From Planctomycetes bacterium UBA1146 (GTDB taxonomy: Bacteria; Planctomycetota; UBA8108), in contig CAUZHA010000010.1 in assembly GCA_963579555.1 (NCBI GenBank), positions 133-64,132 of the forward strand: a stretch of 64,000 nt of DNA. Direction: 5' to 3'. Below the pieces are notes generated by a model that saw only the letters and a program-made list of their open reading frames with translations, searched no databases and was not told the DNA's origin. The position numbers were made by a program, and so were the translations under genes. Shown here piece by piece: positions 1 to 64,000 of the stretch (within the stretch, counting starts at the first letter, position 1; each line of letters starts with the position of its first letter).

Positions 1-20
1 AGAGTGACCCCGGGCTGCTG

Positions 21-428
21 TCAGGCTCCGCCAGCCTTCACCGCCTTGTCCCATTCCTTTTTGCTTACGGGAGAGACGCTCAGCCGTGAGTTCTTCACCA
101 GCGCCATCTGTGAGAGCAGCTTGTCGGCCTTGATGTCAGAGAGGTGCACCGCGGTCTTGAGTCGCTTGACAGGCTTGATGTCTACGCAGACCCAGGCGTC
201 GTCGTCCGTGGTCGGGTCCTGGTAGGCCTCCTTCGTGACCCGGGCGATTCCGACGATCTCTTTCGGCCCGACGGAGTGGTAGATGAAGCAGAGATCTCCC
301 TTTTTCATCTCCCGCATATTGTTGCGAGCCTGGTAGTTCCTGACCCCGTCCCAGAAGGTGCCCTTGTCGCGGAGGAGGTCGTCCCAGGAGTAATTGCCCG
401 GTTCGGTTTTCAGCAGCCAGTAAGCCAT
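21..428 (-). CDS. EVE domain protein (PUA-like, putative modified-RNA/DNA binding)
   Basis: N-terminal YWLLKTEP, WDGVRNYQARN and GDLCFIYHS motifs are typical of EVE/THYN1 proteins; 135 aa. Confidence 0.92.
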   Translation of the reverse strand: MAYWLLKTEPGNYSWDDLLRDKGTFWDGVRNYQARNNMREMKKGDLCFIYHSVGPKEIVGIARVTKEAYQDPTTDDDAWVCVDIKPVKRLKTAVHLSDIKADKLLSQMALVKNSRLSVSPVSKKEWDKAVKAGGA

Positions 429-445
429 GGTTCAAGCTCTCTTCA

Positions 446-1699
446 TCAATCACCCAGGGCTGATACAGAGACCTTCGAGGGCTCGATATAGTCCCAGTAT
501 TTCTTTTCATACCGCGTAACGGAAACATCCGAGTGCTTCTTCGTATCGACGATAAAAATACGGTAGCGCAGCTCCACCTTCTCACCCTTCTTCAGGTCTT
601 TTTCAAAATAGGCTCCGAAGCGTCCGTAGTTGCGGGTCGAGTAGACCGTCGGCCGCGGGTTCTTCGGATGGTCCATGTGGGTGACGGCGTAGTTATTTTC
701 GCCATGCTGGAAGATGCCCGTGATCCACTCGGCGCCTTCCCAGACATCGTTCTTGCCTCCGGTGGACTCTGTTGAGCGTACGTAGGCGGTCTTATTGCCC
801 TGGCCGGTCTTTGACTCTACCGCCCGGTACTGGAAACCGGCGTGTTGCGGGTCGCCCTTGAGGCTGACGTCGCCCGAGACGGCCTCGAGGGTGATGACGA
901 AGTCCAGCAGCGCCTGCGCCTCAACCTGGCGCCAGGCCGTCACCTGTCGGTAATCCCGCACGACCACCTTGCCTTCGGGGTCGTACCAGCCGGTCTGCGA
1001 CCGGGTCCTGCCGAGGACGGATCCCATCACCTGGGCCTCAGGGTCGTATTTTTCGTGCCGTACCGAGACTCCCTTGCAGTGCCAGAAATCCCATCGCTTG
1101 TCGCCGACGCGCGTATTGCTGAAGCCGATGAAGAGTCCGCGGTGGTGGGTGTATTGCCCCCCGGCGCCCTTGGTGATGAACCCATCTCCATGGAAGCCCC
1201 AGACGTGGTGAAAGGTCTTGTAGGTCTGGTGCAGAGAGTCTTTGCTGGCCGGGTCGTAGGCCGTCATCTGCCTCCACACCGGTTTCTTACCGTAGAGGAG
1301 GTCGGAATGGCCAGTGTCTTCCCTGAAGCTGAAGAGAGGTGAGCTCGTTTTGCTCCCCGTCCCAAGGCGCAGGGTGTAGTTCGACTCTTTGCCGGGGTCG
1401 AGCTTCTTCTCGATCCAGTAGATCTCGATCCCCTTTGAGGCCTGGCTGATGACAACCTGTGCATCTATGGCCGCGCCGCCATCGGCAGGCGTGAGGATGG
1501 CAGAGAGCTGTTCTTTGCCGGAAGCTGTCCAGTCAGCGGGCAGCTCCAGGCCGGGGCGCAGCAGGATGCTGGTCGGAGAATTCCGGCGTGCGATACCGGC
1601 GGGGTTGACGTTGATCTTGAATTGCAGGTCTGCGGCCGTGCAGGTTGCTGATGCCAGGAGAATCATGATGGAGCAGAGGATTCGGAATTTATCGTTCAT
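446..1699 (-). CDS. Secreted DUF6807 (PmoA-family-labelled) protein of unknown function
   Basis: Signal peptide; motifs HHRGLFIGF and GDPQHAGFQYR, plus DHPKNP...YSTRNYGRFG near the C-terminus, typical of DUF6807. Confidence 0.75.
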   Translation of the reverse strand: MNDKFRILCSIMILLASATCTAADLQFKINVNPAGIARRNSPTSILLRPGLELPADWTASGKEQLSAILTPADGGAAIDAQVVISQASKGIEIYWIEKKLDPGKESNYTLRLGTGSKTSSPLFSFREDTGHSDLLYGKKPVWRQMTAYDPASKDSLHQTYKTFHHVWGFHGDGFITKGAGGQYTHHRGLFIGFSNTRVGDKRWDFWHCKGVSVRHEKYDPEAQVMGSVLGRTRSQTGWYDPEGKVVVRDYRQVTAWRQVEAQALLDFVITLEAVSGDVSLKGDPQHAGFQYRAVESKTGQGNKTAYVRSTESTGGKNDVWEGAEWITGIFQHGENNYAVTHMDHPKNPRPTVYSTRNYGRFGAYFEKDLKKGEKVELRYRIFIVDTKKHSDVSVTRYEKKYWDYIEPSKVSVSALGD

Positions 1700-1729
1700 G
1701 GCAAGCGGATGTTTTCACCTTCAAAGGGT

Positions 1730-4717
1730 TCAGTCAGCGGTTTCCAGTGCAAGCGAAGCCTGGTTGAGATAGCTGCACTTGCAGCCGGCTGAAGCATCCG
1801 GGACCAGCACGATTCCTCCAGCCGGGATCGCGTTGACCCAGCAGCCGAGCCTCAAGCCGCCGTAGTTGTAGGTCTTCTTCGTGTCGGTAAGATCGAAATA
1901 GCCCATGGTGGCGGAGCGAAAGAGCATGAGGTTGTTTCCTCCAGCCAGGATTCCGCAGCCGTAGGAGCGCTTGAACTTGAATTCCCTGTCGACACCAGTC
2001 TTGAGATCCCAGGCTCCGCCCTCGGCGTAGATTGTCTTGTCGTTGAGCATGGGGCGGGAAGCGTAATTCACCTTCCGGTCCCATACGCGGTAGCCATCGG
2101 TGGTGTGGAATACTGCCATTCGTCCTCCGACCTCAGAGGGAAGGCGGAAGCGGGTCGGCTGGTAGCCCATCAGGAGGATGTTTTTCTCGGCGCTCAGGGC
2201 GAGCATGGTGCCGAAGATGTCCTTGTCCTTCTTCCAGTCAACTTTCCCGGTGGAGGCATCGAGCGCCAGGACCGCTCCGCCGGGGTGGGGAATCTCCTTA
2301 TCTCCCTTTTTCCTGCGGTACTTGATCGTGTCGATGGCAGCCTGCTTCCTGTCGATCAGGTAGACCTTGCCGCCGCCGATGGCGATCGCGTTGTGCCTGA
2401 TTGAATGCTCGGCATCGTAGCGCCAGAGCGTTTTTCCACTCTTTCCATCGAGGGCGAAAAAAGTTTTCGATTCGGTCAGGAGATCCTTCATCTCGCCCTT
2501 GAGATAGCGCCATTTCACGATGTGTTCGGAGTCGGCGATGGTGCCGTAGATGTTGCCAGCAACAGCCGCGAGGTAACCCCACTTGCCGAGTTTTCCAGCT
2601 ACCGTGGAAGGCGTCTTGAATTCGCCGAGCTTTTTGCCTGTTGCCAGGTCGATTCTCAGGCAGGTCTCCTTTTGGTGAATGTAGACGCTGTCGCCATCTG
2701 TGCAGAGGTTGCTGCCGGTTCCGGCTGTACCCATGAGATGATCCTGGTTATACGCTTGCAGGATTCCCGGCAGGGAGTACTCCCAGATAGTGCGGCCGTT
2801 GTAGGCATCGGTAGCACGTACGGCATTGAGACCCTCTACGAGCAGGTAGCCCTTGTGAAAAAGAGGTGCGGGGCCCCTTCCATGCCGCTGCGGAACAGGA
2901 AGGTCTGCGTCACGGAACCAGAGCATACGCAGCGGTCCCTTGACGATGGCGTCCTCAGAGCAGCAGGTATTGGCCGGGTTGGAATACTGGTGCGTCCAGC
3001 TTCCGGCGCCGGCCAGCGCCCCTCGTCGCCGGATCTCCAGCTTGCTTTTTTTTCCGATGGCAACGACCCCTCCCCAGGGGCGGGTCAAGCGCGTCAGCTC
3101 GTCCGGGGCGATTTTCACCGTACCGCCAGCGACCGACCGCCCTGAAACTACGAGGTTGGCGAGGTATTTCGGGTAGTTTGTTTTATTGAGGGTGGCCTGG
3201 TGGACGACGACCCGGGTTCCGTAGAGTCCTGCATCATCGAGACGCTTCCTGGCTTTCTCGACAAGCCCGGGGGCCTCCTCGATACAGTAGATCTTCAGGG
3301 AGCTCTGGCGGGCAAGCTCCAGGGCAAGGCTTCCATCTCCACAGCCCAGGTCGAGACAGTATCCTTCCCGGATTCCGGATTTCTCGAGAATCTCATCAGC
3401 CGCATCGGCGTAGGTTCCCAGGTGCCCGGGGAGAGCTCTTTTACGGGCGGGCTCGGTGGCCTGGGCGCCATTGTCTTTTCCGCTGAAGCAGTAGATAAAG
3501 CCCTCGTCGGTGCTGACGTAGAGACGCCCCCCGGCTGAAGCGAGTCCGTGAGCGGTGCCCTTTACCTTCGTCTTCCACTCCACGGTCTTTTTGGCCGAGT
3601 CGATGAGAGCGATCTCGTCTCCCCCGGAGCTGACAATGGCCGAGCCGGAGCAGATCAGCTCAGTTCCGCCTGGTACACTGTCAATTTTCCAGAGGGGTTC
3701 GATTCCCGTGAACTTGATCGCCTTGCCTTTACGGTCTTTTTTTGTTTTTTCAGCCCAGCGGTAAACCTGTATTCCGCCCTTGGAAAAACTCGCGAGGTTT
3801 TCTCCCAGCCGCGCCACCGGCCCGCCGATCTGGATCTGGGACTCGCCGTTGGCGGCATTGAAGAGCCGACCGCTGTTGAAGAAGTGGGTGCCGAACCCGG
3901 CGATCGAGGAGCCTCCCAGCTGCCCGTATTTCTGCAGGTGGAAATACTGGTATTTTCCATCGGTGCTGTTGAGAGCGGCCGGTACTGCGCGCCCCGTCGG
4001 GAGATAGACCCTGCCCTTGTCGATGACCATGTGCCCCTGGGCCGAAACTCCGCTGGCGGCATCGGCTCCGCCATGGGGCTGGGGCATGTAGCGAAAGCCG
4101 TCGGTGTCATTGAGCCAGGCGCGTTTGCCGGTATCGAGTCGCAAAGCCTCGATAAAGATGCCCTCCGAGGGCCAGATCCCGGCGGCCCAGTAGATGATGC
4201 CATTGGCCACAGCGGGACCTCCCCTGGCCGGCCACATTGAGCAGATGCTGTCGTTGCCGAGGATCCTGCGGCCGGTGGGGCCGCCTCTTCTCTTCCATTC
4301 CAGCTTTCCGGTTTTGGCATCGAGGCAGTAGAGATGCCCATCATCGCTCACGCAGTAGATGCGGCCATCTGCGCAGACAGGTGCCAGGCGGATCGGGCCG
4401 TCGGTGAAGTAGCTCCATCTCTCCTCGCCGGTGATGGCATCGATAGCATGGAGCTGGTGGTCGGCCGAGCTGCCGAAGTAAAGCAGGCCGTCTGCGATGA
4501 TGGTCTGGAAGGCCCGGTCAAACTCCTGCCTGGGCGAGCTTGGCCAGGCTGAATCGGGTACATGAGACCGGTAGGTCCACTGCAGCGAGAGTTTCCCGGG
4601 CAGCTCATCTGAGGTGTAGCCGCTGCGGGCGGAGTCGCCCCGGTAGGTGTTCCAGTCGGCTGCGTCGAGCGCTCCGGAAGAGAGCAGGAGGACCGGGAGA
4701 AGACGGAGGATTTTCAT
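1730..4717 (-). CDS. Secreted PQQ-type beta-propeller repeat protein with central class I SAM methyltransferase-like domain
   Basis: Signal peptide then DWNTYRGD..RSG; repeated xDAxTGxxxW propeller motifs; LDLGCGDG SAM motif; second propeller starting WTHQYSNPANT; Cys-rich C-terminus. Confidence 0.85.
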   Translation of the reverse strand: MKILRLLPVLLLSSGALDAADWNTYRGDSARSGYTSDELPGKLSLQWTYRSHVPDSAWPSSPRQEFDRAFQTIIADGLLYFGSSADHQLHAIDAITGEERWSYFTDGPIRLAPVCADGRIYCVSDDGHLYCLDAKTGKLEWKRRGGPTGRRILGNDSICSMWPARGGPAVANGIIYWAAGIWPSEGIFIEALRLDTGKRAWLNDTDGFRYMPQPHGGADAASGVSAQGHMVIDKGRVYLPTGRAVPAALNSTDGKYQYFHLQKYGQLGGSSIAGFGTHFFNSGRLFNAANGESQIQIGGPVARLGENLASFSKGGIQVYRWAEKTKKDRKGKAIKFTGIEPLWKIDSVPGGTELICSGSAIVSSGGDEIALIDSAKKTVEWKTKVKGTAHGLASAGGRLYVSTDEGFIYCFSGKDNGAQATEPARKRALPGHLGTYADAADEILEKSGIREGYCLDLGCGDGSLALELARQSSLKIYCIEEAPGLVEKARKRLDDAGLYGTRVVVHQATLNKTNYPKYLANLVVSGRSVAGGTVKIAPDELTRLTRPWGGVVAIGKKSKLEIRRRGALAGAGSWTHQYSNPANTCCSEDAIVKGPLRMLWFRDADLPVPQRHGRGPAPLFHKGYLLVEGLNAVRATDAYNGRTIWEYSLPGILQAYNQDHLMGTAGTGSNLCTDGDSVYIHQKETCLRIDLATGKKLGEFKTPSTVAGKLGKWGYLAAVAGNIYGTIADSEHIVKWRYLKGEMKDLLTESKTFFALDGKSGKTLWRYDAEHSIRHNAIAIGGGKVYLIDRKQAAIDTIKYRRKKGDKEIPHPGGAVLALDASTGKVDWKKDKDIFGTMLALSAEKNILLMGYQPTRFRLPSEVGGRMAVFHTTDGYRVWDRKVNYASRPMLNDKTIYAEGGAWDLKTGVDREFKFKRSYGCGILAGGNNLMLFRSATMGYFDLTDTKKTYNYGGLRLGCWVNAIPAGGIVLVPDASAGCKCSYLNQASLALETAD

Positions 4718-4831
4718 CGCATGCCTCGATGGTTCATGATGGTGTTTCCCAGGTTTCAGATCGCAAACATATATTGAAGCATCAGGGCTTCAAGTGGAAG
4801 CTCCGCCTCGGAGGAATCAGGGGGGAGGGCC

Positions 4832-5443
4832 TCAGCTTAGCTTTGAGATGGCCGCGGCCGGGTCGAGGCCATCTTCTGCCGCCCTGGCGTAGTAGCCTAG
4901 CCGGCGTCCGGGGTCGTCCTCGCGCACGAGCTCGAAGCCGCCCTCTCCATAGAGAGCCGCGAGAGCGTTTTCAAGAGCCGGGCGCAGCGAGGCATCCATC
5001 GCGTCGGTATTGGGAGTCAGCAGGCGGTCGTTGAACGAGAACTCGACCTCGCCGCAATCGACCGTCACGTCCGGGGGGAATTCTTTTTCTCCACAGAGGC
5101 GCTGAATTTTCCCGAGCGCCTTTTCCAGCACTGAGCGCAGCCGAGCAGCGGGGTCACCTTCTAGGCCCTTCCGGTTGGAAAAGAAGAGTCCCGCCCAGCC
5201 CTCCTGGCGGCTGCTGCCGGAGCCTCTCGAGAAGTCGATCCCGAACTGCCAGAGCTTGCTTACAAGGATGATGCTGGGAGCTTCCGGTACGTGGCTGTAA
5301 TCGGCCAGGTCGAGGATCTCTTCACCTTCTTCCAGGCGCCAACGGCTGAAGATGTTCAGCAGCGCATCCCAATCAGTGTCCACCGGGGCGCCGATGCCGA
5401 ACTTGACGTCTATTTTTTGCAGCTCGGGGATGGATTCACTCAT
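4832..5443 (-). CDS. Conserved hypothetical protein (203 aa)
   Basis: Clean ORF with coding-like composition and its own promoter-like signal; motif DLADYSHVPEAPSIILV; no family confidently assigned. Confidence 0.75.
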   Translation of the reverse strand: MSESIPELQKIDVKFGIGAPVDTDWDALLNIFSRWRLEEGEEILDLADYSHVPEAPSIILVSKLWQFGIDFSRGSGSSRQEGWAGLFFSNRKGLEGDPAARLRSVLEKALGKIQRLCGEKEFPPDVTVDCGEVEFSFNDRLLTPNTDAMDASLRPALENALAALYGEGGFELVREDDPGRRLGYYARAAEDGLDPAAAISKLS

Positions 5444-5451
5444 AGCGGGGA

Positions 5452-5480
5452 AGATTAGAGCAAAAAGGGCTCCTGTTCAA
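5452..5480 (-). promoter_or_regulatory. Sigma70-type promoter, leaderless arrangement
   Basis: Minus strand reads TTGAAC-N17-TAATCT, then 8 nt to the ATG at 5443. Confidence 0.6.
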
Positions 5481-5649
5481 GCGGGAGAAGCTGGGCGGAG
5501 GGATTACTCGGGCGCGTAGATTCAATTCCGCGGGCCTTTAGGGGTAAGATGGCGCGTGACGTTTTAAAATGCCCGCCTGTTCTGGAAGGCTCTTGCCGCG
5601 GCGGCTCCAAAGACAGGCAGCGCTCCGAAAACGAGCGACTAGACGACGC

Positions 5650-7812
5650 CTACTTGACCTGCGAGCCGGCCATGCGGCTATAGATCACGTGGGCCTCCTC
5701 GATGAAGAGGTTGGACTCCTCGACTCGCTGGCGGGAGCGCTCGGGGGTGACGTCTTCGTCTCCCTCACCGTGGGCCTTGGCGAAGTATTCCGCCACCCCG
5801 ATGTGGAACTCCCCGGTATCGATGAAGTGCTTCTGGAACTCAGCCTGGGTGTCGTAGTTGTCCGACAGCAGGAGCCCCCTGGTTGAGAGCAGGCCGTCGG
5901 CGGCCTTGACCATGCCATCGAAAGAGACCTTCGCGGCGTCCCGGGTTTTTTCCGCTTCGAGATGCAGGGAAGCCTCGAAGATGAGACGCTCAGCATCGTC
6001 GAGCATGAACTCGGCCTGGTCGACTATCTCACCGGCGCACTCACCCTGGCCGACCTCCTTGATATATTCCCAGGGCTGGCGATTGTCGAAGAAATCGGCC
6101 TCGTCCTCGCCTACCTCGCTGAACTCTTCGAGCTCCTCGTGGATCCTGGCCTTTCCAAGGCGTTCCATGCAGTCCCTGAACGACTCGCTGTCCTGCTTCT
6201 CGCTATCGTAGATGGCGGTCAGCTTATGGATGACCTCGGGCGCCCTGTGGGCGGGGACCTTGCCGACCATGAGGCCGTAGGAATCCGCGTTGTTTTCCGT
6301 CGTGCCGCCGAGGATCACCTGGAAGAGGGGAGCCACCCGGCCGGATTTTCGTTTCGAGGTGCCGAAGAAGCCGATATTGGCGATATGGTGCTGGGCGCAG
6401 GAGTTGAAGCAGCCGCTGATCTTGATGGAGATGTCGTCACGCAGTCCTCCATCTCCATCTCCCATGCCCTCGCCACTGACGGCATCCGCTGTGAATTGTC
6501 TGTGCAGGACGCCCGCGAGTCCGCGCGAGGACGCGATTCCGAGCTTGCAGGAATCAGTTCCAGGGCAGGCCGTGATGTCGGCGATGCTGTCTGCGAGCGG
6601 CGCGGCGAGGCGCAGGTCTTCAAGATCTTTATAGAGGGCGGGCAGGTCCTCGTTCGAGACCCAGCGCAGCAGGAGGTTCTGGGGGACCGTGGCCCGTATG
6701 GTGTCCTTGATATATTTGCGTGAGATGGTTCCCACTCCCCTGAGCTGGTTCGCGGTAAGATCGCCAAGAGCCAGGGAGACCGTCACCATGGAGTAGCCCT
6801 CCTGGGCCTGGGCACGGACATTGTGGCGATGCCAGACCCGGAAGTTTTCGTCGAGTTCGGGAGCCCCGAGATCCAGCTCGGAGGGAGGCTTGAGGGGTTC
6901 TTCCGTCTGCTCGAGGGCCTCCGCCATGATGTTCTCCCGCAGGGCGTCCTCCGGCAACCGGGCGAGCTCTTCCTCGATGTTCTTGCGGAACTCATCGATG
7001 CCGAGGTTGGCGACGAGGAACTTCATCCGCGCCCTGGCGCGCTTGTGTTTTTCTCCGAGCCTGGCGAAGACCCTGGCGATCGCCTGGGCGAGAGGAAGCA
7101 TCTCTTCGGCGGGAACGAAATCGCTGTAGAGCTTGGCCTGGTGCGGGACGGCTCCGAGACCGCCTCCGACATAGACCGCGAAGCCTTCGACGGTCTCCCC
7201 ATCGAGCTCTCTCGTCGCGGCGATGGCGCCGATGTCGTGAATTCGGGCCAGTCCGCAATGATGCTGGGCGCAGCCCGAGAAGGATATCTTGAATTTGCGT
7301 CCGAAGTTCTGCGCGTCCGGATGGCGCAGCAGGAAGTAGGCCATCGCCCGGGCATGGGGCGTGACGTCAAAAACCTCGTCGGCGCAGACCCCTGCATCGG
7401 GGCAGCAGGTTACGTTGCGGACCGTGTTTCCGCAGGCCTCCTTGGTGGTGATCCCGGTCGAGGCCAGCCGCCGCATGATGTTCGGGGTGTCAAGGATATC
7501 GACGAAGTGGTACTGGACGTCCTGGCGGGTCGTGATGTGGGAGATCGAGTCGGCGTATTCTTCCGAGAGGTCGGCAAGCACCTCGCACTGGCTGGCGGTG
7601 AGTATTCCCAGGGGTATCTTGATGCGCAGCATCTGGGTGCCGTCCTGGCGCTGTCCGTACACTCCGTGGCGCAGGCGAAACTCGAGAAAAACCTTCTCCG
7701 GCATCTGGCCGTCGAGAAAGCGGTTGAGCTCGGTCTCGAAGATGTCGATCTCTTCGCCGGCCTGCTCGGAAAGATCCGGCCAGGAAAGCTGGTTGTTGGT
7801 CGGGGGGCTCAT
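5650..7812 (-). CDS. Ferredoxin-type sulfite/nitrite reductase hemoprotein (Sir/NirA family) with C-terminal HEPN-like extension
   Basis: FRLRHGVYGQRQ, HITTRQDVQYH and NFGRKFKISFSGC motifs; siroheme/[4Fe-4S] ligands ACPGTDSCKLG and ISGCFNSCAQH; about 130 aa helical tail. Confidence 0.9.
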   Translation of the reverse strand: MSPPTNNQLSWPDLSEQAGEEIDIFETELNRFLDGQMPEKVFLEFRLRHGVYGQRQDGTQMLRIKIPLGILTASQCEVLADLSEEYADSISHITTRQDVQYHFVDILDTPNIMRRLASTGITTKEACGNTVRNVTCCPDAGVCADEVFDVTPHARAMAYFLLRHPDAQNFGRKFKISFSGCAQHHCGLARIHDIGAIAATRELDGETVEGFAVYVGGGLGAVPHQAKLYSDFVPAEEMLPLAQAIARVFARLGEKHKRARARMKFLVANLGIDEFRKNIEEELARLPEDALRENIMAEALEQTEEPLKPPSELDLGAPELDENFRVWHRHNVRAQAQEGYSMVTVSLALGDLTANQLRGVGTISRKYIKDTIRATVPQNLLLRWVSNEDLPALYKDLEDLRLAAPLADSIADITACPGTDSCKLGIASSRGLAGVLHRQFTADAVSGEGMGDGDGGLRDDISIKISGCFNSCAQHHIANIGFFGTSKRKSGRVAPLFQVILGGTTENNADSYGLMVGKVPAHRAPEVIHKLTAIYDSEKQDSESFRDCMERLGKARIHEELEEFSEVGEDEADFFDNRQPWEYIKEVGQGECAGEIVDQAEFMLDDAERLIFEASLHLEAEKTRDAAKVSFDGMVKAADGLLSTRGLLLSDNYDTQAEFQKHFIDTGEFHIGVAEYFAKAHGEGDEDVTPERSRQRVEESNLFIEEAHVIYSRMAGSQVK

Positions 7813-7876
7813 ATCAGTTGGAATACCAGGAAAGAGTTAAAAAAGATTCGTCCCGCTCAGGGGCACAGCCGAACGC

Positions 7877-7904
7877 ATTTTACAACCTTCCATCCTATCG
7901 ACAA
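7877..7904 (-). promoter_or_regulatory. Putative sigma70 promoter of the sulfite/nitrite reductase
   Basis: Minus strand TTGTCG-N16-TAAAAT, about 65 nt upstream of the start codon. Confidence 0.45.
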
Positions 7905-7973
7905 GCTCCCAGGTCATCCAGTGGCGATAGTTGGCGGAAAACAGCGTAAAACCGTTCTTTTCTCAAGGCGGTC

Positions 7974-9491
7974 TTATTCACCGAGGGCGAAGAGGCGGTG
8001 GGTGATGTCGCTGGTGGCGGGGTAGAGATCGCGGTAGATCGCGAAGCGTTCGTCGTAGAGACGGGTCTGTTCCGCCCGCGGCTCGAGGATGCGGGTGACC
8101 TCCGAGCAGTCGGAGATGAATTCGTTGAGCTCGCCTTCGTTTGCCAGGATACCGGCGGCGAGCGCGCCCGTCGCGGCGGCTCCGACTCCGGGAACCTCGC
8201 TGATCGCAAGGATCGCGACCGGTCGACCGAGGATGTCGGCGGCGATCTGCATCCAGGTCTCGGATCGGGCGCCACCTCCGATGGCCTTGTAGAGCTGGAT
8301 ATCGACCCCGGCCTGGGCGTAGATCTCGCTGTTGAGGCGGATCTCGTGCAGCAGGCCCTCGAGGATCGCCTTGACGACCTCCTTGCGGGTGGTGGTCAGC
8401 CGCATCCCAAGGATCGCTCCGAGCGCCCGATCGTCGAGCCAGGGAGTTCCGGTCGTGGCGAAGTGGGGCAGGACCAGCAGGTCGGTCGGGTTTTCGGGAA
8501 GGCCTGAGCAGATGATGTCGTAGGGATCTTTGCCGCAGTCCTTCGCCTCGGGGAGCTCGTCGCCGGCGAGGTTGTCGCGGTACCACTTGAGCAGGGAGCC
8601 GCCGGTAAAATTGTAGGCGATCGAGATGTACTGGCCATCACCGAGGGTGGGGTAGTAGCAGAGGTTGTTCTCGACCATGGCCGGGGCCTCGGGGAATCCC
8701 TCGAGATGGACGCCGAGACAGATCACGGTTCCGATCGAGAGCATCGATTCGCCGGGTTGGATCCCGGCCCCGAGGATTCCCGCCGGCTGGTCGTGGAGCC
8801 CGGCGGCGACGACGCAGTCTTCAGGCAGGCCGAGGTCGTTGGGACCAAGGGTGCCGAGGTTCGTTCCTGGCGCGGCTACCGGCGGCAGCAGGTCGGTGGA
8901 CAGCCCCACCGCTCCAAGGATCTCCGGCGACCAGTCGAGCTTCCTGACGTCGAATGCCAGGGTCCGCGCGGCCATCGAGTAGTCGATGTGGGGTTCGATT
9001 CCCAGGGAGGCCTGGATGAAGTCGCCGAAGGAGAGAAATCTCTTCGTTCGGGAGAAGGTGTCGGGGTCGTGGTCGCGCCTCCAGAGCAGCTTGAAGATGG
9101 AGTGGAAGCTCTTGATGCTGTGGCCGGCGATGTCGAAGACCTCGCGGTCGGTGAGTTTTTCGCTGAGCAGGGGTACCGACTCCTGCCCGCGGGCATCGAA
9201 GCCGATGATGGCGTTGCCGACCGGCTTGTTGTTCTCGTCAACCGGGACCATCGCCTCGCCGAGGGTGCTGGTGGCTAGTGAACGGATGGGATCACCTTTC
9301 GTCTCCGCGGCGGCCTTGCCGAGCACTTCCCTGACGGCATCGAGTACCTCGTTGGGGTTCAGCTCGAGGTGTCCGTGTTTCGGACTCTCGAGGTCGTATT
9401 CGCGATAGGGGGCGGTGACGAAGGTCCCGTCTTCACGGAAGACAACCGCTTTTACGCCGGTGGTGCCGATATCGAGGCCGACAATGGACAT
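7974..9491 (-). CDS. FGGY-family carbohydrate kinase (xylulokinase-like)
   Basis: N-terminal GLDIGTTGVKA; GLHDQPAGILGAG; IGGGARSETWMQIAADILG. Confidence 0.92.
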   Translation of the reverse strand: MSIVGLDIGTTGVKAVVFREDGTFVTAPYREYDLESPKHGHLELNPNEVLDAVREVLGKAAAETKGDPIRSLATSTLGEAMVPVDENNKPVGNAIIGFDARGQESVPLLSEKLTDREVFDIAGHSIKSFHSIFKLLWRRDHDPDTFSRTKRFLSFGDFIQASLGIEPHIDYSMAARTLAFDVRKLDWSPEILGAVGLSTDLLPPVAAPGTNLGTLGPNDLGLPEDCVVAAGLHDQPAGILGAGIQPGESMLSIGTVICLGVHLEGFPEAPAMVENNLCYYPTLGDGQYISIAYNFTGGSLLKWYRDNLAGDELPEAKDCGKDPYDIICSGLPENPTDLLVLPHFATTGTPWLDDRALGAILGMRLTTTRKEVVKAILEGLLHEIRLNSEIYAQAGVDIQLYKAIGGGARSETWMQIAADILGRPVAILAISEVPGVGAAATGALAAGILANEGELNEFISDCSEVTRILEPRAEQTRLYDERFAIYRDLYPATSDITHRLFALGE

Positions 9492-9592
9492 GGAAGAGAC
9501 CTTCTGCTGCGGGATTGCCCGGATCCGGGCGAAACGATCACGAAGGCGGCAGTTTACCGCAGACAGGCGGTTTTTTCACCCGGCAGAGACTC

Positions 9593-10174
9593 TCAGCTCG
9601 AATGAATTCGGGGGCCGGAGGGCAGGGAGGCTATGAGCTGTCCCTCAAACCGGCGTAATTCTTCGAGGCGCTCGAGGGTTCGGCTCTCACCGGCGTGATC
9701 CACTCCGAGCTCGACGAAGAGCCTGTAATGGCCGACCTCGCTGGCGTAGAGGTCTTCGTAGAAGTTGCCCAGGGTCGAGCCGCGCAGCTCCTTCGCCAGC
9801 AGCTGGAAGCGCTCGGCGCTTCGCGCCTCGATGAGGCTGCAGATAAGCAGCTTATCGAGGAAGCTGGCCCGGCCGTCCTTGTGGATGAAGCGTCGCAGGC
9901 CGATGGCGTAGGGGTTGCCGCCGCGCGGCTGGGTGGCGGGCGGATAGTCCTCGAGCAGCTTCTCGACCTGGTTGAAGTGGTCCTCTTCTTCCGCCGCCAG
10001 CTCTTCCATCAGCTTGACGAGCGAGGGCTTCTCTTCACCGTGGCGGCGGGCGATCGCCATCGCCATGGCGGCGGCCTTCTGTTCACAGAAAAGGTGGTCA
10101 AGGAGCAGGGCGCCAGGCTCTTCGAGCGCGCGGCTGGCCCAACCCTCGGGGGTGTTGTAGCGCAGGCCGAGCAT
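9593..10174 (-). CDS. miaE: tRNA-(ms2io6A)-hydroxylase MiaE-like di-iron protein
   Basis: LLDHLFCEQKAA, EEEDHF, LIEARSAERF and SEVGHY carboxylate/His di-iron motifs. Confidence 0.88.
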   Translation of the reverse strand: MLGLRYNTPEGWASRALEEPGALLLDHLFCEQKAAAMAMAIARRHGEEKPSLVKLMEELAAEEEDHFNQVEKLLEDYPPATQPRGGNPYAIGLRRFIHKDGRASFLDKLLICSLIEARSAERFQLLAKELRGSTLGNFYEDLYASEVGHYRLFVELGVDHAGESRTLERLEELRRFEGQLIASLPSGPRIHSS

Positions 10175-10177
10175 GCC

Positions 10178-11995
<1,818 letters not shown>

Positions 11996-11999
11996 GGGG

Positions 12000-12299
12000 T
12001 TATTCCTCCGGCTCCCCGTTGCCGTCCGCGGATGCGGCCGTCGCAGTGATCTCCTGCTCTTCGAGCTCGCCGGCATATTCGTTGTCGAGACGGTTCAGCA
12101 GGATGGCGTAGATGAGGATCAGGAGGATGAAGACGATGATGCTGCCCTGCTGGGCAAACCAGAAACCCAGGGGGAAGCCGCCGAGGCTGAACTGGTTGAG
12201 CCAGTCAGCGAAGAGAACGCCGCAGCCAAGCCCTACGAAGGCCCAGATCGCCAGGAGGACGATCATGATCGTTACGTTCTTACGCCAGTAGCCCTGCAT
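12000..12299 (-). CDS. DUF4212 small membrane subunit of the solute:sodium symporter
   Basis: YWRKN...GFPLGFWFAQQGSIIVF signature; GGAG RBS upstream; lies directly upstream of the SSS gene. Confidence 0.92.
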   Translation of the reverse strand: MQGYWRKNVTIMIVLLAIWAFVGLGCGVLFADWLNQFSLGGFPLGFWFAQQGSIIVFILLILIYAILLNRLDNEYAGELEEQEITATAASADGNGEPEE

Positions 12300-12406
12300 T
12301 TGAATACTCCAGCCTGCCGGGGAGAAGCCTCCCGGAGAACATCAGCGAGGGCTCATGGTACAGATGGAGTCGTGGAGGCGCAAGCGGGGGTTGCGTCCGG
12401 AGCGGC

Positions 12407-14599
12407 TCAGAATTTCCAGTCGATCCCGATGATCGCGTTCAGACCCGATTCGTTCTGGCCTGAGCCGTGAGTCCTGTAGTCCTTATCGGAGATGTTCTCC
12501 AATCCCAGGAAGAGGTCGAAATCTTCGAAGAGCTCCTTGCCTCCTCGAATCGAGATGACGCTGAAGCCAGGGGTTCCGCCGGGGGGGATGCGCTGGGTGT
12601 CGGTGACGTCCCTGGCGGAGAACTTGTCCTGTCCCTTGACCATGGTGAGGGTTCCCTCGACCCACCAGCTTTCATCTTCGGAGGTCCAGCGGATCCCCAG
12701 CAGGCCTGTCAGCGGCATCAGGCGGCTGAGGGGCTCCGGGTTACCGGTGGCCGGATTGTCGGCTTCACCATCGAGCCAGGCGAGGGCTCCGAAGACGCTC
12801 ATCCGCTTTGCGACAAGCCAGGAGCCTCCGAGCTCGAAACCGCGAACGAATCCATCGGCGGAGTTTTCCTTGGTCACCACGGGTAGCCCGTCAATGACTT
12901 CGCCGGTCGGAGACCTGACGATCAGGCCGTCGATGAAGTTGTGGTGGATTGCGGCGTAGGCCTCGAAGTTGTCGCGGGAAATTCGAGTTCCCAATTCCAG
13001 GGAGGTGTATTTTTCAGGTTCGAGTCCCGGGGCGGGAACCTCGAGCTCGCCGCTGCGGGAGACGTCGAAGCGCGTCAGGTCGGAGAGATTGGGCGCGCGA
13101 AATCCTTCCGAGACGCCGCCGTAGAGGTTCCAGCCGTCATTGATCCGGTATGTGGCCCGGAGGCTTCCAACCGCGGCCGAAAAATTTTCGGAGATGGCGG
13201 CGATGTCATGTGTATCCGTGGGGTCCGGATCTACGACGCCGGCATCCGCGCTGGCATAGTTGAGACGCCCGCCCGCGGTGAGCTCGAACCTGTCAGAGAG
13301 GCTGAAGACATCCTGTGCGTAGATACCGAGCAGGTCGTAGGTCGCATCGTCGGCAACCGGTCCTCTTGGACGCTGGACCCTGAGGGAGCCATCGGTCTCG
13401 TATTCGCTGAAGAAGGAGTCGATGGAGTCGCGGTAATATTCGACTCCCAGCGTCAGGAGGCCGAGATCAGAGTCTTTCTCGGCCTGGATGAAGCTGCCGA
13501 GGACATCGTCATTAAAGCCCTGTCTTCTCAGCCTGCCGTTGGAGGATACCCTCTTCTCGGTTTCATCGTGCTGGTGGCTCGAGAGACTGAGGGTTACGCG
13601 GTCCAGCAAGTCGGAAGAGGTCGGCACCCAGTGTGCCTGGACATAGGTGAGGCGACGGGCCTGGTCGAAGTCGCGTCTGAGATCCGAGCCGATCGTGGTT
13701 CCCCGGTAGCTTTTCGAGTGGATGGTCGAGTGAGTTCTCGGGGCGTCATCCATTTCCATTTTCTGAAAGGCAAAGACCACCTCGAGCTCCTCCGTGGGGT
13801 AGAGCAGGATCTTGGCATCTCCATCAAACCGGTCGTAGCCGGTATTCGGGAGCGCGCCGGTGTTTCCCCCGGCCTGGAGGTTGCCGAAATCGCGCGAGCT
13901 GAGTCCCAGCAGGACGGCGGAGTTTCTGGTGAGGGCGAAGTTGTATTCATATCGCGAGGTGAGGGAACGCTCGGCGCTCGAGTGGAGGAGGTAAAGCCGG
14001 TGGCCGTCCCCACTTCGATAGTAAGGAGAATCAAGAACGGAAGGACTCTTGGAGATGGCGTTGACGGTTCCACCGATCGCGTCGCTTCCATAGAGGACAG
14101 AAGCGGGCCCCTTGAAGACCTCGATCCGGTCGAGGGTCAGGGGATCTACGGTGCCCCAGTACTGGTTGGGGCCGCTTCGCATCGCCGCATGGTTGAGCCG
14201 GATTCCATCGACGAGCAGGAGAGTCCGAAAGCCCGTGAAGCCGCGGATGTAGGGAGAGCCCTGGCCACGGCTGGTTTTCTGGACAAGGACGCCGGGCACC
14301 TCGGCGAGGGCCTCGGGAAGGGTTCGGTAGGCACGCCTGCGGGCGAGATAGTCCTCCGAGAGCGATTCGACGGTCGATGGCACCTCAAAGATCTCGTCTT
14401 CGGTTCGTCGGCCGATCACGATCGTGACGTTGGCAGGGTCTTGATCGTCTCCAGCCGCCTTGGCGGGTTCTTCAGCCTGCTTCTCACGCGGGGGACTGGC
14501 CGAGTCCTGCCCCTTGAGGGCGGGTGCCCAGGCGGTGATGGAACCTGCTGTGATGAGGCCGCAAAGCAGGAAGGTCTTGAGAGAGGTTGTCTGAATCAT
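12407..14599 (-). CDS. TonB-dependent outer-membrane receptor
   Basis: Signal peptide; plug motifs SPYIRG, LLLVDGIRLN and IEVFKGPASVLYGSDAIGGTVN; C-terminal aromatic WKF. Confidence 0.95.
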   Translation of the reverse strand: MIQTTSLKTFLLCGLITAGSITAWAPALKGQDSASPPREKQAEEPAKAAGDDQDPANVTIVIGRRTEDEIFEVPSTVESLSEDYLARRRAYRTLPEALAEVPGVLVQKTSRGQGSPYIRGFTGFRTLLLVDGIRLNHAAMRSGPNQYWGTVDPLTLDRIEVFKGPASVLYGSDAIGGTVNAISKSPSVLDSPYYRSGDGHRLYLLHSSAERSLTSRYEYNFALTRNSAVLLGLSSRDFGNLQAGGNTGALPNTGYDRFDGDAKILLYPTEELEVVFAFQKMEMDDAPRTHSTIHSKSYRGTTIGSDLRRDFDQARRLTYVQAHWVPTSSDLLDRVTLSLSSHQHDETEKRVSSNGRLRRQGFNDDVLGSFIQAEKDSDLGLLTLGVEYYRDSIDSFFSEYETDGSLRVQRPRGPVADDATYDLLGIYAQDVFSLSDRFELTAGGRLNYASADAGVVDPDPTDTHDIAAISENFSAAVGSLRATYRINDGWNLYGGVSEGFRAPNLSDLTRFDVSRSGELEVPAPGLEPEKYTSLELGTRISRDNFEAYAAIHHNFIDGLIVRSPTGEVIDGLPVVTKENSADGFVRGFELGGSWLVAKRMSVFGALAWLDGEADNPATGNPEPLSRLMPLTGLLGIRWTSEDESWWVEGTLTMVKGQDKFSARDVTDTQRIPPGGTPGFSVISIRGGKELFEDFDLFLGLENISDKDYRTHGSGQNESGLNAIIGIDWKF

Positions 14600-14613
14600 G
14601 ATGGTGAGACGAA

Positions 14614-14641
14614 ATTATATTTTTTCAGCGGTTTGTTACAA
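14614..14641 (-). promoter_or_regulatory. Sigma70 promoter of the TonB receptor / SSS cluster
   Basis: Minus strand TTGTAA-N16-TATAAT in an AT-rich gap, 14 nt upstream of the ATG at 14599. Confidence 0.65.
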
Positions 14642-14672
14642 AAAAAAAGACTGGCGGATTGTTAAGAATTTA

Positions 14673-15590
14673 TTAGAAAACCTCGGCCACCAGGCAGCGG
14701 ACACTCCCCCCGGCTTTTTCGAATTCGCTGACATCCAGGAAATGGATCCGGAAACCCCGGTCTTCGAGAGCCGTCCTGGTTTCTTCTCGAAGAACATTCC
14801 CCGCCGCCTGGCTGAAGAGGAGATCCCTTTCGGTGGCGGCGATGCAGTTGCCGGCGAAGGCGTTTTTTTCGGCCTGCTCCAGCAGCAGCACCCTGTCTCC
14901 GTAAATGGCCCGGAGCGATTTGAGCAGGAATGGGTTCGGGACGGAGCCGGGATGAACGAGGCAGACCTCTCCCGCCGCGATGGCAAGGACGAGGTTCGTA
15001 TGATATTCACCCTCTGCGAGGTCAAAGCGCAGCACTGCATCGAGGCGGAGCGCCTCCGCCATGAGCGCGCAGCCCGTCGCGTCGACCCGCGAACTCATTC
15101 CGCAGAAACCGATGTTTCTTACCCGGTCGATGACCAGCGGGCCGGTCAGCTCCGCGACGCAGTCTTCCGCCGAGAGATCCCGGATTTCGTAGCCCAGGGT
15201 TTCGCTGAAGAAGGCGCGGATGTCTTCCCGTTCGGCCTCTTTTCTCCGTACGGGATGGCGCATGGAGCCGATGACCAGGCGCCCCGGGGTGGTGGCGAAT
15301 ACGTTGTTGGGAAAGACACCATCGTCCTGTCCCGCGATTCCGCTGAAGATGTGCGTCTTGACGCCGAGCTCCTTCAGCTTCGACGCCAGCGCCTCATGCT
15401 GTCGGGAGGCCTTGCCGAGGTCGAGAGGGAGCCTCGTTTTCATGTAGGGGTTGTCAGCGGCGGACTCCTCGCTGAGGCGGAGCCCTTCGGGAGAAACGAG
15501 CAGGGCGGCCTTCATTACTGCAGGGGGCCCAGCGGGCTGCTCGCCCGCGACCTCGAGGAAACTGTCGGCTGTTGTGTGGATGATGGTCAT
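14673..15590 (-). CDS. Amidinotransferase / arginine deiminase-superfamily hydrolase (DDAH/CtlX-like)
   Basis: VFPNNVF, YHTN and C-terminal EFEKAGGSVRC with catalytic Cys. Start moved to MTIIH (15590) to avoid overlap with nth. Confidence 0.85.
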   Translation of the reverse strand: MTIIHTTADSFLEVAGEQPAGPPAVMKAALLVSPEGLRLSEESAADNPYMKTRLPLDLGKASRQHEALASKLKELGVKTHIFSGIAGQDDGVFPNNVFATTPGRLVIGSMRHPVRRKEAEREDIRAFFSETLGYEIRDLSAEDCVAELTGPLVIDRVRNIGFCGMSSRVDATGCALMAEALRLDAVLRFDLAEGEYHTNLVLAIAAGEVCLVHPGSVPNPFLLKSLRAIYGDRVLLLEQAEKNAFAGNCIAATERDLLFSQAAGNVLREETRTALEDRGFRIHFLDVSEFEKAGGSVRCLVAEVF

Positions 15591-15612
15591 CTGGGGCTTG
15601 CTTTTCCCGGGA

Positions 15613-16290
15613 CTATTTGCGTGTCCTGGAGCGCACGGAACTTTTCTTCGCCTCTTCGGCGATGCGCTTCCTGGTCGCCGCCCAGGAGCAGATGGGGCAT
15701 TCGGTGAGGTCGTGCCTGAGTGCTGGGCAGTGTTCACGGCCGAAGTAGATGATCTGCAGGTGGAGTTTCGCCCAGCTTTCGCGGGGAAAGACGGCCTTCA
15801 GGTCGCGTTCGGTCTTCTCGACGTTCTTCCCGCTGGAGAGTCCCCAGCGGGCCGCCAGGCGGTGGATGTGGGTGTCGACGGGGAAGGCTGGCTGTTCGAA
15901 GGCCTGGATCATGACGACGCTGGCGGTCTTGTGTCCGACGCCGGGGAGAGCCTCGAGCTTCTCCATGTCGGCGGGAACCCGGCCGCCGTGTTCATCCAGG
16001 AGGATCCGCGAGAGGGTGTGGATATTGCGCGCCTTGCCGGGAGCGAGTCCACAGGTGCGAATGGTCGCGAGGATCTCCTCGACCGCCAGCGTCACCATCT
16101 TTCGCGGTGTCGGCGCCCGGCGAAACAGCTCGGGGGTTACCAGGTTGACGCGCTTGTCGGTGGTCTGGGCGGACAGGAGCACCGAAACCAGCAGGGTATA
16201 GGGATCCTTATGGTCGAGGGGGATCGGGGGATCCTCGTAGAGCCCATCCAGGATGGCGTGGATCTTCTCGGCTTTTTCCAGGCGCTTCAT
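15613..16290 (-). CDS. nth: Endonuclease III
   Basis: LLSAQTTDKRVN, HhH motif LPGVGHKTA, VDTHIHR, and FeS Cys motif C-x6-C-x2-C. Confidence 0.95.
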   Translation of the reverse strand: MKRLEKAEKIHAILDGLYEDPPIPLDHKDPYTLLVSVLLSAQTTDKRVNLVTPELFRRAPTPRKMVTLAVEEILATIRTCGLAPGKARNIHTLSRILLDEHGGRVPADMEKLEALPGVGHKTASVVMIQAFEQPAFPVDTHIHRLAARWGLSSGKNVEKTERDLKAVFPRESWAKLHLQIIYFGREHCPALRHDLTECPICSWAATRKRIAEEAKKSSVRSRTRK

Positions 16291-16344
16291 AGTTCAAAAG
16301 GATACCCGTTCATCGGCCGGTCTTGAAGCGTCCGCGCGCCGCAC

Positions 16345-16812
16345 TCAGCGGTCTTCAAGCGTGGCTAACCACTGGTCGAGGCCGTCCTCGATCACATCCC
16401 GGATTCTTCTGAACTCATCGAGACCCCGGCCGAGAGGATCCTCGATCTCGCCGGCGGACTGGCCCTCGGCACAGAATTCCCAGAGGCGCACGATGGCCCC
16501 GGCCGAGTCCGGGTGTCGACTCAGCAGGTATTCTTCATGCTCAGGCGCCATGACGATGATCGCGAAGGCGTTCACGAGGAGTTCATCCGTTAGTGCGCGG
16601 GAGCGATGATTTTTGAGGTCGAGGCCAGCCTCCTCCAGGGCCCTGACCGAATCCGGATCGGCGGAGTGGTTCTCGATTCCCAGGGTTCCGGCTGAGCCGG
16701 ACGCGAAGGAGAGCTCCTGCGCCTCACTCCTCGAGGCGAGCAGCGCCTCGGCTATGGGAGAGCGGCAGATGTTGCCGCTGCAGACAAAGATGACTCGTTT
16801 TTCGGTGTTCAT
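16345..16812 (-). CDS. Low-molecular-weight protein tyrosine phosphatase
   Basis: P-loop FVCSGNICRSP and IEDP acid loop. Confidence 0.92.
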   Translation of the reverse strand: MNTEKRVIFVCSGNICRSPIAEALLASRSEAQELSFASGSAGTLGIENHSADPDSVRALEEAGLDLKNHRSRALTDELLVNAFAIIVMAPEHEEYLLSRHPDSAGAIVRLWEFCAEGQSAGEIEDPLGRGLDEFRRIRDVIEDGLDQWLATLEDR

Positions 16813-16911
16813 GTCCCTGGTGAGTGATTGCCCGCGTGAGGTGTCTTGCGATATCTTGCTGTACCCGGTCGCGGGGGAACAGGATCGATTTTACAGCACT
16901 GGAGGTAAGGA

Positions 16912-17618
16912 ATGGGAGCGCTCGAGGGAAGGACCGTGGTGGTAACCGGAGCCAGCCGCGGAATCGGCAGGTCGCTGGCGTTGCGGTTGGCCGCCGAGGG
17001 GGCCAGGCTGGGCGTTTGCGGCCGTGACGAGGCCGCGCTCTCGGAGCTCGCGGGAGAGCTCGGGACGCCGGTGGTGACGGCGGCCTTCGATCTCAGCTTC
17101 GAGGCTCCGGGGCTAGAGTTCCTGGAGAGGGTCAGGGCCGAGCTCGGCGGAATCGATGTCCTGGTCAACAACGCGGGCTTCAATCCGCGCAAGGCGCCCC
17201 TGGCGGAGATCGGTACCGACGAGTTCGATTCCATCATGGCGGTGAATCTCAGGGCTCCCTTTCTGCTCATGCGCGAGACAGCCCGGGAGATGAAGGAGAG
17301 GAGAGGGGAGGGGGGCACGTCATCAATATTCTCTCAACCGTGTGCCATAGCGACATGGCGACGATGGGCGCCTACACCGCGGCCAAGGAAGGACTCCGGG
17401 CGCTCACCAACGTATTTCGCAAGGAGGTGCTCGAGGATGGGATCCGGGTGACCGCCGTCTACCCCGGCGGGACAGACACCGATTTCAGGCCCAACCCGAG
17501 GCCCGACTACATGAAGCCCTCGAGCGTCGCCGATGCCGTACTCACTGTTCTGACCCTGCCCGAGGACCTGGTCGTACACGAGCTGACCTTCCGGCCCATG
17601 GTCGAGAACAACTTCTGA
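16912..17618 (+). pseudogene. SDR-family oxidoreductase split by a single frameshift (pseudogene, slippage, or sequencing error)
   Basis: ORF 16912-17451 carries TGASRGIG and NNAG; ORF 17340-17618 carries YTAAK and the C-terminus. Adding one G to the G6 run at 17310-17315 gives ...GEGGHVINILSTVCHSDMATMGAYTAAK. Confidence 0.85.
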
Positions 17619-17622
17619 GGTC

Positions 17623-18792
17623 TCACTCCCGTTCGAAGCTTCGCAGGGCATCCATGTCGACCTCGATGCCGAGGCCGGGCTTGCGCGGGATTGACAGCTT
17701 GCCATCGACGAGCTCGATCTCGTCCTTGACGAGCTCCTTCCTCAGCAGGGAGTCGGTGAGCTCGGCCGGGAGGAATTCAAAGAAGGGGCAGTGCGGGGTC
17801 ACCGTGGCGAGGTGGGCGCTGGCGGCGATGCTGATGCCCGTCTTCCAGCAGTGGGGGATGATCCTGCGTCCGCGCTCGGCTGCCAGGTCACAGACCCGCA
17901 GGGCCTCTGTCAGGCCGCCGACGCGGCCAACGTCGGGCTGGGCGATGTCGATCTTGCCGATGTCCATCAAGTCGATGAACTCGAAGCGGGTGTTTTGCCA
18001 TTCGCCCGCGGCGACAGGCACCGGCGATTCATCGTGCAGCCTGGCGTAGCCGGCGAGGTCATCGATCTGCAGGGGCGTCTCGATGAAGTAGATGTCGAGG
18101 TCACTCCAGTCCTTGAGGGTGTTGAGCGCTCGCTCGACATCGTTCCATGCGTATTGGACGTCGACCATGAGGACGAAGTCCGGCCCAACGGCCTCGCGGC
18201 AGGCGGCGACGACCTCGGTGACTTTTTCATCGGGTTCGTCCATGCCGCTGTGGTTGTAGGGGCCGCTGAGGGTGACCTCCAGCTTGGCGGCGGTGAAGCC
18301 GAGCTCCTTCGCATGCAGCACCCAGGAGACCAGAGACTCCTTGTATTCCGCGTAGCTCTCGCCATTGGGCTGAAGAGATGCGTAGGGATGGATGCTGTCG
18401 CGGGCCTCTTTCCCGGTAAGCTCCCAGCACGGAACCCCGGCCGCCTTGCCCTTGATGTCCCAGAGGGCCATGTCGATCGCTCCCATGGCGCAGATGAGAG
18501 CTCCGCGGCGGCCGTTCATGCAACTGCCGGTGTAGAGTTTTTCCCAGAGGCGCTCATTGTCGAGGGGATCCTCCCCGAGGAGCATCTCCGTCAGGCCCAT
18601 GCCCATGGTGTGGGTGCTGGGAGCTTCGATGCAGGCTCGGGCGATCCAGGGGTTGACGTCGCTCTCGCCGACCCCGGTTATTCCCTCGTCGGTATGCACG
18701 AAGACGACGATGTCATCCTGGGCCGAGGAGGTTGCGTCCTTGCGAACATCGGGCACGAGCAGGACGTGACAATCGATACCGGTTATTTTCAT
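17623..18792 (-). CDS. Mandelate racemase / muconate-lactonizing (enolase superfamily) acid-sugar dehydratase-like enzyme
   Basis: MKITGIDCH start; TDEGITGVGE, AIDMALWDIKGK and KLE motifs; metal ligands in VDVQ, IETP and AGE; PGLGIEVD. Confidence 0.93.
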   Translation of the reverse strand: MKITGIDCHVLLVPDVRKDATSSAQDDIVVFVHTDEGITGVGESDVNPWIARACIEAPSTHTMGMGLTEMLLGEDPLDNERLWEKLYTGSCMNGRRGALICAMGAIDMALWDIKGKAAGVPCWELTGKEARDSIHPYASLQPNGESYAEYKESLVSWVLHAKELGFTAAKLEVTLSGPYNHSGMDEPDEKVTEVVAACREAVGPDFVLMVDVQYAWNDVERALNTLKDWSDLDIYFIETPLQIDDLAGYARLHDESPVPVAAGEWQNTRFEFIDLMDIGKIDIAQPDVGRVGGLTEALRVCDLAAERGRRIIPHCWKTGISIAASAHLATVTPHCPFFEFLPAELTDSLLRKELVKDEIELVDGKLSIPRKPGLGIEVDMDALRSFERE

Positions 18793-18955
18793 CGCTGGTT
18801 TCCTCGAGGTTTTGAGTGCTCCTTTTTTAAGCGGGAGCGGGCGCGAGGGCAAGAGGGGGGCTTGGCGGTTGCAAATCGAACCTCATCGTCGGACACTATC
18901 TGCAGTGGCAAGGATTAAAGAACATTCGCATTCCCTGAACCGAAGGGGCTTCGGC

Positions 18956-21900
18956 ATGAAATTTACGGTATTCCCGGTTTTCCTGTTCCTCTTCCTCGGC
19001 GCGGCCGCCCCGCTTCAGTCCGCGGATTGGCCGACCTACCGCCATGACAACAGCCGCAGTGGCACGACGGCTGAAAAACTCGTCGCTGAAAAGCTCGAGC
19101 TCAATTGGGTTCACCGGGCGGCCCTGGCGCCGCGGCCGGCCTGGGCCGGACCGGCGAAGTGGGATGCCTACGCCGGAATTCGCGGACTGCGGTCGATGCG
19201 CAATTACGATCCAGCCTTCCACGTCATCGTCGTAGATGGCTCGGTTTACTACGGCTCTTCGGCGGATCATGGCGTGCATCGTCTCGATGCGAAGACCGGC
19301 CGGGAAAAATGGGTCTTTTTTACCGATGCCCCGGTTCGGATCGCGCCGACCTGGTATTCGAAGAAACTTTACTTCGGCTCTGATGATGGCTACGCCTACT
19401 GCATCCGGGAACGCGATGGTGAACTGGTCTGGAGGAAGAGGCCTGAACTTCCCGGGCGCCTGATTCTCAACAACGGCAACTTCATTCCGTTCTGGCCCTG
19501 TCGTACCGGGGTGCTGGTGGACAGGGGGCTGGCTTATTTCGGCAATTCCCTCCTGCCATGGAAGGATTCCTATATCAGCGCGGTCAACGCGAGTACCGGC
19601 AAGCCGTCTTCCAGGGGAGGCTTCCTGAAGAAGTACGGAGGCCTGACCCTCGAGGGAGCCCTGCTCGCATCCAGCAGTCGACTCATCGCCCCCCAGGGCC
19701 GGGTGGCGCCCCTGCTTTTTGGCCGGGCGGATGGAGCCAGGCTCGGTTCGCTGGAAGGTGGTGGTGGTTGCTTCGTTCTCCTTACCGATGATTCCAATGT
19801 CCTTCATGGACCGGGCAATAAGACGGGCTGGATCACCGGCAGCAACGAGAAGAGTCGCGGCAAGATCGCCACCTTCAAGAATGGCAACGAGATGATCATT
19901 TCCGGCGATACGGCCTATATGCTGAGCGATCACGCGCTGGCGGCGATGGACCGCAAAAACAAGAAGGGCAAGTGGAGAACCGCGGGCGAGTATTCGCTGA
20001 CCATGATCCTTGCCGGTGATACGGTTTTCGCCGGGGGAATAGACGAGGTGGCCGCTTTCCGTACAAGCGACGGCGAGCAGATCTGGAGGGGCGCGGTAGA
20101 AGGCGGTGTTTATGGCCTTGCGGTAGCCGATGGGGCTCTCTTTGTCAGTACGGACCAGGGCAGGATCGCCTGCTTCAGGGCGGGCAAGGGGAAGCCAGCC
20201 AGGGGGGAAACAGCCGGGAAGAAGGACGAGCTTGCGGTGCTCGACGTTCCCGGGTTCAAGAGTCCGGGGCTTGTCGGTCGTTGGCTGCTGCAGTCCGGCG
20301 CGGTCAAGGGACGCAAGGTATTCGACCTCGCCGGGAAGCAGCACGCCGCGGCGCAGGGGAATCCCCGGCTGGTGAAGTTAGGTGAACACCAGGGGATGAA
20401 TTTCGAAGGACAGATTTCCAGCCTGAGAATTGTCGATGATCACAAGGATGCGAACCTGCCCGTGAAGGCGATCTCGGCGGAGGCCTGGGTCCGGATAGAC
20501 CAGGCGGCTCCCTGGGGTTGTATCATCGGCGCCTTCCAGGACAACGGCAGCTACGAGAAGGGATGGATCCTGGGCTATGTAGGCTCGAAGTTTTCTCTCG
20601 CGATCCAGGGGACCGGCGGCGCGTCGGCGATGACCTACATGACAGCCGACCGGGCTTTCAGGGCCGGGCAGTGGTATCACGTCGTCGGCACCTACGACGG
20701 CGTCGAGATGAGGCTCTATGTCGATGGCAAGCTCGCGGCCGCCGGGAAAGCCCAGAGCGGCCCCATCGATTATCCACCGTCCGCGTTTTACGAGATGGCG
20801 GCCTACCATGACAAAGATGAGTATTTCAGGTTGAGAGGCGCGCTGAACGAGGTCCGGGTCTATAACCGCGCCCTCTCGGCCGCTGAATGCGCCAGGCACA
20901 GCCGATCGAAAAAACTCGAGGGCGGAGGCTCCGGCGGCATCGCGGTCCCCGCCGAACAGCTGCTCACCCTGAAGGCGGGCCCTTTCCTGCATTTTACCTC
21001 TCTGGACACCGCCGTGGTGAATTGGGAGACGGCCGAGGCATCGAGGACGGCTGTTCTTTTCGGGCCAAAGGGTGGGGAGCAGGAGAAGCTCGGGCGTTCC
21101 GGCGCGCGCAGGGAGCACGAGCTCGAGTTCACAGGGCTCGCCCGCAACAGGCTCTATACCTACAGGATCGTGGCGGGAATCGAGGGTAAGGAGCTCAGCA
21201 CGGCAGAGTACGAGTGCGATAATTTTTTTAATCTCACGCTGCCGTCGATGCGAGCCGAGCTGAATCCTTATTCCGGAGCGAAAGACTCGAGCGTGGCGGC
21301 CGACGCCGCCCAGCGAATTCTCGATGAGACAGGAATTGATCAGGGGATCTGCCTCGTGCTTGCCAGTGGAGACGGACGTCTCGCCTGGGAGCTCGCCGTG
21401 CGCAGCCGTCTGCAGGTGGTCGGGGTCGACACGGATGAGAAGGCTGTGGATAAGGCTCGGAGGCTGGCCTACAAGGCGGGCGTCTATGGTGTCAGGCTGA
21501 AGTATTACAAGGTCGACTCCCTCTCGAAGCTGCCTTTTACAGGACACTTTGCCAACCTGGTCGTCTCGGCAGGGATGATCGAGAAGGGGCGCTGCGAGGG
21601 CAGCGCGAGTGAGCTGTTCAGGATACTGCGGCCCGGTGGCGGCATCGCCTACCTGGGACAGCCGGCCGAGCTGAAGCCGACCCTGACAACGACCCGGCTG
21701 GCCTCCTGGTTGAAGCGGGGCGGAGTGGAGTTCAGGTCCATCGAACGCGATGGCTCCTGGGCGGTCGTTCGTCGCGGTCCCCTGGAGGGGGCGGGCTCCT
21801 GGTCGCATCAATACGGCCAGGCAGACAACTCGGCCTTCGGCGGCGAGCAGCTCGCGGGCGCGGCAGGCATCAATGATCTCGATGTCCAGTGGATCGGCCG

Positions 21901-23092
21901 CCCGGGCCCCAGGGCGCAGCCGGATCGCAACGGCAGGAAGCCCTCGCCTCTCTCGACCAATGGGCGTCTCTTTGTCCAGGGCCTGCACAGGATCATCTGC
22001 CTGGATTCCTACAATGGCTCGATTCTCTGGAGCTGGGAGATCCCGTCCATGATGCGCTTCAATATGCCGCGCGATTGCAGCAATTGGTGCGCTGATGGAG
22101 ACAACGTCTTCGTCGCGATGGGCGGGCGTTGCTGGCGCATTGACGCGAAGACCGGAGCTCTGAGCAAGAGCTACAGGGTCCGTCCGGGAAACATCAAGGA
22201 ATGGGAGTACGACTGGAGCTACCTCGCCCGGGAGGGCGACAAGGTCATCGGCAGCGGCGTCAAGAAGGGTACGGCCTTCACGAGCTTCTGGGGCGGGTCC
22301 GGGGCAGGCTGGTACGATGCCAAGAGCGGCCCGGTGACGCATAAGGTCTGCAGCGAGAATCTCTTCGCTCTCTATGAAAAGTCCGGGTTGCTGAAGTGGG
22401 AATATTCGAAGGGAGTCATCCTCAACCCGACGATCACAGTGAGCGGCGGCCGAGTCTATTTTGTCGAGAACCGCAACGCCGGGGTCAAGAAGGCGAGTGA
22501 TCGGCGGGTAGGCTCGTCTTCGCTCTGGACAGACCAGTACCTCGTCGCTCTCGACTCCGATTCCGGCAAGGTTGTATGGGAGAAACCTATCGACACGGCC
22601 AATGGGGATGTCGTCTTCTATCTCGCCAGCGGCGGCGGCAAGGTGGTGCTGGTCGCATCCGGGGGCAAGAAATACCATACCGATGTCTTTGATTCGAAAA
22701 GCGGCAAGGCACTCTGGAAGGACAGCTTCAGCTGGGGACAGGATCATCATGGCGGACACATGGCGCGCCCGGCGATCGTCAATGGCGAGGTCTACGTTCG
22801 GCCGCGCGCCTATGACCTGGCGACCGGTAAGGTGCTCAAAAAGAGCCTCCCTGGAGGAGGCTGTGGAACCTATGCCGCTACCACGGGAGCCTTTATCTTC
22901 CGCTCGGGAAACGTGACCATGTGGGACAGGTCAAATGGCAAGGTGACGAGTTGGAGCAGGCTGCGTCCGGATTGCTGGCTGTCTACGATCCCGGCCGGTG
23001 GGATGCTGCTTTCTCCCGAGGGTGGCGGGGGCTGCAGCTGCGGCTCCTGGCTGGAGACCTCGATCGGCTTTATTCCCGTGGCGCGAAAGTGA
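18956..23092 (+). CDS. Secreted multidomain protein: PQQ-type propeller + LamG/ConA + FN3-like + methyltransferase-like + PQQ-type propeller
   Basis: Signal peptide MKFTVF..; DWPTYRHDNSRSG; LamG motifs ISAEAWVR, WYHVVGTYDG and LNEVRVYNRALS; FN3-like VVNWET...REHEL; CLVLASGDG; C-terminal CG..CW..GCSC. Confidence 0.85.
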   Translation: MKFTVFPVFLFLFLGAAAPLQSADWPTYRHDNSRSGTTAEKLVAEKLELNWVHRAALAPRPAWAGPAKWDAYAGIRGLRSMRNYDPAFHVIVVDGSVYYGSSADHGVHRLDAKTGREKWVFFTDAPVRIAPTWYSKKLYFGSDDGYAYCIRERDGELVWRKRPELPGRLILNNGNFIPFWPCRTGVLVDRGLAYFGNSLLPWKDSYISAVNASTGKPSSRGGFLKKYGGLTLEGALLASSSRLIAPQGRVAPLLFGRADGARLGSLEGGGGCFVLLTDDSNVLHGPGNKTGWITGSNEKSRGKIATFKNGNEMIISGDTAYMLSDHALAAMDRKNKKGKWRTAGEYSLTMILAGDTVFAGGIDEVAAFRTSDGEQIWRGAVEGGVYGLAVADGALFVSTDQGRIACFRAGKGKPARGETAGKKDELAVLDVPGFKSPGLVGRWLLQSGAVKGRKVFDLAGKQHAAAQGNPRLVKLGEHQGMNFEGQISSLRIVDDHKDANLPVKAISAEAWVRIDQAAPWGCIIGAFQDNGSYEKGWILGYVGSKFSLAIQGTGGASAMTYMTADRAFRAGQWYHVVGTYDGVEMRLYVDGKLAAAGKAQSGPIDYPPSAFYEMAAYHDKDEYFRLRGALNEVRVYNRALSAAECARHSRSKKLEGGGSGGIAVPAEQLLTLKAGPFLHFTSLDTAVVNWETAEASRTAVLFGPKGGEQEKLGRSGARREHELEFTGLARNRLYTYRIVAGIEGKELSTAEYECDNFFNLTLPSMRAELNPYSGAKDSSVAADAAQRILDETGIDQGICLVLASGDGRLAWELAVRSRLQVVGVDTDEKAVDKARRLAYKAGVYGVRLKYYKVDSLSKLPFTGHFANLVVSAGMIEKGRCEGSASELFRILRPGGGIAYLGQPAELKPTLTTTRLASWLKRGGVEFRSIERDGSWAVVRRGPLEGAGSWSHQYGQADNSAFGGEQLAGAAGINDLDVQWIGRPGPRAQPDRNGRKPSPLSTNGRLFVQGLHRIICLDSYNGSILWSWEIPSMMRFNMPRDCSNWCADGDNVFVAMGGRCWRIDAKTGALSKSYRVRPGNIKEWEYDWSYLAREGDKVIGSGVKKGTAFTSFWGGSGAGWYDAKSGPVTHKVCSENLFALYEKSGLLKWEYSKGVILNPTITVSGGRVYFVENRNAGVKKASDRRVGSSSLWTDQYLVALDSDSGKVVWEKPIDTANGDVVFYLASGGGKVVLVASGGKKYHTDVFDSKSGKALWKDSFSWGQDHHGGHMARPAIVNGEVYVRPRAYDLATGKVLKKSLPGGGCGTYAATTGAFIFRSGNVTMWDRSNGKVTSWSRLRPDCWLSTIPAGGMLLSPEGGGGCSCGSWLETSIGFIPVARK

Positions 23093-23097
23093 GTCGC

Positions 23098-23346
23098 CTA
23101 GGTTCCGGGGGCCGCGCCGCCGCCCATCTTCCTGCGGTCGCTTTCTCTGATGTTCCTGTAGATGAACCCGATGACGAAGCTCGCCATGCTCAGGAAGAGT
23201 CCCAGCATGAAGAGGATGCTCCAGGTGAATCCCGACGCCGAACCGGAGTCGATACTCTTTCCTCACATGACGCATTGCGCCCGGGCGATAGCCGGGGCGA
23301 GGAAGAGAGCCAGCCAGGACAGGGAGATGAGATAAAGCCGTTTCAT
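23098..23346 (-). CDS. Small exported membrane protein with CxxU motif; candidate selenoprotein (in-frame UGA at 23263-23265)
   Basis: Translation MKRLYLISLSWLALFLAPAIARAQCVM(UGA)GKSIDSGSASGFTWSILFMLGLFLSMASFVIGFIYRNIRESDRRKMGGGAAPGT(TAG), 82 aa. The frame stays open and GC3-rich after the UGA and ends 5 nt from the convergent neighbour. Confidence 0.8.
23229..23253 (-). promoter_or_regulatory. Candidate bacterial SECIS element
   Basis: AUC-GAC-U-CC-[GGUUC]-GG-C-GUC-GG-GAU stem-loop; the loop begins with GG exactly 18 nt after the UGA. Confidence 0.7.
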
Positions 23347-23354
23347 AGGCTGAG

Positions 23355-23382
23355 AGTATAGCCCTCGGCGGCAGGCAGTTAA
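23355..23382 (-). promoter_or_regulatory. Leaderless-type promoter of the CxxU gene
   Basis: Minus strand TTAACT-N16-TATACT, then 8 nt to the ATG at 23346; no Shine-Dalgarno. Confidence 0.6.
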
Positions 23383-23410
23383 CAGTTTCACGCCAGAAAT
23401 CGCGCGGTTC

Positions 23411-24670
23411 TTGTTCAGACCGCCGGCTTGCCGTAACATTTGGGGCTTGCCAGATATCACGCGACCTATCAAGAAGACCGGCCCCGGATCGATTTCTGTC
23501 CTGATTCCGCTGGTGCTCCTGCAATATGCCGCAGGGGGAGCTTTCTACCCGTTCCTCGGGCCCTATCTCGAGAACGCCAAGGGCTTCGAGGTCAGGGATC
23601 TCAGCCTGCTGGCTCTTGGGGCCGGCGTCGTGAATTGTGTGATGCCCTTTGCCTGGGGTGCCCTGGCCGACCGTGTCATAGCAGTCAATCGTCTCATCTG
23701 CCTGCTGCACCTGTCGGCGGCATTTTCCCTGCTGATCTTTTCACAGGGAGCGGGCCTGGTCATGCTGACGGGCCTCTTCGCCCTCTACACGGCCCAGCAG
23801 CAGCCGACCAATTCGCTCTCCAACGCGCTCTGCTATCACAACCTGGATGACCCCCCGAGGCAATTCGGTCCGCTCAGGCTCTGGGGCTCGGTCGGCTGGG
23901 CCTTGCCTTCGGTTCCCATCGCTTTCTGGCTCCTCGATGGAGGCGAGCGCTCGCTTCATTTCATCATCTACCTGACCTTCGGGCTCCATCTCGCCCTCGC
24001 CCTTCTCTATCCCTTTCTTCCTCACACCCCGCCGGCGGGCCGCAAGGAGGGAGCCGGGAGTTTTTTCACCGACCTGGCCGTTCTGTTCAGGGCGCCGGGC
24101 TTCGCGATGCTCCTGCTGGTCACCTTCCTGGTGCAGGCGGGCTTCGCGATCATGTTCTATCTCTCGCCGCTGGCACTCGGACGGTCGCTGGTTGATTCCG
24201 ATATTCGCCTGGGTTGGCTGGGTCCGATTCAGACCGCCGGGGTGATTCTCGAGATCCCTCTCTTCCTGCTGCTGCCGAGGCTTCTGGGGCGTCTTGGTTA
24301 CAGGAAGGTGCTTGGCCTGGGGATTGCAGCTTCGCTGGTGCGGCACCTGGTCTTTGCAACCTCGACCAGCCCGCTGGCGCTGGCGCTGGCGAGCCAGCTG
24401 ATCGCTCCCTGCGTGGTCTTCTTCCTCATCGGAGTGAGCCTGGCCATCAACTCGATCGCCGGGCGGGAGATTCGCGCTACCTCCCAGACGCTGCTTGCCC
24501 TGGCGGGCTCCGGTCTCGGGTCGGTCCTGGGGCTGGCCTCCAGCAGCCTGCTTGCTTCAGGAGACTCGGTGAAGAGCTCCTTCTTCTTCGCGTGCGGCTG
24601 CAGCCTGCTGTCGTTGCTGTTGCTGCTGGGGGTCCGTTTTCCCGCGCCGATGGCCAGGCAGAAATCCTGA
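23411..24670 (+). CDS. MFS transporter (nucleoside:H+ symporter / MFS_1-like)
   Basis: About 12 hydrophobic segments; WGALADR and FGPLRLWGSVGW motifs; start uncertain (TTG at 23411 or 23447). Confidence 0.88.
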   Translation: MFRPPACRNIWGLPDITRPIKKTGPGSISVLIPLVLLQYAAGGAFYPFLGPYLENAKGFEVRDLSLLALGAGVVNCVMPFAWGALADRVIAVNRLICLLHLSAAFSLLIFSQGAGLVMLTGLFALYTAQQQPTNSLSNALCYHNLDDPPRQFGPLRLWGSVGWALPSVPIAFWLLDGGERSLHFIIYLTFGLHLALALLYPFLPHTPPAGRKEGAGSFFTDLAVLFRAPGFAMLLLVTFLVQAGFAIMFYLSPLALGRSLVDSDIRLGWLGPIQTAGVILEIPLFLLLPRLLGRLGYRKVLGLGIAASLVRHLVFATSTSPLALALASQLIAPCVVFFLIGVSLAINSIAGREIRATSQTLLALAGSGLGSVLGLASSSLLASGDSVKSSFFFACGCSLLSLLLLLGVRFPAPMARQKS

Positions 24671-24672
24671 GA

Positions 24673-26268
24673 CTATTCGTCGAGTTCGTCTCCGCCCGCC
24701 TCCCCCTCCGGCTCGGGCTTCTTTTCGCCAAGGGTTGACATGTATTCCTTGAACTGCTTTTCAAGGGAGTTGAATCCGCCGCCGCCTTCCACCTTGATGT
24801 ACTCGGCCAGGGAATCGTTGCCGATCTTTCCCATGTAGTAGGCGCTGAGGAAGCGGACGAAGTCTTCCTTGTAGATCTCGTCATTGTAGTGCATGAAGAA
24901 GTGGCAGAGCGCTCCCGCGAGGCAGTAGTTGAGACCCCGGTTCACCTTGTGGAACTGGTCATTGTCGATGTGGGCGAATGCCTGGAGGTTCCAGTCCTTG
25001 CTGCCGCCCAGGAACCTCTTGGCAATATTCATGCGGTTGCCGCCGATCTCGAAGCCCGGGACCCAGCGACCCTTAATTTTTTTCCAGGTCTCGATATAGA
25101 CGGCGATGCCCTCGACGACCCAGTTGTTCCCGCGGCTGCCGCTGCTTCGGGTGGCCTTGGTCTCGGCAAAGAGCTGGTGGGCGACCTCGTGGTAGAAGGT
25201 GCGGTAGGTCTCCTCCTCGTTGTCAGACCAGTAGAAGCGGGACTTGTGGTCGCTGCCGGAGTAGAAGCCAGCCGATTCTCTCAGCAGCTTGTCATTGCCC
25301 TTCTCCTGCTTGACGTGCAGGAGATAGCCGTTGCGGCTGGGAAATAGAATGACCTGGTGCATCTTCTTGACCTCGGGGCGATTGAAGAGCAGCCTGGCTC
25401 CAGCGATCTGGTCGTAGTACCCGATGAAGGTCCTGAAGAACTGGGTATAGAAATCTTCGAGCTTCAGGGCGAACTCCCAGGCCCTGGCCCGTCCCATGTT
25501 GGTCCGAACTTCGAAGTGTTCACTCTGCACGGAATAGGGCGCGTACTCGTTGCGGGTTCGGATCGATTTTTCGCGTTCGGCCGGGATCCATTTGCCCTTG
25601 TAGGGGCGGAGCCCCGAGTCGAAGTCTTTCTTCTTCTTCTTTTCGAACCACCCCTCCTTCGACAGGAAGTACTTCTTGCGCTTGGCGTACTCCCAGGTGC
25701 TGATCCACTCCTTGGTCTTCGTGTCCTTCTTGTAGCCGAGGATCTTGCGGGCCTTCGAATCGTCCGGGCTGATCTCGAGGACGTGGGAGATCATGTCGAA
25801 GGCCCTGGTAAAGAGGCCTACCTTCATGCAGCCGGTGGCCAGCTTGACCAGCTCCACGCCCTGCTTCTTGTCTGCTGATTTGAGCCTCGTGAGCAGGGAC
25901 TTGCCGTTCTTCTCATTTTTCCCCGAGTCGCTTTCCTCCTCGGCTTTTTCCACCTTCTCCCTGATGTCTTCGAGCTTGGGGTGGTCGGGATTGATTCCCT
26001 TGATCTTATCTGCCAGCGCGGCGGCATCCTTCTTGAGGCCCTGGAGCGCGGCCCAGTTCGCCACCCTGGCGAGGTCCCGGCAGTACTGGTCCTGGATCTT
26101 CTGGGTGCGTTTTCTGAGGGCCGCCTCGATCTGCTCGTCACGGCTGAGGCGGGTCTTCGCGGACCGTTTTCTCTGGCCGTTGGCGATGGCGGGAACAAGC
26201 AGGACTGCGGCCAGGAAGAGCGAAAGGGACACCAGGGGCTTGCCGCCGGCAGTTTTTCTGTTATTCAC
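24673..26268 (-). CDS. Secreted DUF1570-like / gluzincin-type metallopeptidase-domain protein
   Basis: Signal peptide; helical N-terminus with planctomycete-type LA..C...GL...A...VL...PD...AR..LG repeat; FYHEVAHQ (HExxH) followed by WVVEGIAVY. Confidence 0.75.
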   Translation of the reverse strand: MNNRKTAGGKPLVSLSLFLAAVLLVPAIANGQRKRSAKTRLSRDEQIEAALRKRTQKIQDQYCRDLARVANWAALQGLKKDAAALADKIKGINPDHPKLEDIREKVEKAEEESDSGKNEKNGKSLLTRLKSADKKQGVELVKLATGCMKVGLFTRAFDMISHVLEISPDDSKARKILGYKKDTKTKEWISTWEYAKRKKYFLSKEGWFEKKKKKDFDSGLRPYKGKWIPAEREKSIRTRNEYAPYSVQSEHFEVRTNMGRARAWEFALKLEDFYTQFFRTFIGYYDQIAGARLLFNRPEVKKMHQVILFPSRNGYLLHVKQEKGNDKLLRESAGFYSGSDHKSRFYWSDNEEETYRTFYHEVAHQLFAETKATRSSGSRGNNWVVEGIAVYIETWKKIKGRWVPGFEIGGNRMNIAKRFLGGSKDWNLQAFAHIDNDQFHKVNRGLNYCLAGALCHFFMHYNDEIYKEDFVRFLSAYYMGKIGNDSLAEYIKVEGGGGFNSLEKQFKEYMSTLGEKKPEPEGEAGGDELDE

Positions 26269-26303
26269 GGTTTTCTCCGGTGAGGCCGGTTTTGCTGCCG
26301 GCT

Positions 26304-27920
26304 CTACTTCTTCGACTTGGCTTTCTTCACCCGCGTGAACTTCCTGAGGAAGCCGGCGACATCTTTATTGAACCGTTTCGATTCTTCGCAGAACGGCATG
26401 CAGGATGAGAAGGAGTACACCAGGCAGATCCCGCGATAGTACTTGGCGATCGCCTTAGAGTCCTCGATGCTGTTGTAGAGGCTCGACTTGCCGGTGATCA
26501 CCAGGGTCGGGATTCTAAGGGCCGGCTTCTGTTCCTTGAAGAGGTCAAAGTCCGGAATGGCGACGCCCCCCATCACGTGGTTCTTGACCGGGTAGAGCAT
26601 GCTGATGACATAGTCGCGTTCATCGTGAAAGAAGAGGCTCCAGGAGCGCCGGTCGATGCAGCCGCCCTCGCCTTCCCACTTGGTGATCTCGTTCTCTCGC
26701 TGGTAGGAGTCCAGGGTGCTTTCTCCGGTATTTGTGTTAAAGGTCCGGCCTAGCCCGAAGTAGTGCATCTCGGTGTCTTTTTTGCTCTTGCCCTGCTTCT
26801 TGAACCGGCCTGTCGCCTTGGCGTATTCCTTGACGCCCGACAGAGGTGCAACCAGGAGGATGCCGGCCACCGATTTGGGGTATTTCTTCGCGTAGCGCAT
26901 GGCGATCCAGCTGTTCATGCCACAGGCCATGATCGCGAAACGTTCCTCCTTGGTTTCCTTGCGCAGGTCCTCGAACGCGTCGACCAGCTGGTCGATCGGA
27001 TAATAAGGGATCTGCTTGGCGCTGACGACTCGCAGGTTCTTGAAGCTCTTTACCGGAGGCAGCTTGATGTAGTGGAGCTTGTGTCTCTGTTCGAGTCCGG
27101 AGAGAAACGGCAGCATGATGTTTTCGCTGTAGCCGTAGGGGGGGATGATCAGGATCGGGACCCCGATTCCCGAGCCGCGCTCCGATGATTCGAGCGTGAC
27201 TCCTCCGAGGATCGACACGGTCCTTCTCTTCTTGAGCTTGTGGCCGAGGTCTTCGGCGGCCTTCTTGGCGTCTTCATCCGTCTCGCCGAGCTTGTAGTCC
27301 GGGTCGTTCTTTGCCGTCTCCCACCAGGACAGCCAGTATTCCGCCTTGGGGCCGCGGTAGGCCTGGGTCAGCTCATTGAGTGAGCTCTCGAGGAAGGTCT
27401 TGACTACCGGGTCATCTTCTTTCTGGAAGCGCTTGACGAGGGCGTCGACGGCCTCGGGTTTCTTGTGGACCCGCAGGCTGTGGACCACGACCCGGCGAAC
27501 CGTGGGATCCTTGTCATCGAGGGCATCGTAGAGATGCTTGTAGAAGATCGGGTCATCCATCTTGGCGAGGGCGACGGCCATGCCCTGGCGAACCGCGCGG
27601 TCCTTGTCCTTCTTGAGGGCCTTGATCATCTTGTCGAGTACCTCGTCACTGGCGGCGGTGGCCAGCGCCTTGATGGTGCCATCCCGGTCGAACCAGGGCA
27701 TCTTTGCCATGATCTTTACGAGCATGCTGAACTGGCTCTTTTCCTCGGGGTTCATCTTGGTCCACGTGTCGTGGCGAATGAGGGAGTTGGGAGAGCGAAG
27801 GGCTTTGCCGATCGCGCCCTTGCTGACGCCTTCCTCCTGCCCGTTTACCGTAGAGGGCAAAAGGAACAATGCGGCGCAGAGGGCCGTTAGGGAGAGGGTC
27901 GGAATACTGAAAGAGATCAT
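26304..27920 (-). CDS. Secreted HEAT-repeat protein fused to a degenerate alpha/beta-hydrolase domain
   Basis: Signal peptide; HEAT repeats (ALKKDKDRAVRQGMAVAL, ALDDKDPTVRRVVVHSL); C-terminal hydrolase fold with ACGMNS at the nucleophile elbow and SSCMPF at the catalytic His position. Confidence 0.8.
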   Translation of the reverse strand: MISFSIPTLSLTALCAALFLLPSTVNGQEEGVSKGAIGKALRSPNSLIRHDTWTKMNPEEKSQFSMLVKIMAKMPWFDRDGTIKALATAASDEVLDKMIKALKKDKDRAVRQGMAVALAKMDDPIFYKHLYDALDDKDPTVRRVVVHSLRVHKKPEAVDALVKRFQKEDDPVVKTFLESSLNELTQAYRGPKAEYWLSWWETAKNDPDYKLGETDEDAKKAAEDLGHKLKKRRTVSILGGVTLESSERGSGIGVPILIIPPYGYSENIMLPFLSGLEQRHKLHYIKLPPVKSFKNLRVVSAKQIPYYPIDQLVDAFEDLRKETKEERFAIMACGMNSWIAMRYAKKYPKSVAGILLVAPLSGVKEYAKATGRFKKQGKSKKDTEMHYFGLGRTFNTNTGESTLDSYQRENEITKWEGEGGCIDRRSWSLFFHDERDYVISMLYPVKNHVMGGVAIPDFDLFKEQKPALRIPTLVITGKSSLYNSIEDSKAIAKYYRGICLVYSFSSCMPFCEESKRFNKDVAGFLRKFTRVKKAKSKK

Positions 27921-28184
27921 CGAATTATCCTGCCTGGTTCATAAGTCAAAAAAGGAACTGTTTCCGGTGTCGCACTAGCTACCTTAACGCAAGGAGACGG
28001 GATAGATTATTCTAAGTGGAGCCGGAATAGCCGCCCATGATTTTTTGCCCGGCGGTTATTCAGCAAGGCTATCATCCTGCCCGATACCATCCAGCCGAAT
28101 TTTAAGGTGCCCGGGGTGGGAGCGTTCTGGAGGCGGAGGGATTTATGGAAAGAGCCGGCCGTGATTTGACAGGAGAGCTTTTCG

Positions 28185-28748
28185 ATGAGTGATGGGCCTT
28201 TTCCAGCAGCGGACGCCAGTGAGGATGATCTCAACATGCTCGAGGCGCAGCTCGGGCGCAGGCCCACCGGCGTTCTGAAGGTCGAGGTCTACTGTCCGGC
28301 GGGGCACCCCCAGGTCATTCGCTATTATCCCCTGACCCTTGGCGAGCAGGGGCAGGTGCTCTCTCCCTTTCCAACGCTTTTCTGGCTTACCTGTCCATCC
28401 CTGATTCGCCAGGTCTCCGAGTTTGAATCCTATGGCTGGATAGGAAAAATAGAGGAGAGGATCCAGGCTGATTCCGATTTCAGGGCGGAGTACCACGAAA
28501 ACCACAGGGCCTACGGCCTCGAGCGCTGGGCTGCTCTCCTCCCGGCTCACCAGGAGGCCGTTATCGAGAAGGGCTGGGAGAACGTCTACAGGAATACCGG
28601 CATCGGGGGTATCAGGGAATGGGATTTCGTCAAGTGCCTGCATCTCCAATACGCCCACCAAGCGGGCTCAGCTAATGTCGTGGGCCGCTTCCTCCAGGAG
28701 CAGTTCTCCCTGCAACCTTGCATGCCCCCGGAGTCCCCGGTAGGTTGA
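28185..28748 (+). CDS. DUF501 domain protein
   Basis: QLGRRP, CPAGHPQVI, PFPTLFWLTCP and GIGG....VKCLH motifs. Confidence 0.9.
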   Translation: MSDGPFPAADASEDDLNMLEAQLGRRPTGVLKVEVYCPAGHPQVIRYYPLTLGEQGQVLSPFPTLFWLTCPSLIRQVSEFESYGWIGKIEERIQADSDFRAEYHENHRAYGLERWAALLPAHQEAVIEKGWENVYRNTGIGGIREWDFVKCLHLQYAHQAGSANVVGRFLQEQFSLQPCMPPESPVG

Positions 28749-28796
28749 GCCTGCGGACTGCGCGGCGTCCCAGGTGTCGACAGGATTGGAGGCAAG

Positions 28797-29912
28797 TTGC
28801 AAAGCGAAGGGTTTGACCGGTCCAGGCTGGAGTTTCTGCCCGTACACTCGAGGCGGAGCAAGCTCGAGATGAGCGAGGTTGCCGTTGATCCGGAGGCTCC
28901 GGCCCCGGACCCGGGGCTCGCCGCGTCCGTTATCGACCGGGCCGCGGAGCGGATTATCGAAGCCAGGAAAAGGGGCGCGCCCGTCGTGCTATGCCATGGC
29001 GCCCACGTGATCAGGAACGGGTTGGCCCCGCTTCTCAGCAGGATGGTCGAGGAGGGCTGGCTGCAGCACATCGCCACCAACGGGGCCGGCTCCATCCATG
29101 ATTGGGAGTTCGCCTTCCTCGGCCGTACCTGTGAGGACGTGGAGGAATACGTCAGCAGCGGACAGTTCGGCATGTGGGAGGAGACCGGGTCCAGTATCGG
29201 CCTGGCCCTCCTGGTCGGTGCATTCGATGGCCTGGGGTATGGGCATTCCATCGGACGCATGATTGTCGAGGAGCGTATCGATGTTCCCGCTAGGGAGGAG
29301 CTGCAGGCCGCGCTGGAGGCCGGAGCCTGCGGAGGTCCGGGGGCCGCCCCCAGGGCGGCCGCGGCGGCTGATCTCCTCGATGCGATGGACAACTCCGGTC
29401 TCGATCCCGGGACGCTGAGCCTTCCGCATTCTCATTCATCGATGAGCATTCAGGCAGCGTGTTTTCGCCAGGGCGCTCGTTTTACCGTTCATCCGGGAAT
29501 TGGCCAGGACATCATCTATCCGCACCCGTTGCTCAATGGCGGGGCTGTTGGCCGCGCCTCGCTGACCGACTTCCTGCTGTATGCCGATACGATCAGCGGC
29601 CTGGAAGGCGGGGTCTACCTGAGCGTTGGCTCGGCGGTCATGTCGCCGATGATCTTTGAGAAGTCGCTTTCCATGGCCCGCAACCTCGTCCGCCGCGAGG
29701 GCGGCGCTCTCGAAGATTTTCTGATCGTGGTCAACGACCTGGCCGAGTCGACCTGGGACTGGTCGAGGGGAGAGCCGCCGATGGATCACCCAGCCTACTA
29801 CGTCCGATTCTGCAAATCCTTTTCCCGAATGGGAGGAGAGCTTCATTATGCCGGCATGGACAACAGGGCGTTTTTGTTGAATCTCTACCACCGCCTGGCC
29901 GGCACGAGCTGA
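28797..29912 (+). CDS. Deoxyhypusine-synthase-fold conserved protein
   Basis: GAHVIRNGL, HIATNGAGSIHDWE, TVHPGIGQDIIYPHP and GVYLSVGSAVMSPMIFEK motifs; start may be the ATG at 28870. Confidence 0.7.
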   Translation: MQSEGFDRSRLEFLPVHSRRSKLEMSEVAVDPEAPAPDPGLAASVIDRAAERIIEARKRGAPVVLCHGAHVIRNGLAPLLSRMVEEGWLQHIATNGAGSIHDWEFAFLGRTCEDVEEYVSSGQFGMWEETGSSIGLALLVGAFDGLGYGHSIGRMIVEERIDVPAREELQAALEAGACGGPGAAPRAAAAADLLDAMDNSGLDPGTLSLPHSHSSMSIQAACFRQGARFTVHPGIGQDIIYPHPLLNGGAVGRASLTDFLLYADTISGLEGGVYLSVGSAVMSPMIFEKSLSMARNLVRREGGALEDFLIVVNDLAESTWDWSRGEPPMDHPAYYVRFCKSFSRMGGELHYAGMDNRAFLLNLYHRLAGTS

Positions 29913-29935
29913 GTCCAGCCTTGCAGGTTCGGGAA

Positions 29936-30385
29936 TTACCCGGCAACCCGGATCTTTTTCTTTCCAGCCCTTCTTTTTTTCGCCGGCAGGCTGAAGCCTT
30001 CCCTTGTCTTGACGATTCCGGGGAGCTGTTTGGCGGTGTTGAAAACCGCGGTGTAGAAGCTCTGGGGCTTGGCCGAGGTCTTGTAGCCGGCGGCCAGGAC
30101 CTTGTTCTTGAGCTCGATGGGCCGCAGCGGGCCGCGGTCTGAGCTCAGCACTGCTGCTATGGTTTCGGCGAGAGTTTTTTCGCCTTGAGGGCGTTTATTT
30201 CTCCTGCCGCTTTTTCCATCACCGCCATTTTTCCCCAGGTCGCTGGCGCTGAATTTCTGCACCTCCAGGATCTCTTCGCAGAGCTCTTTGACCCGGGTGT
30301 TACGGGCGATGGCTGTTTCGAGGGAAGAGATGATCTTCTCGAGCTCACCTGGATTGATGGATACATCCTGGATGTTGATCTTCAT
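29936..30385 (-). CDS. Small basic protein: N-terminal coiled coil + winged-HTH-like domain + Lys/Arg tail
   Basis: TLAETIAAVLSS..GPL...EL...VLAAGYKTS...FYTAV pattern; basic linker and tail. Confidence 0.7.
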   Translation of the reverse strand: MKINIQDVSINPGELEKIISSLETAIARNTRVKELCEEILEVQKFSASDLGKNGGDGKSGRRNKRPQGEKTLAETIAAVLSSDRGPLRPIELKNKVLAAGYKTSAKPQSFYTAVFNTAKQLPGIVKTREGFSLPAKKRRAGKKKIRVAG

Positions 30386-30801
30386 GGGTGCGTGCCTCGT
30401 GGATGAAAAACTTAGAAGAATAGTTGCTGGAATAAAAGGGGGGTCGTGAGTCTCGCAATACTCTCTTCAATAGAGAGGGGGGGATAGTATGCGAGTTGGT
30501 GTATTTCCTCAAGGGGAGTGTTACGGCCGCCCGGCAGGGAGCCCGCGCTCGCCGGAGAAAAAACGGGAAAATCTATCCAACTCCGCGGCGAATGGCGGAC
30601 GACCTGAAAGAAAGTTAGTGGCGGCGGCTTATGGATGTCTGGAATTGTCGGATTAGATGAGCAAGCCTCCTCAAAGCCAATGTTTAGAGTTACGATGCGC
30701 GCCCTGATTAACGATCTCGTCTCCTGTGTCTTGTGATCTTGACCCTCATACGGCTACATCGGGAGTTTCGAAAACCATCTAGCTAGTAGGATTCATTAGA
30801 T

Positions 30802-33800
30802 ATGAGCCGCTGTCTCACCTTGCAATCAGTTCGGGTTTTTACAGTCCTCGTGGTTGGGCTTTGCGCTTGCGCCAATCTCCAGGCTGTAACGATTTCGGAG
30901 ATCATGTACTCGCCCCGGGGCGAGGTTCAGAAGCGTTTCGAGTTCATCGAGCTTTACAACGAGAACCCCGACCCGCTCGATCTCTCCGGCTATGCGATCT
31001 GCGACGGGATCAGCTTCGTTTTTCCCGAGGGAACCTGGATGGAGGGAAACTCCTTCCTGGTCGTCTGCGCTGACCAGGAGGCGATCCGGGCGCTCTACGC
31101 TATCGACAATACCGTCGGCAACTGGGCCTGGGATGGAGAGAGCGGCAACTCGCTGTCCAACGGCGGCGAGGACATCGAGATCTGCAACCCGGGCGGCCGG
31201 ACTGTCCTTCGGGTGAAATACAACGACCGCGGCAAGTGGCCGGTGGGAGCGGATGGGCTGGGACACTCCCTCGAGCTCTTCGCCCCCTACACCGACCAGG
31301 ATGATCCCGACAGCTGGATACAGTCAAGCGATCCCGGCGGCTCGCCCGGCGGCCCGAACCCCTGCTGGGAGGGGGTTGAGGTATCGGAGGGCCCCTCGGG
31401 CCCCGGCCCCATCTACGGTAACCCCGTTGGCCTGTTCCACGGGCAGCAGGATATTGGCGAGCCCTGTACGGCCGGGAGCTTCACCACGCGTACGGTCGAC
31501 GGCATCGAGAGCTACGAGATCACCGCCTCCGGCGATGGCATCGGATCCGGCAGCGACCAGCTCCATTTCGGCTATCTCCAGGTCAGGGGGAACTTTGACC
31601 TGAGGGGGCGGCTCGTTTCGCGCAACTGGCTCGAGGGCGAGGGCATGGACCGGGCGGGGATCATGGTTCGCCGCGACCTGACGGATCGTTCGGCTTTTGT
31701 CTTCGTGCACGACTCCCCGGAGCCCGACGGGGCGAGGATCCTGCGCAGGACGACGCACGACAGCGACAGCAGCGAGGAGCCCGCGTCGCTGGACACCCAC
31801 CCGGAATGGTATCGCCTGCGGCGCAGCGGCGACTCCATCACCTGCTACTATTCGACCAACGGGAGGTCGTGGCGCGCCATCGGCTCGTTCAATAGCGGAC
31901 GCACGACCTGGAACAATGGAGAGGCGGCCTATGTGGGCTTCGCCCTGACATCGAGCGGCGGCTGCGGGACGTCCTCCGTCACCTGGGAAGACGTTCAGCT
32001 CACCGGCGATGTGATCTCCAGCCCCGGAGACGGGACGCTTCCCGGCGAGGGTGAGAAGGTGAAGGTACCCGAAGATCCCGGCGGTTTCTGCCGGGACCCG
32101 CTCGGGGTCCGGATCAACGAGGGCTTCTTTCGCGGCACGGACGAGCGCTGGATTGAGCTCTACAACTCGACCTCCGGAGATGTTGACCTTGCGGGCTATT
32201 ACCTGACAGATGACCGTAACGACTCTCAGAAGGTGGAGCTGGCCGCCGACACGGTCGTTCCGGCCGGCGGCTATCTGGTGGTGACCGAGGCGGCCCTGGG
32301 GCTGGATCTCTCCATCAGCGAGGAGAGCAACGATGTCTTCCTGGCGCTCATCGAGCCGCGGGGCGGACGGGTGGTCGACGCGGTCAATTTCCGTCCGAGC
32401 CACGACGGCAAGAGCGAGTCCCGGGTACCGGACGGGGGCGAGATGCGCGATGCGGCGGAGCCCACGCCGGGGGTTGAGAACAGGCTGGATGTGGAAACGG
32501 GCATCGTGATCAACGAGATCATGTATCATCCGATCTCCAATGACAGGAACCGCGAGTTCGTAGAGCTCTACAACCGCTCGGATGTGCCGGTGGATCTGAC
32601 CGGCTGGGAGTTCACCAGCGGCTTCGAGTTCAGCTTTCCCGACAATACGGTCTTGGCGCCGGGCGGCTACCTGGTGGTGGGGCGGGATCCCGCCCTGCTC
32701 AGGTCGGTCTACGGCCTGGAAGAGGGCTCGGTGCTTGGGCCGGTTGACGAGGATGCCCTCGATGATTTCGGCAGCCTGAGCGACCGCGGCGAGCGGATTA
32801 CCCTGCAGGACGGGATGGGCCGTACGACCGACACGGTGCGCTATTTCGACGGCGGCGAGTGGCCGCGCTGGGCGGACGGCCATGGGTCCTCGATCGAGCT
32901 TATCGATCCGCTGCAGGATAACCGCTTCGGCATGGCCTGGGATGCGAGCGATGACTCGGACAAGTCCGAGGTTACCAGCTTCTCCTACACTACACGCCAT
33001 AGGGGAGGTGAATCGGAGCTCCACCTGCTGCTGTTGAGCCGGGGAATTACCGTTGTGGACAACGTCTCGGTGCTCCAGGGAGGCGCGGCCAGCGAGGATA
33101 TTCCCATCATCGACACCAACGAGATCTGGGCCTATTTCAAGGGTACCCGGGCGCCTCCCGCGAACTGGAAGGCTCTCGACTTTGATGATTCTGACTGGCT
33201 CAGCGGGCGGACCGGCATCGGCTACGGCGATGGCGATGACGAGACCGTTCTCAATGACATGCGGAACAACTATCTGACGATCTTCTGCAGGAAAATGTTT
33301 ACCGTTGACGACCCCGAAGAGCTCGAGGAGCTGGTCTTCCAGGTCACGGTTGACGATGGGTTCTACGCCTATCTCAACGGTACCCAGGTCGCCTCCTACA
33401 ACGTCAACTCACCTGCCCATGATGCGCTGGCCTCCAGCGCTGGCGAGCCCAGCCTCCAGCAGCAATCGATTACGAATTTCCGCGAGCTGCTCAACGAGGG
33501 AGAGAATGTCCTCGCAGTGCAGGTTCATAACGGAGGCTCGCTGAACAGCTCCGACCTCAGCTTCATTCCGCGCCTGGTCAACCGGGTGCCTTCGGACGTC
33601 GTCCGGGGAGATGAGCGCCTGGTGAACCCGACCTTCAATTCAAACACCAGTGGCTGGACCATCCAGGGAACCCATGTGCGTAGCGGGCGCAGCACCACTC
33701 ATTCGATCGACGGGGCCGGCTCCCTGAAGATCATCGCCTCCGGACGCGGCGACAATAAGGTTAACCGGATTGAGAGCGCCAACAGCGGTGTGCGGTCGTT

Positions 33801-36315
33801 CAGTACGCAGGAGGACCAGCTTGTTGTCTTCGATGCGAAATGGCATGTCGGATCCCAGACGCTCAACACCCACGGCTACAAGCACGAGATGGCGAAGACC
33901 CACGAGCTCGCCGTGCCTGAAAACCTCGGCAGTCCCGGGGGCCTCAACAGCGTCACCAGGAGATTGCAGGCCGGCGGCGCCGTCAACCTGGGCCCGGTGA
34001 TGACCGACCTCGTGCAGACTCCCCAGGTTCCGATCGCTGGTGAGCAGGTCCGGATCCAGGTCCGCGCGGCCGACTCCGACGGGGTCGAGAGTCTTCGCCT
34101 GCGCTGGTCGGTGAACAACCCGACGACCAATCCCTCGACGGTGGAGATGACGGAGGTGGGAGGGGGCGCCTGGGAGGCCGTGGTTCCGGCGCAGAGCGTC
34201 AACTCGAGGGTCATCTTCTTCATCGAGGCGACGGATGCCTCGGGCAACCCCGGCCGCTTCCCGGTTGATATCTCCGAGCGCTCCCATCCCATGGTGCTGA
34301 ATCCACCGACGACAGGCATTCACGACCGGCGCTATTTCATCTACTCGCAGGAGTCGACAAGGAACCCGTCCACCCGCTTCCACGATTACCGCTTCCACAC
34401 GAGTGCCTACAACGAATCTCGTCTTGGCAGCCGCAGGAGGCTCTCCAACGACCTGGTCGACGGCTCCTTCAGCTTCGGCGGCACAACGATCTACCACGAG
34501 GCGGCGATGCGCTTCTCGGGGAGTCCCTGGGCCCGCGGCAGCTGGAACGGCAGCTTCCGGGTGGTCTCGCCCCGGGACAAGCCGATCAACGGGTGGATCA
34601 GGAAGTTCAACCTGGAGGACCATCACAACAACCCGAGCAACGCCCGGGAGCGGATCGCCCATTACCTGCTGCGCCTGAACCAGGGAACGATCGCGGTGCC
34701 CTATTCGGAGGTGCAGTCGATGGCCCGCTGGCAGGTCAACACCAGGATCACGACGACCCGCGAGCATGTCTGGGTGCCGGACACCCAGTATGTCGGGCTG
34801 TGGTTCGACGAGGCCGATGGCGACTTCATCGAGATGGATGACCGCTTCGTGATCAATGACAGTGGGGACCGGACGGGAAGCAGCGATGGCTACGTCCGCT
34901 ATCCGCCGCCGAGTGAACGCAGGCAGGGGGATGGATCCAATAAGGAGAACTACCGCTGGTTCTTCGGCCTGAGGGCCAAGAACGGCGCGGATGATTTCAC
35001 CAACTTCATGGAGTTCTGCCGCCTGATGGATCCCTCCGTTACCAATAACGCGGCCTTTGAGAGCCAGGTCTGGGACAAGGTCAACGTCGAGGAGATGCTG
35101 CGCATCTGGGCGATCCGCTTCAACCAGGCTGACTGGGACACCTGGGGGACAGACCGAGGCAAGAACTGCTATTTCTACCAGGATGGTTCCGAGGGAAGAT
35201 GGCACCTGCTGGCCTGGGATATGGAGCTGACCTTCGAGACCGGTCGTCTTGACCAGTTCCTGATTCCCAGTTCGCCGAATTCGGCCTTCCGTCCCAGCGG
35301 CGGCAAGTTCGCCGAGGTGGACAGGATGTTCCAGATCCTGCCGATCAAGAAGCTCTACTACGGCATCCTTGATACGATGGTCAACGGCGACAACGCCTTC
35401 TATTCCTCCACCCGGCTGAATGAATACATGACCAAGCTCGACCGGCTGGGGATGAACGCTACGGATATCGGCAAGCCGAACGGCTACATCGACCAGCGCC
35501 GCAACCGCCTTCGCACAAGGATCGCCTCTGTCTCGAATACGGCCTTCCGGATCTCGACGAGGAACGGAGCGGACTTCTCCACCGCGGAGCGGCAGGTCTC
35601 TCTCGCCGGCACCGGGCCCGCGCGGCTGCGCCAGGTGATCTTCAATGGCGAGAGCTATCAGCTCGAGCACACGAGCATGACGGCCTGGCGGGTAGACGAA
35701 ATCCCCCTTGGGCCGGGCGAGAACCTCCTCGAGCTGCTCGCCATCGATCTCAACGGAAATGTATTTGGCGCCGACAGCATCACCGTTACCAGCACGGCGG
35801 CCTTCGAGCCGCCCACTATCAACGCCCTGGGTCCAGCCGAGGGCGTTGCCGGCGATACGATCGAGATCAGGGGTGCGAACTTCCTGCCCGGGATCACGGT
35901 GTTCTTCGGCGATACGCTCGCGCCTTCGGCGCAGAGAATCTCTCCGACGAAGATCATTGTCGAGGTGCCTGAGGGCGCAGGCGTGGTCGAGGTGACGGTG
36001 CGAAACTCCAACGGGCAGGAGGCCTCCGGGGCGACCTTCACCTACATAGCGGAGGGGGCGGTGTTCGTACGCGGGGACGCCAACAACGATGGGGCGGTCG
36101 ACATCAGCGACGCGGTTTCGGTGGTCGGCCATCTCTTCCTCGGGCTGGCCCTGGGCTGCCGGGATGCCGCCGATGCCGACGATGACGAGCAGCTGGTGAT
36201 TACCGACGCGGTCTACCTGCTCGATTTCCTCTTCAGGTCAGGCGCTCCGCCGCCGCCGCCCTACCCGGCGGCGGGAACCGACCCCGACGGCGACATCCTG
36301 GGCTGCGATTTTTAG
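30802..36315 (+). CDS. Large secreted lamin-tail-domain / CotH-kinase / IPT / dockerin-like protein, paralog 1
   Basis: ISEIMY and INEIMYHP..EFVELYN lamin-tail repeats; CotH-like DWDTW..KN..WDME; IPT/TIG (IRGANF); C-terminal RGDANNDGAVDISDAV dockerin-like motif. Confidence 0.88.
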   Translation: MSRCLTLQSVRVFTVLVVGLCACANLQAVTISEIMYSPRGEVQKRFEFIELYNENPDPLDLSGYAICDGISFVFPEGTWMEGNSFLVVCADQEAIRALYAIDNTVGNWAWDGESGNSLSNGGEDIEICNPGGRTVLRVKYNDRGKWPVGADGLGHSLELFAPYTDQDDPDSWIQSSDPGGSPGGPNPCWEGVEVSEGPSGPGPIYGNPVGLFHGQQDIGEPCTAGSFTTRTVDGIESYEITASGDGIGSGSDQLHFGYLQVRGNFDLRGRLVSRNWLEGEGMDRAGIMVRRDLTDRSAFVFVHDSPEPDGARILRRTTHDSDSSEEPASLDTHPEWYRLRRSGDSITCYYSTNGRSWRAIGSFNSGRTTWNNGEAAYVGFALTSSGGCGTSSVTWEDVQLTGDVISSPGDGTLPGEGEKVKVPEDPGGFCRDPLGVRINEGFFRGTDERWIELYNSTSGDVDLAGYYLTDDRNDSQKVELAADTVVPAGGYLVVTEAALGLDLSISEESNDVFLALIEPRGGRVVDAVNFRPSHDGKSESRVPDGGEMRDAAEPTPGVENRLDVETGIVINEIMYHPISNDRNREFVELYNRSDVPVDLTGWEFTSGFEFSFPDNTVLAPGGYLVVGRDPALLRSVYGLEEGSVLGPVDEDALDDFGSLSDRGERITLQDGMGRTTDTVRYFDGGEWPRWADGHGSSIELIDPLQDNRFGMAWDASDDSDKSEVTSFSYTTRHRGGESELHLLLLSRGITVVDNVSVLQGGAASEDIPIIDTNEIWAYFKGTRAPPANWKALDFDDSDWLSGRTGIGYGDGDDETVLNDMRNNYLTIFCRKMFTVDDPEELEELVFQVTVDDGFYAYLNGTQVASYNVNSPAHDALASSAGEPSLQQQSITNFRELLNEGENVLAVQVHNGGSLNSSDLSFIPRLVNRVPSDVVRGDERLVNPTFNSNTSGWTIQGTHVRSGRSTTHSIDGAGSLKIIASGRGDNKVNRIESANSGVRSFSTQEDQLVVFDAKWHVGSQTLNTHGYKHEMAKTHELAVPENLGSPGGLNSVTRRLQAGGAVNLGPVMTDLVQTPQVPIAGEQVRIQVRAADSDGVESLRLRWSVNNPTTNPSTVEMTEVGGGAWEAVVPAQSVNSRVIFFIEATDASGNPGRFPVDISERSHPMVLNPPTTGIHDRRYFIYSQESTRNPSTRFHDYRFHTSAYNESRLGSRRRLSNDLVDGSFSFGGTTIYHEAAMRFSGSPWARGSWNGSFRVVSPRDKPINGWIRKFNLEDHHNNPSNARERIAHYLLRLNQGTIAVPYSEVQSMARWQVNTRITTTREHVWVPDTQYVGLWFDEADGDFIEMDDRFVINDSGDRTGSSDGYVRYPPPSERRQGDGSNKENYRWFFGLRAKNGADDFTNFMEFCRLMDPSVTNNAAFESQVWDKVNVEEMLRIWAIRFNQADWDTWGTDRGKNCYFYQDGSEGRWHLLAWDMELTFETGRLDQFLIPSSPNSAFRPSGGKFAEVDRMFQILPIKKLYYGILDTMVNGDNAFYSSTRLNEYMTKLDRLGMNATDIGKPNGYIDQRRNRLRTRIASVSNTAFRISTRNGADFSTAERQVSLAGTGPARLRQVIFNGESYQLEHTSMTAWRVDEIPLGPGENLLELLAIDLNGNVFGADSITVTSTAAFEPPTINALGPAEGVAGDTIEIRGANFLPGITVFFGDTLAPSAQRISPTKIIVEVPEGAGVVEVTVRNSNGQEASGATFTYIAEGAVFVRGDANNDGAVDISDAVSVVGHLFLGLALGCRDAADADDDEQLVITDAVYLLDFLFRSGAPPPPPYPAAGTDPDGDILGCDF

Positions 36316-36390
36316 CCCGGCATAGTTTGGCGGGAGCGCAGGCCAGGGGGTATTATTGAGGAAACGAAGGCACATCCGGGGGGGAGATCC

Positions 36391-39300
36391 ATGATCCATC
36401 ATACTTACGCATCGAGCCTGTGCTTGGTGTCAGCGCCGGCAAGGTCGGCTATCGCTTACATTCTTCTTTTCGCATTGCTTGTTCTTTTTCCTGCTTCGGG
36501 GAGGCTCCATGCTCTGACCATCTCCGAGGTCATGTACCACTCCGGCGCCCTCGAGGACCAGGGTGATGAGTTCATCGAGCTCTACAATGAGAACATCGAT
36601 CCGGTCGATCTGAGCGGCTACTCGATCTGCAATGGAATCAATTTCGTCTTTCCCCGCGGCACCTACCTCGATGGTCACTCCTACCTGGTGATCTGCGCAA
36701 ACGAGGCCGCGATTCGTGGCCGCTACGGCATCACCAATACCATTGGCGACTGGATCGGCGCACTGGATAATTCCGGCGAGAGAATCGAGATCTGCAATAC
36801 CGGCGGCCGCGTCGTTACGGAGCTGCGTTACAACGACCGGGGAAAGTGGCCGGTGGGAGCTGATGGTACGGGACATTCCCTTACACTCAAGGCACCCTTC
36901 CTGGATGTAGACGATGCTGACAGCTGGCGCCTGAGCAGAGCCCTGGGAGGTACGCCGGGCAGGCCGAATGGTCCCTCTTTTGAGGCGGGGGCGGTCTTTG
37001 AGCCGCCGGCCAATGGCATGGACTCGAACGGTTTCATTCTCACCTGGCTGGTTCTCGGACCCTATACCGGAGCCGCCTGCAATATTGGCGACGCGGTCAT
37101 TCGCGCGGACTGGTTGCGTGAAGCCGGAGTCGGCACCCGGCGGCAGACGGATATGGACTGGAGGGCTGGAGATGTGGTCAATACCAGCTTTGCCAGCGCT
37201 CGCTCCACTGGCCTTCATCAGAATTCACCGACCAATACTCCTACGGTCGAGGAGTACCTCTCGTTTGGAGACACGATCGATTTCAACGAGTCGGTCTGGC
37301 CTCCGGACCCTGAAAACGTGATGGGCTACGCCTTCACCTACGTAGACAACGTCACGGGTTCGGACCTGGGAGTTACCATCGGGTGCGCGAGCGATGACGC
37401 CATCGCCGTCCTGATCAACGGCAGCCACGTACATGTGAATGATGCCTGCCGGGGTGTCGGCAATTCCGGGCAGGTCCAGGACACCGCCTCGGCGACCCTG
37501 CAGCCGGGGAAAAACCTGGTAGCCGTAAAGGTTTTCGAGAACGGCGGCGGCTGGAGCTTCAGGTTGCGTTTCCAGGAACGAGCAGGCGGCGCCCCGATCA
37601 CCGACATCTCGCAGCTCCAGATCACCACGAATGTCGATGAGGGCCTCGACTTTGACGGCAACGGCGACCCGATCGAGGACCCCGGCGGCGGAGATCCCGG
37701 GGACCCCGGACCGGACATTCTCCAGGAGGCTGGCAGCTCGCCCGTGCTCCTTAACGAGGCGCTCATGCTGACCAATGGAGAGCGCTGGATCGAGCTCTAC
37801 AACCGCTCGGGCTCGACTGTCAATCTCTCGGGGCATTATCTGACCGATGATCCCGGCAACCTCACCAAGCGGCAGTTCCCCGGAGGGACAAGTATCGTCT
37901 CCGGCGGTTACCTGACCTTCACCGACACCGAACTGGGACTCGATTTCTCGATTACCGAAGAGGAGGACAGGGTTTTTGTTGCCCTGGTGGATGACACCGG
38001 CGAGAAGGTGCTCGATGCCTACAACTTCGAGCCCGAATTTGTCGACATGAGCGAGGCCCGGATTCCTGATGGTGATGACGAATTGGAGGGCGCCTCTGTG
38101 CCGACGAGGGGCGCGGCCAACAGGATGGATGTGAACCAGGCTATCGTGATCAACGAGATCATGTACCATCCCCTTGGCGACAACGAGGACAAGGAGTACC
38201 TTGAGCTCTACAATCGGGGCGACCGGGTTGTAGACATCAGCGGCTGGGAGCTCAATCGCGGGCTCAGCTTCACCTTTCCCGCCGGCACCCGGATGTCTCC
38301 CGATACCTATCTCGTGATCGGGCGCAACCCGCGCTTGATTGAGGAGCTCCATGGCCTTCCGGCCAACTCGGTTCTCGGTCCGGAACAGGATCCGGATGCG
38401 GTTGATGACTTCAGGACCCTGCGCGACAGCGGCGAGAGGCAGACTCTCAAGGACGATCTTGGTCGCACAGTCGACACGGTACGCTATTACGATGGGGGCG
38501 ACTGGCCGCGCTGGTCGGATGGGCTGGGCTCTTCGATGGAGCTGATCGATCCCTACCAGGACAACCGCTTCGGCGCGGCGTGGGATGCGAGCGATGATTC
38601 CGACAAGGCGGAGGTTGAGCATTTCAGCTATGTGGGCCGCCACGGGGGCGGGGAGTCTGAGCTCCATGTGTTGCTCATGACGCGCGGGATGAGCCTGGTG
38701 GACAACCTCTCTATCGTCGGCGGTGCGGTTCGTAATAACGACACCGAGCTGATTGGAGATGATGAAACCTGGCGCTATTTCAAGGGGACCCAGGCGCCTC
38801 CGGCTAACTGGCAGACCTCAGGTTTCGACGATTCAGGCTGGGAGAGCGGACGGACCGGGATCGGCTACGGCGATGGCGACGACAACACGGTGCTTGATGA
38901 CATGAGGGAGAGCTACCTGACGGTCTTCTGTCGCAAGACCTTCAACGTGACCAATATCGAAGATATCAACGAGCTCATCCTCTCGATCACCGTCGATGAT
39001 GGTTTCTACGCCTATATCAACGGCGTCCAGGTCGCCTCCTACAACGTCAACAGCCCCGACTGGGACGCGCCGGCCTCGAGTGCCGGCGAGCCTACGCTGG
39101 TGGAGCGAACCCTGGAGAACCCTGGCGCGGTCCTGCGGCTCGGCGAGAACGTCCTCGCGGTGCAGGTTCACAACGGCAACCTCACCAGCTCAGATCTGAG
39201 CTTCATTCCCCGTCTCGTTGACCGGACCACGACCTTTGTCGATGGAGAGGAGCAGCTTGGTAACGGCGACTTCAACTCGAACACCCGCGGCTGGATGATA

Positions 39301-41961
39301 GAGGGCACCCATTGGCGAAGCGGCAGGACGACCATCGATCCGATTGCGGGAAGCGGCTCGCTGAAGGTCGTCGCCGCCGGGCGCGGCGACAATAAGGTCA
39401 ACCGACTCGAGACGCCCTCGGGCGGCTTCGGCCTGGCGAACCTGAACACCAATGAGGATCTGCAGATTTCCTTCGATGCGCGCTGGGTCATCGGCTCGCA
39501 GACCATCCTGACGCATGGCTACCAGCACGCCATGGCGAAATCCCATCGCCTGGCGGTACCTGAGAATCTCGGAACCCCGGGACGGATCAACAGCGTCACT
39601 CGCCGGCTGATCGAAGAGACGGGCAGCGCGAACCTCGGCCCTGTCATCAAGGATGTCTGGCAGGACCCGCCGGTCCCTGGAGCGAACGAGGCGGTGACGG
39701 TCTACGCCAGGGTCAGCGATGCGGACGGGGTGGGCAATGTTCGTCTGCGCTACTCATCCAACAACCCCTTGGCGTCTCCTTCCACTGCGAACATGACTCA
39801 TCGCGGCGGCGGCCTCTACAGCGGCACCATCCCGGGTCGTTCGATGGGGACGAAGATCATCTTCTTCATCACAGCTGAAGATGAAGGTGGCCGGCAGGGG
39901 AGGTACCCGGTAGATATCGCGGCTCGAACCCATCCGCTGGTTCTCAACCCCGACGCCATCAGCCGCAACGATGAACGCTACCTGATCTATCGTCATGATC
40001 AGAGGCTCCCCTCGACCAACTACCACAGCTACCGGTTCTGGGTGACCGATGCAGATGAATCGCGCATAGGAAGCCGCAGGCAGCAGTCGAATGATCTTGT
40101 CCCGGGCACCTTCGTTTACGGCGGCTCTCGCCTCTACTACGGCTCCGCGACCCGGTTCTCGGGAAGTCCTTTCGCGCGGGGAGGCTGGGGCGGCAGCTTC
40201 AGGGCGGTCATGCCGCGTGATGATCTCCTGCATGAGAGAATTCGGAAGATGAACCTCGACAACCATCACGGCAGCGGAAACAACGCCCGCGAGAGGATCT
40301 CCCACTATCTCATCAGGCACAACCAGGGGACGGAGGGGACTCCGTATTCCGAGATCCAGACGATGGTTCGCTGGCAGCTCAACTCCCGCACCACCAACAC
40401 CCTCGAGCACACCTGGGTTCCGGATGTGCAGTACCTCTCGCTATGGTTTCCGGGGGATGATGATGGTGATTTCTTCGAGGTCGATGACCGTTTTGTCATC
40501 AACGACAGCGGCGGCCGGGCGGGTAATACAAATGCCACCGTGCGATATCCTCCTTCGAGTCCGCGCAGTGACGGCAACGGTGAGAACAAGGAAAACTATC
40601 GCTGGTTCTTCGGCCTGCGGGCCAAGAACGGTGAAGATGATTTCAGCAGCCTCATTGAGCTGGCCCGGGTCATGGACCCCTCCCAGACCAGCAACGCGGT
40701 CTTTGACGAGGTCGTCTGGGATATCGTCAATGTAGAGGAGATGCTGCGCATCTGGGCCGTGCGGCTCAACACCGATGATTGGGATACCTGGGGCGCCAAC
40801 CGGGGCAAGAACTGTTATCTTTACCGTCCCGGGATCGATGGAAGATTTTGTCTCCTGGCGTGGGATATGGAGCTTACCTACGGCAGCACCCGCTCCTTCC
40901 TGATCCCCAGCTCCCCCAACTCCGCCTTCAATCCCGGTGGCTTCAGCGAGGTTCATCGCCTCATGAACCGTCCCGCGATCAAGCGGATCTGGTACGGGAT
41001 CCTGGATGAGATGGTCAATGGCGACGACAGCTGGTTTACCTCAGCTCGCCTGGCTCCCTATATGCAGCGCCTCAGCGCTATCGGGATGGGCAATACCAGT
41101 ATCGGTCAGCCGGGCGGGTACATTGACCAGCGGGCGTCTTCGCTCCGCAGCCGCATCTCGAGCGTCATCAGCACGCCGTTCAGGATCACCACCAACAGCG
41201 GCAGGAACTTCTCAGTTGACGATTTCACCGTCGATCTCGCGGGCAACGCCTCGGTACGAGTTGGCCAGATCCTCGCCAACGAGGAATACTACGAGACGGA
41301 CTTCCCTACCATGACGACCTGGCGGATCAACGACATCCAGCTGCATCCGGGTCTCAACGAGCTCAACCTGATCGGCTTCGACCGCCGCGGGAATATCGTC
41401 GGAACCGAGACGATCAGCGTCACCAACACCAACGCCGAGTGGGATGCCCCGGTCATCACCATGCTGGATCCAGCCCGCGCTTCCGCGGGCGATAATGTTT
41501 TCATCACAGGAACGGGTTTCCATGATGGGGTCCGGGTCTTCTTCGGTGATACGGAGTCACCATCGGTCAGTTTTGACGAGGGCGGCAATGCCGGCGTCAT
41601 CAGCGCGCGGGTACCGGATGGTGTTGGCCTGGTCCGGGTCACGGTCCGCAACGTGGATGCACAGGTCTCCAACGCTGTTGATTTCAATATCACGCCGCCG
41701 CCGGCCCAGTTCATTCGGGGTGATTCAAACGGAGATGGAAGGGTCGATGTCAGTGACGCGGTGAAGATCGTCTTCCATCTTTTCCGTGGAGCGGAGCTTC
41801 CCTGTGGGGATGCAGCCGACATCAACGACGACGAGATCCTGAATGTCACCGATGCGGTGAGGCTGCTCGACCATATGTTCCGCGCCGGACCGGCCCCCGC
41901 GGCGCCCTATCCCGCGCTCGGTCCGGACCCCGGGGGTGATGGTCTCGACTGTGCTAACTGA
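36391..41961 (+). CDS. Large secreted lamin-tail-domain / CotH-kinase / IPT / dockerin-like protein, paralog 2
   Basis: Same architecture as paralog 1 (ISEVMYH, INEIMYHP, DWDTW..KN, WDMELTY, RGDSNGDGRVDVSDAV) with a different domain inserted after the first lamin-tail domain. Confidence 0.88.
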   Translation: MIHHTYASSLCLVSAPARSAIAYILLFALLVLFPASGRLHALTISEVMYHSGALEDQGDEFIELYNENIDPVDLSGYSICNGINFVFPRGTYLDGHSYLVICANEAAIRGRYGITNTIGDWIGALDNSGERIEICNTGGRVVTELRYNDRGKWPVGADGTGHSLTLKAPFLDVDDADSWRLSRALGGTPGRPNGPSFEAGAVFEPPANGMDSNGFILTWLVLGPYTGAACNIGDAVIRADWLREAGVGTRRQTDMDWRAGDVVNTSFASARSTGLHQNSPTNTPTVEEYLSFGDTIDFNESVWPPDPENVMGYAFTYVDNVTGSDLGVTIGCASDDAIAVLINGSHVHVNDACRGVGNSGQVQDTASATLQPGKNLVAVKVFENGGGWSFRLRFQERAGGAPITDISQLQITTNVDEGLDFDGNGDPIEDPGGGDPGDPGPDILQEAGSSPVLLNEALMLTNGERWIELYNRSGSTVNLSGHYLTDDPGNLTKRQFPGGTSIVSGGYLTFTDTELGLDFSITEEEDRVFVALVDDTGEKVLDAYNFEPEFVDMSEARIPDGDDELEGASVPTRGAANRMDVNQAIVINEIMYHPLGDNEDKEYLELYNRGDRVVDISGWELNRGLSFTFPAGTRMSPDTYLVIGRNPRLIEELHGLPANSVLGPEQDPDAVDDFRTLRDSGERQTLKDDLGRTVDTVRYYDGGDWPRWSDGLGSSMELIDPYQDNRFGAAWDASDDSDKAEVEHFSYVGRHGGGESELHVLLMTRGMSLVDNLSIVGGAVRNNDTELIGDDETWRYFKGTQAPPANWQTSGFDDSGWESGRTGIGYGDGDDNTVLDDMRESYLTVFCRKTFNVTNIEDINELILSITVDDGFYAYINGVQVASYNVNSPDWDAPASSAGEPTLVERTLENPGAVLRLGENVLAVQVHNGNLTSSDLSFIPRLVDRTTTFVDGEEQLGNGDFNSNTRGWMIEGTHWRSGRTTIDPIAGSGSLKVVAAGRGDNKVNRLETPSGGFGLANLNTNEDLQISFDARWVIGSQTILTHGYQHAMAKSHRLAVPENLGTPGRINSVTRRLIEETGSANLGPVIKDVWQDPPVPGANEAVTVYARVSDADGVGNVRLRYSSNNPLASPSTANMTHRGGGLYSGTIPGRSMGTKIIFFITAEDEGGRQGRYPVDIAARTHPLVLNPDAISRNDERYLIYRHDQRLPSTNYHSYRFWVTDADESRIGSRRQQSNDLVPGTFVYGGSRLYYGSATRFSGSPFARGGWGGSFRAVMPRDDLLHERIRKMNLDNHHGSGNNARERISHYLIRHNQGTEGTPYSEIQTMVRWQLNSRTTNTLEHTWVPDVQYLSLWFPGDDDGDFFEVDDRFVINDSGGRAGNTNATVRYPPSSPRSDGNGENKENYRWFFGLRAKNGEDDFSSLIELARVMDPSQTSNAVFDEVVWDIVNVEEMLRIWAVRLNTDDWDTWGANRGKNCYLYRPGIDGRFCLLAWDMELTYGSTRSFLIPSSPNSAFNPGGFSEVHRLMNRPAIKRIWYGILDEMVNGDDSWFTSARLAPYMQRLSAIGMGNTSIGQPGGYIDQRASSLRSRISSVISTPFRITTNSGRNFSVDDFTVDLAGNASVRVGQILANEEYYETDFPTMTTWRINDIQLHPGLNELNLIGFDRRGNIVGTETISVTNTNAEWDAPVITMLDPARASAGDNVFITGTGFHDGVRVFFGDTESPSVSFDEGGNAGVISARVPDGVGLVRVTVRNVDAQVSNAVDFNITPPPAQFIRGDSNGDGRVDVSDAVKIVFHLFRGAELPCGDAADINDDEILNVTDAVRLLDHMFRAGPAPAAPYPALGPDPGGDGLDCAN

Positions 41962-42093
41962 TCTCGCGTAGCCACTTACGGCGGATCCCAGGAAGTTTCG
42001 GAAAGATCCGGGCTCCGCTGTTAAGATAAGGCCGGCGGTTTCCCCCCCTGGCCGCCCTGGTGTCGTAAATCTGAACTCCAGGAGAGTCTCGTC

Positions 42094-43749
42094 TTGTCAT
42101 CGCAGGAGCCAATCAGCCAGCCAGGGCGGGAAGTTTCATTCGATCCCCTTCAGCAAGAGGCCTCTCTTCAGCAAGAGGATCGTGTGGAAGGGGCGTCTTC
42201 AAAGAAATCTGGGAAGCCCTGGGTCAGGAAGCCCTATCCGCTGGCGACCTTCGCCATTGCTTTCGTCCTGGTCGTGGCTCATGTCGTGCAGGAGGCCCTG
42301 GGCGCCTCAGCGAGCTTCTGGGCGCTTGAAAACCTGGGCCAGGATCGTTCGAAGATCTGGGAGGGCGAGCTCTGGCGTCTTCTTAGCTGCAGCTTCCTTC
42401 ACGCCAACTGGCTCCACCTCGGCTGCAACCTGATGGGCATCATTCTCTTTGGAAAAGCTATCGAGCGCTGGCTGGGTCCGTGGCGTTATCTCGCGTGCTA
42501 TTTGATCTTTGCCCTGCTGGGTTCACTTACCTACCAGGCTGTCGCGAGGGGGGGAATCGGCATCGGGGCCTCCGGCGCTCTCTGCGGTCTTCTCGGGATG
42601 TACCTGGCCTGCCGCATGGGCCGGAAGGAAGATGGGTACCTGGAGCTGGGGCTGCGGTTCTATTGCGGGCTCCTGGTGATCAGCACCCTGTTTCTCTTTG
42701 AATCTTTTATGTGGGAATCGTCGGGAGTCGACATCGCTGATTCGGCTCACTTCGGAGGGCTCTTTTCCGGGGTCTTCGCCGCGTTGTTTTTTTTCAGCCG
42801 CCCGCCAGCTCAGCAGGAAACCGGCATGGGTCGGAAGGGAGTTGTCGCGGTGACGGTATGTGTTTTCACCTTCTGCCTGGGGGTCTATGGAATCGCCTGC
42901 CCGTTCATGGATTGGTCCTGGCAGCTCTGGAACTCTCATGCCGCGCAGGCTCGCGGGGATGAGGATGCCGCGGCGGCCGCGCGCCTGCGGGCGCGTTCAC
43001 TTGGCGGCGACCGGGCCGGCTTGAGCATCGTCGTATGGGAGGCTGAGGCGGGGCGCCCTGAGGAGGCCATTCGCTATTGGGAGAGCCAGCCCCTGGAGGA
43101 CCCTGAGCTCCAGGCCGAGGCCGGCTTCAGCCTATACGACGCGGTCTATTCTGAGCTCGGCTATTGCGAGGAGGTCGAGCTTCTGCTTGACAGGCTGATC
43201 GAGCTTGTCGACGTGGCGATGGGGGAGAAGGGAGAGAGCCTGCCGCTTCTGAACCAGGCCGCCTGGTTCAGGGCGTTGCGGGGAAAAGATCTCGGGATGG
43301 CGCTCACTTTCGCACGGAAAGCTCATGAGCTCGAGTGCAGGAACCAGGCCATCCTCAATACGCTGGGTTGGGTTCATTTTCGAAGATCGGAAACGAAGGA
43401 GGCCTTTGAGTTCCTCCGGTCAGCAGTCTCCGATCCGGACTACCTCGATCAGCTTTGCGATGAAGCTGGAGAGGGCTTTGATCTACTCGCCTACCTTGGG
43501 CTTCGTTCCCCGAGCTTTCCTCCAAATTACGCGGCCCATTACCTCTACCTCGCCCTGGCCTATTGGGAGACCGGGGAGCAGGAAAATTCCCGGGAGATGA
43601 TCCACCGCGTTCACCAGTATTCCTATGGCGGACGCATGCTTTTGCGTCACGAGAGGCGGATTCTTGGCGAGCTCGAAGAGACCCTCGGCAACAGCCTGCG
43701 CAGGCCTACCGGCTTTTTTCAGAGTCGCCCCAGCCCCTTCAGAAGGTGA
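42094..43749 (+). CDS. Rhomboid intramembrane serine protease with C-terminal TPR-like region
   Basis: [19 protein letters not shown], catalytic GASG and AHFGG; C-terminal TPR-like LNQAAW and [10 protein letters not shown]. Confidence 0.88.
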
Positions 43750-44566
43750 GCTGTTTGAAGGCGGCCGCCTGGTCGCGGATGGCCGGCTCTGTCGCCAGGC
43801 GCTCGATGGATGATGCCCCGAAGAAGCCATCGATCGCGCTGGTGTTCTGAAGGATGTACTGGGCATCGGCCGGCTCGCTGATGGGGCCGCCGTGACAGAG
43901 CACGATCACATCCTCCCGGACCGCCTTCGCCGCCGAGGCCATGGCATCGATGATGGCCGGGCAGTCCTCAAGACCTAGCGCGGTGCTGGCTCCGATGGAG
44001 CCCTTGGTGGTCAGGCCCATGTGCGGAACGAGGATGTCCGCTCCGGCGGCCGCCATGTCGGCCGCATGGGATGGTTCGAAGACATAGGGGGCGGTCAGCA
44101 GGTCGAGCCCGTTGGCCTTGCGCACCAGCTCGACCTCGAGTCCGTAGCCCATGCCGGTTTCTTCGAGGTTCTGCCGCAGCCTGCCATCGTAGAGTCCTAC
44201 GGTTGGGAAATTCTGGATGCCGGAGAAGCCCATAGCCTTCAGCTCGGGAAGAAAGACATCCATCAGCCGAAAGGGGTCTGTTCCGCAGACGCCGGCAAGC
44301 ACCGGCGTGTCCACGATCACCGGCAGCACCTCGCTGGCCATCTCCTTGACGATGGCGTTGGCATCGCCGTAGGGGAGGAGGCCGGCGAGGGAGCCTCTTC
44401 CCGCCATGCGGAATCGCCCGGAGTTGTAGATGATGATCAGGTCGACCCCTCCCTGCTCGCAGAACTTGGCGGAGATACCCGTTCCGGCGCCGGCGCCGAT
44501 GATGGGTATTTTCTTTTCGATCTGGGACCGGAGCCGTGTGAGTATTTCGCCGCGTTCGATAGCCAT
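43739..44566 (-). CDS. Phosphoenolpyruvate-hydrolase-like TIM-barrel protein (Tm-1 C-terminal-like)
   Basis: [41 protein letters not shown] and [11 protein letters not shown] motifs. Confidence 0.92.
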
Positions 44567-44744
44567 GAGGTCAGTTAACCGCCTGTCTTTTCACCAGTTG
44601 ATTCCAGGTTTGTTTCGCATCTGTGAAACACGTTCGACAATACCGGCATCAACATGATATTTTTGGTTATCAGCCGGTTGTTTTGGAAACAGGTTCGCAC
44701 AGTTACCGGGTTCTTTCAACGAACTCAAAAGATGACCTTGCCCT

Positions 44745-45066
44745 ACACGCAGATGATTCAAACGACCCTCCTGTTTGTATGGACCGTATTCGCCATGCAG
44801 GCTCTCGCCCTGGCGGACGTGAGCATCATCCCTACGGCTATACGCTCTGCATGGCGGGCGGCGGGGTGAAGGGGGGGCACATTCATGGCGCGACCGATGA
44901 CTTCGGCTGGTACGCTATCGACAGGAAGGTACACATCCACGACTTCCATGCCACCATCCTGCATCTGATGGGTATCGATCACGAACGTCTGACGTTCCGC
45001 TACAGCGGCCGGGATTTTCGACTGACCAATGTTCACGGCAAGGTAGTGAAAGATGTCATTGCCTGA
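44745..45066 (+). pseudogene. C-terminal remnant of a DUF1501 gene
   Basis: [25 protein letters not shown]...[37 protein letters not shown] is the DUF1501 C-terminus; the similarity shifts frame upstream and the N-terminal three quarters are absent. Confidence 0.85.
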
Positions 45067-45082
45067 GGCCTCCCGGGCGGGG

Positions 45083-46291
45083 TTAGGCGTCCGACTGGTT
45101 GATCAGCTCAATCAGCCGCCGCGCGGCGGCCGCGGCGAACTCGGGATCGTTGATGTGGAAGGGCAGCTCGATGACCTCCGCATCTCCACTGTTTCTACGA
45201 ATGGACTCAAAGAGAGCCTCCCGGGCATCCGGATCATCAAACGCCTCTCCCTCCTTGTCGATTGATGAGACACCGGCCAGAGGCAACAGGATGGCCGCCG
45301 GGCCCTTTGCCGCGGCGACCTTGGCGGCGATCTCGCCGCCCAGCTTCCCGCATTCATCTGCCGTGGTTCTCATCAGGGTAACTGTCGGGTTGTGCTTGTA
45401 GAAGAGCCGGTCTTCAAAGCCGGGAGGGGTAACGCTCGAAAAATTGACCATGTCGGTGGCTCCGACAGAGACAACCTGGGGAATTCCGCGAGAGCCTGCG
45501 GCTGTCAGGCGGCTCGGGCCAGCGCCTAGGATCCCACCGACCAGTTCGTCCGCCAATTCCGTGGTCGTCAGGTCAAGAACGGCGGTGAAATAGCCCTCCT
45601 CGATGAGGGCCTCCATGGTCTTTCCGCCCGTTCCGGTGGCATGAAAGACGATCACCTCGAAGCCGGCCTCCTCGAGAATCCCGCGGGCCTCTGTTACGCA
45701 GGGGGTCGTCACTCCGAACATGCTGGCCGCGATAAGCGGCCGCGAGGACTCCACCTCCCTTTTTCCGGCGGCCATCGAGCTTACGGCATTGGCGGCGTTG
45801 CGGAGTATCGCGGCAGAGATCCGGTTGATGCCTGCAATGTCGACAACGGAATACATCATCGTGATGTCCCTGGTTCCCACCCAGCCGGAGACATCTCCGG
45901 AGGCGAGTGTCGATACGAGCACCTTCGGGAACCCGATGGGAAGGGACTGCATGGCGGCGGCTCCGATTGTCGTATTGGCCGATCCGCCCGCTGCGATGAT
46001 TCCATCTATTTGAGAGCTGGTGAAGAGCTCGCGAACGAGAGCCGCCGCGCCCCGGCTCATAACCTCCATCGCCTGGCCTCGGTCGCTTTTTGCGATCAGC
46101 TCTTCGAGGGAGGAGCCTCCCGCCTCAGCGACGGCCTCGCGCGAGGTGTCCGCCTCGAAGGCGGGCGGCCCGAGAACCCCGGTGTCTATTACCCAGGCGC
46201 CGCTTCCAGCCGTCTCGATCACATCCCGCAGGTAGGTCATCTCCTCACCCTTGGTGTCGAGACACCCTACAATCGCTATGGTGACGCTCAT
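45083..46291 (-). CDS. UPF0261 / Tm-1-like ATP-binding domain protein
   Basis: GCLDTKGEE, LPIGFPKVLVST, DITMMYSVVDIAGIN, SMFGVTTPCV and VFHATGTGG motifs; start at MSVTI (46291). Confidence 0.93.
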   Translation of the reverse strand: MSVTIAIVGCLDTKGEEMTYLRDVIETAGSGAWVIDTGVLGPPAFEADTSREAVAEAGGSSLEELIAKSDRGQAMEVMSRGAAALVRELFTSSQIDGIIAAGGSANTTIGAAAMQSLPIGFPKVLVSTLASGDVSGWVGTRDITMMYSVVDIAGINRISAAILRNAANAVSSMAAGKREVESSRPLIAASMFGVTTPCVTEARGILEEAGFEVIVFHATGTGGKTMEALIEEGYFTAVLDLTTTELADELVGGILGAGPSRLTAAGSRGIPQVVSVGATDMVNFSSVTPPGFEDRLFYKHNPTVTLMRTTADECGKLGGEIAAKVAAAKGPAAILLPLAGVSSIDKEGEAFDDPDAREALFESIRRNSGDAEVIELPFHINDPEFAAAAARRLIELINQSDA

Positions 46292-46486
46292 GAGTCTTTT
46301 CCAGTGATCATTGACCGGGCAATCTACCCCCCGGAGGGACGCCCACGAAAAGAGGGCTGCAAGCAGGGGCGCTTGATTGCTGCGAAAAGAGTATGCCATA
46401 CTCGGCCCCGGCCGGTTGGTCCTATCGGGCCGCCGGGAGCATTTTCATTTCCCACTCTCTTGCGAGGAAAGCCTCCTCTTCATTCC

Positions 46487-49087
46487 ATGTCGGAATCTCC
46501 AACTATTATCGAGAAGACCAGGGCTGCGGTGGCCCGCTACTTCGAGTCGGCGCTTCAGAAGCACCGCGCAGGAGAGGACCCTTTCAAGGTTGTCGGTTCC
46601 TATGCCGCTGACATGGATGGTGTCCTGGCAGGTCTTTTCGAGCGGCAGTTTTCCGGAGGAGAGGACATCTCCCTGGTCGCGGTAGGCGGCTACGGCCGCC
46701 GCGAGCTCTGTCCCTACTCAGATCTGGACATCCTGATTCTTCGAGAATCGCGAGCCCACGATGCTGAGATCCAGAGGTTCATTACCCTTCTCTGGGATTG
46801 CGGCTTTGACCTGGGTCATTCCGTTCGGACCCTGGCTGAATGTTACGAGTACATGGTCGACAATCCCATCACCGGCGCGACCTTGCTGGAGAACAGCCTG
46901 GTTGCCGGCAGCAGGCGGCTGTACAAACGGTTTCTTTCCAGCGTGGTCGACAGGTACCGCCGCAAGGAAGGGTCAAAGTTTGCCGTCAGCAAGATTGAGC
47001 AGATCCGGGGCTCGCTGGATACCGAGGGGCGAACCATCTATATCCTGGAGCCTCATCTCAAGGATGGGGTGGGGGCTCTTCGGGATATTCAACGCGTTCT
47101 CTGGGTGGAAAACATCCGCAATGGCAGCATCGGGTTCGAGGGATTCAGCCCGAAGAGCGTTGTTTCTCCCGGGCGGGTCATCAGCCTGAGAGAGGCCTAC
47201 GTCTTCTATCTCAGGGTGCGCTGCGAACTGCATTTCCTGACCGGCGGACGACAGGAGATACTCGAAGATGAATCTGTCCGGCAGGTGGCGAAGAACCTCT
47301 TCTACGATGGAGATAGCCGCCATTCGGTCGAAGGACTCATGGCTGATTATTTCTACCATGCGCGTAATACCTACCAGTTCTTGAAATACTATATAGAGGC
47401 TTCAGAGGATCTACCCCTGGGCCAGCGGCTCAAGCGCAGGTTCTTCATCAACCCGGTTGGTTCCTATCTGCGGTTTTACAACGGTAAGCTCTACCTGAGG
47501 GTTGAGCCTCCGGCGGAATCTATAGCCGAGGAGATCGTCGGTTTTTTTGTTGAGGCGCATCGTCTCGATTGTCCCCTCAGCCAGGAATTACGTGAATGGA
47601 TTCGCTACCGGCTTGCGGATGACAAGTTCGATTTCACGCGCTCAATGGTCATCAACCGGGTGCTGCTGTCGATTCTTCGCGAAGAATCCGGCGTCTCCAA
47701 GGTTCTTCGGGGGATGCGGCGGACCGGAGTGCTCAGCAGGATCATCCCTGAGTTTTCCAGGTTGGAGGGGCTAGTTAATTTTGGTGGTCATCATCACTAC
47801 ACTGTTGATGAGCACACCCTGAGGACACTCGAGAAGCTGGATTCGCTTCAGCGGGAGGATGTGGAGGAGGAGGGCCGGCCCTTTCGGGAAATCTTCCAGA
47901 GCCTTCGGGATCCGGTTCCCCTGCGCCTGGCCCTGCTTCTTCATGATATCGGCAAGGCCTTCGAGGGGAACCACGAGGTCAGCGGATCGGACGCTGCCGG
48001 GCTGATCTGTGAGCGTTTTGGCCTGGCTGAAGAGACGGCGGACACGGTTGAATTTCTAGTCTACCGTCATCTGCGGATGTTCAAGGTCTCCGAGCGCCAG
48101 GATTATTCCGAGGCCGGCGTTATTGAGTCTTTCGCTCGCCTCGTCGGCTCCGAGGAGAGGCTGAAGATGCTCTACCTGATGACCTATGTGGACATCAGCA
48201 GCGTTGGCCCGGGAGTCTGGACCGGCTGGAAAGGAGCGCAGCTTTCGGATCTCTACGAGCGCACGCTGGGGTATATGAGGGGAGGTGGGCCCCTCGAGCA
48301 AAGTCTCGAAGAGATGCTTGCGGCCTCCGGGCTCGAGGCGGAGGCCTGCCGTCGAGTGAAGGAACATTGCGAGTCCATCGGGACGCCTTCTTATCGACGA
48401 GAGATCGTTCCGGAGAGAATGCTGGTTCATGCCGATATGGTGGCGGCGCTGCAGGAGACGGGGAAGGTGCAGATTCGCCAGGCCAGCTTCCTTGATTTCT
48501 ACGAGATCACGATCTGCTGGGGGGACCGCAATGGCCTGGTTTCAGATATTACCGGGGTTCTCTACTCCGAGGGTCTTAACGTGCTGGGAGCCAGGGTCTT
48601 CTCTCGAAGTGACGGGGTGGCTGTTGATCTATTCCATGTCGAGGTCGCAGATGAGACCGGGGTGCCCGTAAAGTCGAGGATTGAGAATATCCGTACGAAG
48701 CTGGAGGCTGTGGTCGCGGGCGAGGAGGATGTTGAGGCTCTCATCGAGCGTTGGCGGAAGACGAATCGCTACAGCCCCATGCTGAAGTACCAGCGCCCGC
48801 TCTACGGACCCTCGGTAAAGTATAACAATTCGGTCTCGGAGGTCTGTACCGTGATCGAGATCAACGCGGGAGATCGCACAGGACTCCTGCATGATGAGGC
48901 CAGCGTTCTCAGTCAACTCGGCCTGGATGTGCGTGCGGCGAAGATCTCGACGATCGCCAGCCGCGCCCGGGGTTTTTTTTACGTTCTTGATTCTGATGGA
49001 AAAAAGATCGAGAGCCGGGAGCGAATGGCCAGGATTGAGAAAGCGCTGATCGCAAGGGTCAAGATGCCCCCTCCCGGCAGGGGTTAA
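46487..49087 (+). CDS. glnD: [Protein-PII] uridylyltransferase / uridylyl-removing enzyme
   Basis: AVGGYGRRELCPYSDLDIL nucleotidyltransferase motif; LKDGVGALRDI; HD domain HHYTVDEHTL...LLHDIGK; two ACT domains; adjacent to PII. Start at MSESP (46487). Confidence 0.95.
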   Translation: MSESPTIIEKTRAAVARYFESALQKHRAGEDPFKVVGSYAADMDGVLAGLFERQFSGGEDISLVAVGGYGRRELCPYSDLDILILRESRAHDAEIQRFITLLWDCGFDLGHSVRTLAECYEYMVDNPITGATLLENSLVAGSRRLYKRFLSSVVDRYRRKEGSKFAVSKIEQIRGSLDTEGRTIYILEPHLKDGVGALRDIQRVLWVENIRNGSIGFEGFSPKSVVSPGRVISLREAYVFYLRVRCELHFLTGGRQEILEDESVRQVAKNLFYDGDSRHSVEGLMADYFYHARNTYQFLKYYIEASEDLPLGQRLKRRFFINPVGSYLRFYNGKLYLRVEPPAESIAEEIVGFFVEAHRLDCPLSQELREWIRYRLADDKFDFTRSMVINRVLLSILREESGVSKVLRGMRRTGVLSRIIPEFSRLEGLVNFGGHHHYTVDEHTLRTLEKLDSLQREDVEEEGRPFREIFQSLRDPVPLRLALLLHDIGKAFEGNHEVSGSDAAGLICERFGLAEETADTVEFLVYRHLRMFKVSERQDYSEAGVIESFARLVGSEERLKMLYLMTYVDISSVGPGVWTGWKGAQLSDLYERTLGYMRGGGPLEQSLEEMLAASGLEAEACRRVKEHCESIGTPSYRREIVPERMLVHADMVAALQETGKVQIRQASFLDFYEITICWGDRNGLVSDITGVLYSEGLNVLGARVFSRSDGVAVDLFHVEVADETGVPVKSRIENIRTKLEAVVAGEEDVEALIERWRKTNRYSPMLKYQRPLYGPSVKYNNSVSEVCTVIEINAGDRTGLLHDEASVLSQLGLDVRAAKISTIASRARGFFYVLDSDGKKIESRERMARIEKALIARVKMPPPGRG

Positions 49088-49091
49088 TGAC

Positions 49092-49120
49092 TTGCCCCTT
49101 GCGAGCCTGCGGATTATGTT
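49092..49120 (+). promoter_or_regulatory. Putative sigma70 promoter of the PII gene
   Basis: TTGCCC-N17-TATGTT in the glnD-glnB gap. Confidence 0.4.
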
Positions 49121-49216
49121 GGGGATGGTTTGTATGGCGCGTTAGCGTCGCCTCAAGCTCCTGTAAGCGGGCTTGACTGATCTCGGAGGTTTTTAGAAAG
49201 GCAAGAGCAGGCTCCG

Positions 49217-49564
49217 ATGAAACTTATAACTGCAATTGTTCAGCCTGCGCGGCTGGAAGCCGTCAAGGAGGCCCTCAGCAAGGTTGAGGTCTTTCGCCTG
49301 ACGGTGGGCGATGTCAAGGGACTCGGAAGGCAGAAGGGCCACACCGAGGTCTATCGGGGTCACGAGTACGAGGTGAATCTGCTGCCCAAAGTCCGGATAG
49401 ATATCGCTGTGAACGAGGAGTTCGTTGAACCGACCATCGAGGCGATTATCCGCGGAGGCCGAACCGGTCCGGAAGGTACCATCGGCGACGGCAAGATTTT
49501 TGTGCAGCCGCTCGAGGATGTCATCCGGATCAGGACCGGCGAGCGCGGCTCAGAGGCCATCTGA
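49217..49564 (+). CDS. glnB: PII nitrogen regulatory protein (GlnB/GlnK family)
   Basis: MKLITAIVQP, T-loop GLGRQKGHTEVYRGHEY with the uridylylatable Tyr, GDGKIFV and IRIRTGE. Confidence 0.93.
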   Translation: MKLITAIVQPARLEAVKEALSKVEVFRLTVGDVKGLGRQKGHTEVYRGHEYEVNLLPKVRIDIAVNEEFVEPTIEAIIRGGRTGPEGTIGDGKIFVQPLEDVIRIRTGERGSEAI

Positions 49565-49690
49565 GTCGGGAGGGGTTCGTTCGTCCTGCCGAGGGCCGAC
49601 CCTCTGGCCCGCTTGAAGGACGGCGTGGATTCTCAGCCAGGGGCAAATGGGAGGGGCCCGGCAGCAGGGCTCTTGTTGCGGCCGCGGGGT

Positions 49691-51790
49691 TCAGGCCGCG
49701 GGGTTGGAGGTCTCTTCTGCATCACCCATCTCGGCTGCCGTTGTCGGCGGGGTCGGCATCGAAGCTTCGGTCCGGCCGTTCGCTCGCGGCAGCGCCCCTT
49801 CACCCAGCAGCTCCTTGAGCAGGCTGTCGAGGTCTTCGCCCTGCATGACCTCCTTCTCGAGGAGGGTTTCCGCTATCCGGTTGAGGCAGATCCTGTTGGT
49901 CTCCAGGATTGTCATAGCCTCTTCGTTGGCGCTTGCGATCAGCCTCTTGACCTCATCGTCGATATCCTGGGCCGTCTTCTCGCTGAAGTTGCGCTCTTCC
50001 TGCATCATATCTCTGCCAAGAAATACCTGCTGGTTATCTTTTCCGTAGACGACCGGTCCGAGTTTTTCGCTCATACCGAAACGACAGACCATGCTCCTGG
50101 CAATATGGGTCGCACGTTCAAGGTCGTTTGAGGCTCCGGTGGAGAGCTCCTCAAAGACAAGGAGCTCGGCAGCCCTGCCGGCCAGCAGGCCCTTGAGCCT
50201 GTCGAGGAGGTCCGGCTTGCTTGTCAGGTAGCGATCTTCTTCAGGGGTCTGCATCGTGTAGCCAAGAGCGGCGTGGCCGCGGGGAATGATCGATATTTTT
50301 CTGACCGGGTCAGCGTTCTCGCACAAGGCGGCGACAAGGGCATGGCCGGCCTCGTGGTAGGCCACCTTTTCGAGCTCTTCTTTCCCAAGCTTCCTGCTGC
50401 GGCGCTCCGGGCCGGCGATCACGCGTTCAACAGCTTCGTCCAGCTCCGCCTGGGAGATCTCTGTGGCGTTAATCCTGGCTGCCATCAGGGCGGCCTCGTT
50501 GAGAAGGTTGGCGAGATCCGCTCCGGTAAAGCCGGATGTGTTCGCGGCGATCAGGGCGAAGTCGATATTGTCGGAAAGGGTCTTGTTCTTGGCGTGAACC
50601 TCGAGGATCGCCTTTCGGCCCTCCAGGTCGGGCGCATCGATGACGATCTGGCGGTCAAATCTTCCCGGTCTCAAGAGCGCGGGATCCAGGACGTCCGGAC
50701 GATTGGTCGCGGCCAGGAAGACAACTCCCGAGGTCGTGTCAAAGCCGTCCATCTCGACAAGCAATTGGTTCAGGGTCTGCTCCCTCTCATCATGACCTCC
50801 GCCGAGCCCGGCACCGCGCTGGCGGCCTACCGCATCCAGCTCGTCGACGAATACGATACAGGGGGCCTTGCTCTTGGCCTGCTCAAAGAGATCTCTTACC
50901 CGGGAGGCTCCGACTCCTACGAACATCTCGACGAAATCAGATCCACTGAGCTGGAAGAAGGGTCTTGCCGCTTCGCCGGCAACTGCGCGGGCCATGAGGG
51001 TCTTGCCGGTACCGGGGGGGCCTACGAGAAGCATTCCCTTGGGCATCCTGCCGCCGAGGACCTGGTATTTCTCGGGCGTCTTGAGAAAATCAACGACTTC
51101 CATCAGCTCCACCTTGGCCTCCGGGCAGCCAGCGACATCAGCGAAGGTTACCTTGTCGTCGGACTCTCCCGCCATCTTTGCGCGGGTCTTCCCGAAGGAC
51201 ATAGCTGTTCGCCCGAGCTGGCCGGATTGGCGCATCATCATGATCCACAGGAAGATGATCAGGCCGAAGGGGAACACCCAGATGAGTATGCTGGACCAGA
51301 ACCCGGTGGATGAGACGATCTTCGTCGGAATGTTTTTTTCCTCGAGAAGATCGAGGATTTCTTTCCTCTTCTGCGGGTTCCTGACCGCGGGGGTGGTGAA
51401 GCGAAAGGGCTCTCCGGAGGGAAGCTCGTTTACGAAGGGTGCGAGGGTGATGTCGAGCTTGTTATCGCCGCCTTCTTTTTGTTCTTCGCCTTCGTCTTTG
51501 CTGGCCGGCGCCACCGCGGAGGGCTTGTAGTCATCCGGGATCTGCATCACGCCGACAAATTCTTCGTCCTCGAGTTGAACCCACTTCAAGTGTCCCGCAC
51601 CGAGGTGCTCGAGGAACTGGTTCAGGTCGGCTTCATTCTTATTTTTCGACAGGAAAATGCTCAACATGATGACTGCGAGCATGGCGATAAGGCCGATCTG
51701 GAAGATGTTCAGGCCGGATTTTCGCGCAGGCGAGCCCGGGTCCTTGGGCTTCAGGCCGGAGTCTTCCTGTTTGTCGTTCTTTTCTGCCAC
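49691..51790 (-). CDS. ftsH: ATP-dependent zinc metalloprotease FtsH
   Basis: Two N-terminal TMs; Walker A GPPGTGKT; [17 protein letters not shown]; [16 protein letters not shown]; HEAGH. Confidence 0.97.
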
Positions 51791-51872
51791 TTTTTACCCG
51801 GGATCTGCAAAAATTCCGTGGGAGTCTCCCGCTGTAACTTCCAGCGGATGCGTTCAGATGGTAATCGAGTCA

Positions 51873-51881
51873 TGATATCAT
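51873..51881 (+). promoter_or_regulatory. Extended -10 element, leaderless lipB
   Basis: TG-A-TATCAT, then 8 nt to the ATG at 51890; no SD. Confidence 0.55.
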
Positions 51882-51889
51882 AACCCGCT

Positions 51890-52660
51890 ATGGTTGTTCA
51901 CGCTAACTGCCCCGGCCCGGGCGAAAGTTTGTCCGTTGATTATCGGCATTCGGTGTCGGTCCAGGAAATCCTGGTCGGGTTACGGCAGGAGGGGAGTCTT
52001 GAAAATCTCCTCTGGTTGCTGGAGCATCCGCCAACGATCACCCTGGGAACCTCCGGCGGCTCAGATCACCTGCTTCTGCGGGTAGAGGACCTCGAGGCCG
52101 ACGGAGTGACCGTTGTCCAGACTCCAAGGGGAGGCGATATCACCTGCCACGAGCCTGGGCAGCTGGTCGGCTATCCCGTTGTTGACCTGAATGACACGCT
52201 CTGCCGTAGAGATATTCATCTCTACCTGCGCGCTCTCGAAGACGGGATTATCGGAGTGTTGGGCCGGCTCGGCCTGGAGGGCGTCCGGATCGAGGAGCGG
52301 ACAGGTGTCTGGATCGCCGGCTCTCCGCTGCGAAAGATCGCCGCCATGGGAGTGCGCTGTAATGGCTGGATCACCTCCCACGGTTTCGCGCTCAACTTCA
52401 GGAATGATCTCAGGGGTTTCGGGGCCATCGTTCCTTGCGGGATCTCCGATGCGGGAGTTACGAGTCTTCAAAAGGAGCTGCCCGCCGACAGGCTACCTTC
52501 GCCCGGGGAGCTTCGCGTCCTGGTGTACGAAGAGCTGCAGCGTTGCCTGGGCCTGCCGCTGCGGCTCGCGGTGGGCGGCGGGATTGTCGAGCTCCATCGA
52601 GCTCTCAGGGAGGAGCCGGTCTTCGAGCCGTCGCTCTCAGAGCCGCGCGGTCTGGAGTAA
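51890..52660 (+). CDS. lipB: Lipoyl(octanoyl) transferase
   Basis: LLEHPPTITLG, RGGDITCHEPGQLVGYP, KIAAMGV, SHGFALN and IVPCGI motifs. Confidence 0.95.
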   Translation: MVVHANCPGPGESLSVDYRHSVSVQEILVGLRQEGSLENLLWLLEHPPTITLGTSGGSDHLLLRVEDLEADGVTVVQTPRGGDITCHEPGQLVGYPVVDLNDTLCRRDIHLYLRALEDGIIGVLGRLGLEGVRIEERTGVWIAGSPLRKIAAMGVRCNGWITSHGFALNFRNDLRGFGAIVPCGISDAGVTSLQKELPADRLPSPGELRVLVYEELQRCLGLPLRLAVGGGIVELHRALREEPVFEPSLSEPRGLE

Positions 52661-53956
52661 GAACCGGATACGCGACAGGAACCGGGCTGCGATGAATCCA
52701 TCGATGGCCCGATGGTCACAGGACAGCGTCACCCTGAGTATTGGCCTGGATACGAATCCGTCGTTGGCCGGAACCGCCTCCTGGTGAATTCCTCCAACGG
52801 CAAGGATGGCCGCCTCCGGAGGGTTGATGATGGCGGTGAAGGACTCTATACCGAACATTCCCAGGTTGGAGATCGTGAAGGTACCCTGGCCGCTGCCGGT
52901 GAGCTTGCCCGCCCTGGCCTGCTCGATGACCCTCCCGGTCTCGGCCGCGAGAGCTTCCAGGTCGTGGACCTGGGCGCCGAGGACTACCGGCACCACCAGG
53001 CCGTCGTCATTGCCGACGGCGATGCCCAGGTTGATTTCTTCGGGATACTCGATGTGATCCTCTGCTACACGGCAGTTGACTCCAGGCTCATCGGCCAGGG
53101 CGAGTACGCAGGCTCTCAGGACGAGATCATTGATCGTCACCCGGACACCGTTGGCTGCCAGCGAGGTCTTCAGCGTCAGGGCTTCGGAGATGTCGATCGC
53201 GATGGTCGTATAAAAATGAGGGATGGTACTCTTGGAGTGCTGGAGAGCCTTGGCTATGGCTCCGCGCATACCGTCGAGGGCCACCTTCGCGGGCGGCCTC
53301 TCTACAGGCTCGGGGTAGGTGAGCTGCGCGGCCGGCGCGGTTCCGCCCGCCTGTCCATTTGCCGGCGCCTGTTCGACGTCGCGCCTGAGAATCCGGCCGC
53401 CAGGGCCGCTTCCCTCGAGCGAGCGGATGTCAATTCCACGCTCCGCCGCAAGACGCCTGGCGAGTGGCGAGGCGGCGACCCGCCTGCCGTCATCCAGTCT
53501 CGGGGCGGGCTGGCGCACGATTGTCACCGAGGCGGAGGCTCCGGCCGCCACCGCTTGCGGCGGCGAGATCTTCTCTTCCCCCTCGCTCTTCGCCGCCTTC
53601 AGGGGGCGGGGCTTTTCAACGGGAGGGGTGGGCGGCTCCGCTTTTTTTTCGGTTTCGTTCGTCTCCTCCGCCGGCTTCTCATGCTGGCTTCGCAGGGCAT
53701 CGAGATCAATTTCTTCCTCAGGTTCTCCGATGACGCCGATGACGGTCAGCACGGGAACGGTCTCGCCCTCCTGGTGGGCGATCAGGCGCAGGACGCCCTC
53801 CTCGGTCGCCTCGACGTCAAGGTTCGCCTTGTCCGTTTCGATCTCGAGCAGAGGCGCGCCTCTCTCGACAGGGTCGCCTTCTTTTTTCAGCCAGGTGACG
53901 ATCTTGCCCTCGGTCATGCTCTGTCCGGCTTTGGGCATCAGGATTGGGTGAGCCAT
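52637..53956 (-). CDS. Dihydrolipoamide acyltransferase (E2) of a 2-oxoacid/acetoin dehydrogenase complex
   Basis: Lipoyl domain IETDKA; E3-binding ASPLARRLA...GSGPGGRI; catalytic TISNLG and DHRAIDG. Confidence 0.95.
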   Translation of the reverse strand: MAHPILMPKAGQSMTEGKIVTWLKKEGDPVERGAPLLEIETDKANLDVEATEEGVLRLIAHQEGETVPVLTVIGVIGEPEEEIDLDALRSQHEKPAEETNETEKKAEPPTPPVEKPRPLKAAKSEGEEKISPPQAVAAGASASVTIVRQPAPRLDDGRRVAASPLARRLAAERGIDIRSLEGSGPGGRILRRDVEQAPANGQAGGTAPAAQLTYPEPVERPPAKVALDGMRGAIAKALQHSKSTIPHFYTTIAIDISEALTLKTSLAANGVRVTINDLVLRACVLALADEPGVNCRVAEDHIEYPEEINLGIAVGNDDGLVVPVVLGAQVHDLEALAAETGRVIEQARAGKLTGSGQGTFTISNLGMFGIESFTAIINPPEAAILAVGGIHQEAVPANDGFVSRPILRVTLSCDHRAIDGFIAARFLSRIRFLLQTARL

Positions 53957-53997
53957 TTTTTTCGCTCTCTGTGGTGGTTTTTCGCAGGCGGGATTAT

Positions 53998-55284
53998 CTA
54001 CGAATCGAAGACTTCGGGCGAAGTAAAAAGATCTTCCACCCTGGCAGTACTCAACTTTTCATGGGCGGCCTCAATGAGAGCGCAAATCACGGCGGCCTCT
54101 TTTGCCGGCGGGATATCTTTTTTCCAGATGCATTCCAGGGCCGTCGCGGGCTCTGCCGCCGGGGGGGCGAGATAACGCAACGCGGCTGCCGCTGCGAGGG
54201 CGAAGCGCGGCATGTCCACCCCGGTTTCGATGCCCAGGCGGAGTGTTCCAACGAGCCGGTCGTTCCACCCCAGCTTTCTCTCGGGGTCTCTGGCCACCCT
54301 GGCCACCAGGTCGCCGAGGTGCGGGTTGAGCATCCTGGGGATGAGCTCGGCGGCGTATTCGGCAAAGCCCTCCGGGGTGAAGAGCTCATCAAGCCCGGCG
54401 TGCCTGCGGAGCAGCGCCGCCCCGGCCTCGTCGACAAGGGCACGCTCAAGAAAAGCAACCGCGCCGGGAACCAGGCCGAGCTCATCCATGCGGGTTTTTC
54501 CGAGAAGGCTGGCCAGGTAGGAGCCCATGGCGTGGACGCCATTGTGTCCGTAGAGCTTCGCTTCCTCGTAGGGCAGCAGCTCTCTCCTGGTCTCGAAGCT
54601 CGTGAAGGCCGGCCGCCAGTCGGCCGCGTGGTTTCCGCCCGGGGTTGAAACAAGGATCCGGTTGAATTCCTCGACCAGGATCGCGGAGTCGTGTCCCGGT
54701 ACCAGCCGCGCTATTCCCCTGGCTGTGATCTCCTCCGGGTTGGAGATGATGCCGCTCATTTTCCCGATCACCGTATTCACGAATGAAATTCTCTTGTCGA
54801 AGAGCCTCTGGGGAAGTCCTGCCTCTGCGCGTACGTCCTCCTCGAGGATCTCCGCGGCCCGATTGTTGTTCTCGGCCGTATAGACCACCAGCGGGGCCTC
54901 CCGCTCTGATCGCAGGGCCTCGGCCAGGAGTCCCCGGATGCTGCCGGCTCCCCCGGCGGTGTAGAGGTCTACCGAGGGCACAGCCGTGGCGGCCTCGCTG
55001 GAGCGGGAGAGCCTCTCTACAATCAGCTCCCGGTCGGCCTCGGAGTTTGGGTTCAGGATCTCTATGGGCCCCAGCTCGACCCTCTCGATCCCATCTTCAT
55101 GGGCTACGTTAACCGTGAAGAGTCCGCCGTTCTGCCGAACGTTCTCTACCAGGGGCTCCGATATTTCACAGACAGCTACCTGCTCGAAGGCGTTTTTTCG
55201 CAGGGCCTCAAGGGTGAAGAGCCCGGCCTGGATTGCTCCGAATCCGAAACCGGTAAACAGGCCGTCTGGCTTTCCGCTGGTCAT
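53998..55284 (-). CDS. Mannitol-1-phosphate/mannitol dehydrogenase-family (long-chain polyol dehydrogenase-like) protein
   Basis: GFGFGAIQAG Rossmann motif; YTAENN; NTVIGKM; EEAKLYGHN; RDPERKLGWNDRL. Confidence 0.75.
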   Translation of the reverse strand: MTSGKPDGLFTGFGFGAIQAGLFTLEALRKNAFEQVAVCEISEPLVENVRQNGGLFTVNVAHEDGIERVELGPIEILNPNSEADRELIVERLSRSSEAATAVPSVDLYTAGGAGSIRGLLAEALRSEREAPLVVYTAENNNRAAEILEEDVRAEAGLPQRLFDKRISFVNTVIGKMSGIISNPEEITARGIARLVPGHDSAILVEEFNRILVSTPGGNHAADWRPAFTSFETRRELLPYEEAKLYGHNGVHAMGSYLASLLGKTRMDELGLVPGAVAFLERALVDEAGAALLRRHAGLDELFTPEGFAEYAAELIPRMLNPHLGDLVARVARDPERKLGWNDRLVGTLRLGIETGVDMPRFALAAAAALRYLAPPAAEPATALECIWKKDIPPAKEAAVICALIEAAHEKLSTARVEDLFTSPEVFDS

Positions 55285-55291
55285 GGATTCG

Positions 55292-55300
55292 ATCCTAACA
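55292..55300 (-). promoter_or_regulatory. Extended -10 element, leaderless arrangement
   Basis: Minus strand TG-T-TAGGAT, then 7 nt to the ATG at 55284. Confidence 0.45.
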
Positions 55301-55441
55301 TGGGCAGAGAATCCGTGGGTAAGTTCAACTCCGGGCGACTTTACGCCATCAGGGGGCTCGGATGTGGCCGAGGCGCCGGCGACCGTGTAGATTAAGGCTG
55401 GTTGAGGCCGCGGCTCGTTTCACCATACCGGGAGTGCATCC

Positions 55442-56386
55442 ATGCAGAAGAACGACCGAAGTACAGTTTACGGCAGCAGGGGGGTCGCCAGCCGGAGGGG
55501 ATTTCTCGCGGGAGCCGCCTTCGCAGGCGGCAGCCTCTTTCTGGGGCCTGGCGGGGCCGCGCTTGGGAGGGTTGTCGCGGAGAGGTCGAGGCCCCTGCTG
55601 AAGATCGGCATCATCACGGACCTGCACTATGCGGAGAAGGCCACCGCGGGCAATCGCCATTACCGTGATTCCCTGCGCAAGATCCGCCCGGCGGTGGACC
55701 ATTTCAACGGGGTGAAGGCGGACTTCGCGGTCGAGCTGGGGGATTTTGTCGATGAGGCTCCCACGCTCGAGAAGGAGCTCGACTATGTGCGCAAGATCGA
55801 GGCGGAGTTCTCCCGCTTCAAGGGAGACCGCCATTACGTTCTCGGGAACCACTGCGTCTCCAGGTTGAAGAAGGAGGAGTTTCTCGCGAGCTGCGGGCAG
55901 CGGAAAAAGTCGAAGCGCGCCTACTACTCTTTTGACCGGGGCGAGCTCCACTTTGTGGTTCTCGATGCCTGCTTCCGGGCCGATGGAGTTCCATACGGAC
56001 GAAAAAATTTCAAGTGGACGGATACCGAAATTCCGCCCGAGGAGAGAAAATGGCTGGCCGCAGATCTGAAGAAGACGGGAAAGCCGGCCATCATCTTTGC
56101 CCATCAGCGTCTTGACGTGGGGGGGAGCTACGGGGTTCGCAGTGCTGCGAAGGTGAGAAAAATTCTTGAAGATTCCGGCCGGGTGCTCGCGGTTTTCCAG
56201 GGACACAACCATGTCAATGATCACAAGGTCATCGGTTCTGTGCACTACGTGACGCTGGCGGCTCTCATCGAGGGAGCTTTTTCAAAAGGCAATAATGCCT
56301 GGGGTGTTCTCGAGGCTCATCCGGAAGGCGTCCTGAAGATCGATGGCTTCCATCAGCAGAGCGACTATAGCCTGGCGAAAGGTTGA
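55442..56386 (+). CDS. Tat-exported calcineurin-like metallophosphoesterase
   Basis: Twin-arginine signal SRRGFL; DLHY, LGDFVD, LGNHC, FAHQ and GHNH motifs. Confidence 0.92.
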   Translation: MQKNDRSTVYGSRGVASRRGFLAGAAFAGGSLFLGPGGAALGRVVAERSRPLLKIGIITDLHYAEKATAGNRHYRDSLRKIRPAVDHFNGVKADFAVELGDFVDEAPTLEKELDYVRKIEAEFSRFKGDRHYVLGNHCVSRLKKEEFLASCGQRKKSKRAYYSFDRGELHFVVLDACFRADGVPYGRKNFKWTDTEIPPEERKWLAADLKKTGKPAIIFAHQRLDVGGSYGVRSAAKVRKILEDSGRVLAVFQGHNHVNDHKVIGSVHYVTLAALIEGAFSKGNNAWGVLEAHPEGVLKIDGFHQQSDYSLAKG

Positions 56387-56420
56387 TTTTTTTCCAGGCC
56401 ACCGCCCGCGGCGGCGCGGA

Positions 56421-57134
56421 TCAGTTTCGCTCAGGCAGCACCGGGACAGGCTCGGCCTCCGGACAGGGCTCGGGGAGTTCGCCGTGCTTGAGGTGGTGCA
56501 GCTTCGGGGTGCCGCCGGCCGGGAAGAGCACGACCAGGAGATTATCGTAGGCGCTTCCACTGATGCGGATGCTGTCGTGCCCGGGTACACAGAGACCCGT
56601 GAGAATCTGGTGCAGGGTGAAGCTGTGGTGCGACAGGATGGCGTTGGAGCCCTGCGGCAGGGAGCGGACATAATCGACCACGGCGTCGATCGCGCCAATT
56701 TTCTGGAAATCGTCTTCGGTTACCCCGTAGCTCTCCGCCAGCGGAATGATGGTTTCGATTGTTCTGCGGAGCTCGCTGGTGATAAAGCAGGAAAGCTCGG
56801 CGTTGGCCAGCATCTGGGCCAGCAGCCGCGCCCGGCGCTGGCCGGCCTCGGTCAATCCAGGATCATTTCCCGACCCCTTCTCAAAATGCCTGGTGACGTA
56901 GAGGGTGGTTACCGGACGCGATTCCGGCAGGGGGGGCGGAGGCTCTCCACCGGAGAAGAGGAAGGTCAACAGGTAGACGGCATCGGTGATGTTGATCATT
57001 CCGTCGGCGTTGACGTCTCCTCCTCTGACCGGGGCGAGGTCGATGGCCAGCGCGATCCGGTCCTGGTAGCGGATGCAGACGCCGGCCAGGAGACCGAAGA
57101 GGAATATGAGCAGGATGGACAGGTATTTTTTCAT
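56421..57134 (-). CDS. Membrane-anchored dockerin-like + histidine-phosphatase-superfamily protein
   Basis: N-terminal hydrophobic segment; GGDVNADGMINITDAVYLL; YVTRHFEK, LTEAGQRRA, TSELRRTIET and HHS. Confidence 0.8.
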   Translation of the reverse strand: MKKYLSILLIFLFGLLAGVCIRYQDRIALAIDLAPVRGGDVNADGMINITDAVYLLTFLFSGGEPPPPLPESRPVTTLYVTRHFEKGSGNDPGLTEAGQRRARLLAQMLANAELSCFITSELRRTIETIIPLAESYGVTEDDFQKIGAIDAVVDYVRSLPQGSNAILSHHSFTLHQILTGLCVPGHDSIRISGSAYDNLLVVLFPAGGTPKLHHLKHGELPEPCPEAEPVPVLPERN

Positions 57135-57362
57135 TTCGTGTAAGCCACTCGAGAAATGGATGAGACCCAGACATCTATTCTACATTTGCTCTGCGAGCGT
57201 CTGTCCAAAAAATCGGGAATCTTGTGCGCGGGGCTCCGGCCTGTTGAGTTGGCGAAGAACGGGAGTTTAGAGTCGTTCTGCGGATGGACGAAAAGGCGCG
57301 GATTCTTTAGGATAGCGGACCTTTTACGAATTCAGTGGTGTTCAAAGAGAGCGAGGTCGGCA

Positions 57363-58946
57363 ATGACGAACTTCCCAGTCCTGCTCGCCGGACAGTGGCG
57401 AGAGGCGGATGCGGCGGGTTCTTTCCAGGCGATGGATCCTTCTACCGGAAAACCGGTTGAGGGTGATTACCCCGTGAGCTCGAGGGCTGACCTGGAGGCC
57501 GCCGTCGAGGCCGCCGCCGGGGCAGCCGATGCGCTTCTCGATTTTGAGGCTGGAGCGCGGGCCGCTTTCCTTGAGGCCTATGCGGGCAGGATCGATGCCA
57601 ATGCGGATGAGATCGCCGAGATGGCCAGCCGAGAAACCGGCCTGCCCCTGTCTCCGCGGCTGCGGGATGTCGAGCTCCCCCGGACGACGGGACAGCTTCG
57701 CCAGGCCGCCGCGGCGGCGCGCGAGGGTACCTGGATGGAGGCGACCATTGATACAGAAACAAATATCCGCTCGCGGCTGGGGCCGCTCGGCGGCGCCGTC
57801 GCGATATTCGGACCGAACAATTTCCCCCTGGCTTTCAACGGTATCTCAGGCGGAGATTTCGCCGCCGCGGTCGCGGCAGGGAACCCGGTGATCGCCAAGG
57901 CGCATTCGAGCCATCCCGGGACCTCCCGGCTGCTGGCCGAGCAGGCTCACGCCGCTTTGGAAGACACGGGCCTGCCTCCGGCGACGGTGCAGATGCTCTA
58001 CCGACTCAGCCATGAGGATGGCGAGTTTCTCGTCTCCCATCCGGGGATTGGCGCCACGGGCTATACCGGTGCCCGCTCCTCCGGCCTCACCCTGAAGGCT
58101 GCGGCCGACAAGGCCGGAAAGCCGATTTATCTCGAGCTGTCGAGCATCAATCCCATCTTTATTCTCCCACGCGCTCTCGAGTCGCGTGGGGAGGAATTGG
58201 TTGGCGAGTATGTTACATCCGTTCTGATGGGCGCCGGACAGTTTTGTACCAACCCGGGTATTACAGTGGTGGTTGCTTCAGAGTCTTCGAGGCAATTCAT
58301 CTCCGGGGCGACGGCCGGTTTTGAAGAGACCGAGCCCGGCTGTCTTCTCGGTGAGAGAGTGGTCTCTGGTCTTGGCGAGTCGGTCGAGGCGCTTGTGGCC
58401 TGCGGGGCCGAGCTGCTTGCCGGGGGCGCTCCTGCCGACGGGGCCGGCTTCCGTTTTCAGAATACGCTTCTCCAGGTTTCCGGGGAGGGCTTTCTCCGGC
58501 AGCCCGAAGCCCTGCAGCGGGAGGCCTTCGGCAATGCCGGGCTGATTGTCGAGGCCGCCGATGAGGCGGAGCTGGTCGAGATCAGCAAGGTGATCGAGGG
58601 GAACCTCACAGGCGCTATCTATTCCTGTGCCGAGGGTGGAGATGATGCTCTCTACACCTCGATTGCCAGGAACCTGCGCAGTCGGGTGGGAAGGCTCCTC
58701 AACGACAAGATGCCCACCGGCGTGGCGGTCAGCTCGGCGATGAATCATGGTGGGCCTTTTCCCGCCACCGGCCATCCCGGCTTCACCGCGGTTGGAATAC
58801 CCGGCTCCATCCGTCGTTTCGCCGCGCTGGAGTGCTATGACAATGTTCGCGCGGACAGGCTTCCAGTGGAGCTGGGCGACAGGAATCCCGGGGCCGGCCT
58901 GTACCGACTGGTCGATGGGCGCTGGAGTGGAGAGGATGTGTCATGA
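57363..58946 (+). CDS. NADP-dependent aldehyde dehydrogenase (alpha-ketoglutaric semialdehyde dehydrogenase-like)
   Basis: FGPNNFPLAF, KAHSSHPGTS, ELSSINP, GAGQFCTNPG and HGGPFPAT motifs; start at MTNFP (57363). Confidence 0.92.
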   Translation: MTNFPVLLAGQWREADAAGSFQAMDPSTGKPVEGDYPVSSRADLEAAVEAAAGAADALLDFEAGARAAFLEAYAGRIDANADEIAEMASRETGLPLSPRLRDVELPRTTGQLRQAAAAAREGTWMEATIDTETNIRSRLGPLGGAVAIFGPNNFPLAFNGISGGDFAAAVAAGNPVIAKAHSSHPGTSRLLAEQAHAALEDTGLPPATVQMLYRLSHEDGEFLVSHPGIGATGYTGARSSGLTLKAAADKAGKPIYLELSSINPIFILPRALESRGEELVGEYVTSVLMGAGQFCTNPGITVVVASESSRQFISGATAGFEETEPGCLLGERVVSGLGESVEALVACGAELLAGGAPADGAGFRFQNTLLQVSGEGFLRQPEALQREAFGNAGLIVEAADEAELVEISKVIEGNLTGAIYSCAEGGDDALYTSIARNLRSRVGRLLNDKMPTGVAVSSAMNHGGPFPATGHPGFTAVGIPGSIRRFAALECYDNVRADRLPVELGDRNPGAGLYRLVDGRWSGEDVS

Positions 58947-58994
58947 AGAAGCGGGGAGTCTTCGCGATCCCTGGGGCGTGGAAGGCCAAGGCAG

Positions 58995-59861
58995 ATGAGT
59001 AAAGAGAGAATCCTCTCTCTTCCGTGCTGGGGCTCAGGCGTTGAGCTCGAGGAGCTGTCCGGTGGAATCACCAACCGGAACTACAAGGTCAGCTGTTCCG
59101 CCGGAAAGCGCATGGCGCGCGTTTGTGAAGACAGGAAGGTGCTGGGCATCGACCGGGCCAATGAGCGGGCCTGCCAGGCCGCGGCGGCTTCTCTCGGCCT
59201 GGCACCGGCGATCGTCTACCACGAGGAGGGGGTGCTGGTGAGCGAGTACATCGAGGGCCGAACCCTCGAGGACTCCGATGTGAAGGAGGAGGGTACCCTG
59301 GCGAGGCTTGCCCGGCTGCTGCGAGGACTGCATGAGTCACGCGCCGAGCTTCGAGGTGAGCTGCTCTATTTCTGTCCTTTCCAGACCATCCGGACCTATG
59401 TCGGTAACGCGAAGGAGCTGGGAGCCGTTCTGCCGGATCAGCTCGCTGCCATCCTGGAGGATCTCGATGGTCTCTCAGAAGAGCTCGAGCCGTTCAGGCC
59501 GGCTCTCTGTCACAATGACTTGCTGGCGGCGAATATCCTCGATGATGGAAAGAGCCTCTGGCTGGTGGATTGGGAATATGGCGGCATGGGCAATCCGTTG
59601 TTCGATCTCGCCGGGGTCAGCGGTAATTGCGGCCTGGAGCCATGCGAGGAGCGGCTGCTGCTGGCGGCGTATTTCGGTGGTGAAGATCCGGCAGTTGCCC
59701 GGCAGGTCAGCATTCTGAAGGCCGTTTCCCTTCTGCGAGAAACCCTCTGGGCCGTGATCCAGACGGTGGCCTCCGACATCGACTTTGACTACGTCGCCTA
59801 TGCGGGGGAGCTCTTCGAGGCCTACAAGCGCGCCCGGGAGGAGCTCAGGGGCTCTCGATGA
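58995..59861 (+). CDS. Choline/ethanolamine-kinase-like phosphotransferase
   Basis: LSGGITNRNY, GIDRANE, CHNDLLAAN, LVDWEY and FDLA motifs. Confidence 0.9.
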   Translation: MSKERILSLPCWGSGVELEELSGGITNRNYKVSCSAGKRMARVCEDRKVLGIDRANERACQAAAASLGLAPAIVYHEEGVLVSEYIEGRTLEDSDVKEEGTLARLARLLRGLHESRAELRGELLYFCPFQTIRTYVGNAKELGAVLPDQLAAILEDLDGLSEELEPFRPALCHNDLLAANILDDGKSLWLVDWEYGGMGNPLFDLAGVSGNCGLEPCEERLLLAAYFGGEDPAVARQVSILKAVSLLRETLWAVIQTVASDIDFDYVAYAGELFEAYKRAREELRGSR

Positions 59862-60213
59862 CCTCGAAGAGATAGCCCTCCGGGGTCTCGAAGAAGAAGC
59901 GCTGATGGGGTGTCTCGCGCAGGGGCTCGACGAGGCGGGCGCCATTGTCCGCCAGGCGTTGCTTGAGCGCGTCAAAATCGTCAAGGCCATGAAAGAGAGC
60001 GATGTGGCGGCCGAACTCTTTTTCATGCTCCGAGATCTCGAAGTCGTCAACCCGCACCAGGTGCATCTGTTGTCCCGGGCCGATCTCCAGCCAGCAGAGG
60101 TCGCGGGGAGAGTTGTCCGGGGTCTCTACCTGGCTGTAGCCCATGGTGGCCTCGAAGAAGGCTCCTGTTTTCTGCGGGTTCCTTGTGGCGAGGGTGAAGT
60201 GAGCGAACGACAT
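59845..60213 (-). CDS. VOC / glyoxalase-family protein
   Basis: HFTLAT, QMHL, HIAL and RFFFETPEGYLFEVIE; start at MSFAH (60213). Confidence 0.88.
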   Translation of the reverse strand: MSFAHFTLATRNPQKTGAFFEATMGYSQVETPDNSPRDLCWLEIGPGQQMHLVRVDDFEISEHEKEFGRHIALFHGLDDFDALKQRLADNGARLVEPLRETPHQRFFFETPEGYLFEVIESP

Positions 60214-60223
60214 GGATGGTCTC

Positions 60224-60706
60224 TCAGCCTTTTTCTTTCGGCTGCGTGTTTTTGAGTCGGAAGCGGAAGTCGCAGTGGGGGGCGCCTTCCATGATGGTCT
60301 GCGAGCGCTCAAGCTCGAGCTCGGAGCTGACCCCCTCGCTCAGGGCGAAGTCCCTGTTGCAGGAGAGGAGACGGCCCAGCTCGGGGGCGCCCAGCTCCTC
60401 GTAAAACTCCGCGAAGCGGCAGCGGGTGACGTTGAATTCATAGCTGGATGCATCCTCCTTCAGGACCTCGATTTCCAGGGCGTCTCCTTCGTTGAATCGC
60501 GGCACCAGGGCCGTTACTTTTTCTATCGGCGTCCCCTCCAGCTCTTCTCCGATGGTCTTGCCATCGCGCCTGGCGAGCTTCCTGATCACCTTGCCCACGA
60601 GAGCATGGGTCTTCTCTCTCCCGAACTCGGCCTCGAAGGCCTTGATCAGGGGGGCGAGCACCTGCGCTTCTATTTTTCTCTTTTCCAGCAGGGGCAGGTG
60701 TTTCAT
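60224..60706 (-). CDS. L-2-amino-thiazoline-4-carboxylic acid hydrolase-family (ATC_hydrolase-like) protein
   Basis: KRKIEAQVLAP, FNVTRCRFAEFY, LSCNRD and RSQTIMEGAPHCDFRF motifs. Confidence 0.88.
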   Translation of the reverse strand: MKHLPLLEKRKIEAQVLAPLIKAFEAEFGREKTHALVGKVIRKLARRDGKTIGEELEGTPIEKVTALVPRFNEGDALEIEVLKEDASSYEFNVTRCRFAEFYEELGAPELGRLLSCNRDFALSEGVSSELELERSQTIMEGAPHCDFRFRLKNTQPKEKG

Positions 60707-60773
60707 GAGTTGGTTTTCATCGTTCGGACCCGGTTCCTGTCAGCGGGATGCTCAAGAGGCCAGCTGGAGGGTC

Positions 60774-62036
60774 CTACCTGCTGATCTTCAGCGTTGTCGG
60801 CCGGGCCGTGATCTTCAGGCCGGCAATCGTGACCAGCCCGTCGGCAGAGGTCTTGCCTTCACCCTTCATGCCGCCAAAAGACCATTTGAAGGTCTCGCCT
60901 GGTTTGAGCGACAGGTCCTGGATTCTGCGCAGAGAGACATCCGCGTTCGATTCTCCTGGTATCTCGAAGCTGGTCTTGAGCTGTTCCGGGGTCAGGAGGA
61001 AGAGCGACATCTCGAGCTGATGGTTCTCATCGCGGATGTTCTTCCAGCGGAAGAACGCGTTGACCTGGCCGGAGGCCTTGTTGCGCACGTCGTTCGGCCA
61101 CGGCAGCTTATCGTTGGTCGAGGCATTGGTGAAAATGGGATAGGCTTCGTTCTTCCTGACCTCAAGCCAGTCGAAAGAGTTGATCAGGTCGTTGACCTTG
61201 CTGATCTTCGCGTGGTTGTTGGCGTGACCGAATGGTCCCCAATAGAAGAACACGGCGTAGCTCCGGTCATTCATGGACTTCGCGAAGAGGTCATGGCCGG
61301 CGGACCAGCCGTCGTTCTGGGCGGAATAGTTGATCACGACCGGGGGGTCGGGGAGCTTGACATCCTGCGGAGCAGGCTGGGGAGGGAAGCCCATACGATG
61401 GGAGACGTGCTCGATCCCGGCGGGAACATTGGCCTTGATCGCCGCGAAGATATCGCCGCGGCGCATCCCGATTCCGAGCGTCCCGCTGCCGCCCATCGAG
61501 TTTCCGCAGAGATACACGCGGTTCTTGTCGATCTGGTATTTGCTGATGACCCAACGGACCGTGTCGAGCACACGTTTTTCCACCGGGGCAGGGTTCGCCC
61601 CGGAGTTTTTCTTTGTGAGACGAGCGTCCCTTCGATGCATGCCGCCCCACCACCAGTCGCCGCGGTTGGCGCGACAGTCGAGATAGAGCGCGTAGAAGTC
61701 ATCCGGCGAGCGATAGATGTCGTGATTGCCGACAGTGCGTGTGCACTGCACGCACGAGATGACATCGTGCCCGGCCGAATGAAGGACTACGTAAAGTCGC
61801 GCCTGCTCCTGGGCCTTCTTCGGATGGATCACGACAAAGGTATCCCGCTGGGGCGCCTTGTATCCCCACTCTGGCTTTACCCCATGCTGAAAGACCTCCA
61901 ACTGTCTTCCGCTGGCCGTCGGGTTCTTGAGCCGCTTGCCTTTGTCCGTCAGGTCTTTCGCTGGCGGCCAGTCTTTCTCTTCTGCAAAGAGCGGTAGCGA
62001 TGCCGCCAGGAGAAGTGCGATCCATGCCCGTTTCAT
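60774..62036 (-). CDS. Secreted alpha/beta-hydrolase-fold protein (esterase-like)
   Basis: Signal peptide; YVVLHSAG; IDKNRVYLCGNSMGGSG nucleophile elbow; FFYWGPFGH. Confidence 0.75.
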   Translation of the reverse strand: MKRAWIALLLAASLPLFAEEKDWPPAKDLTDKGKRLKNPTASGRQLEVFQHGVKPEWGYKAPQRDTFVVIHPKKAQEQARLYVVLHSAGHDVISCVQCTRTVGNHDIYRSPDDFYALYLDCRANRGDWWWGGMHRRDARLTKKNSGANPAPVEKRVLDTVRWVISKYQIDKNRVYLCGNSMGGSGTLGIGMRRGDIFAAIKANVPAGIEHVSHRMGFPPQPAPQDVKLPDPPVVINYSAQNDGWSAGHDLFAKSMNDRSYAVFFYWGPFGHANNHAKISKVNDLINSFDWLEVRKNEAYPIFTNASTNDKLPWPNDVRNKASGQVNAFFRWKNIRDENHQLEMSLFLLTPEQLKTSFEIPGESNADVSLRRIQDLSLKPGETFKWSFGGMKGEGKTSADGLVTIAGLKITARPTTLKISR

Positions 62037-62124
62037 TTTGATTCTTTCTTTTTGGCTGTAGGAAGAAGGGCCGCCTCTGCTTTGTTTCGCCCGGGTGCGG
62101 TTACTCGTCTGGCTGCTGTAAAGC

Positions 62125-62295
62125 TCAGCTGTTCCTGAGTTCGGTGAGCGCGCCCTCCACCTGCTCTACCTCTGAGCTCAGGCGCTCCACCTCTCCGGGT
62201 TCATCGGTCTGCTTCTTCGCGCCGGCGAGCTGCCTTCTCAGGCTGTCGAGTTTCTTTCTCAGCACCTCGATCTTCTTCTTGATTTTTTTATTCAC
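62125..62295 (-). CDS. 56-aa basic coiled-coil protein, below the ORF-track cut-off
   Basis: GTG start; translation (M)NKKIKKKIEVLRKKLDSLRRQLAGAKKQTDEPGEVERLSSEVEQVEGALTELRNS; heptad pattern; fills an otherwise empty gap. Confidence 0.7.
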   Translation of the reverse strand: MNKKIKKKIEVLRKKLDSLRRQLAGAKKQTDEPGEVERLSSEVEQVEGALTELRNS

Positions 62296-62414
62296 GGTTA
62301 GGCTTGGCTCCAGGTAAAGGGTTTATTCCCTCTGCGTTCATCGGCTAAAGTCTTGCGCAGGCAGCGAGAGAAACTTGTTTTCAAAAGTAACTCCAACAGT
62401 TGGGTCGAGATCCG

Positions 62415-62642
62415 GTGATTCCTAAGAAGCTCTACAAGATCGGCGAGGTCATGCGGTATACCGGCCTCACCCGCCAGACCATCCATAACTATACGACCTT
62501 CGGACTTATAACAGAAGCTGAGCGTACAGAGTCGGGTCACCGTTTGTACAGCGAGAAGGTGTTTCCCAGGATCGAGCGGATCATCAAGCTCAAGGACGAG
62601 GGCCGGAGTCTCAGGGAAATCGTCATCCTTCTCAACAGGTGA
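62415..62642 (+). CDS. Stand-alone MerR-type HTH protein
   Basis: YKIGEV...GLTRQTIHNY...GLI...RTESGHRLYS; probable GTG start at 62415. Confidence 0.9.
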   Translation: MIPKKLYKIGEVMRYTGLTRQTIHNYTTFGLITEAERTESGHRLYSEKVFPRIERIIKLKDEGRSLREIVILLNR

Positions 62643-62944
62643 GAGCGGGGTCTCTTCTGGGCGGCGGGAATCGCTTGGCGGGGGGGCTCTCTCTCTCCCC
62701 GTCAAAGAGCCGTCGATGGTCCGATAATTCTTTTTCCGGTCCGATTTCCTGGCGATCCCGGCTCGGCTGGTCGTTTTCGAGGCCCGGGGGTTGTCACGGC
62801 ACCAAAGTCACAAGGGATAGTGGCTTATTTATCCCTCCACAACACTCCATTGTGCTTTGAAACAGCGTGTTTTAAGGAACAGTAAGGAATGCGTAACTAC
62901 TTTTATTTAAATAGCTTGGATAAAATCAAATTCCGAAAATGTGC

Positions 62945-62973
62945 TTTACATTTTATAAACCAATTTTTATATT
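62945..62973 (+). promoter_or_regulatory. Sigma70 promoter in an AT-rich island upstream of the FliF-like gene
   Basis: TTTACA-N17-TATATT, preceded by an AT-rich UP-like tract. Confidence 0.65.
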
Positions 62974-63324
62974 CGGCTCTACCTGACTGGGCGGAACATT
63001 TCCGGATGTTCTGATGCCCTTGGGACGCGGCCACAGGAGAGTTAGCCGTTTGCTCGAGAAATGAAGAGAAAGAAACCAATCCCTCTACCGGTCAGGGGAC
63101 AATGGGGTTCGGGGCGGCCAGCAAGGGGCCTGCCACGAGTCCCGAAGGAAAGAATGTGGAAAAGGAAATAATGCAGAGGGGAGGACGAACCCGGTCAGTT
63201 AACTGCCGTGTCTGTCCAATGTTATTTCCTTTTCCTTTCTTTTTTCCGGCCACCGCCGGGAGCGCCGTTCACCAGGATGAACAGCGGGACATGAGAACCG
63301 GGCAAGGGGGCTGAGCAGGGAAAA

Positions 63325-64000
63325 TTGAGCACTTTGTGGCGGAATTGGAGTTCGGGTCAGCGGATATCAGTCGTGGTCGTTTTCGCCACGCTGGTGGGCT
63401 TGTTCCTGTGGAGCTACACAGCGGGGAGAGCAGAGACCTGGAAGGTGCTGCTTGAGACCAGGCTGGGGCGCAATTCCGATGGGCTGCGTGAGCTCCTCGC
63501 TCGGATGGATAAAGAGGAGATCCCCTGGCAGCTGAACCAGAAAACCGATGGACGTAAATTCGATATCCAGGTTCGTTCAGGAGATGACTATAAAAAAGCC
63601 CTTCTGCTGGCCTCTGAAAACGGCCTGGTCGACGAGGAGGGGGACTCGGAAGACCGGGGATTCTTCGGTGGCGGACTGACTGATACTCCGGAGAGCATCC
63701 GCCTGAGGCTGGAGCAGGTAAAGATTCGCAAGGTGGAGAAGGCCATTCGCTGCCACCCCGGGATCTCCTTTGCCGACCTGGTGATCAAGCATGGCAAGTC
63801 CGGCAGGTTCGCAACTGATCGGGACACTCCCGATACGGCGGTCGTTCTCCTGCGGATGAGGGATTCAACCGCCCGCCTGGTGACGAGAGAGGCGGAGACG
63901 ATCCGCAAGCTGGTTGGCAGCGCGTTTGCCATTGAGGTCGGGAGGATCCAGATTGTCGACAGCAATATGCGGGAGTACCCCGGCGGCCCAGATGGCCTTG
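63325..64000 (+). CDS. FliF/YscJ-family ring-building protein (flagellar M-ring-like), truncated by the window end
   Basis: Open frame to the window end: LWRNWSSGQRI, TM helix, then LLLASENGL...FFGGGLTDT...VEKAIR...F...TAVVLL...IRKLVGSA...IQIVDSN, matching the FliF/SctJ RBM pattern. Absent from the ORF track because no stop lies in the window; start uncertain (TTG 63325 or 63334). Confidence 0.8.
   Translation, partial: MSTLWRNWSSGQRISVVVVFATLVGLFLWSYTAGRAETWKVLLETRLGRNSDGLRELLARMDKEEIPWQLNQKTDGRKFDIQVRSGDDYKKALLLASENGLVDEEGDSEDRGFFGGGLTDTPESIRLRLEQVKIRKVEKAIRCHPGISFADLVIKHGKSGRFATDRDTPDTAVVLLRMRDSTARLVTREAETIRKLVGSAFAIEVGRIQIVDSNMREYPGGPDGL

What the first reader, a model, noticed from the sequence alone, without database searches (positions are those of the whole stretch)
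23098..23346. Hidden small CxxU protein: candidate new selenoprotein family
Seen: the ORF track stops at ...AQCVM*, but after the UGA (23263-23265) the frame continues 54 codons with strongly GC3-biased codons. It encodes a linker, one TM helix (GFTWSILFMLGLFLSMASFVIGFIY) and a basic tail, and ends at a TAG 5 nt from the convergent neighbour, filling the gap exactly. A signal peptide ending A-R-A would leave a mature N-terminus Q-C-V-M-(UGA). Established: UGA at a Cys position of a CxxC motif is the classical signature of selenocysteine. From recollection, not a search: small proteins of the form signal + A(Q)CxxC + G(F/Y)xxSILFM + TM occur in Planctomycetes, Bacteroidetes and Acidobacteria, often near heme-copper oxidase genes, and I know of no Sec form. 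Inference: an exported, membrane-tethered CxxU redox or metal (Cu)-handling peptide.
Basis: partly seen in the sequence, partly recalled or inferred. Interest (0 to 1): 0.93.

Follow-up and report, generated by a model that had tools for sequence, protein, structure and literature searches.

The report
New small membrane-anchored selenoprotein gene
A tiny gene that ordinary annotation cuts off at a UGA codon most likely encodes an 82-residue exported, membrane-anchored protein with selenocysteine in a Cys-x-Met-Sec motif. It is the first selenium form of an unnamed protein family that otherwise sits in cytochrome oxidase gene clusters.

Summary
On the minus strand, 23346-23098 reads as signal peptide, QCVM, UGA, then 54 more in-frame codons (linker, one TM helix, basic tail).

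Evidence that the UGA is decoded:
- 20 related loci from marine Planctomycetota MAGs and metagenomes (18 distinct alleles with the window's) all keep TGA at codon 28.
- All keep the downstream frame open, with pN/pS 0.33 in frame against 0.92-1.68 out of frame.
- Synonymous variation collapses exactly over a hairpin that fits the bacterial SECIS model (GUU loop, 19 nt after UGA, -8.8 kcal/mol).
- TGA is otherwise the commonest stop in the window.

A profile search found about 45 uninterrupted homologues (Acidobacteria, Bacteroidota and others) with an invariant A-Q-C-A-M-C. The UGA aligns with the second Cys (hhalign 99.1%). All nine Cys forms whose context I read lie in aa3/caa3 oxidase clusters, often right after SCO1 and DUF420 (CtaM).

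No Pfam, NCBIfam or PDB entry matches, and none of the 119 selenoprotein families in a 2026 inventory does.

Limits: the Sec forms come from one narrow clade, the hairpin has almost no covariation, and the Sec machinery could not be checked. The copper/redox role in oxidase assembly is inferred, and the window's gene is not in an oxidase cluster.

The parts
23098..23346 (-). Complete coding sequence of the small selenoprotein candidate: 82 codons with UGA at codon 28, plus the TAG stop
   Evidence: Orthologues in 20 loci. pN/pS is 0.49 upstream and 0.33 downstream of the UGA in this frame only.
23278..23346 (-). Signal peptide, codons 1-23 (MKR, hydrophobic core, A-R-A), with predicted signal-peptidase I cleavage before Gln24
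   Evidence: Read from the sequence. Ala at -1 and Gln at +1 are invariant or nearly so across the Sec and Cys forms. No signal-peptide predictor was available, so cleavage is inferred from the (-3,-1) rule.
23263..23277 (-). Q-C-V-M-U motif, codons 24-28. Q, C, M and the UGA are invariant in the Sec clade; it aligns with the invariant Q-C-A-M-C of the Cys forms
23263..23265 (-). In-frame UGA, proposed selenocysteine codon
   Evidence: TGA in 21 of 21 loci. It aligns with the invariant second Cys of the family.
23232..23252 (-). SECIS-like hairpin, nt 14-34 counted from the U of UGA. It has 5 bp, a 1x1 mismatch and 3 bp, with apical loop G23-U24-U25. It can extend to nt 9-39 (23227-23257).
   Evidence: -8.8 kcal/mol and 19 nt between the UGA and the loop. 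The core is invariant in DNA. The minimum of synonymous diversity lies at codons 32-42. There is only one compensatory change, C15-G33 to U-A in L005.
23221..23262 (-). Ser/Gly-rich linker (GKSIDSGSASGFTW), which also encodes the hairpin
   Evidence: It aligns with the Ala/Ser/Gly-rich linker of the Cys forms.
23158..23220 (-). Single transmembrane helix SILFMLGLFLSMASFVIGFIY
   Evidence: Read from the sequence. pN is 0.02-0.09 across the helix. It is conserved as a hydrophobic segment in all homologues.
23101..23157 (-). Basic cytoplasmic tail (RNIRESDRRKMG...), followed by the TAG stop at 23098-23100
   Evidence: A basic stretch directly after the helix is found in all family members.
23355..23382 (-). 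Promoter-like element TTAACT, 16 nt, TATACT. The -10 box ends 8 nt before the ATG, which suggests a leaderless or nearly leaderless mRNA.
   Evidence: 1 site found against 0.1 expected. GCTATACT is conserved at the same distance in all 21 loci.

Best explanation
Window 23346-23098 (minus strand) is one real gene, transcribed from its own promoter. Its codon 28 (UGA) is decoded as selenocysteine with the help of a hairpin that starts 11 nt downstream.

The 82-residue precursor is exported. The signal peptide is probably cut after Ala23. This leaves a 59-residue single-pass membrane protein. Its first five residues, Gln-Cys-Val-Met-Sec, face the periplasm on a short Ser/Gly linker, and its basic tail stays in the cytoplasm.

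It is the Sec form of an unnamed family of small membrane proteins with the signature A-Q-C-A-M-C. In other phyla this family is encoded inside aa3/caa3 heme-copper oxidase clusters, next to Sco1/SenC and CtaM (DUF420).

The inferred function is that the Cys-x-Met-Cys/Sec motif acts at the outer face of the membrane. It would either bind Cu(I) through a thiolate, a thioether and a selenolate, or act as a thiol/selenol redox pair serving copper-centre assembly of the oxidase.

Shown here: the gene, the conserved UGA, the homology, the Cys/UGA correspondence, and the oxidase context of the Cys forms. Inferred: Sec insertion, signal-peptide cleavage, topology and the Cu/redox role. I put the selenoprotein claim at about 0.8 and the oxidase copper/redox role at about 0.45; the confidence given for this explanation (0.75) refers to the selenoprotein claim together with family membership.
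For: 1. The UGA and the open downstream frame are conserved. This holds in 21 of 21 loci and 18 distinct alleles, with protein identity 59-91%. Seven loci are GTDB species representatives.
2. Purifying selection acts in this frame on both sides of the UGA. Downstream pN/pS is 0.33, against 1.68 and 0.92 in the other frames.
3. The hairpin fits the published bSECIS model as quoted in PMC13188914. That model requires a 3-9 nt loop, a G in the first two loop positions, 16-37 nt of spacing, and an energy of -7.5 kcal/mol or lower. Here the loop is GUU, the spacing is 19 nt and the energy is -8.8 kcal/mol. Synonymous diversity drops to 0.04 over codons 32-42, against 0.2-0.6 elsewhere.
4. UGA is not reassigned. 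It ends 14 of 25 Pfam-supported genes of the window and ends the small gene itself in three orthologues.
5. A profile built only from Sec forms found a Cys form. The joint profile found about 45 more, all with QCAMC. The Sec-only profile against the Cys-only profile gave hhalign 99.1%, E 1.8e-18, with the UGA column on the invariant second Cys.
6. Nine of nine Cys-form contexts lie in heme-copper oxidase clusters. In four of them the order is SCO1, DUF420, then the small gene. CtaM (DUF420) and Sco are known oxidase assembly factors (PMC9145763).
7. Some Planctomycetes carry complete Sec-insertion gene sets (PMC4807772).
Against: - All Sec forms come from one narrow clade. Their neighbouring proteins are 84-99% identical, so the 21 loci are not 21 independent events.
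- The hairpin is conserved rather than covarying. It has one compensatory change in one allele, which is not significant (122 of 500 shuffles). It is weaker in the L005/L016/L020 group (-5.8 to -6.9 kcal/mol).
- The loose bSECIS model is also met by chance after the Cys codon in 4 of 6 Cys-form genes.
- No tRNA-Sec, selA, selB or selD was seen in the window or in about 25 kb of flanking contig. This was too small a sample to count either way.
- No Rfam SECIS family matched.
- The window's gene is not in an oxidase cluster. It lies between a PQQ-propeller/methyltransferase giant and an MFS transporter, so the functional link rests entirely on the Cys relatives.
- Nothing here tests copper binding or redox activity.
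Confidence: 0.75

Rival explanations
1. Decaying pseudogene. A nonsense mutation (TGC to TGA) arose in the common ancestor of one narrow Planctomycetota clade, after the gene left the oxidase cluster. The rest of the frame has simply not yet decayed.
For: All TGA forms belong to one closely related clade. TGC to TGA is a single base change. The gene is displaced from the oxidase context seen in 9 of 9 Cys forms. The Sec machinery is unverified.
Against: The 18 distinct alleles differ by up to 40% in protein, yet none has a second stop or a frameshift. pN/pS is 0.33 downstream of the UGA. The promoter-like element and the ATG are conserved in all loci. The trough of synonymous variation over the hairpin is unexpected for a dead gene.
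Confidence: 0.07
2. True termination at UGA. The gene would make only a 27-residue precursor, that is, a secreted QCVM tetrapeptide after signal-peptide cleavage. The downstream part would be conserved as RNA, or translated separately from the internal Met47/Met48.
For: Gene callers stop there (P0002) or start at Met47 (P0001). The hairpin could serve another RNA-level role. UGA is the usual stop in this genome.
Against: Codons 29-46, which lie before any internal ATG, show in-frame synonymous changes (AGT/AGC, TCG/TCA, ATC/ATT, GGA/GGC). They align with the linker of the uninterrupted Cys forms. The UGA falls exactly on an invariant Cys of a continuous family.
Confidence: 0.05
3. SelB-independent programmed readthrough. 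The UGA would be read by a near-cognate tRNA (Trp, Cys or Arg), stimulated by the downstream hairpin, giving a non-selenium protein.
For: A conserved hairpin just after a leaky UGA could promote readthrough. The Sec machinery is not shown.
Against: A UGA in the place of an invariant Cys of a CxxC-type motif is the classical Sec signature. The hairpin geometry matches SelB-type SECIS elements. Conserved programmed readthrough of this kind is hardly known in bacteria (my own knowledge).
Confidence: 0.03

Closest known systems
Bacterial selenoproteins with a CxxU motif and Cys-containing homologues (for example SelW-like, AhpD-like, GrdA)
   Same: It has an in-frame UGA at a Cys position of a CxxC-type motif. 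A stem-loop lies directly downstream in the coding region. Cys homologues far outnumber the Sec forms. It meets the Sec/Cys-pair criteria used to define new families (PMC1088965; PMC13188914).
   Different: There is no thioredoxin-like or other globular fold. The motif sits at the very N-terminus of a mature peptide of about 59 residues that is tethered by one TM helix. There is no Pfam or NCBIfam hit to any of the 119 listed families.
Selenoprotein forms of metal-handling membrane proteins: putative mercuric transport protein MerT-like (C/SxxU), cation-transporting E1-E2 ATPase (UxxC), SO_0444 Cu/Zn efflux transporter (UxC)
   Same: These set a precedent for Sec replacing Cys in a soft-metal (Cu/Hg) binding motif of a membrane protein (Table 1 of PMC13188914).
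   Different: No sequence relationship was detected: PF02411, TIGR01525 and NF033936 were not hit. Those proteins are polytopic transporters, whereas this one is a single-pass peptide.
Copper-centre assembly factors of heme-copper oxidases: Sco1/SenC (CxxxC), Cox11 (membrane-anchored, Cys motif next to the TM helix), PCuAC, CtaK, TlpA, CtaM (DUF420)
   Same: The Cys forms are encoded in the same clusters, often directly after sco and ctaM. Like Sco, Cox11 and TlpA, the protein is membrane-anchored with a periplasm-facing Cys pair. The review PMC9145763 states that further bacterial assembly factors are expected.
   Different: There is no homology to any of them and there is no folded domain. 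The role is untested, and the protein could equally be a small structural subunit. The window's own gene is not oxidase-linked.

Membership tests
Bacterial selenoprotein (UGA decoded as Sec) | In-frame UGA conserved among orthologues, with coding conservation on both sides | tested here: met
   TGA in 21 of 21 loci and 18 alleles. pN/pS is 0.49 upstream and 0.33 downstream in frame, and 0.92 or more out of frame.
Bacterial selenoprotein (UGA decoded as Sec) | UGA aligns with a conserved Cys in homologues that have an uninterrupted frame | tested here: met
   About 45 Cys forms with an invariant QCAMC. hhalign gives 99.1% with the U column on the second Cys.
Bacterial selenoprotein (UGA decoded as Sec) | [quoted passage not shown] | tested here: met
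   The loop is GUU, the spacing is 19 nt, and the energy is -8.8 kcal/mol in the window and most alleles. Synonymous variation is lowest over it.

Caveats. The energy is -5.8 to -6.9 kcal/mol in the L005 group. Covariation is not significant. The same criteria are met by chance in 4 of 6 Cys forms. No Rfam hit.
Bacterial selenoprotein (UGA decoded as Sec) | Genome encodes selA, selB, selD and tRNA-Sec | not testable with these tools
   None was found in the 64-kb window or in about 25 kb of flanks of the 170-kb source contig, and no tRNA was found in any locus. Some Planctomycetes do have the full set (PMC4807772).
Bacterial selenoprotein (UGA decoded as Sec) | Selenium shown in the protein | not testable with these tools
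   Needs 75Se labelling or mass spectrometry.
Unnamed 'AQCxMC' small membrane proteins of heme-copper oxidase clusters | Architecture: signal peptide ending in A, then Q-C-x-M-C, a short linker, one TM helix and a basic tail, in 65-110 residues | tested here: met
   Alignments. The window protein has U in place of the last C.
Unnamed 'AQCxMC' small membrane proteins of heme-copper oxidase clusters | Statistically supported sequence homology | tested here: met
   The Sec-only profile found P0003 at E 0.07 in 5.8 billion sequences. Profile against profile gave 99.1%, E 1.8e-18.
Unnamed 'AQCxMC' small membrane proteins of heme-copper oxidase clusters | Encoded within a COX/CtaA/CtaB/SCO1/DUF420 cluster | tested here: not met
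   This holds for 9 of 9 Cys forms. The window gene and all its Sec orthologues instead lie between a PQQ/methyltransferase gene and an MFS or DUF1570 gene. No COX genes were found in the window.
Any of the 119 described prokaryotic selenoprotein families (inventory of 2026) | Match to the family's Pfam, NCBIfam or TIGRFAM model | tested here: not met
   hmmscan with U read as C, at E up to 10, returned only noise. The family list was read. The few families defined only by CDD or PANTHER models were not scanned.
Sco1/SenC, Cox11, PCuAC, MerT/MerP, thioredoxin-like reductants | Match to the family profile, or to a solved structure's sequence | tested here: not met
   There were no such hits for the window protein or for 11 Cys forms. 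The PDB profile search returned only noise.

The most novel reading that the evidence does not exclude
The gene is the first selenium-containing member of a widespread but unrecognised family of about 60-residue membrane-tethered peptides with the mature N-terminus Q-C-x-M-C/U. These peptides would be a missing factor, or a small subunit, in copper-centre assembly of aa3/caa3 heme-copper oxidases in Bacteroidota, Acidobacteriota, Planctomycetota and others, acting together with Sco and CtaM. The natural Cys-to-Sec exchange marks the second Cys as the reactive residue.
Probability: 0.4. Interest if true: 0.75.

Novelty: new member of a known kind. Interest (0 to 1): 0.62.

Why it matters
1. It adds a selenoprotein family that none of the standard routes could see. 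Gene callers stop at the UGA or start at an internal Met. The protein is too short and too hydrophobic for routine homology searches, and no profile of the Cys family exists.

2. A natural Sec-for-Cys replacement is a strong pointer to a reactive or metal-binding residue. It therefore gives a first functional handle on an unnamed family that is encoded in aa3/caa3 oxidase clusters beside Sco and CtaM. The assembly of the oxidase copper centres in these phyla is incompletely known, and the review PMC9145763 explicitly expects undiscovered factors.

3. It is an unusually minimal selenoprotein, with Sec at residue 5 of a mature peptide of about 59 residues. That makes it easy to test with synthetic peptides.

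It does not change how Sec decoding is understood.

Tried and rejected
- Word-index protein search with the full protein, U read as C: nothing found.
- Exhaustive phmmer against 1.84 billion representatives could only be run with the 54 residues after the UGA. It found only a 38-residue fragment called from Met47. The Cys family was reached only through profiles.
- Rfam at a permissive threshold over 22900-23500: only noise, and no SECIS family.
- Folding 86 nt around the UGA: not more stable than shuffles (z = +1.0). The 45-nt folds have z between -1.2 and +0.5. Thermodynamic stability alone does not support the hairpin.
- Covariation test: one compensatory pair, not significant.
- Control with Cys forms: bSECIS-like hairpins arise by chance in GC-rich relatives.
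- Scan of the window for other in-frame TGA genes with GC3 bias on both sides: 16 raw candidates. None lay in a Pfam-supported gene except adjacent, separate genes such as SSF and MiaE at 10178.
- Search for Sec machinery: no tRNA in the window or in loci L001-L020. No SelA, SelB or SelD domains among the window's large ORFs, nor in 10-kb extensions at both ends of the source contig.
- The BSepDB paper has no held supplement in which to look up these MAGs.
- A literature string search for QCAMC found nothing relevant.
- I suspected that a truncated NCBI call in an Acidobacteria MAG (P0041) hid a second Sec form. It does not: the frame is open with TGC.
- Genome-wide UGA reassignment is rejected.

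Full report
**1. The observation**

On the minus strand, window 23346-23098 reads:
MKRLYLISLSWLALFLAPAIARA / QCVM / UGA / GKSIDSGSASGFTW / SILFMLGLFLSMASFVIGFIY / RNIRESDRRKMGGGAAPGT / TAG.

- The UGA is at 23263-23265, and 54 sense codons follow it.
- The TAG lies 5 nt from the TGA of the convergent 1426-aa PQQ-propeller/LamG/methyltransferase gene.
- GC3 is 0.78 before and 0.85 after the UGA. Pfam-supported genes of the window have 0.74-0.84.

**2. The UGA is not an error and not a private mutation**

A pattern/tblastn scan of one genome per GTDB species found seven loci, all in marine Planctomycetota MAGs. A scan of metagenome contigs found thirteen more. With the window this gives 21 loci and 18 distinct coding sequences, with protein identity 59-91% to the window.

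- Every one starts with ATG and has TGA at codon 28 after Q-C-[V/P/A]-M.
- Every one keeps the frame open to a stop 51-57 codons later.
- Pooled pairwise Nei-Gojobori counts give pN/pS of 0.49 for codons 2-27 and 0.33 for codons 29-74 in this frame. The two other frames give 0.92-1.68.
- UGA is not reassigned. It ends 14 of 25 Pfam-supported genes of the window, and it ends the small gene itself in three orthologues.

One caveat: the flanking proteins of these loci are 84-99% identical to the window's. All Sec forms therefore belong to one narrow clade, and the UGA most likely arose once.

**3. The hairpin**

Counting the U of UGA as nt 1, nt 14-34 form a stem of 5 bp, a U·C mismatch, 3 bp and a loop G23-U24-U25. 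RNAalifold returns this as the consensus structure.

The published bacterial SECIS model requires (PMC13188914):
- a loop of 3-9 nt;
- a G in the first two loop positions, usually followed by G or U;
- 16-37 nt between the UGA and the loop;
- an energy of -7.5 kcal/mol or lower.

Here the loop is GUU, the spacing is 19 nt and the energy is -8.8 kcal/mol. From my own knowledge, the geometry also resembles the E. coli fdhF element, a minimal stem-loop 11 nt after the UGA with G23 and U24 in the loop.

The best argument that the hairpin is functional is evolutionary. Synonymous diversity is 0.04 in 8-codon windows within codons 32-42. It is 0.2-0.6 in most other windows along the gene and rises gradually on either side of the hairpin. 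Non-preferred codons such as GGT (which supplies U24) and GGA are invariant.

The weaknesses are real:
- There is only one compensatory change (C15-G33 to U-A in L005) and one G-U transition, which is not significant.
- The hairpin is weaker in the L005/L016/L020 group.
- Stability is no better than shuffled sequence.
- No Rfam family matches.
- The loose model is also satisfied by chance after the Cys codon in 4 of 6 Cys-form genes.

**4. Cys homologues**

Searches with a single sequence found nothing.

- A profile of the Sec forms, with U written as C, picked up a 94-residue protein, P0003, with the same architecture and QCAMCG.
- A joint profile then found about 45 proteins of 65-110 residues. 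All have a signal peptide, A-Q-C-A-M-C, a short Ala/Ser/Gly- or Glu/Asn-rich linker, one TM helix and a basic tail.
- Named sources include an Acidobacteria MAG and Aquimarina addita (Bacteroidota).
- Q, C, M and C are the only invariant columns.
- A profile built only from Sec forms against a profile built only from Cys forms gives hhalign probability 99.1%, E 1.8e-18. The UGA column falls on the invariant second Cys.

This is the classical Sec/Cys pair.

**5. Context of the Cys forms**

All nine Cys forms that I looked up lie in aa3/caa3-type heme-copper oxidase clusters.
- Four have the order SCO1/SenC, DUF420, small gene: Aquimarina and three metagenome contigs.
- The others sit directly after COX3 or COX4.

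[quoted passage not shown] Sco serves CuA (PMC9145763).

The window's gene is different. It has its own promoter-like element (TTAACT, 16 nt, TATACT) ending 8 nt before the ATG, conserved in all loci. It lies between the PQQ giant and an MFS transporter. There are no COX genes anywhere in the 64 kb. In L005 and L020 the MFS gene is absent, so that adjacency is not fixed either.

**6. What it most likely is and does**

Shown here:
- a real, selected gene;
- a conserved UGA at the position of an invariant Cys;
- a conserved hairpin at the SECIS position;
- membership by sequence and architecture in an oxidase-linked small-protein family.

Inferred:
- The UGA is read as selenocysteine by SelB and tRNA-Sec.
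- The A-x-A signal peptide is cleaved, so the mature protein starts Q-C-V-M-U.
- The N-terminus faces the periplasm and the basic tail faces the cytoplasm (positive-inside rule).
- The Cys/Met/Sec cluster binds Cu(I) or cycles as a selenenylsulfide in support of oxidase copper-centre assembly.

Cys, Met and Sec are all soft ligands. Sec forms of Cu/Hg-binding motifs already exist. A role as a small structural subunit of the oxidase cannot be excluded.

**7. Rivals**

- A young pseudogene. Against it: 18 alleles without a second lesion, pN/pS of 0.33, and a conserved promoter.
- True termination giving a secreted tetrapeptide, with or without internal initiation at Met47. Against it: in-frame synonymous changes in codons 29-46 and their alignment with the Cys-form linker.
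- SelB-independent readthrough.

Together I give these about 0.15.

**8. Comparison with what is known**

Neither the window protein nor the Cys forms hit any Pfam or NCBIfam model beyond noise. No solved structure is related by sequence. A 2026 inventory lists 119 prokaryotic selenoprotein families, nearly all with a model accession, and none corresponds. The string QCAMC does not occur in the searchable literature in this sense.

In kind this is a further bacterial Sec/Cys family with a CxxU motif and an in-ORF stem-loop. I therefore rate it as a new member of a known kind. The part that may prove more interesting is the unnamed oxidase-linked family itself.

**9. What could not be done**

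The Sec machinery of these genomes could not be examined. The source contig is ENA ERZ27247714 k141_1192983, 169.8 kb, and the window corresponds to about 14871-78870 of it. About 89 kb of that contig shows no sel genes, which is uninformative. Some Planctomycetes do have full Sec-insertion gene sets (PMC4807772).

**10. Verdict**

- Confidence that this is a genuine selenoprotein gene: about 0.8.
- Confidence in a copper or redox role in oxidase biogenesis: about 0.45.
- Interest: 0.62.

Noticed in passing
window 23355-23382 (minus strand); same position in L001-L020: A promoter-like TTAACT, 16 nt, TATACT element ends 8 nt before the ATG, with no Shine-Dalgarno sequence. GCTATACT is conserved in all 21 loci. 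This suggests a leaderless or nearly leaderless mRNA for the small gene.
   Followed up: partly
L021, L023, L024, L028 (Cys-form genes): The published loose bacterial SECIS criteria are met by chance downstream of the ordinary Cys codon in 4 of 6 Cys-form genes. All four are GC-rich; the two low-GC Bacteroidota genes have no such hairpin. A qualifying hairpin alone is therefore weak evidence in GC-rich genomes.
   Followed up: yes
L038 6869-7195 (Acidobacteria MAG QHXX01000115.1): The public annotation calls only a 64-residue product starting at an internal GTG. The open frame is 108 residues, from an ATG that overlaps the COX3 stop (TAGATGATG), and it has the full signal peptide and QCAMC. 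The family is systematically under-called: P0036 and P0038 start at the Met of QCAMC.
   Followed up: yes
L005 and L020 compared with window 23411-24670: The MFS/nucleoside-symporter-like gene that is divergent from the small gene in the window is missing in the L005/L020 sublineage. There the small gene lies directly next to the DUF1570 gene.
   Followed up: partly
window 1730-4717 (-) and 18812-23092 (+): Two paralogous giant proteins combine PQQ-like beta-propellers with an internal SAM-methyltransferase domain. The second also has a LamG domain. This is an unusual architecture, and its function is unknown.
   Followed up: no
window 30802-36315 (+) and 36391-41961 (+): Two tandem proteins of about 1850 residues, each with three lamin-tail domains and a CotH kinase-like domain. 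They are probably secreted or cell-surface paralogues.
   Followed up: no
window 23262-23265 with 23226-23229 (minus strand; nt 1-4 with nt 37-40 after the U of UGA): RNAalifold pairs the UGA codon itself, plus the next base, with UUCA at nt 37-40. This forms a lower stem around the hairpin, as in E. coli fdhF. These bases are invariant, so there is no evidence either way.
   Followed up: partly
window 1-64000; L034, L036: The window matches ENA metagenome contig ERZ27247714 k141_1192983 (169,828 bp), at about 14871-78870. A flagellar export cluster (FliF, FliP, FlhA and others) lies just beyond the right end of the window.
   Followed up: partly

What the first reader, a model, noticed from the sequence alone, without database searches (positions are those of the whole stretch)
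23229..23265. SECIS-like hairpin in fdhF register right after the UGA
Seen: after the UGA the mRNA reads GGA AAG AGU AUC GAC UCC GGU UCG GCG UCG GGA U. It folds as AUC/GAU, GAC/GUC and CC/GG around a GGUUC loop that starts 18 nt after the UGA. Established: the E. coli fdhF SECIS (UGA CAC GGC CCA UCG GUU GCA GGU CUG CA) also places a GGU loop 18 nt after the UGA, and the bacterial SECIS model needs a G at the start of the apical loop about 16-37 nt downstream. The encoded peptide here (IDSGSASG) is a low-constraint linker, as expected when RNA structure is under selection.
Basis: partly seen in the sequence, partly recalled or inferred. Interest (0 to 1): 0.8.

Follow-up and report, generated by a model that had tools for sequence, protein, structure and literature searches.

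The report
Probable SECIS in tiny new selenoprotein gene
The hairpin is real and sits just after a conserved in-frame UGA in an unannotated 82-codon membrane-protein gene of uncultured marine Planctomycetota, so it is most likely the signal that makes the ribosome insert selenocysteine, although its exact fold is not settled.

Summary
The sequence and hairpin are exactly as described, on the minus strand. UGA is window 23265-23263 and the hairpin is 23253-23229.

On its own the hairpin is no better than chance. Its folding z-score against shuffles is -0.13. About 28% of all TGA triplets in this window are followed by a hairpin that meets the published bacterial SECIS (bSECIS) model.

The comparative evidence is much stronger. 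The UGA lies in an 82-codon ORF (23346-23098): signal peptide, Q-C-x-M-U motif, Ser/Gly linker, one transmembrane helix, basic tail. Twenty-three related copies from marine Planctomycetota MAGs and metagenomes all keep the ATG, the frame and the TGA. None has Cys.

Synonymous variation nearly disappears in the 12 codons holding the hairpin: 0.04 against 0.25-0.29 elsewhere, the lowest of 56 contiguous stretches. Rare codons such as GGT, which supplies the loop GGU, are invariant. The loop G23-U24 is in the same register as in E. coli fdhF.

No decisive covariation exists. Two other, mutually exclusive helices in the same block fit the variants equally well. The family has no Pfam or NCBIfam match and no Cys homolog was found. 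Selenocysteine machinery could not be checked in the source genome.

Verdict: a probable bacterial SECIS in a new, selenocysteine-only micro-selenoprotein family.

The parts
23098..23346 (-). Unannotated 82-codon ORF with one in-frame UGA (stop TAG included): MKRLYLISLSWLALFLAPAIARAQCVMUGKSIDSGSASGFTWSILFMLGLFLSMASFVIGFIYRNIRESDRRKMGGGAAPGT
   Evidence: Translation. Best of six frames by codon log-odds on both sides of the UGA: +3.6 bits upstream, +27 bits downstream; GC3 0.78 and 0.85. Conserved with ATG, frame and TGA in 23 related loci. Third-position excess downstream of the UGA: pi by codon position 0.08/0.11/0.21.
23355..23382 (-). Promoter-like site: -35 TTAACT, 16-nt spacer, -10 TATACT. 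The -10 ends 8 nt before the ATG, so the mRNA would be leaderless or nearly so.
   Evidence: One search found 1 site where shuffles give 0.2. TATACT is conserved in L001-L006.
23278..23346 (-). Predicted signal peptide, residues 1-23: basic N-terminus, hydrophobic core, A-x-A before Q24.
   Evidence: Read from the sequence. AxA or VxA followed by Q is kept in all copies. No signal-peptide predictor was run.
23263..23274 (-). C25-V-M-U28 motif. UGA is 23265..23263.
   Evidence: C25, M27 and TGA are invariant in 17 distinct sequences, while codon 26 varies (GTC/CCC/GCC).
23229..23253 (-). Candidate SECIS hairpin 'a', nt 13-37 after the U of UGA.
   Evidence: -8.9 kcal/mol. It meets the bSECIS consensus (PMC13188914). 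97.8-100% of alignment cells are paired; changes are A-U to G-U, C-G to U-G, and one C-G to U-A.
23240..23244 (-). Apical loop G22 G23 U24 U25 C26, which fits the pattern N1-G-[G|U]-N-N2.
   Evidence: GGU is invariant in all copies although GGT is the rarest Gly codon at 11%. Same register as fdhF G23 U24.
23218..23253 (-). Nucleotide-level conserved block, nt 13-48 (codons +4 to +15). It also contains the alternative helices b (18-23/42-47) and c (28-29/47-48 plus 31-35/41-45).
   Evidence: Third-position diversity is 0.04 against 0.29 outside. This is the lowest of 56 contiguous stretches, permutation p about 1e-4 to 1e-3. It is 0.00 in the seven copies fetched independently of this block. 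Helices b and c.
23158..23229 (-). Predicted transmembrane helix, residues F40-Y63. It is followed by the basic tail RNIRESDRRK, which places the tail in the cytoplasm.
   Evidence: Read from the sequence. Conserved in all copies. No topology predictor was run.

Best explanation
Window 23346..23098 (minus strand) is a real but unannotated gene for a very small selenoprotein.

The protein has four parts, read from the sequence: a cleavable signal peptide, a mature N-terminus Q-C-x-M-U exposed outside the cytoplasm, a Ser/Gly linker, and one membrane-anchoring helix with a basic cytoplasmic tail.

The UGA at 23265..23263 is decoded as selenocysteine. The conserved RNA block just downstream (nt 13-48, window 23253..23218) is the bacterial SECIS. 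When the ribosome reaches the UGA, the hairpin at nt 14-34 presents G23 and U24 in its apical loop. The Sec-specific elongation factor SelB, carrying Sec-tRNA(Sec), binds this loop and delivers the tRNA to the A site in competition with release factor 2. The geometry is the same as in E. coli fdhF.

Shown here: the sequence and fold, the conserved frame and UGA, the suppression of synonymous change, and agreement with the published consensus.

Inferred only: SelB binding, actual selenocysteine insertion, which of three competing helices is the functional one, and the protein's function. The C-x-M-U chemistry suggests a membrane-tethered thiol/selenol redox or soft-metal-binding peptide.
For: Sequence and ORF.

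Coding evidence:
- Codon-usage log-odds are best in this frame on both sides of the UGA.
- A promoter-like site ends 8 nt before the ATG.
- Seven copies found through the neighbouring MFS gene, 13 through a degenerate peptide scan and 4 through a truncated fragment all keep ATG, a 27-codon spacing and TGA. None has TGC or TGT.
- Third-position excess downstream of the UGA shows that translation continues in frame.
- UGA is an ordinary stop in this genome: the neighbouring 1426-aa gene ends in TGA at 23090-23092.

RNA-level constraint:
- Synonymous diversity is 0.04 in codons +4 to +15 against 0.25-0.29 elsewhere, the lowest of 56 stretches, p about 1e-3 to 1e-4.
- It is 0.00 in the independently fetched set.
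- Non-preferred codons GGT, GGA, TCG and GCG are invariant.

Agreement with the bSECIS model:
- The window's hairpin meets loop 3-9 nt, stem of at least 4 bp, G in the first two loop positions, spacing 16-37 nt, and MFE of -7.5 kcal/mol or lower (model from PMC13188914).
- G23 and U24 are in the fdhF register.

Variants:
- All stem variants keep pairing. Several do so through G-U pairs, which work only in the sense-strand RNA.
- L022 restores pair 15-33 as U-A.

Background: other Planctomycetes carry selA/selB/selD and selenoproteins (PMC4807772).
Against: - The fold is no more stable than shuffled sequence: z = -0.13 and -0.54.
- 27.8% of TGA triplets in the window pass the same consensus.
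- There is no Rfam match.
- No significant covariation: one double-sided change in one sequence, and shuffles reach it in 131 of 500 trials.
- In the divergent subclade (L015, L019, L020-L023) hairpin 'a' weakens to between -5.5 and -7.1 kcal/mol. A competing helix at 17-24/41-48 then dominates the ensemble, with probability 0.86-1.0 when nt 1-12 are blocked and less in unconstrained folds.
- No tRNA-Sec, selA, selB or selD in the 64-kb window. The source genome could not be searched.
- No Cys homolog exists to form the usual Sec/Cys pair.
Confidence: 0.72

Rival explanations
1. The gene is a selenoprotein and the conserved block is its SECIS, but the functional fold is not the reader's hairpin. 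It would be one of two alternatives. Helix b is 18-23/42-47, extended to 17-24/41-48 in the divergent subclade. Hairpin c is 28-29/47-48 plus 31-35/41-45, with loop AUUCA or GAUUCAA 31-32 nt after the UGA.
For: - The conserved block runs to nt 48, beyond hairpin a.
- Hairpin c scores -8.7 kcal/mol, almost equal to a, and dominates when nt 1-12 are blocked in a 50-nt context.
- Hairpin c is kept in 98% of cells, with changes G-U to A-U and G-C to G-U.
- In the subclade, A17G and C41A both add a pair to helix b. Helix b then has probability 0.86-1.0 when nt 1-12 are blocked (pairs).
Against: - Helix b encloses 16-18 nt, outside the 3-9 nt loop of the consensus.
- Hairpin c in the main clade has no G in its first two loop positions, and its closing pair is broken in the subclade.
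- The non-preferred invariant codons (GGT, TCG, GCG, TCG, GGA) all lie in nt 22-36, inside hairpin a. Codons in nt 37-48 are the preferred ones, so their constancy is less telling.
- Only hairpin a reproduces the fdhF G23/U24 register.
Confidence: 0.17
2. The UGA is not decoded as selenocysteine. Either it is a true stop, with the downstream conservation serving another purpose such as a DNA operator for the divergent MFS gene or another RNA element. Or it is read through by a near-cognate tRNA, with the hairpin merely stimulating read-through.
For: - Sec machinery was not shown for this genome.
- The upstream coding score is weak, +3.6 bits over 27 codons.
- The block is a partial inverted repeat about 160-190 bp from the MFS start.
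- No Cys homolog was found.
Against: - Frame, ATG and 27-codon spacing are kept in 24 copies with no indel.
- There is a clear coding signature downstream in the UGA's frame.
- No in-frame start codon lies between the UGA and M47.
- The UGA occupies the position of the second redox residue of a C-x-x-U motif.
- Pairing is maintained by G-U pairs that are mismatches in DNA or on the antisense strand.
- In L020-L023 the upstream neighbour is not the MFS gene, yet the block is kept.
Confidence: 0.08
3. The hairpin is a chance fold. The block is conserved only because the peptide DSGSASGFTWS is needed by the protein and codon bias fixes the third positions.
For: - The fold is no better than shuffles.
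- 28% of TGA triplets pass the consensus.
- The peptide is invariant in most copies.
- TTC, ACC and AGC are preferred codons.
Against: - Seven four-fold or six-fold degenerate codons are frozen on non-preferred choices in 17 distinct sequences. Comparable codons elsewhere in the same ORF have third-position diversity of 0.5-0.7.
- The stretch is the least variable of 56.
- A Ser/Gly/Ala run is an unlikely target of such strict protein-level selection.
Confidence: 0.03

Closest known systems
E. coli fdhF SECIS (formate dehydrogenase H mRNA)
   Same: It lies directly 3' of the Sec UGA inside the coding region. It has a small hairpin whose apical loop carries G23 and U24, counted from the U of UGA: loop GGUC at nt 22-25 in fdhF and GGUUC at nt 22-26 here. 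The helix starts 10-11 nt after the UGA.
   Different: There is no sequence similarity outside GGU. fdhF has a bulged U17 (from my own knowledge; the fold shows an unpaired nt 18 in the UU run, which is equivalent). This element has a U19/C29 mismatch instead. fdhF's 41 nt fold to -14.2 kcal/mol with a lower helix, whereas this hairpin is -8.9 and its lower extension is not conserved. The host protein is unrelated.
Bacterial SECIS consensus model (bSECISearch; Zhang and Gladyshev, as summarised in PMC13188914 Fig. 2A)
   Same: The window's hairpin meets all four stated constraints.
   Different: The model is permissive: 27.8% of TGA triplets in the window pass my implementation. The original program was not available, so no bSECISearch score can be given. 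In the divergent subclade the same hairpin falls above the -7.5 kcal/mol limit.
Small C-x-x-U selenoproteins of bacteria, such as the SelW-like, CC/Se-motif family (NF041239) and AhpD-related 'hypothetical protein 1' families listed in PMC13188914 Table 1
   Same: It has a C-x-x-U motif with Sec as the second redox residue, is short, and has a SECIS inside the ORF.
   Different: It matches no NCBIfam or Pfam model at any useful score. The motif sits at residues 2-5 of the predicted mature protein, on a membrane anchor, with no folded domain around it. No Cys-containing homolog was found, whereas nearly all known families have them (PMC13188914).

Membership tests
Bacterial SECIS element (consensus model, PMC13188914 Fig. 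2A) | [quoted passage not shown] | tested here: met
   The hairpin starts 10-11 nt after the UGA of an ORF that is coding on both sides.
Bacterial SECIS element (consensus model, PMC13188914 Fig. 2A) | Apical loop of 3-9 nt on an upper stem of 4-16 bp | tested here: met
   The loop is GUU or GGUUC. The stem has 8 pairs with one 1x1 mismatch.
Bacterial SECIS element (consensus model, PMC13188914 Fig. 2A) | G in one of the first two loop positions, usually N1-G-[G|U]-N-N2 with N1 and N2 paired | tested here: met
   G22 G23 U24 U25 C26. G22, G23, U24 and C26 are invariant in all copies; U25 is G in the subclade.
Bacterial SECIS element (consensus model, PMC13188914 Fig. 2A) | 16-37 nt between the UGA and the apical loop | tested here: met
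   18-19 nt.
Bacterial SECIS element (consensus model, PMC13188914 Fig. 2A) | Minimum free energy of -7.5 kcal/mol or lower | tested here: met
   -8.9 kcal/mol in the window and main clade. In the divergent subclade the same hairpin is -5.5 to -7.1 kcal/mol, so the criterion is not met there.
Bacterial SECIS element (functional definition) | Structure supported by compensatory base changes among orthologs | tested here: inconclusive
   97.8-100% of cells are paired, but there are only one-sided changes plus a single double-sided change in one sequence. The result is not distinguishable from shuffles, and two rival helices fit as well.
Bacterial SECIS element (functional definition) | Nucleotide-level constraint beyond what the protein requires | tested here: met
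   Synonymous diversity is 0.04 against 0.25-0.29, the lowest of 56 stretches. Rare codons are frozen.
Bacterial SECIS element (functional definition) | Binds SelB and directs Sec insertion at the UGA | not testable with these tools
   Needs a SelB binding assay, 75Se labelling or a reporter assay.
Bacterial SECIS element (functional definition) | The host genome has the Sec-decoding trait (selA, selB, selC, selD) | tested here: inconclusive
   None is in the 64-kb window. Other Planctomycetes have the trait (PMC4807772).
Rfam SECIS families | Match to a curated covariance model | tested here: not met
   There is no match at the site even at E up to 10. The only SECIS_3 hit is elsewhere (22758-22816, plus strand, 16 bits against a gathering score of 63) and is chance.
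Selenoprotein gene (Sec/Cys-pair criterion of PMC1088965) | The in-frame TGA aligns with Cys in homologs | tested here: not met
   No Cys homolog was found. The word-index search found nothing. An exhaustive HMMER search of 1.84 billion representatives found only a 38-aa truncated fragment of the same family.
Selenoprotein gene (conserved-TGA criterion of PMC1088965) | [quoted passage not shown] | tested here: met
   19 distinct sequences from 24 copies, all with Q-C-x-M-TGA.

The most novel reading that the evidence does not exclude
This would be a previously unrecognised, selenocysteine-only family of micro-selenoproteins restricted to a clade of uncultured marine Planctomycetota. The mature product of about 59 residues would be little more than a Q-C-x-M-U peptide tethered to the outer face of the cytoplasmic membrane. 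It has no Cys-containing relatives. It would therefore be invisible both to gene callers, which stop at the UGA, and to the Sec/Cys-pair methods that found most known families. The mutually exclusive helices a and b in its SECIS block could reflect an SECIS that is changing fold between subclades.
Probability: 0.65. Interest if true: 0.6.

Novelty: new member of a known kind. Interest (0 to 1): 0.5.

Why it matters
If confirmed, it adds a selenoprotein family with three unusual features. It is extremely small. Its redox or metal-binding motif sits at the very N-terminus of a membrane-tethered extracytoplasmic peptide. It has no Cys homologs, which goes against the rule that nearly all selenoproteins have them (PMC13188914).

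It also shows that selenocysteine is used in a little-known marine planctomycete lineage. And it illustrates how such genes escape annotation: in 1.84 billion representative proteins the family appears only as a 38-residue fragment.

For SECIS biology it offers a compact element, with G23 and U24 in the E. coli register, that can be tested by mutation.

Tried and rejected
- **Rfam:** at gathering and permissive thresholds there was nothing at the site.
- **Thermodynamic significance:** none.
- **Pfam and NCBIfam** on the read-through protein with Sec replaced by Cys: only noise.
- **Protein homolog searches:** the word-index search gave nothing. The 54-aa downstream part gave one truncated fragment.
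- **Cys orthologs:** none were found, so the test of whether the hairpin is lost in Cys forms is impossible.
- **Other read-through candidates in the window:** five same-frame ORF pairs across a TGA, none with a redox motif. One is simply two adjacent genes, the SSF transporter and MiaE. So there is no second SECIS to compare.
- **Sec machinery in the window:** none.
- **Lower extension of the hairpin** (nt 9-12/36-39, total -12.8 kcal/mol): rejected as part of the conserved element, because positions 9 and 12 vary and break the pairs.
- **RNAalifold consensus:** it pairs the UGA itself with nt 53-58 and splits the block into two small hairpins, with a covariation term of 0. It was not adopted.
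- **Literature search** for a bacterial signal-peptide, transmembrane, C-x-x-U selenoprotein: nothing relevant.
- **Not run:** a second profile search of the 5.8-billion-protein index, judged low-yield.

Full report
**1. The observation**

The finding lies on the minus strand. Below, nt 1 is the U of the UGA, so nt n is window coordinate 23266-n.

RNAfold prefers a close variant, 14-18/30-34 plus 20-22/26-28 with loop GUU, at -8.9 kcal/mol.

The comparison with E. coli was checked rather than assumed. The recalled fdhF sequence occurs in fdhF of 5419 of 5426 complete E. coli genomes. It folds with loop GGUC at nt 22-25. G23 and U24 are therefore in the same register in both RNAs.

**2. Is the hairpin more than chance?**

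Taken alone, it is not.
- The 37-nt stretch folds no better than dinucleotide shuffles (z = -0.13; 82 of 200 shuffles fold as well). The 66-nt context gives z = -0.54.
- I took the published consensus for bacterial SECIS elements from PMC13188914, Fig. 2A legend. It requires a loop of 3-9 nt, a stem of 4-16 bp, a G in the first two loop positions, 16-37 nt of spacing, and an MFE of -7.5 kcal/mol or lower.
- I implemented this model. The window's hairpin passes every criterion. So do 530 of the 1904 TGA triplets in the window (27.8%), and 19% reach -8.9 kcal/mol.
- Rfam has nothing at the site.

**3. What the UGA sits in**

The UGA is codon 28 of an 82-codon ORF at 23346..23098. Its product is MKRLYLISLSWLALFLAPAIARA|QCVMU|GKSIDSGSASG|FTWSILFMLGLFLSMASFVIGFIY|RNIRESDRRKMGGGAAPGT.

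Read from the sequence, the parts are:
- a signal peptide with an A-x-A cleavage motif;
- a C-x-M-U motif at residues 2-5 of the mature chain;
- a Ser/Gly linker;
- one transmembrane helix;
- a basic tail that would stay in the cytoplasm.

Codon-usage log-odds, trained on 15 long genes of the window, are the best of six frames on both sides of the UGA: +3.6 bits upstream and +27 bits downstream, with GC3 of 0.78 and 0.85. A promoter-like site (TTAACT, 16 nt, TATACT) ends 8 nt before the ATG. UGA is an ordinary stop in this genome, since the convergent 1426-aa gene ends in TGA five bases away.

**4. Relatives**

Relatives came from three routes.
- A genome scan with the neighbouring MFS transporter gene, which is independent of the small ORF. 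It brought six marine Planctomycetota MAG loci, all with the small ORF in the same place.
- A metagenome scan with degenerate peptide patterns, which added 13 loci.
- The only hit of an exhaustive HMMER search of 1.84 billion representative proteins. It was a 38-aa fragment starting at the internal Met, which is what a gene caller leaves when it stops at the UGA. Its four contigs carry the full ORF.

All 24 copies, 19 of them distinct, keep the ATG, exactly 27 codons to the TGA, the TGA itself and Q-C-x-M before it. None has TGC or TGT.

Downstream of the conserved block, variation is concentrated at third positions (0.08/0.11/0.21 by codon position). Translation therefore continues in the UGA's frame.

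No Pfam or NCBIfam family matches, including the many recent selenoprotein models. No Cys-containing homolog was found.

**5. RNA-level constraint**

In codons +4 to +15 (nt 13-48) third-position diversity is 0.04, against 0.29 elsewhere. Synonymous codon diversity is 0.04 against 0.25. This stretch is the least variable of 56 contiguous stretches of equal size (permutation p about 1e-4 and 1e-3; Mann-Whitney p = 0.002).

In the seven copies retrieved without reference to this stretch, third-position diversity is 0.00, against 0.20-0.23 in the flanks.

The frozen codons are not the preferred ones. GGT is 11% of Gly codons and supplies the loop GGU. GGA is 22%, TCG 24% and GCG 29%. Comparable Leu, Pro and Ala codons in the signal peptide show diversities of 0.5-0.7.

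This is the strongest evidence that the RNA itself is under selection just after the UGA, where a bacterial SECIS must lie.

**6. Which fold?**

This part stays open. The block is so conserved that there is little variation to exploit.
100% of 136 cells pair. Three pairs vary on one side only: A13/G13-U37, C15/U15-G35 and A17/G17-U31.
- **RNAfold register:** 97.8% of cells pair. Pair 15-33 goes from C-G, through C.A in the divergent subclade, to U-A in L022. This is one double-sided change in one sequence, and shuffles reach it in 131 of 500 trials.

Several of these variants are G-U pairs, which exist only in the sense-strand RNA. That argues against a DNA palindrome.

Two other helices in the same block exclude hairpin a and fit as well.
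- **Hairpin c** (28-29/47-48 plus 31-35/41-45): -8.7 kcal/mol, 98% of cells paired.
- **Helix b** (18-23/42-47): in the subclade L015/L019/L020-L023, two substitutions (A17G and C41A) lengthen it to 8 pairs. It then dominates the predicted ensemble when nt 1-12 are blocked, while hairpin a weakens to between -5.5 and -7.1 kcal/mol.

I favour hairpin a for three reasons. It alone fits the consensus loop pattern. It alone reproduces the fdhF G23/U24 register. The frozen non-preferred codons all lie inside it, at nt 22-36.

**7. Mechanism**

The best-supported reading is a standard bacterial recoding event. SelB carrying Sec-tRNA(Sec) binds the apical loop of the hairpin as the ribosome arrives at the UGA, and inserts selenocysteine as residue 28.

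The product would be a membrane-tethered, extracytoplasmic C-x-M-U peptide. Cys, Met and Sec are all soft ligands, so a thiol/selenol redox role or a metal-handling role is plausible. This is an inference from the sequence only.

The gene lies tail-to-tail with a giant PQQ-propeller/LamG/methyltransferase protein in the window and also in L020, the one divergent-subclade locus whose neighbour I scanned. L021-L023 carry a convergent gene at the same spacing, but it was not scanned. The upstream neighbour differs in that subclade.

**8. What is missing**

No tRNA-Sec, selA, selB or selD lies in the window. The rest of the genome was out of reach. Other Planctomycetes are known to have the trait (PMC4807772). 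The original bSECISearch program was not available. SelB binding and selenium incorporation are untested.

**9. Verdict**

The SECIS interpretation is supported by comparative evidence rather than by the fold itself.

The element is a new member of a known kind, a bacterial SECIS. It sits in what appears to be a new, Sec-only micro-selenoprotein family.

Noticed in passing
window 23355-23382 (minus strand): A promoter-like -35/-10 pair. Its -10 (TATACT, conserved in the MAG loci) ends only 8 nt before the ATG of the small ORF. This suggests a leaderless or nearly leaderless mRNA with no room for a Shine-Dalgarno site.
   Followed up: partly
window 18812-23092 (+) and 1730-4717 (-); L020 820-3780 (-): Two paralogous giant proteins combine BamB/PQQ-like beta-propellers with a methyltransferase domain, and the larger also has a LamG domain. 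The small selenoprotein gene lies tail-to-tail with the larger one in the window (5 bp between stops) and also in L020 of the divergent subclade, where the upstream neighbour has changed. L021-L023 have a convergent gene at the same spacing that was not scanned.
   Followed up: partly
L015, L019, L020-L023, nt 17-48 after the UGA: In the divergent subclade, two substitutions (A17G, C41A) each add a base pair to the ends of an alternative helix (17-24/41-48). That helix then dominates the predicted ensemble, while the fdhF-like hairpin weakens. It could be an SECIS changing fold, or coincidence.
   Followed up: partly
window 24319-24406 (+): A weak tRNA-Sec-like match (Rfam RF01852, 19.4 bits against a gathering score of 47, E = 1.5) inside the MFS transporter gene. 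ARAGORN finds no tRNA there. It is almost certainly chance.
   Followed up: yes
window 9593-12076 (-): A sodium:solute symporter gene ends in TGA at 10180-10178 and is followed in the same frame by a MiaE (tRNA hydroxylase) ORF. This looks like a read-through candidate but is simply two adjacent genes.
   Followed up: yes
window 30802-36315 (+) and 36391-41961 (+): Two consecutive very large ORFs (1837 and 1856 aa) with strong coding scores. They were not characterised.
   Followed up: no
L021 2-1501 (+), L020 111-467 (+): In the divergent subclade the gene upstream of the small ORF is on the same strand and has no Pfam match (499 aa in L021). A 118-aa ORF without a Pfam match occupies that place in L020.
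   Followed up: partly
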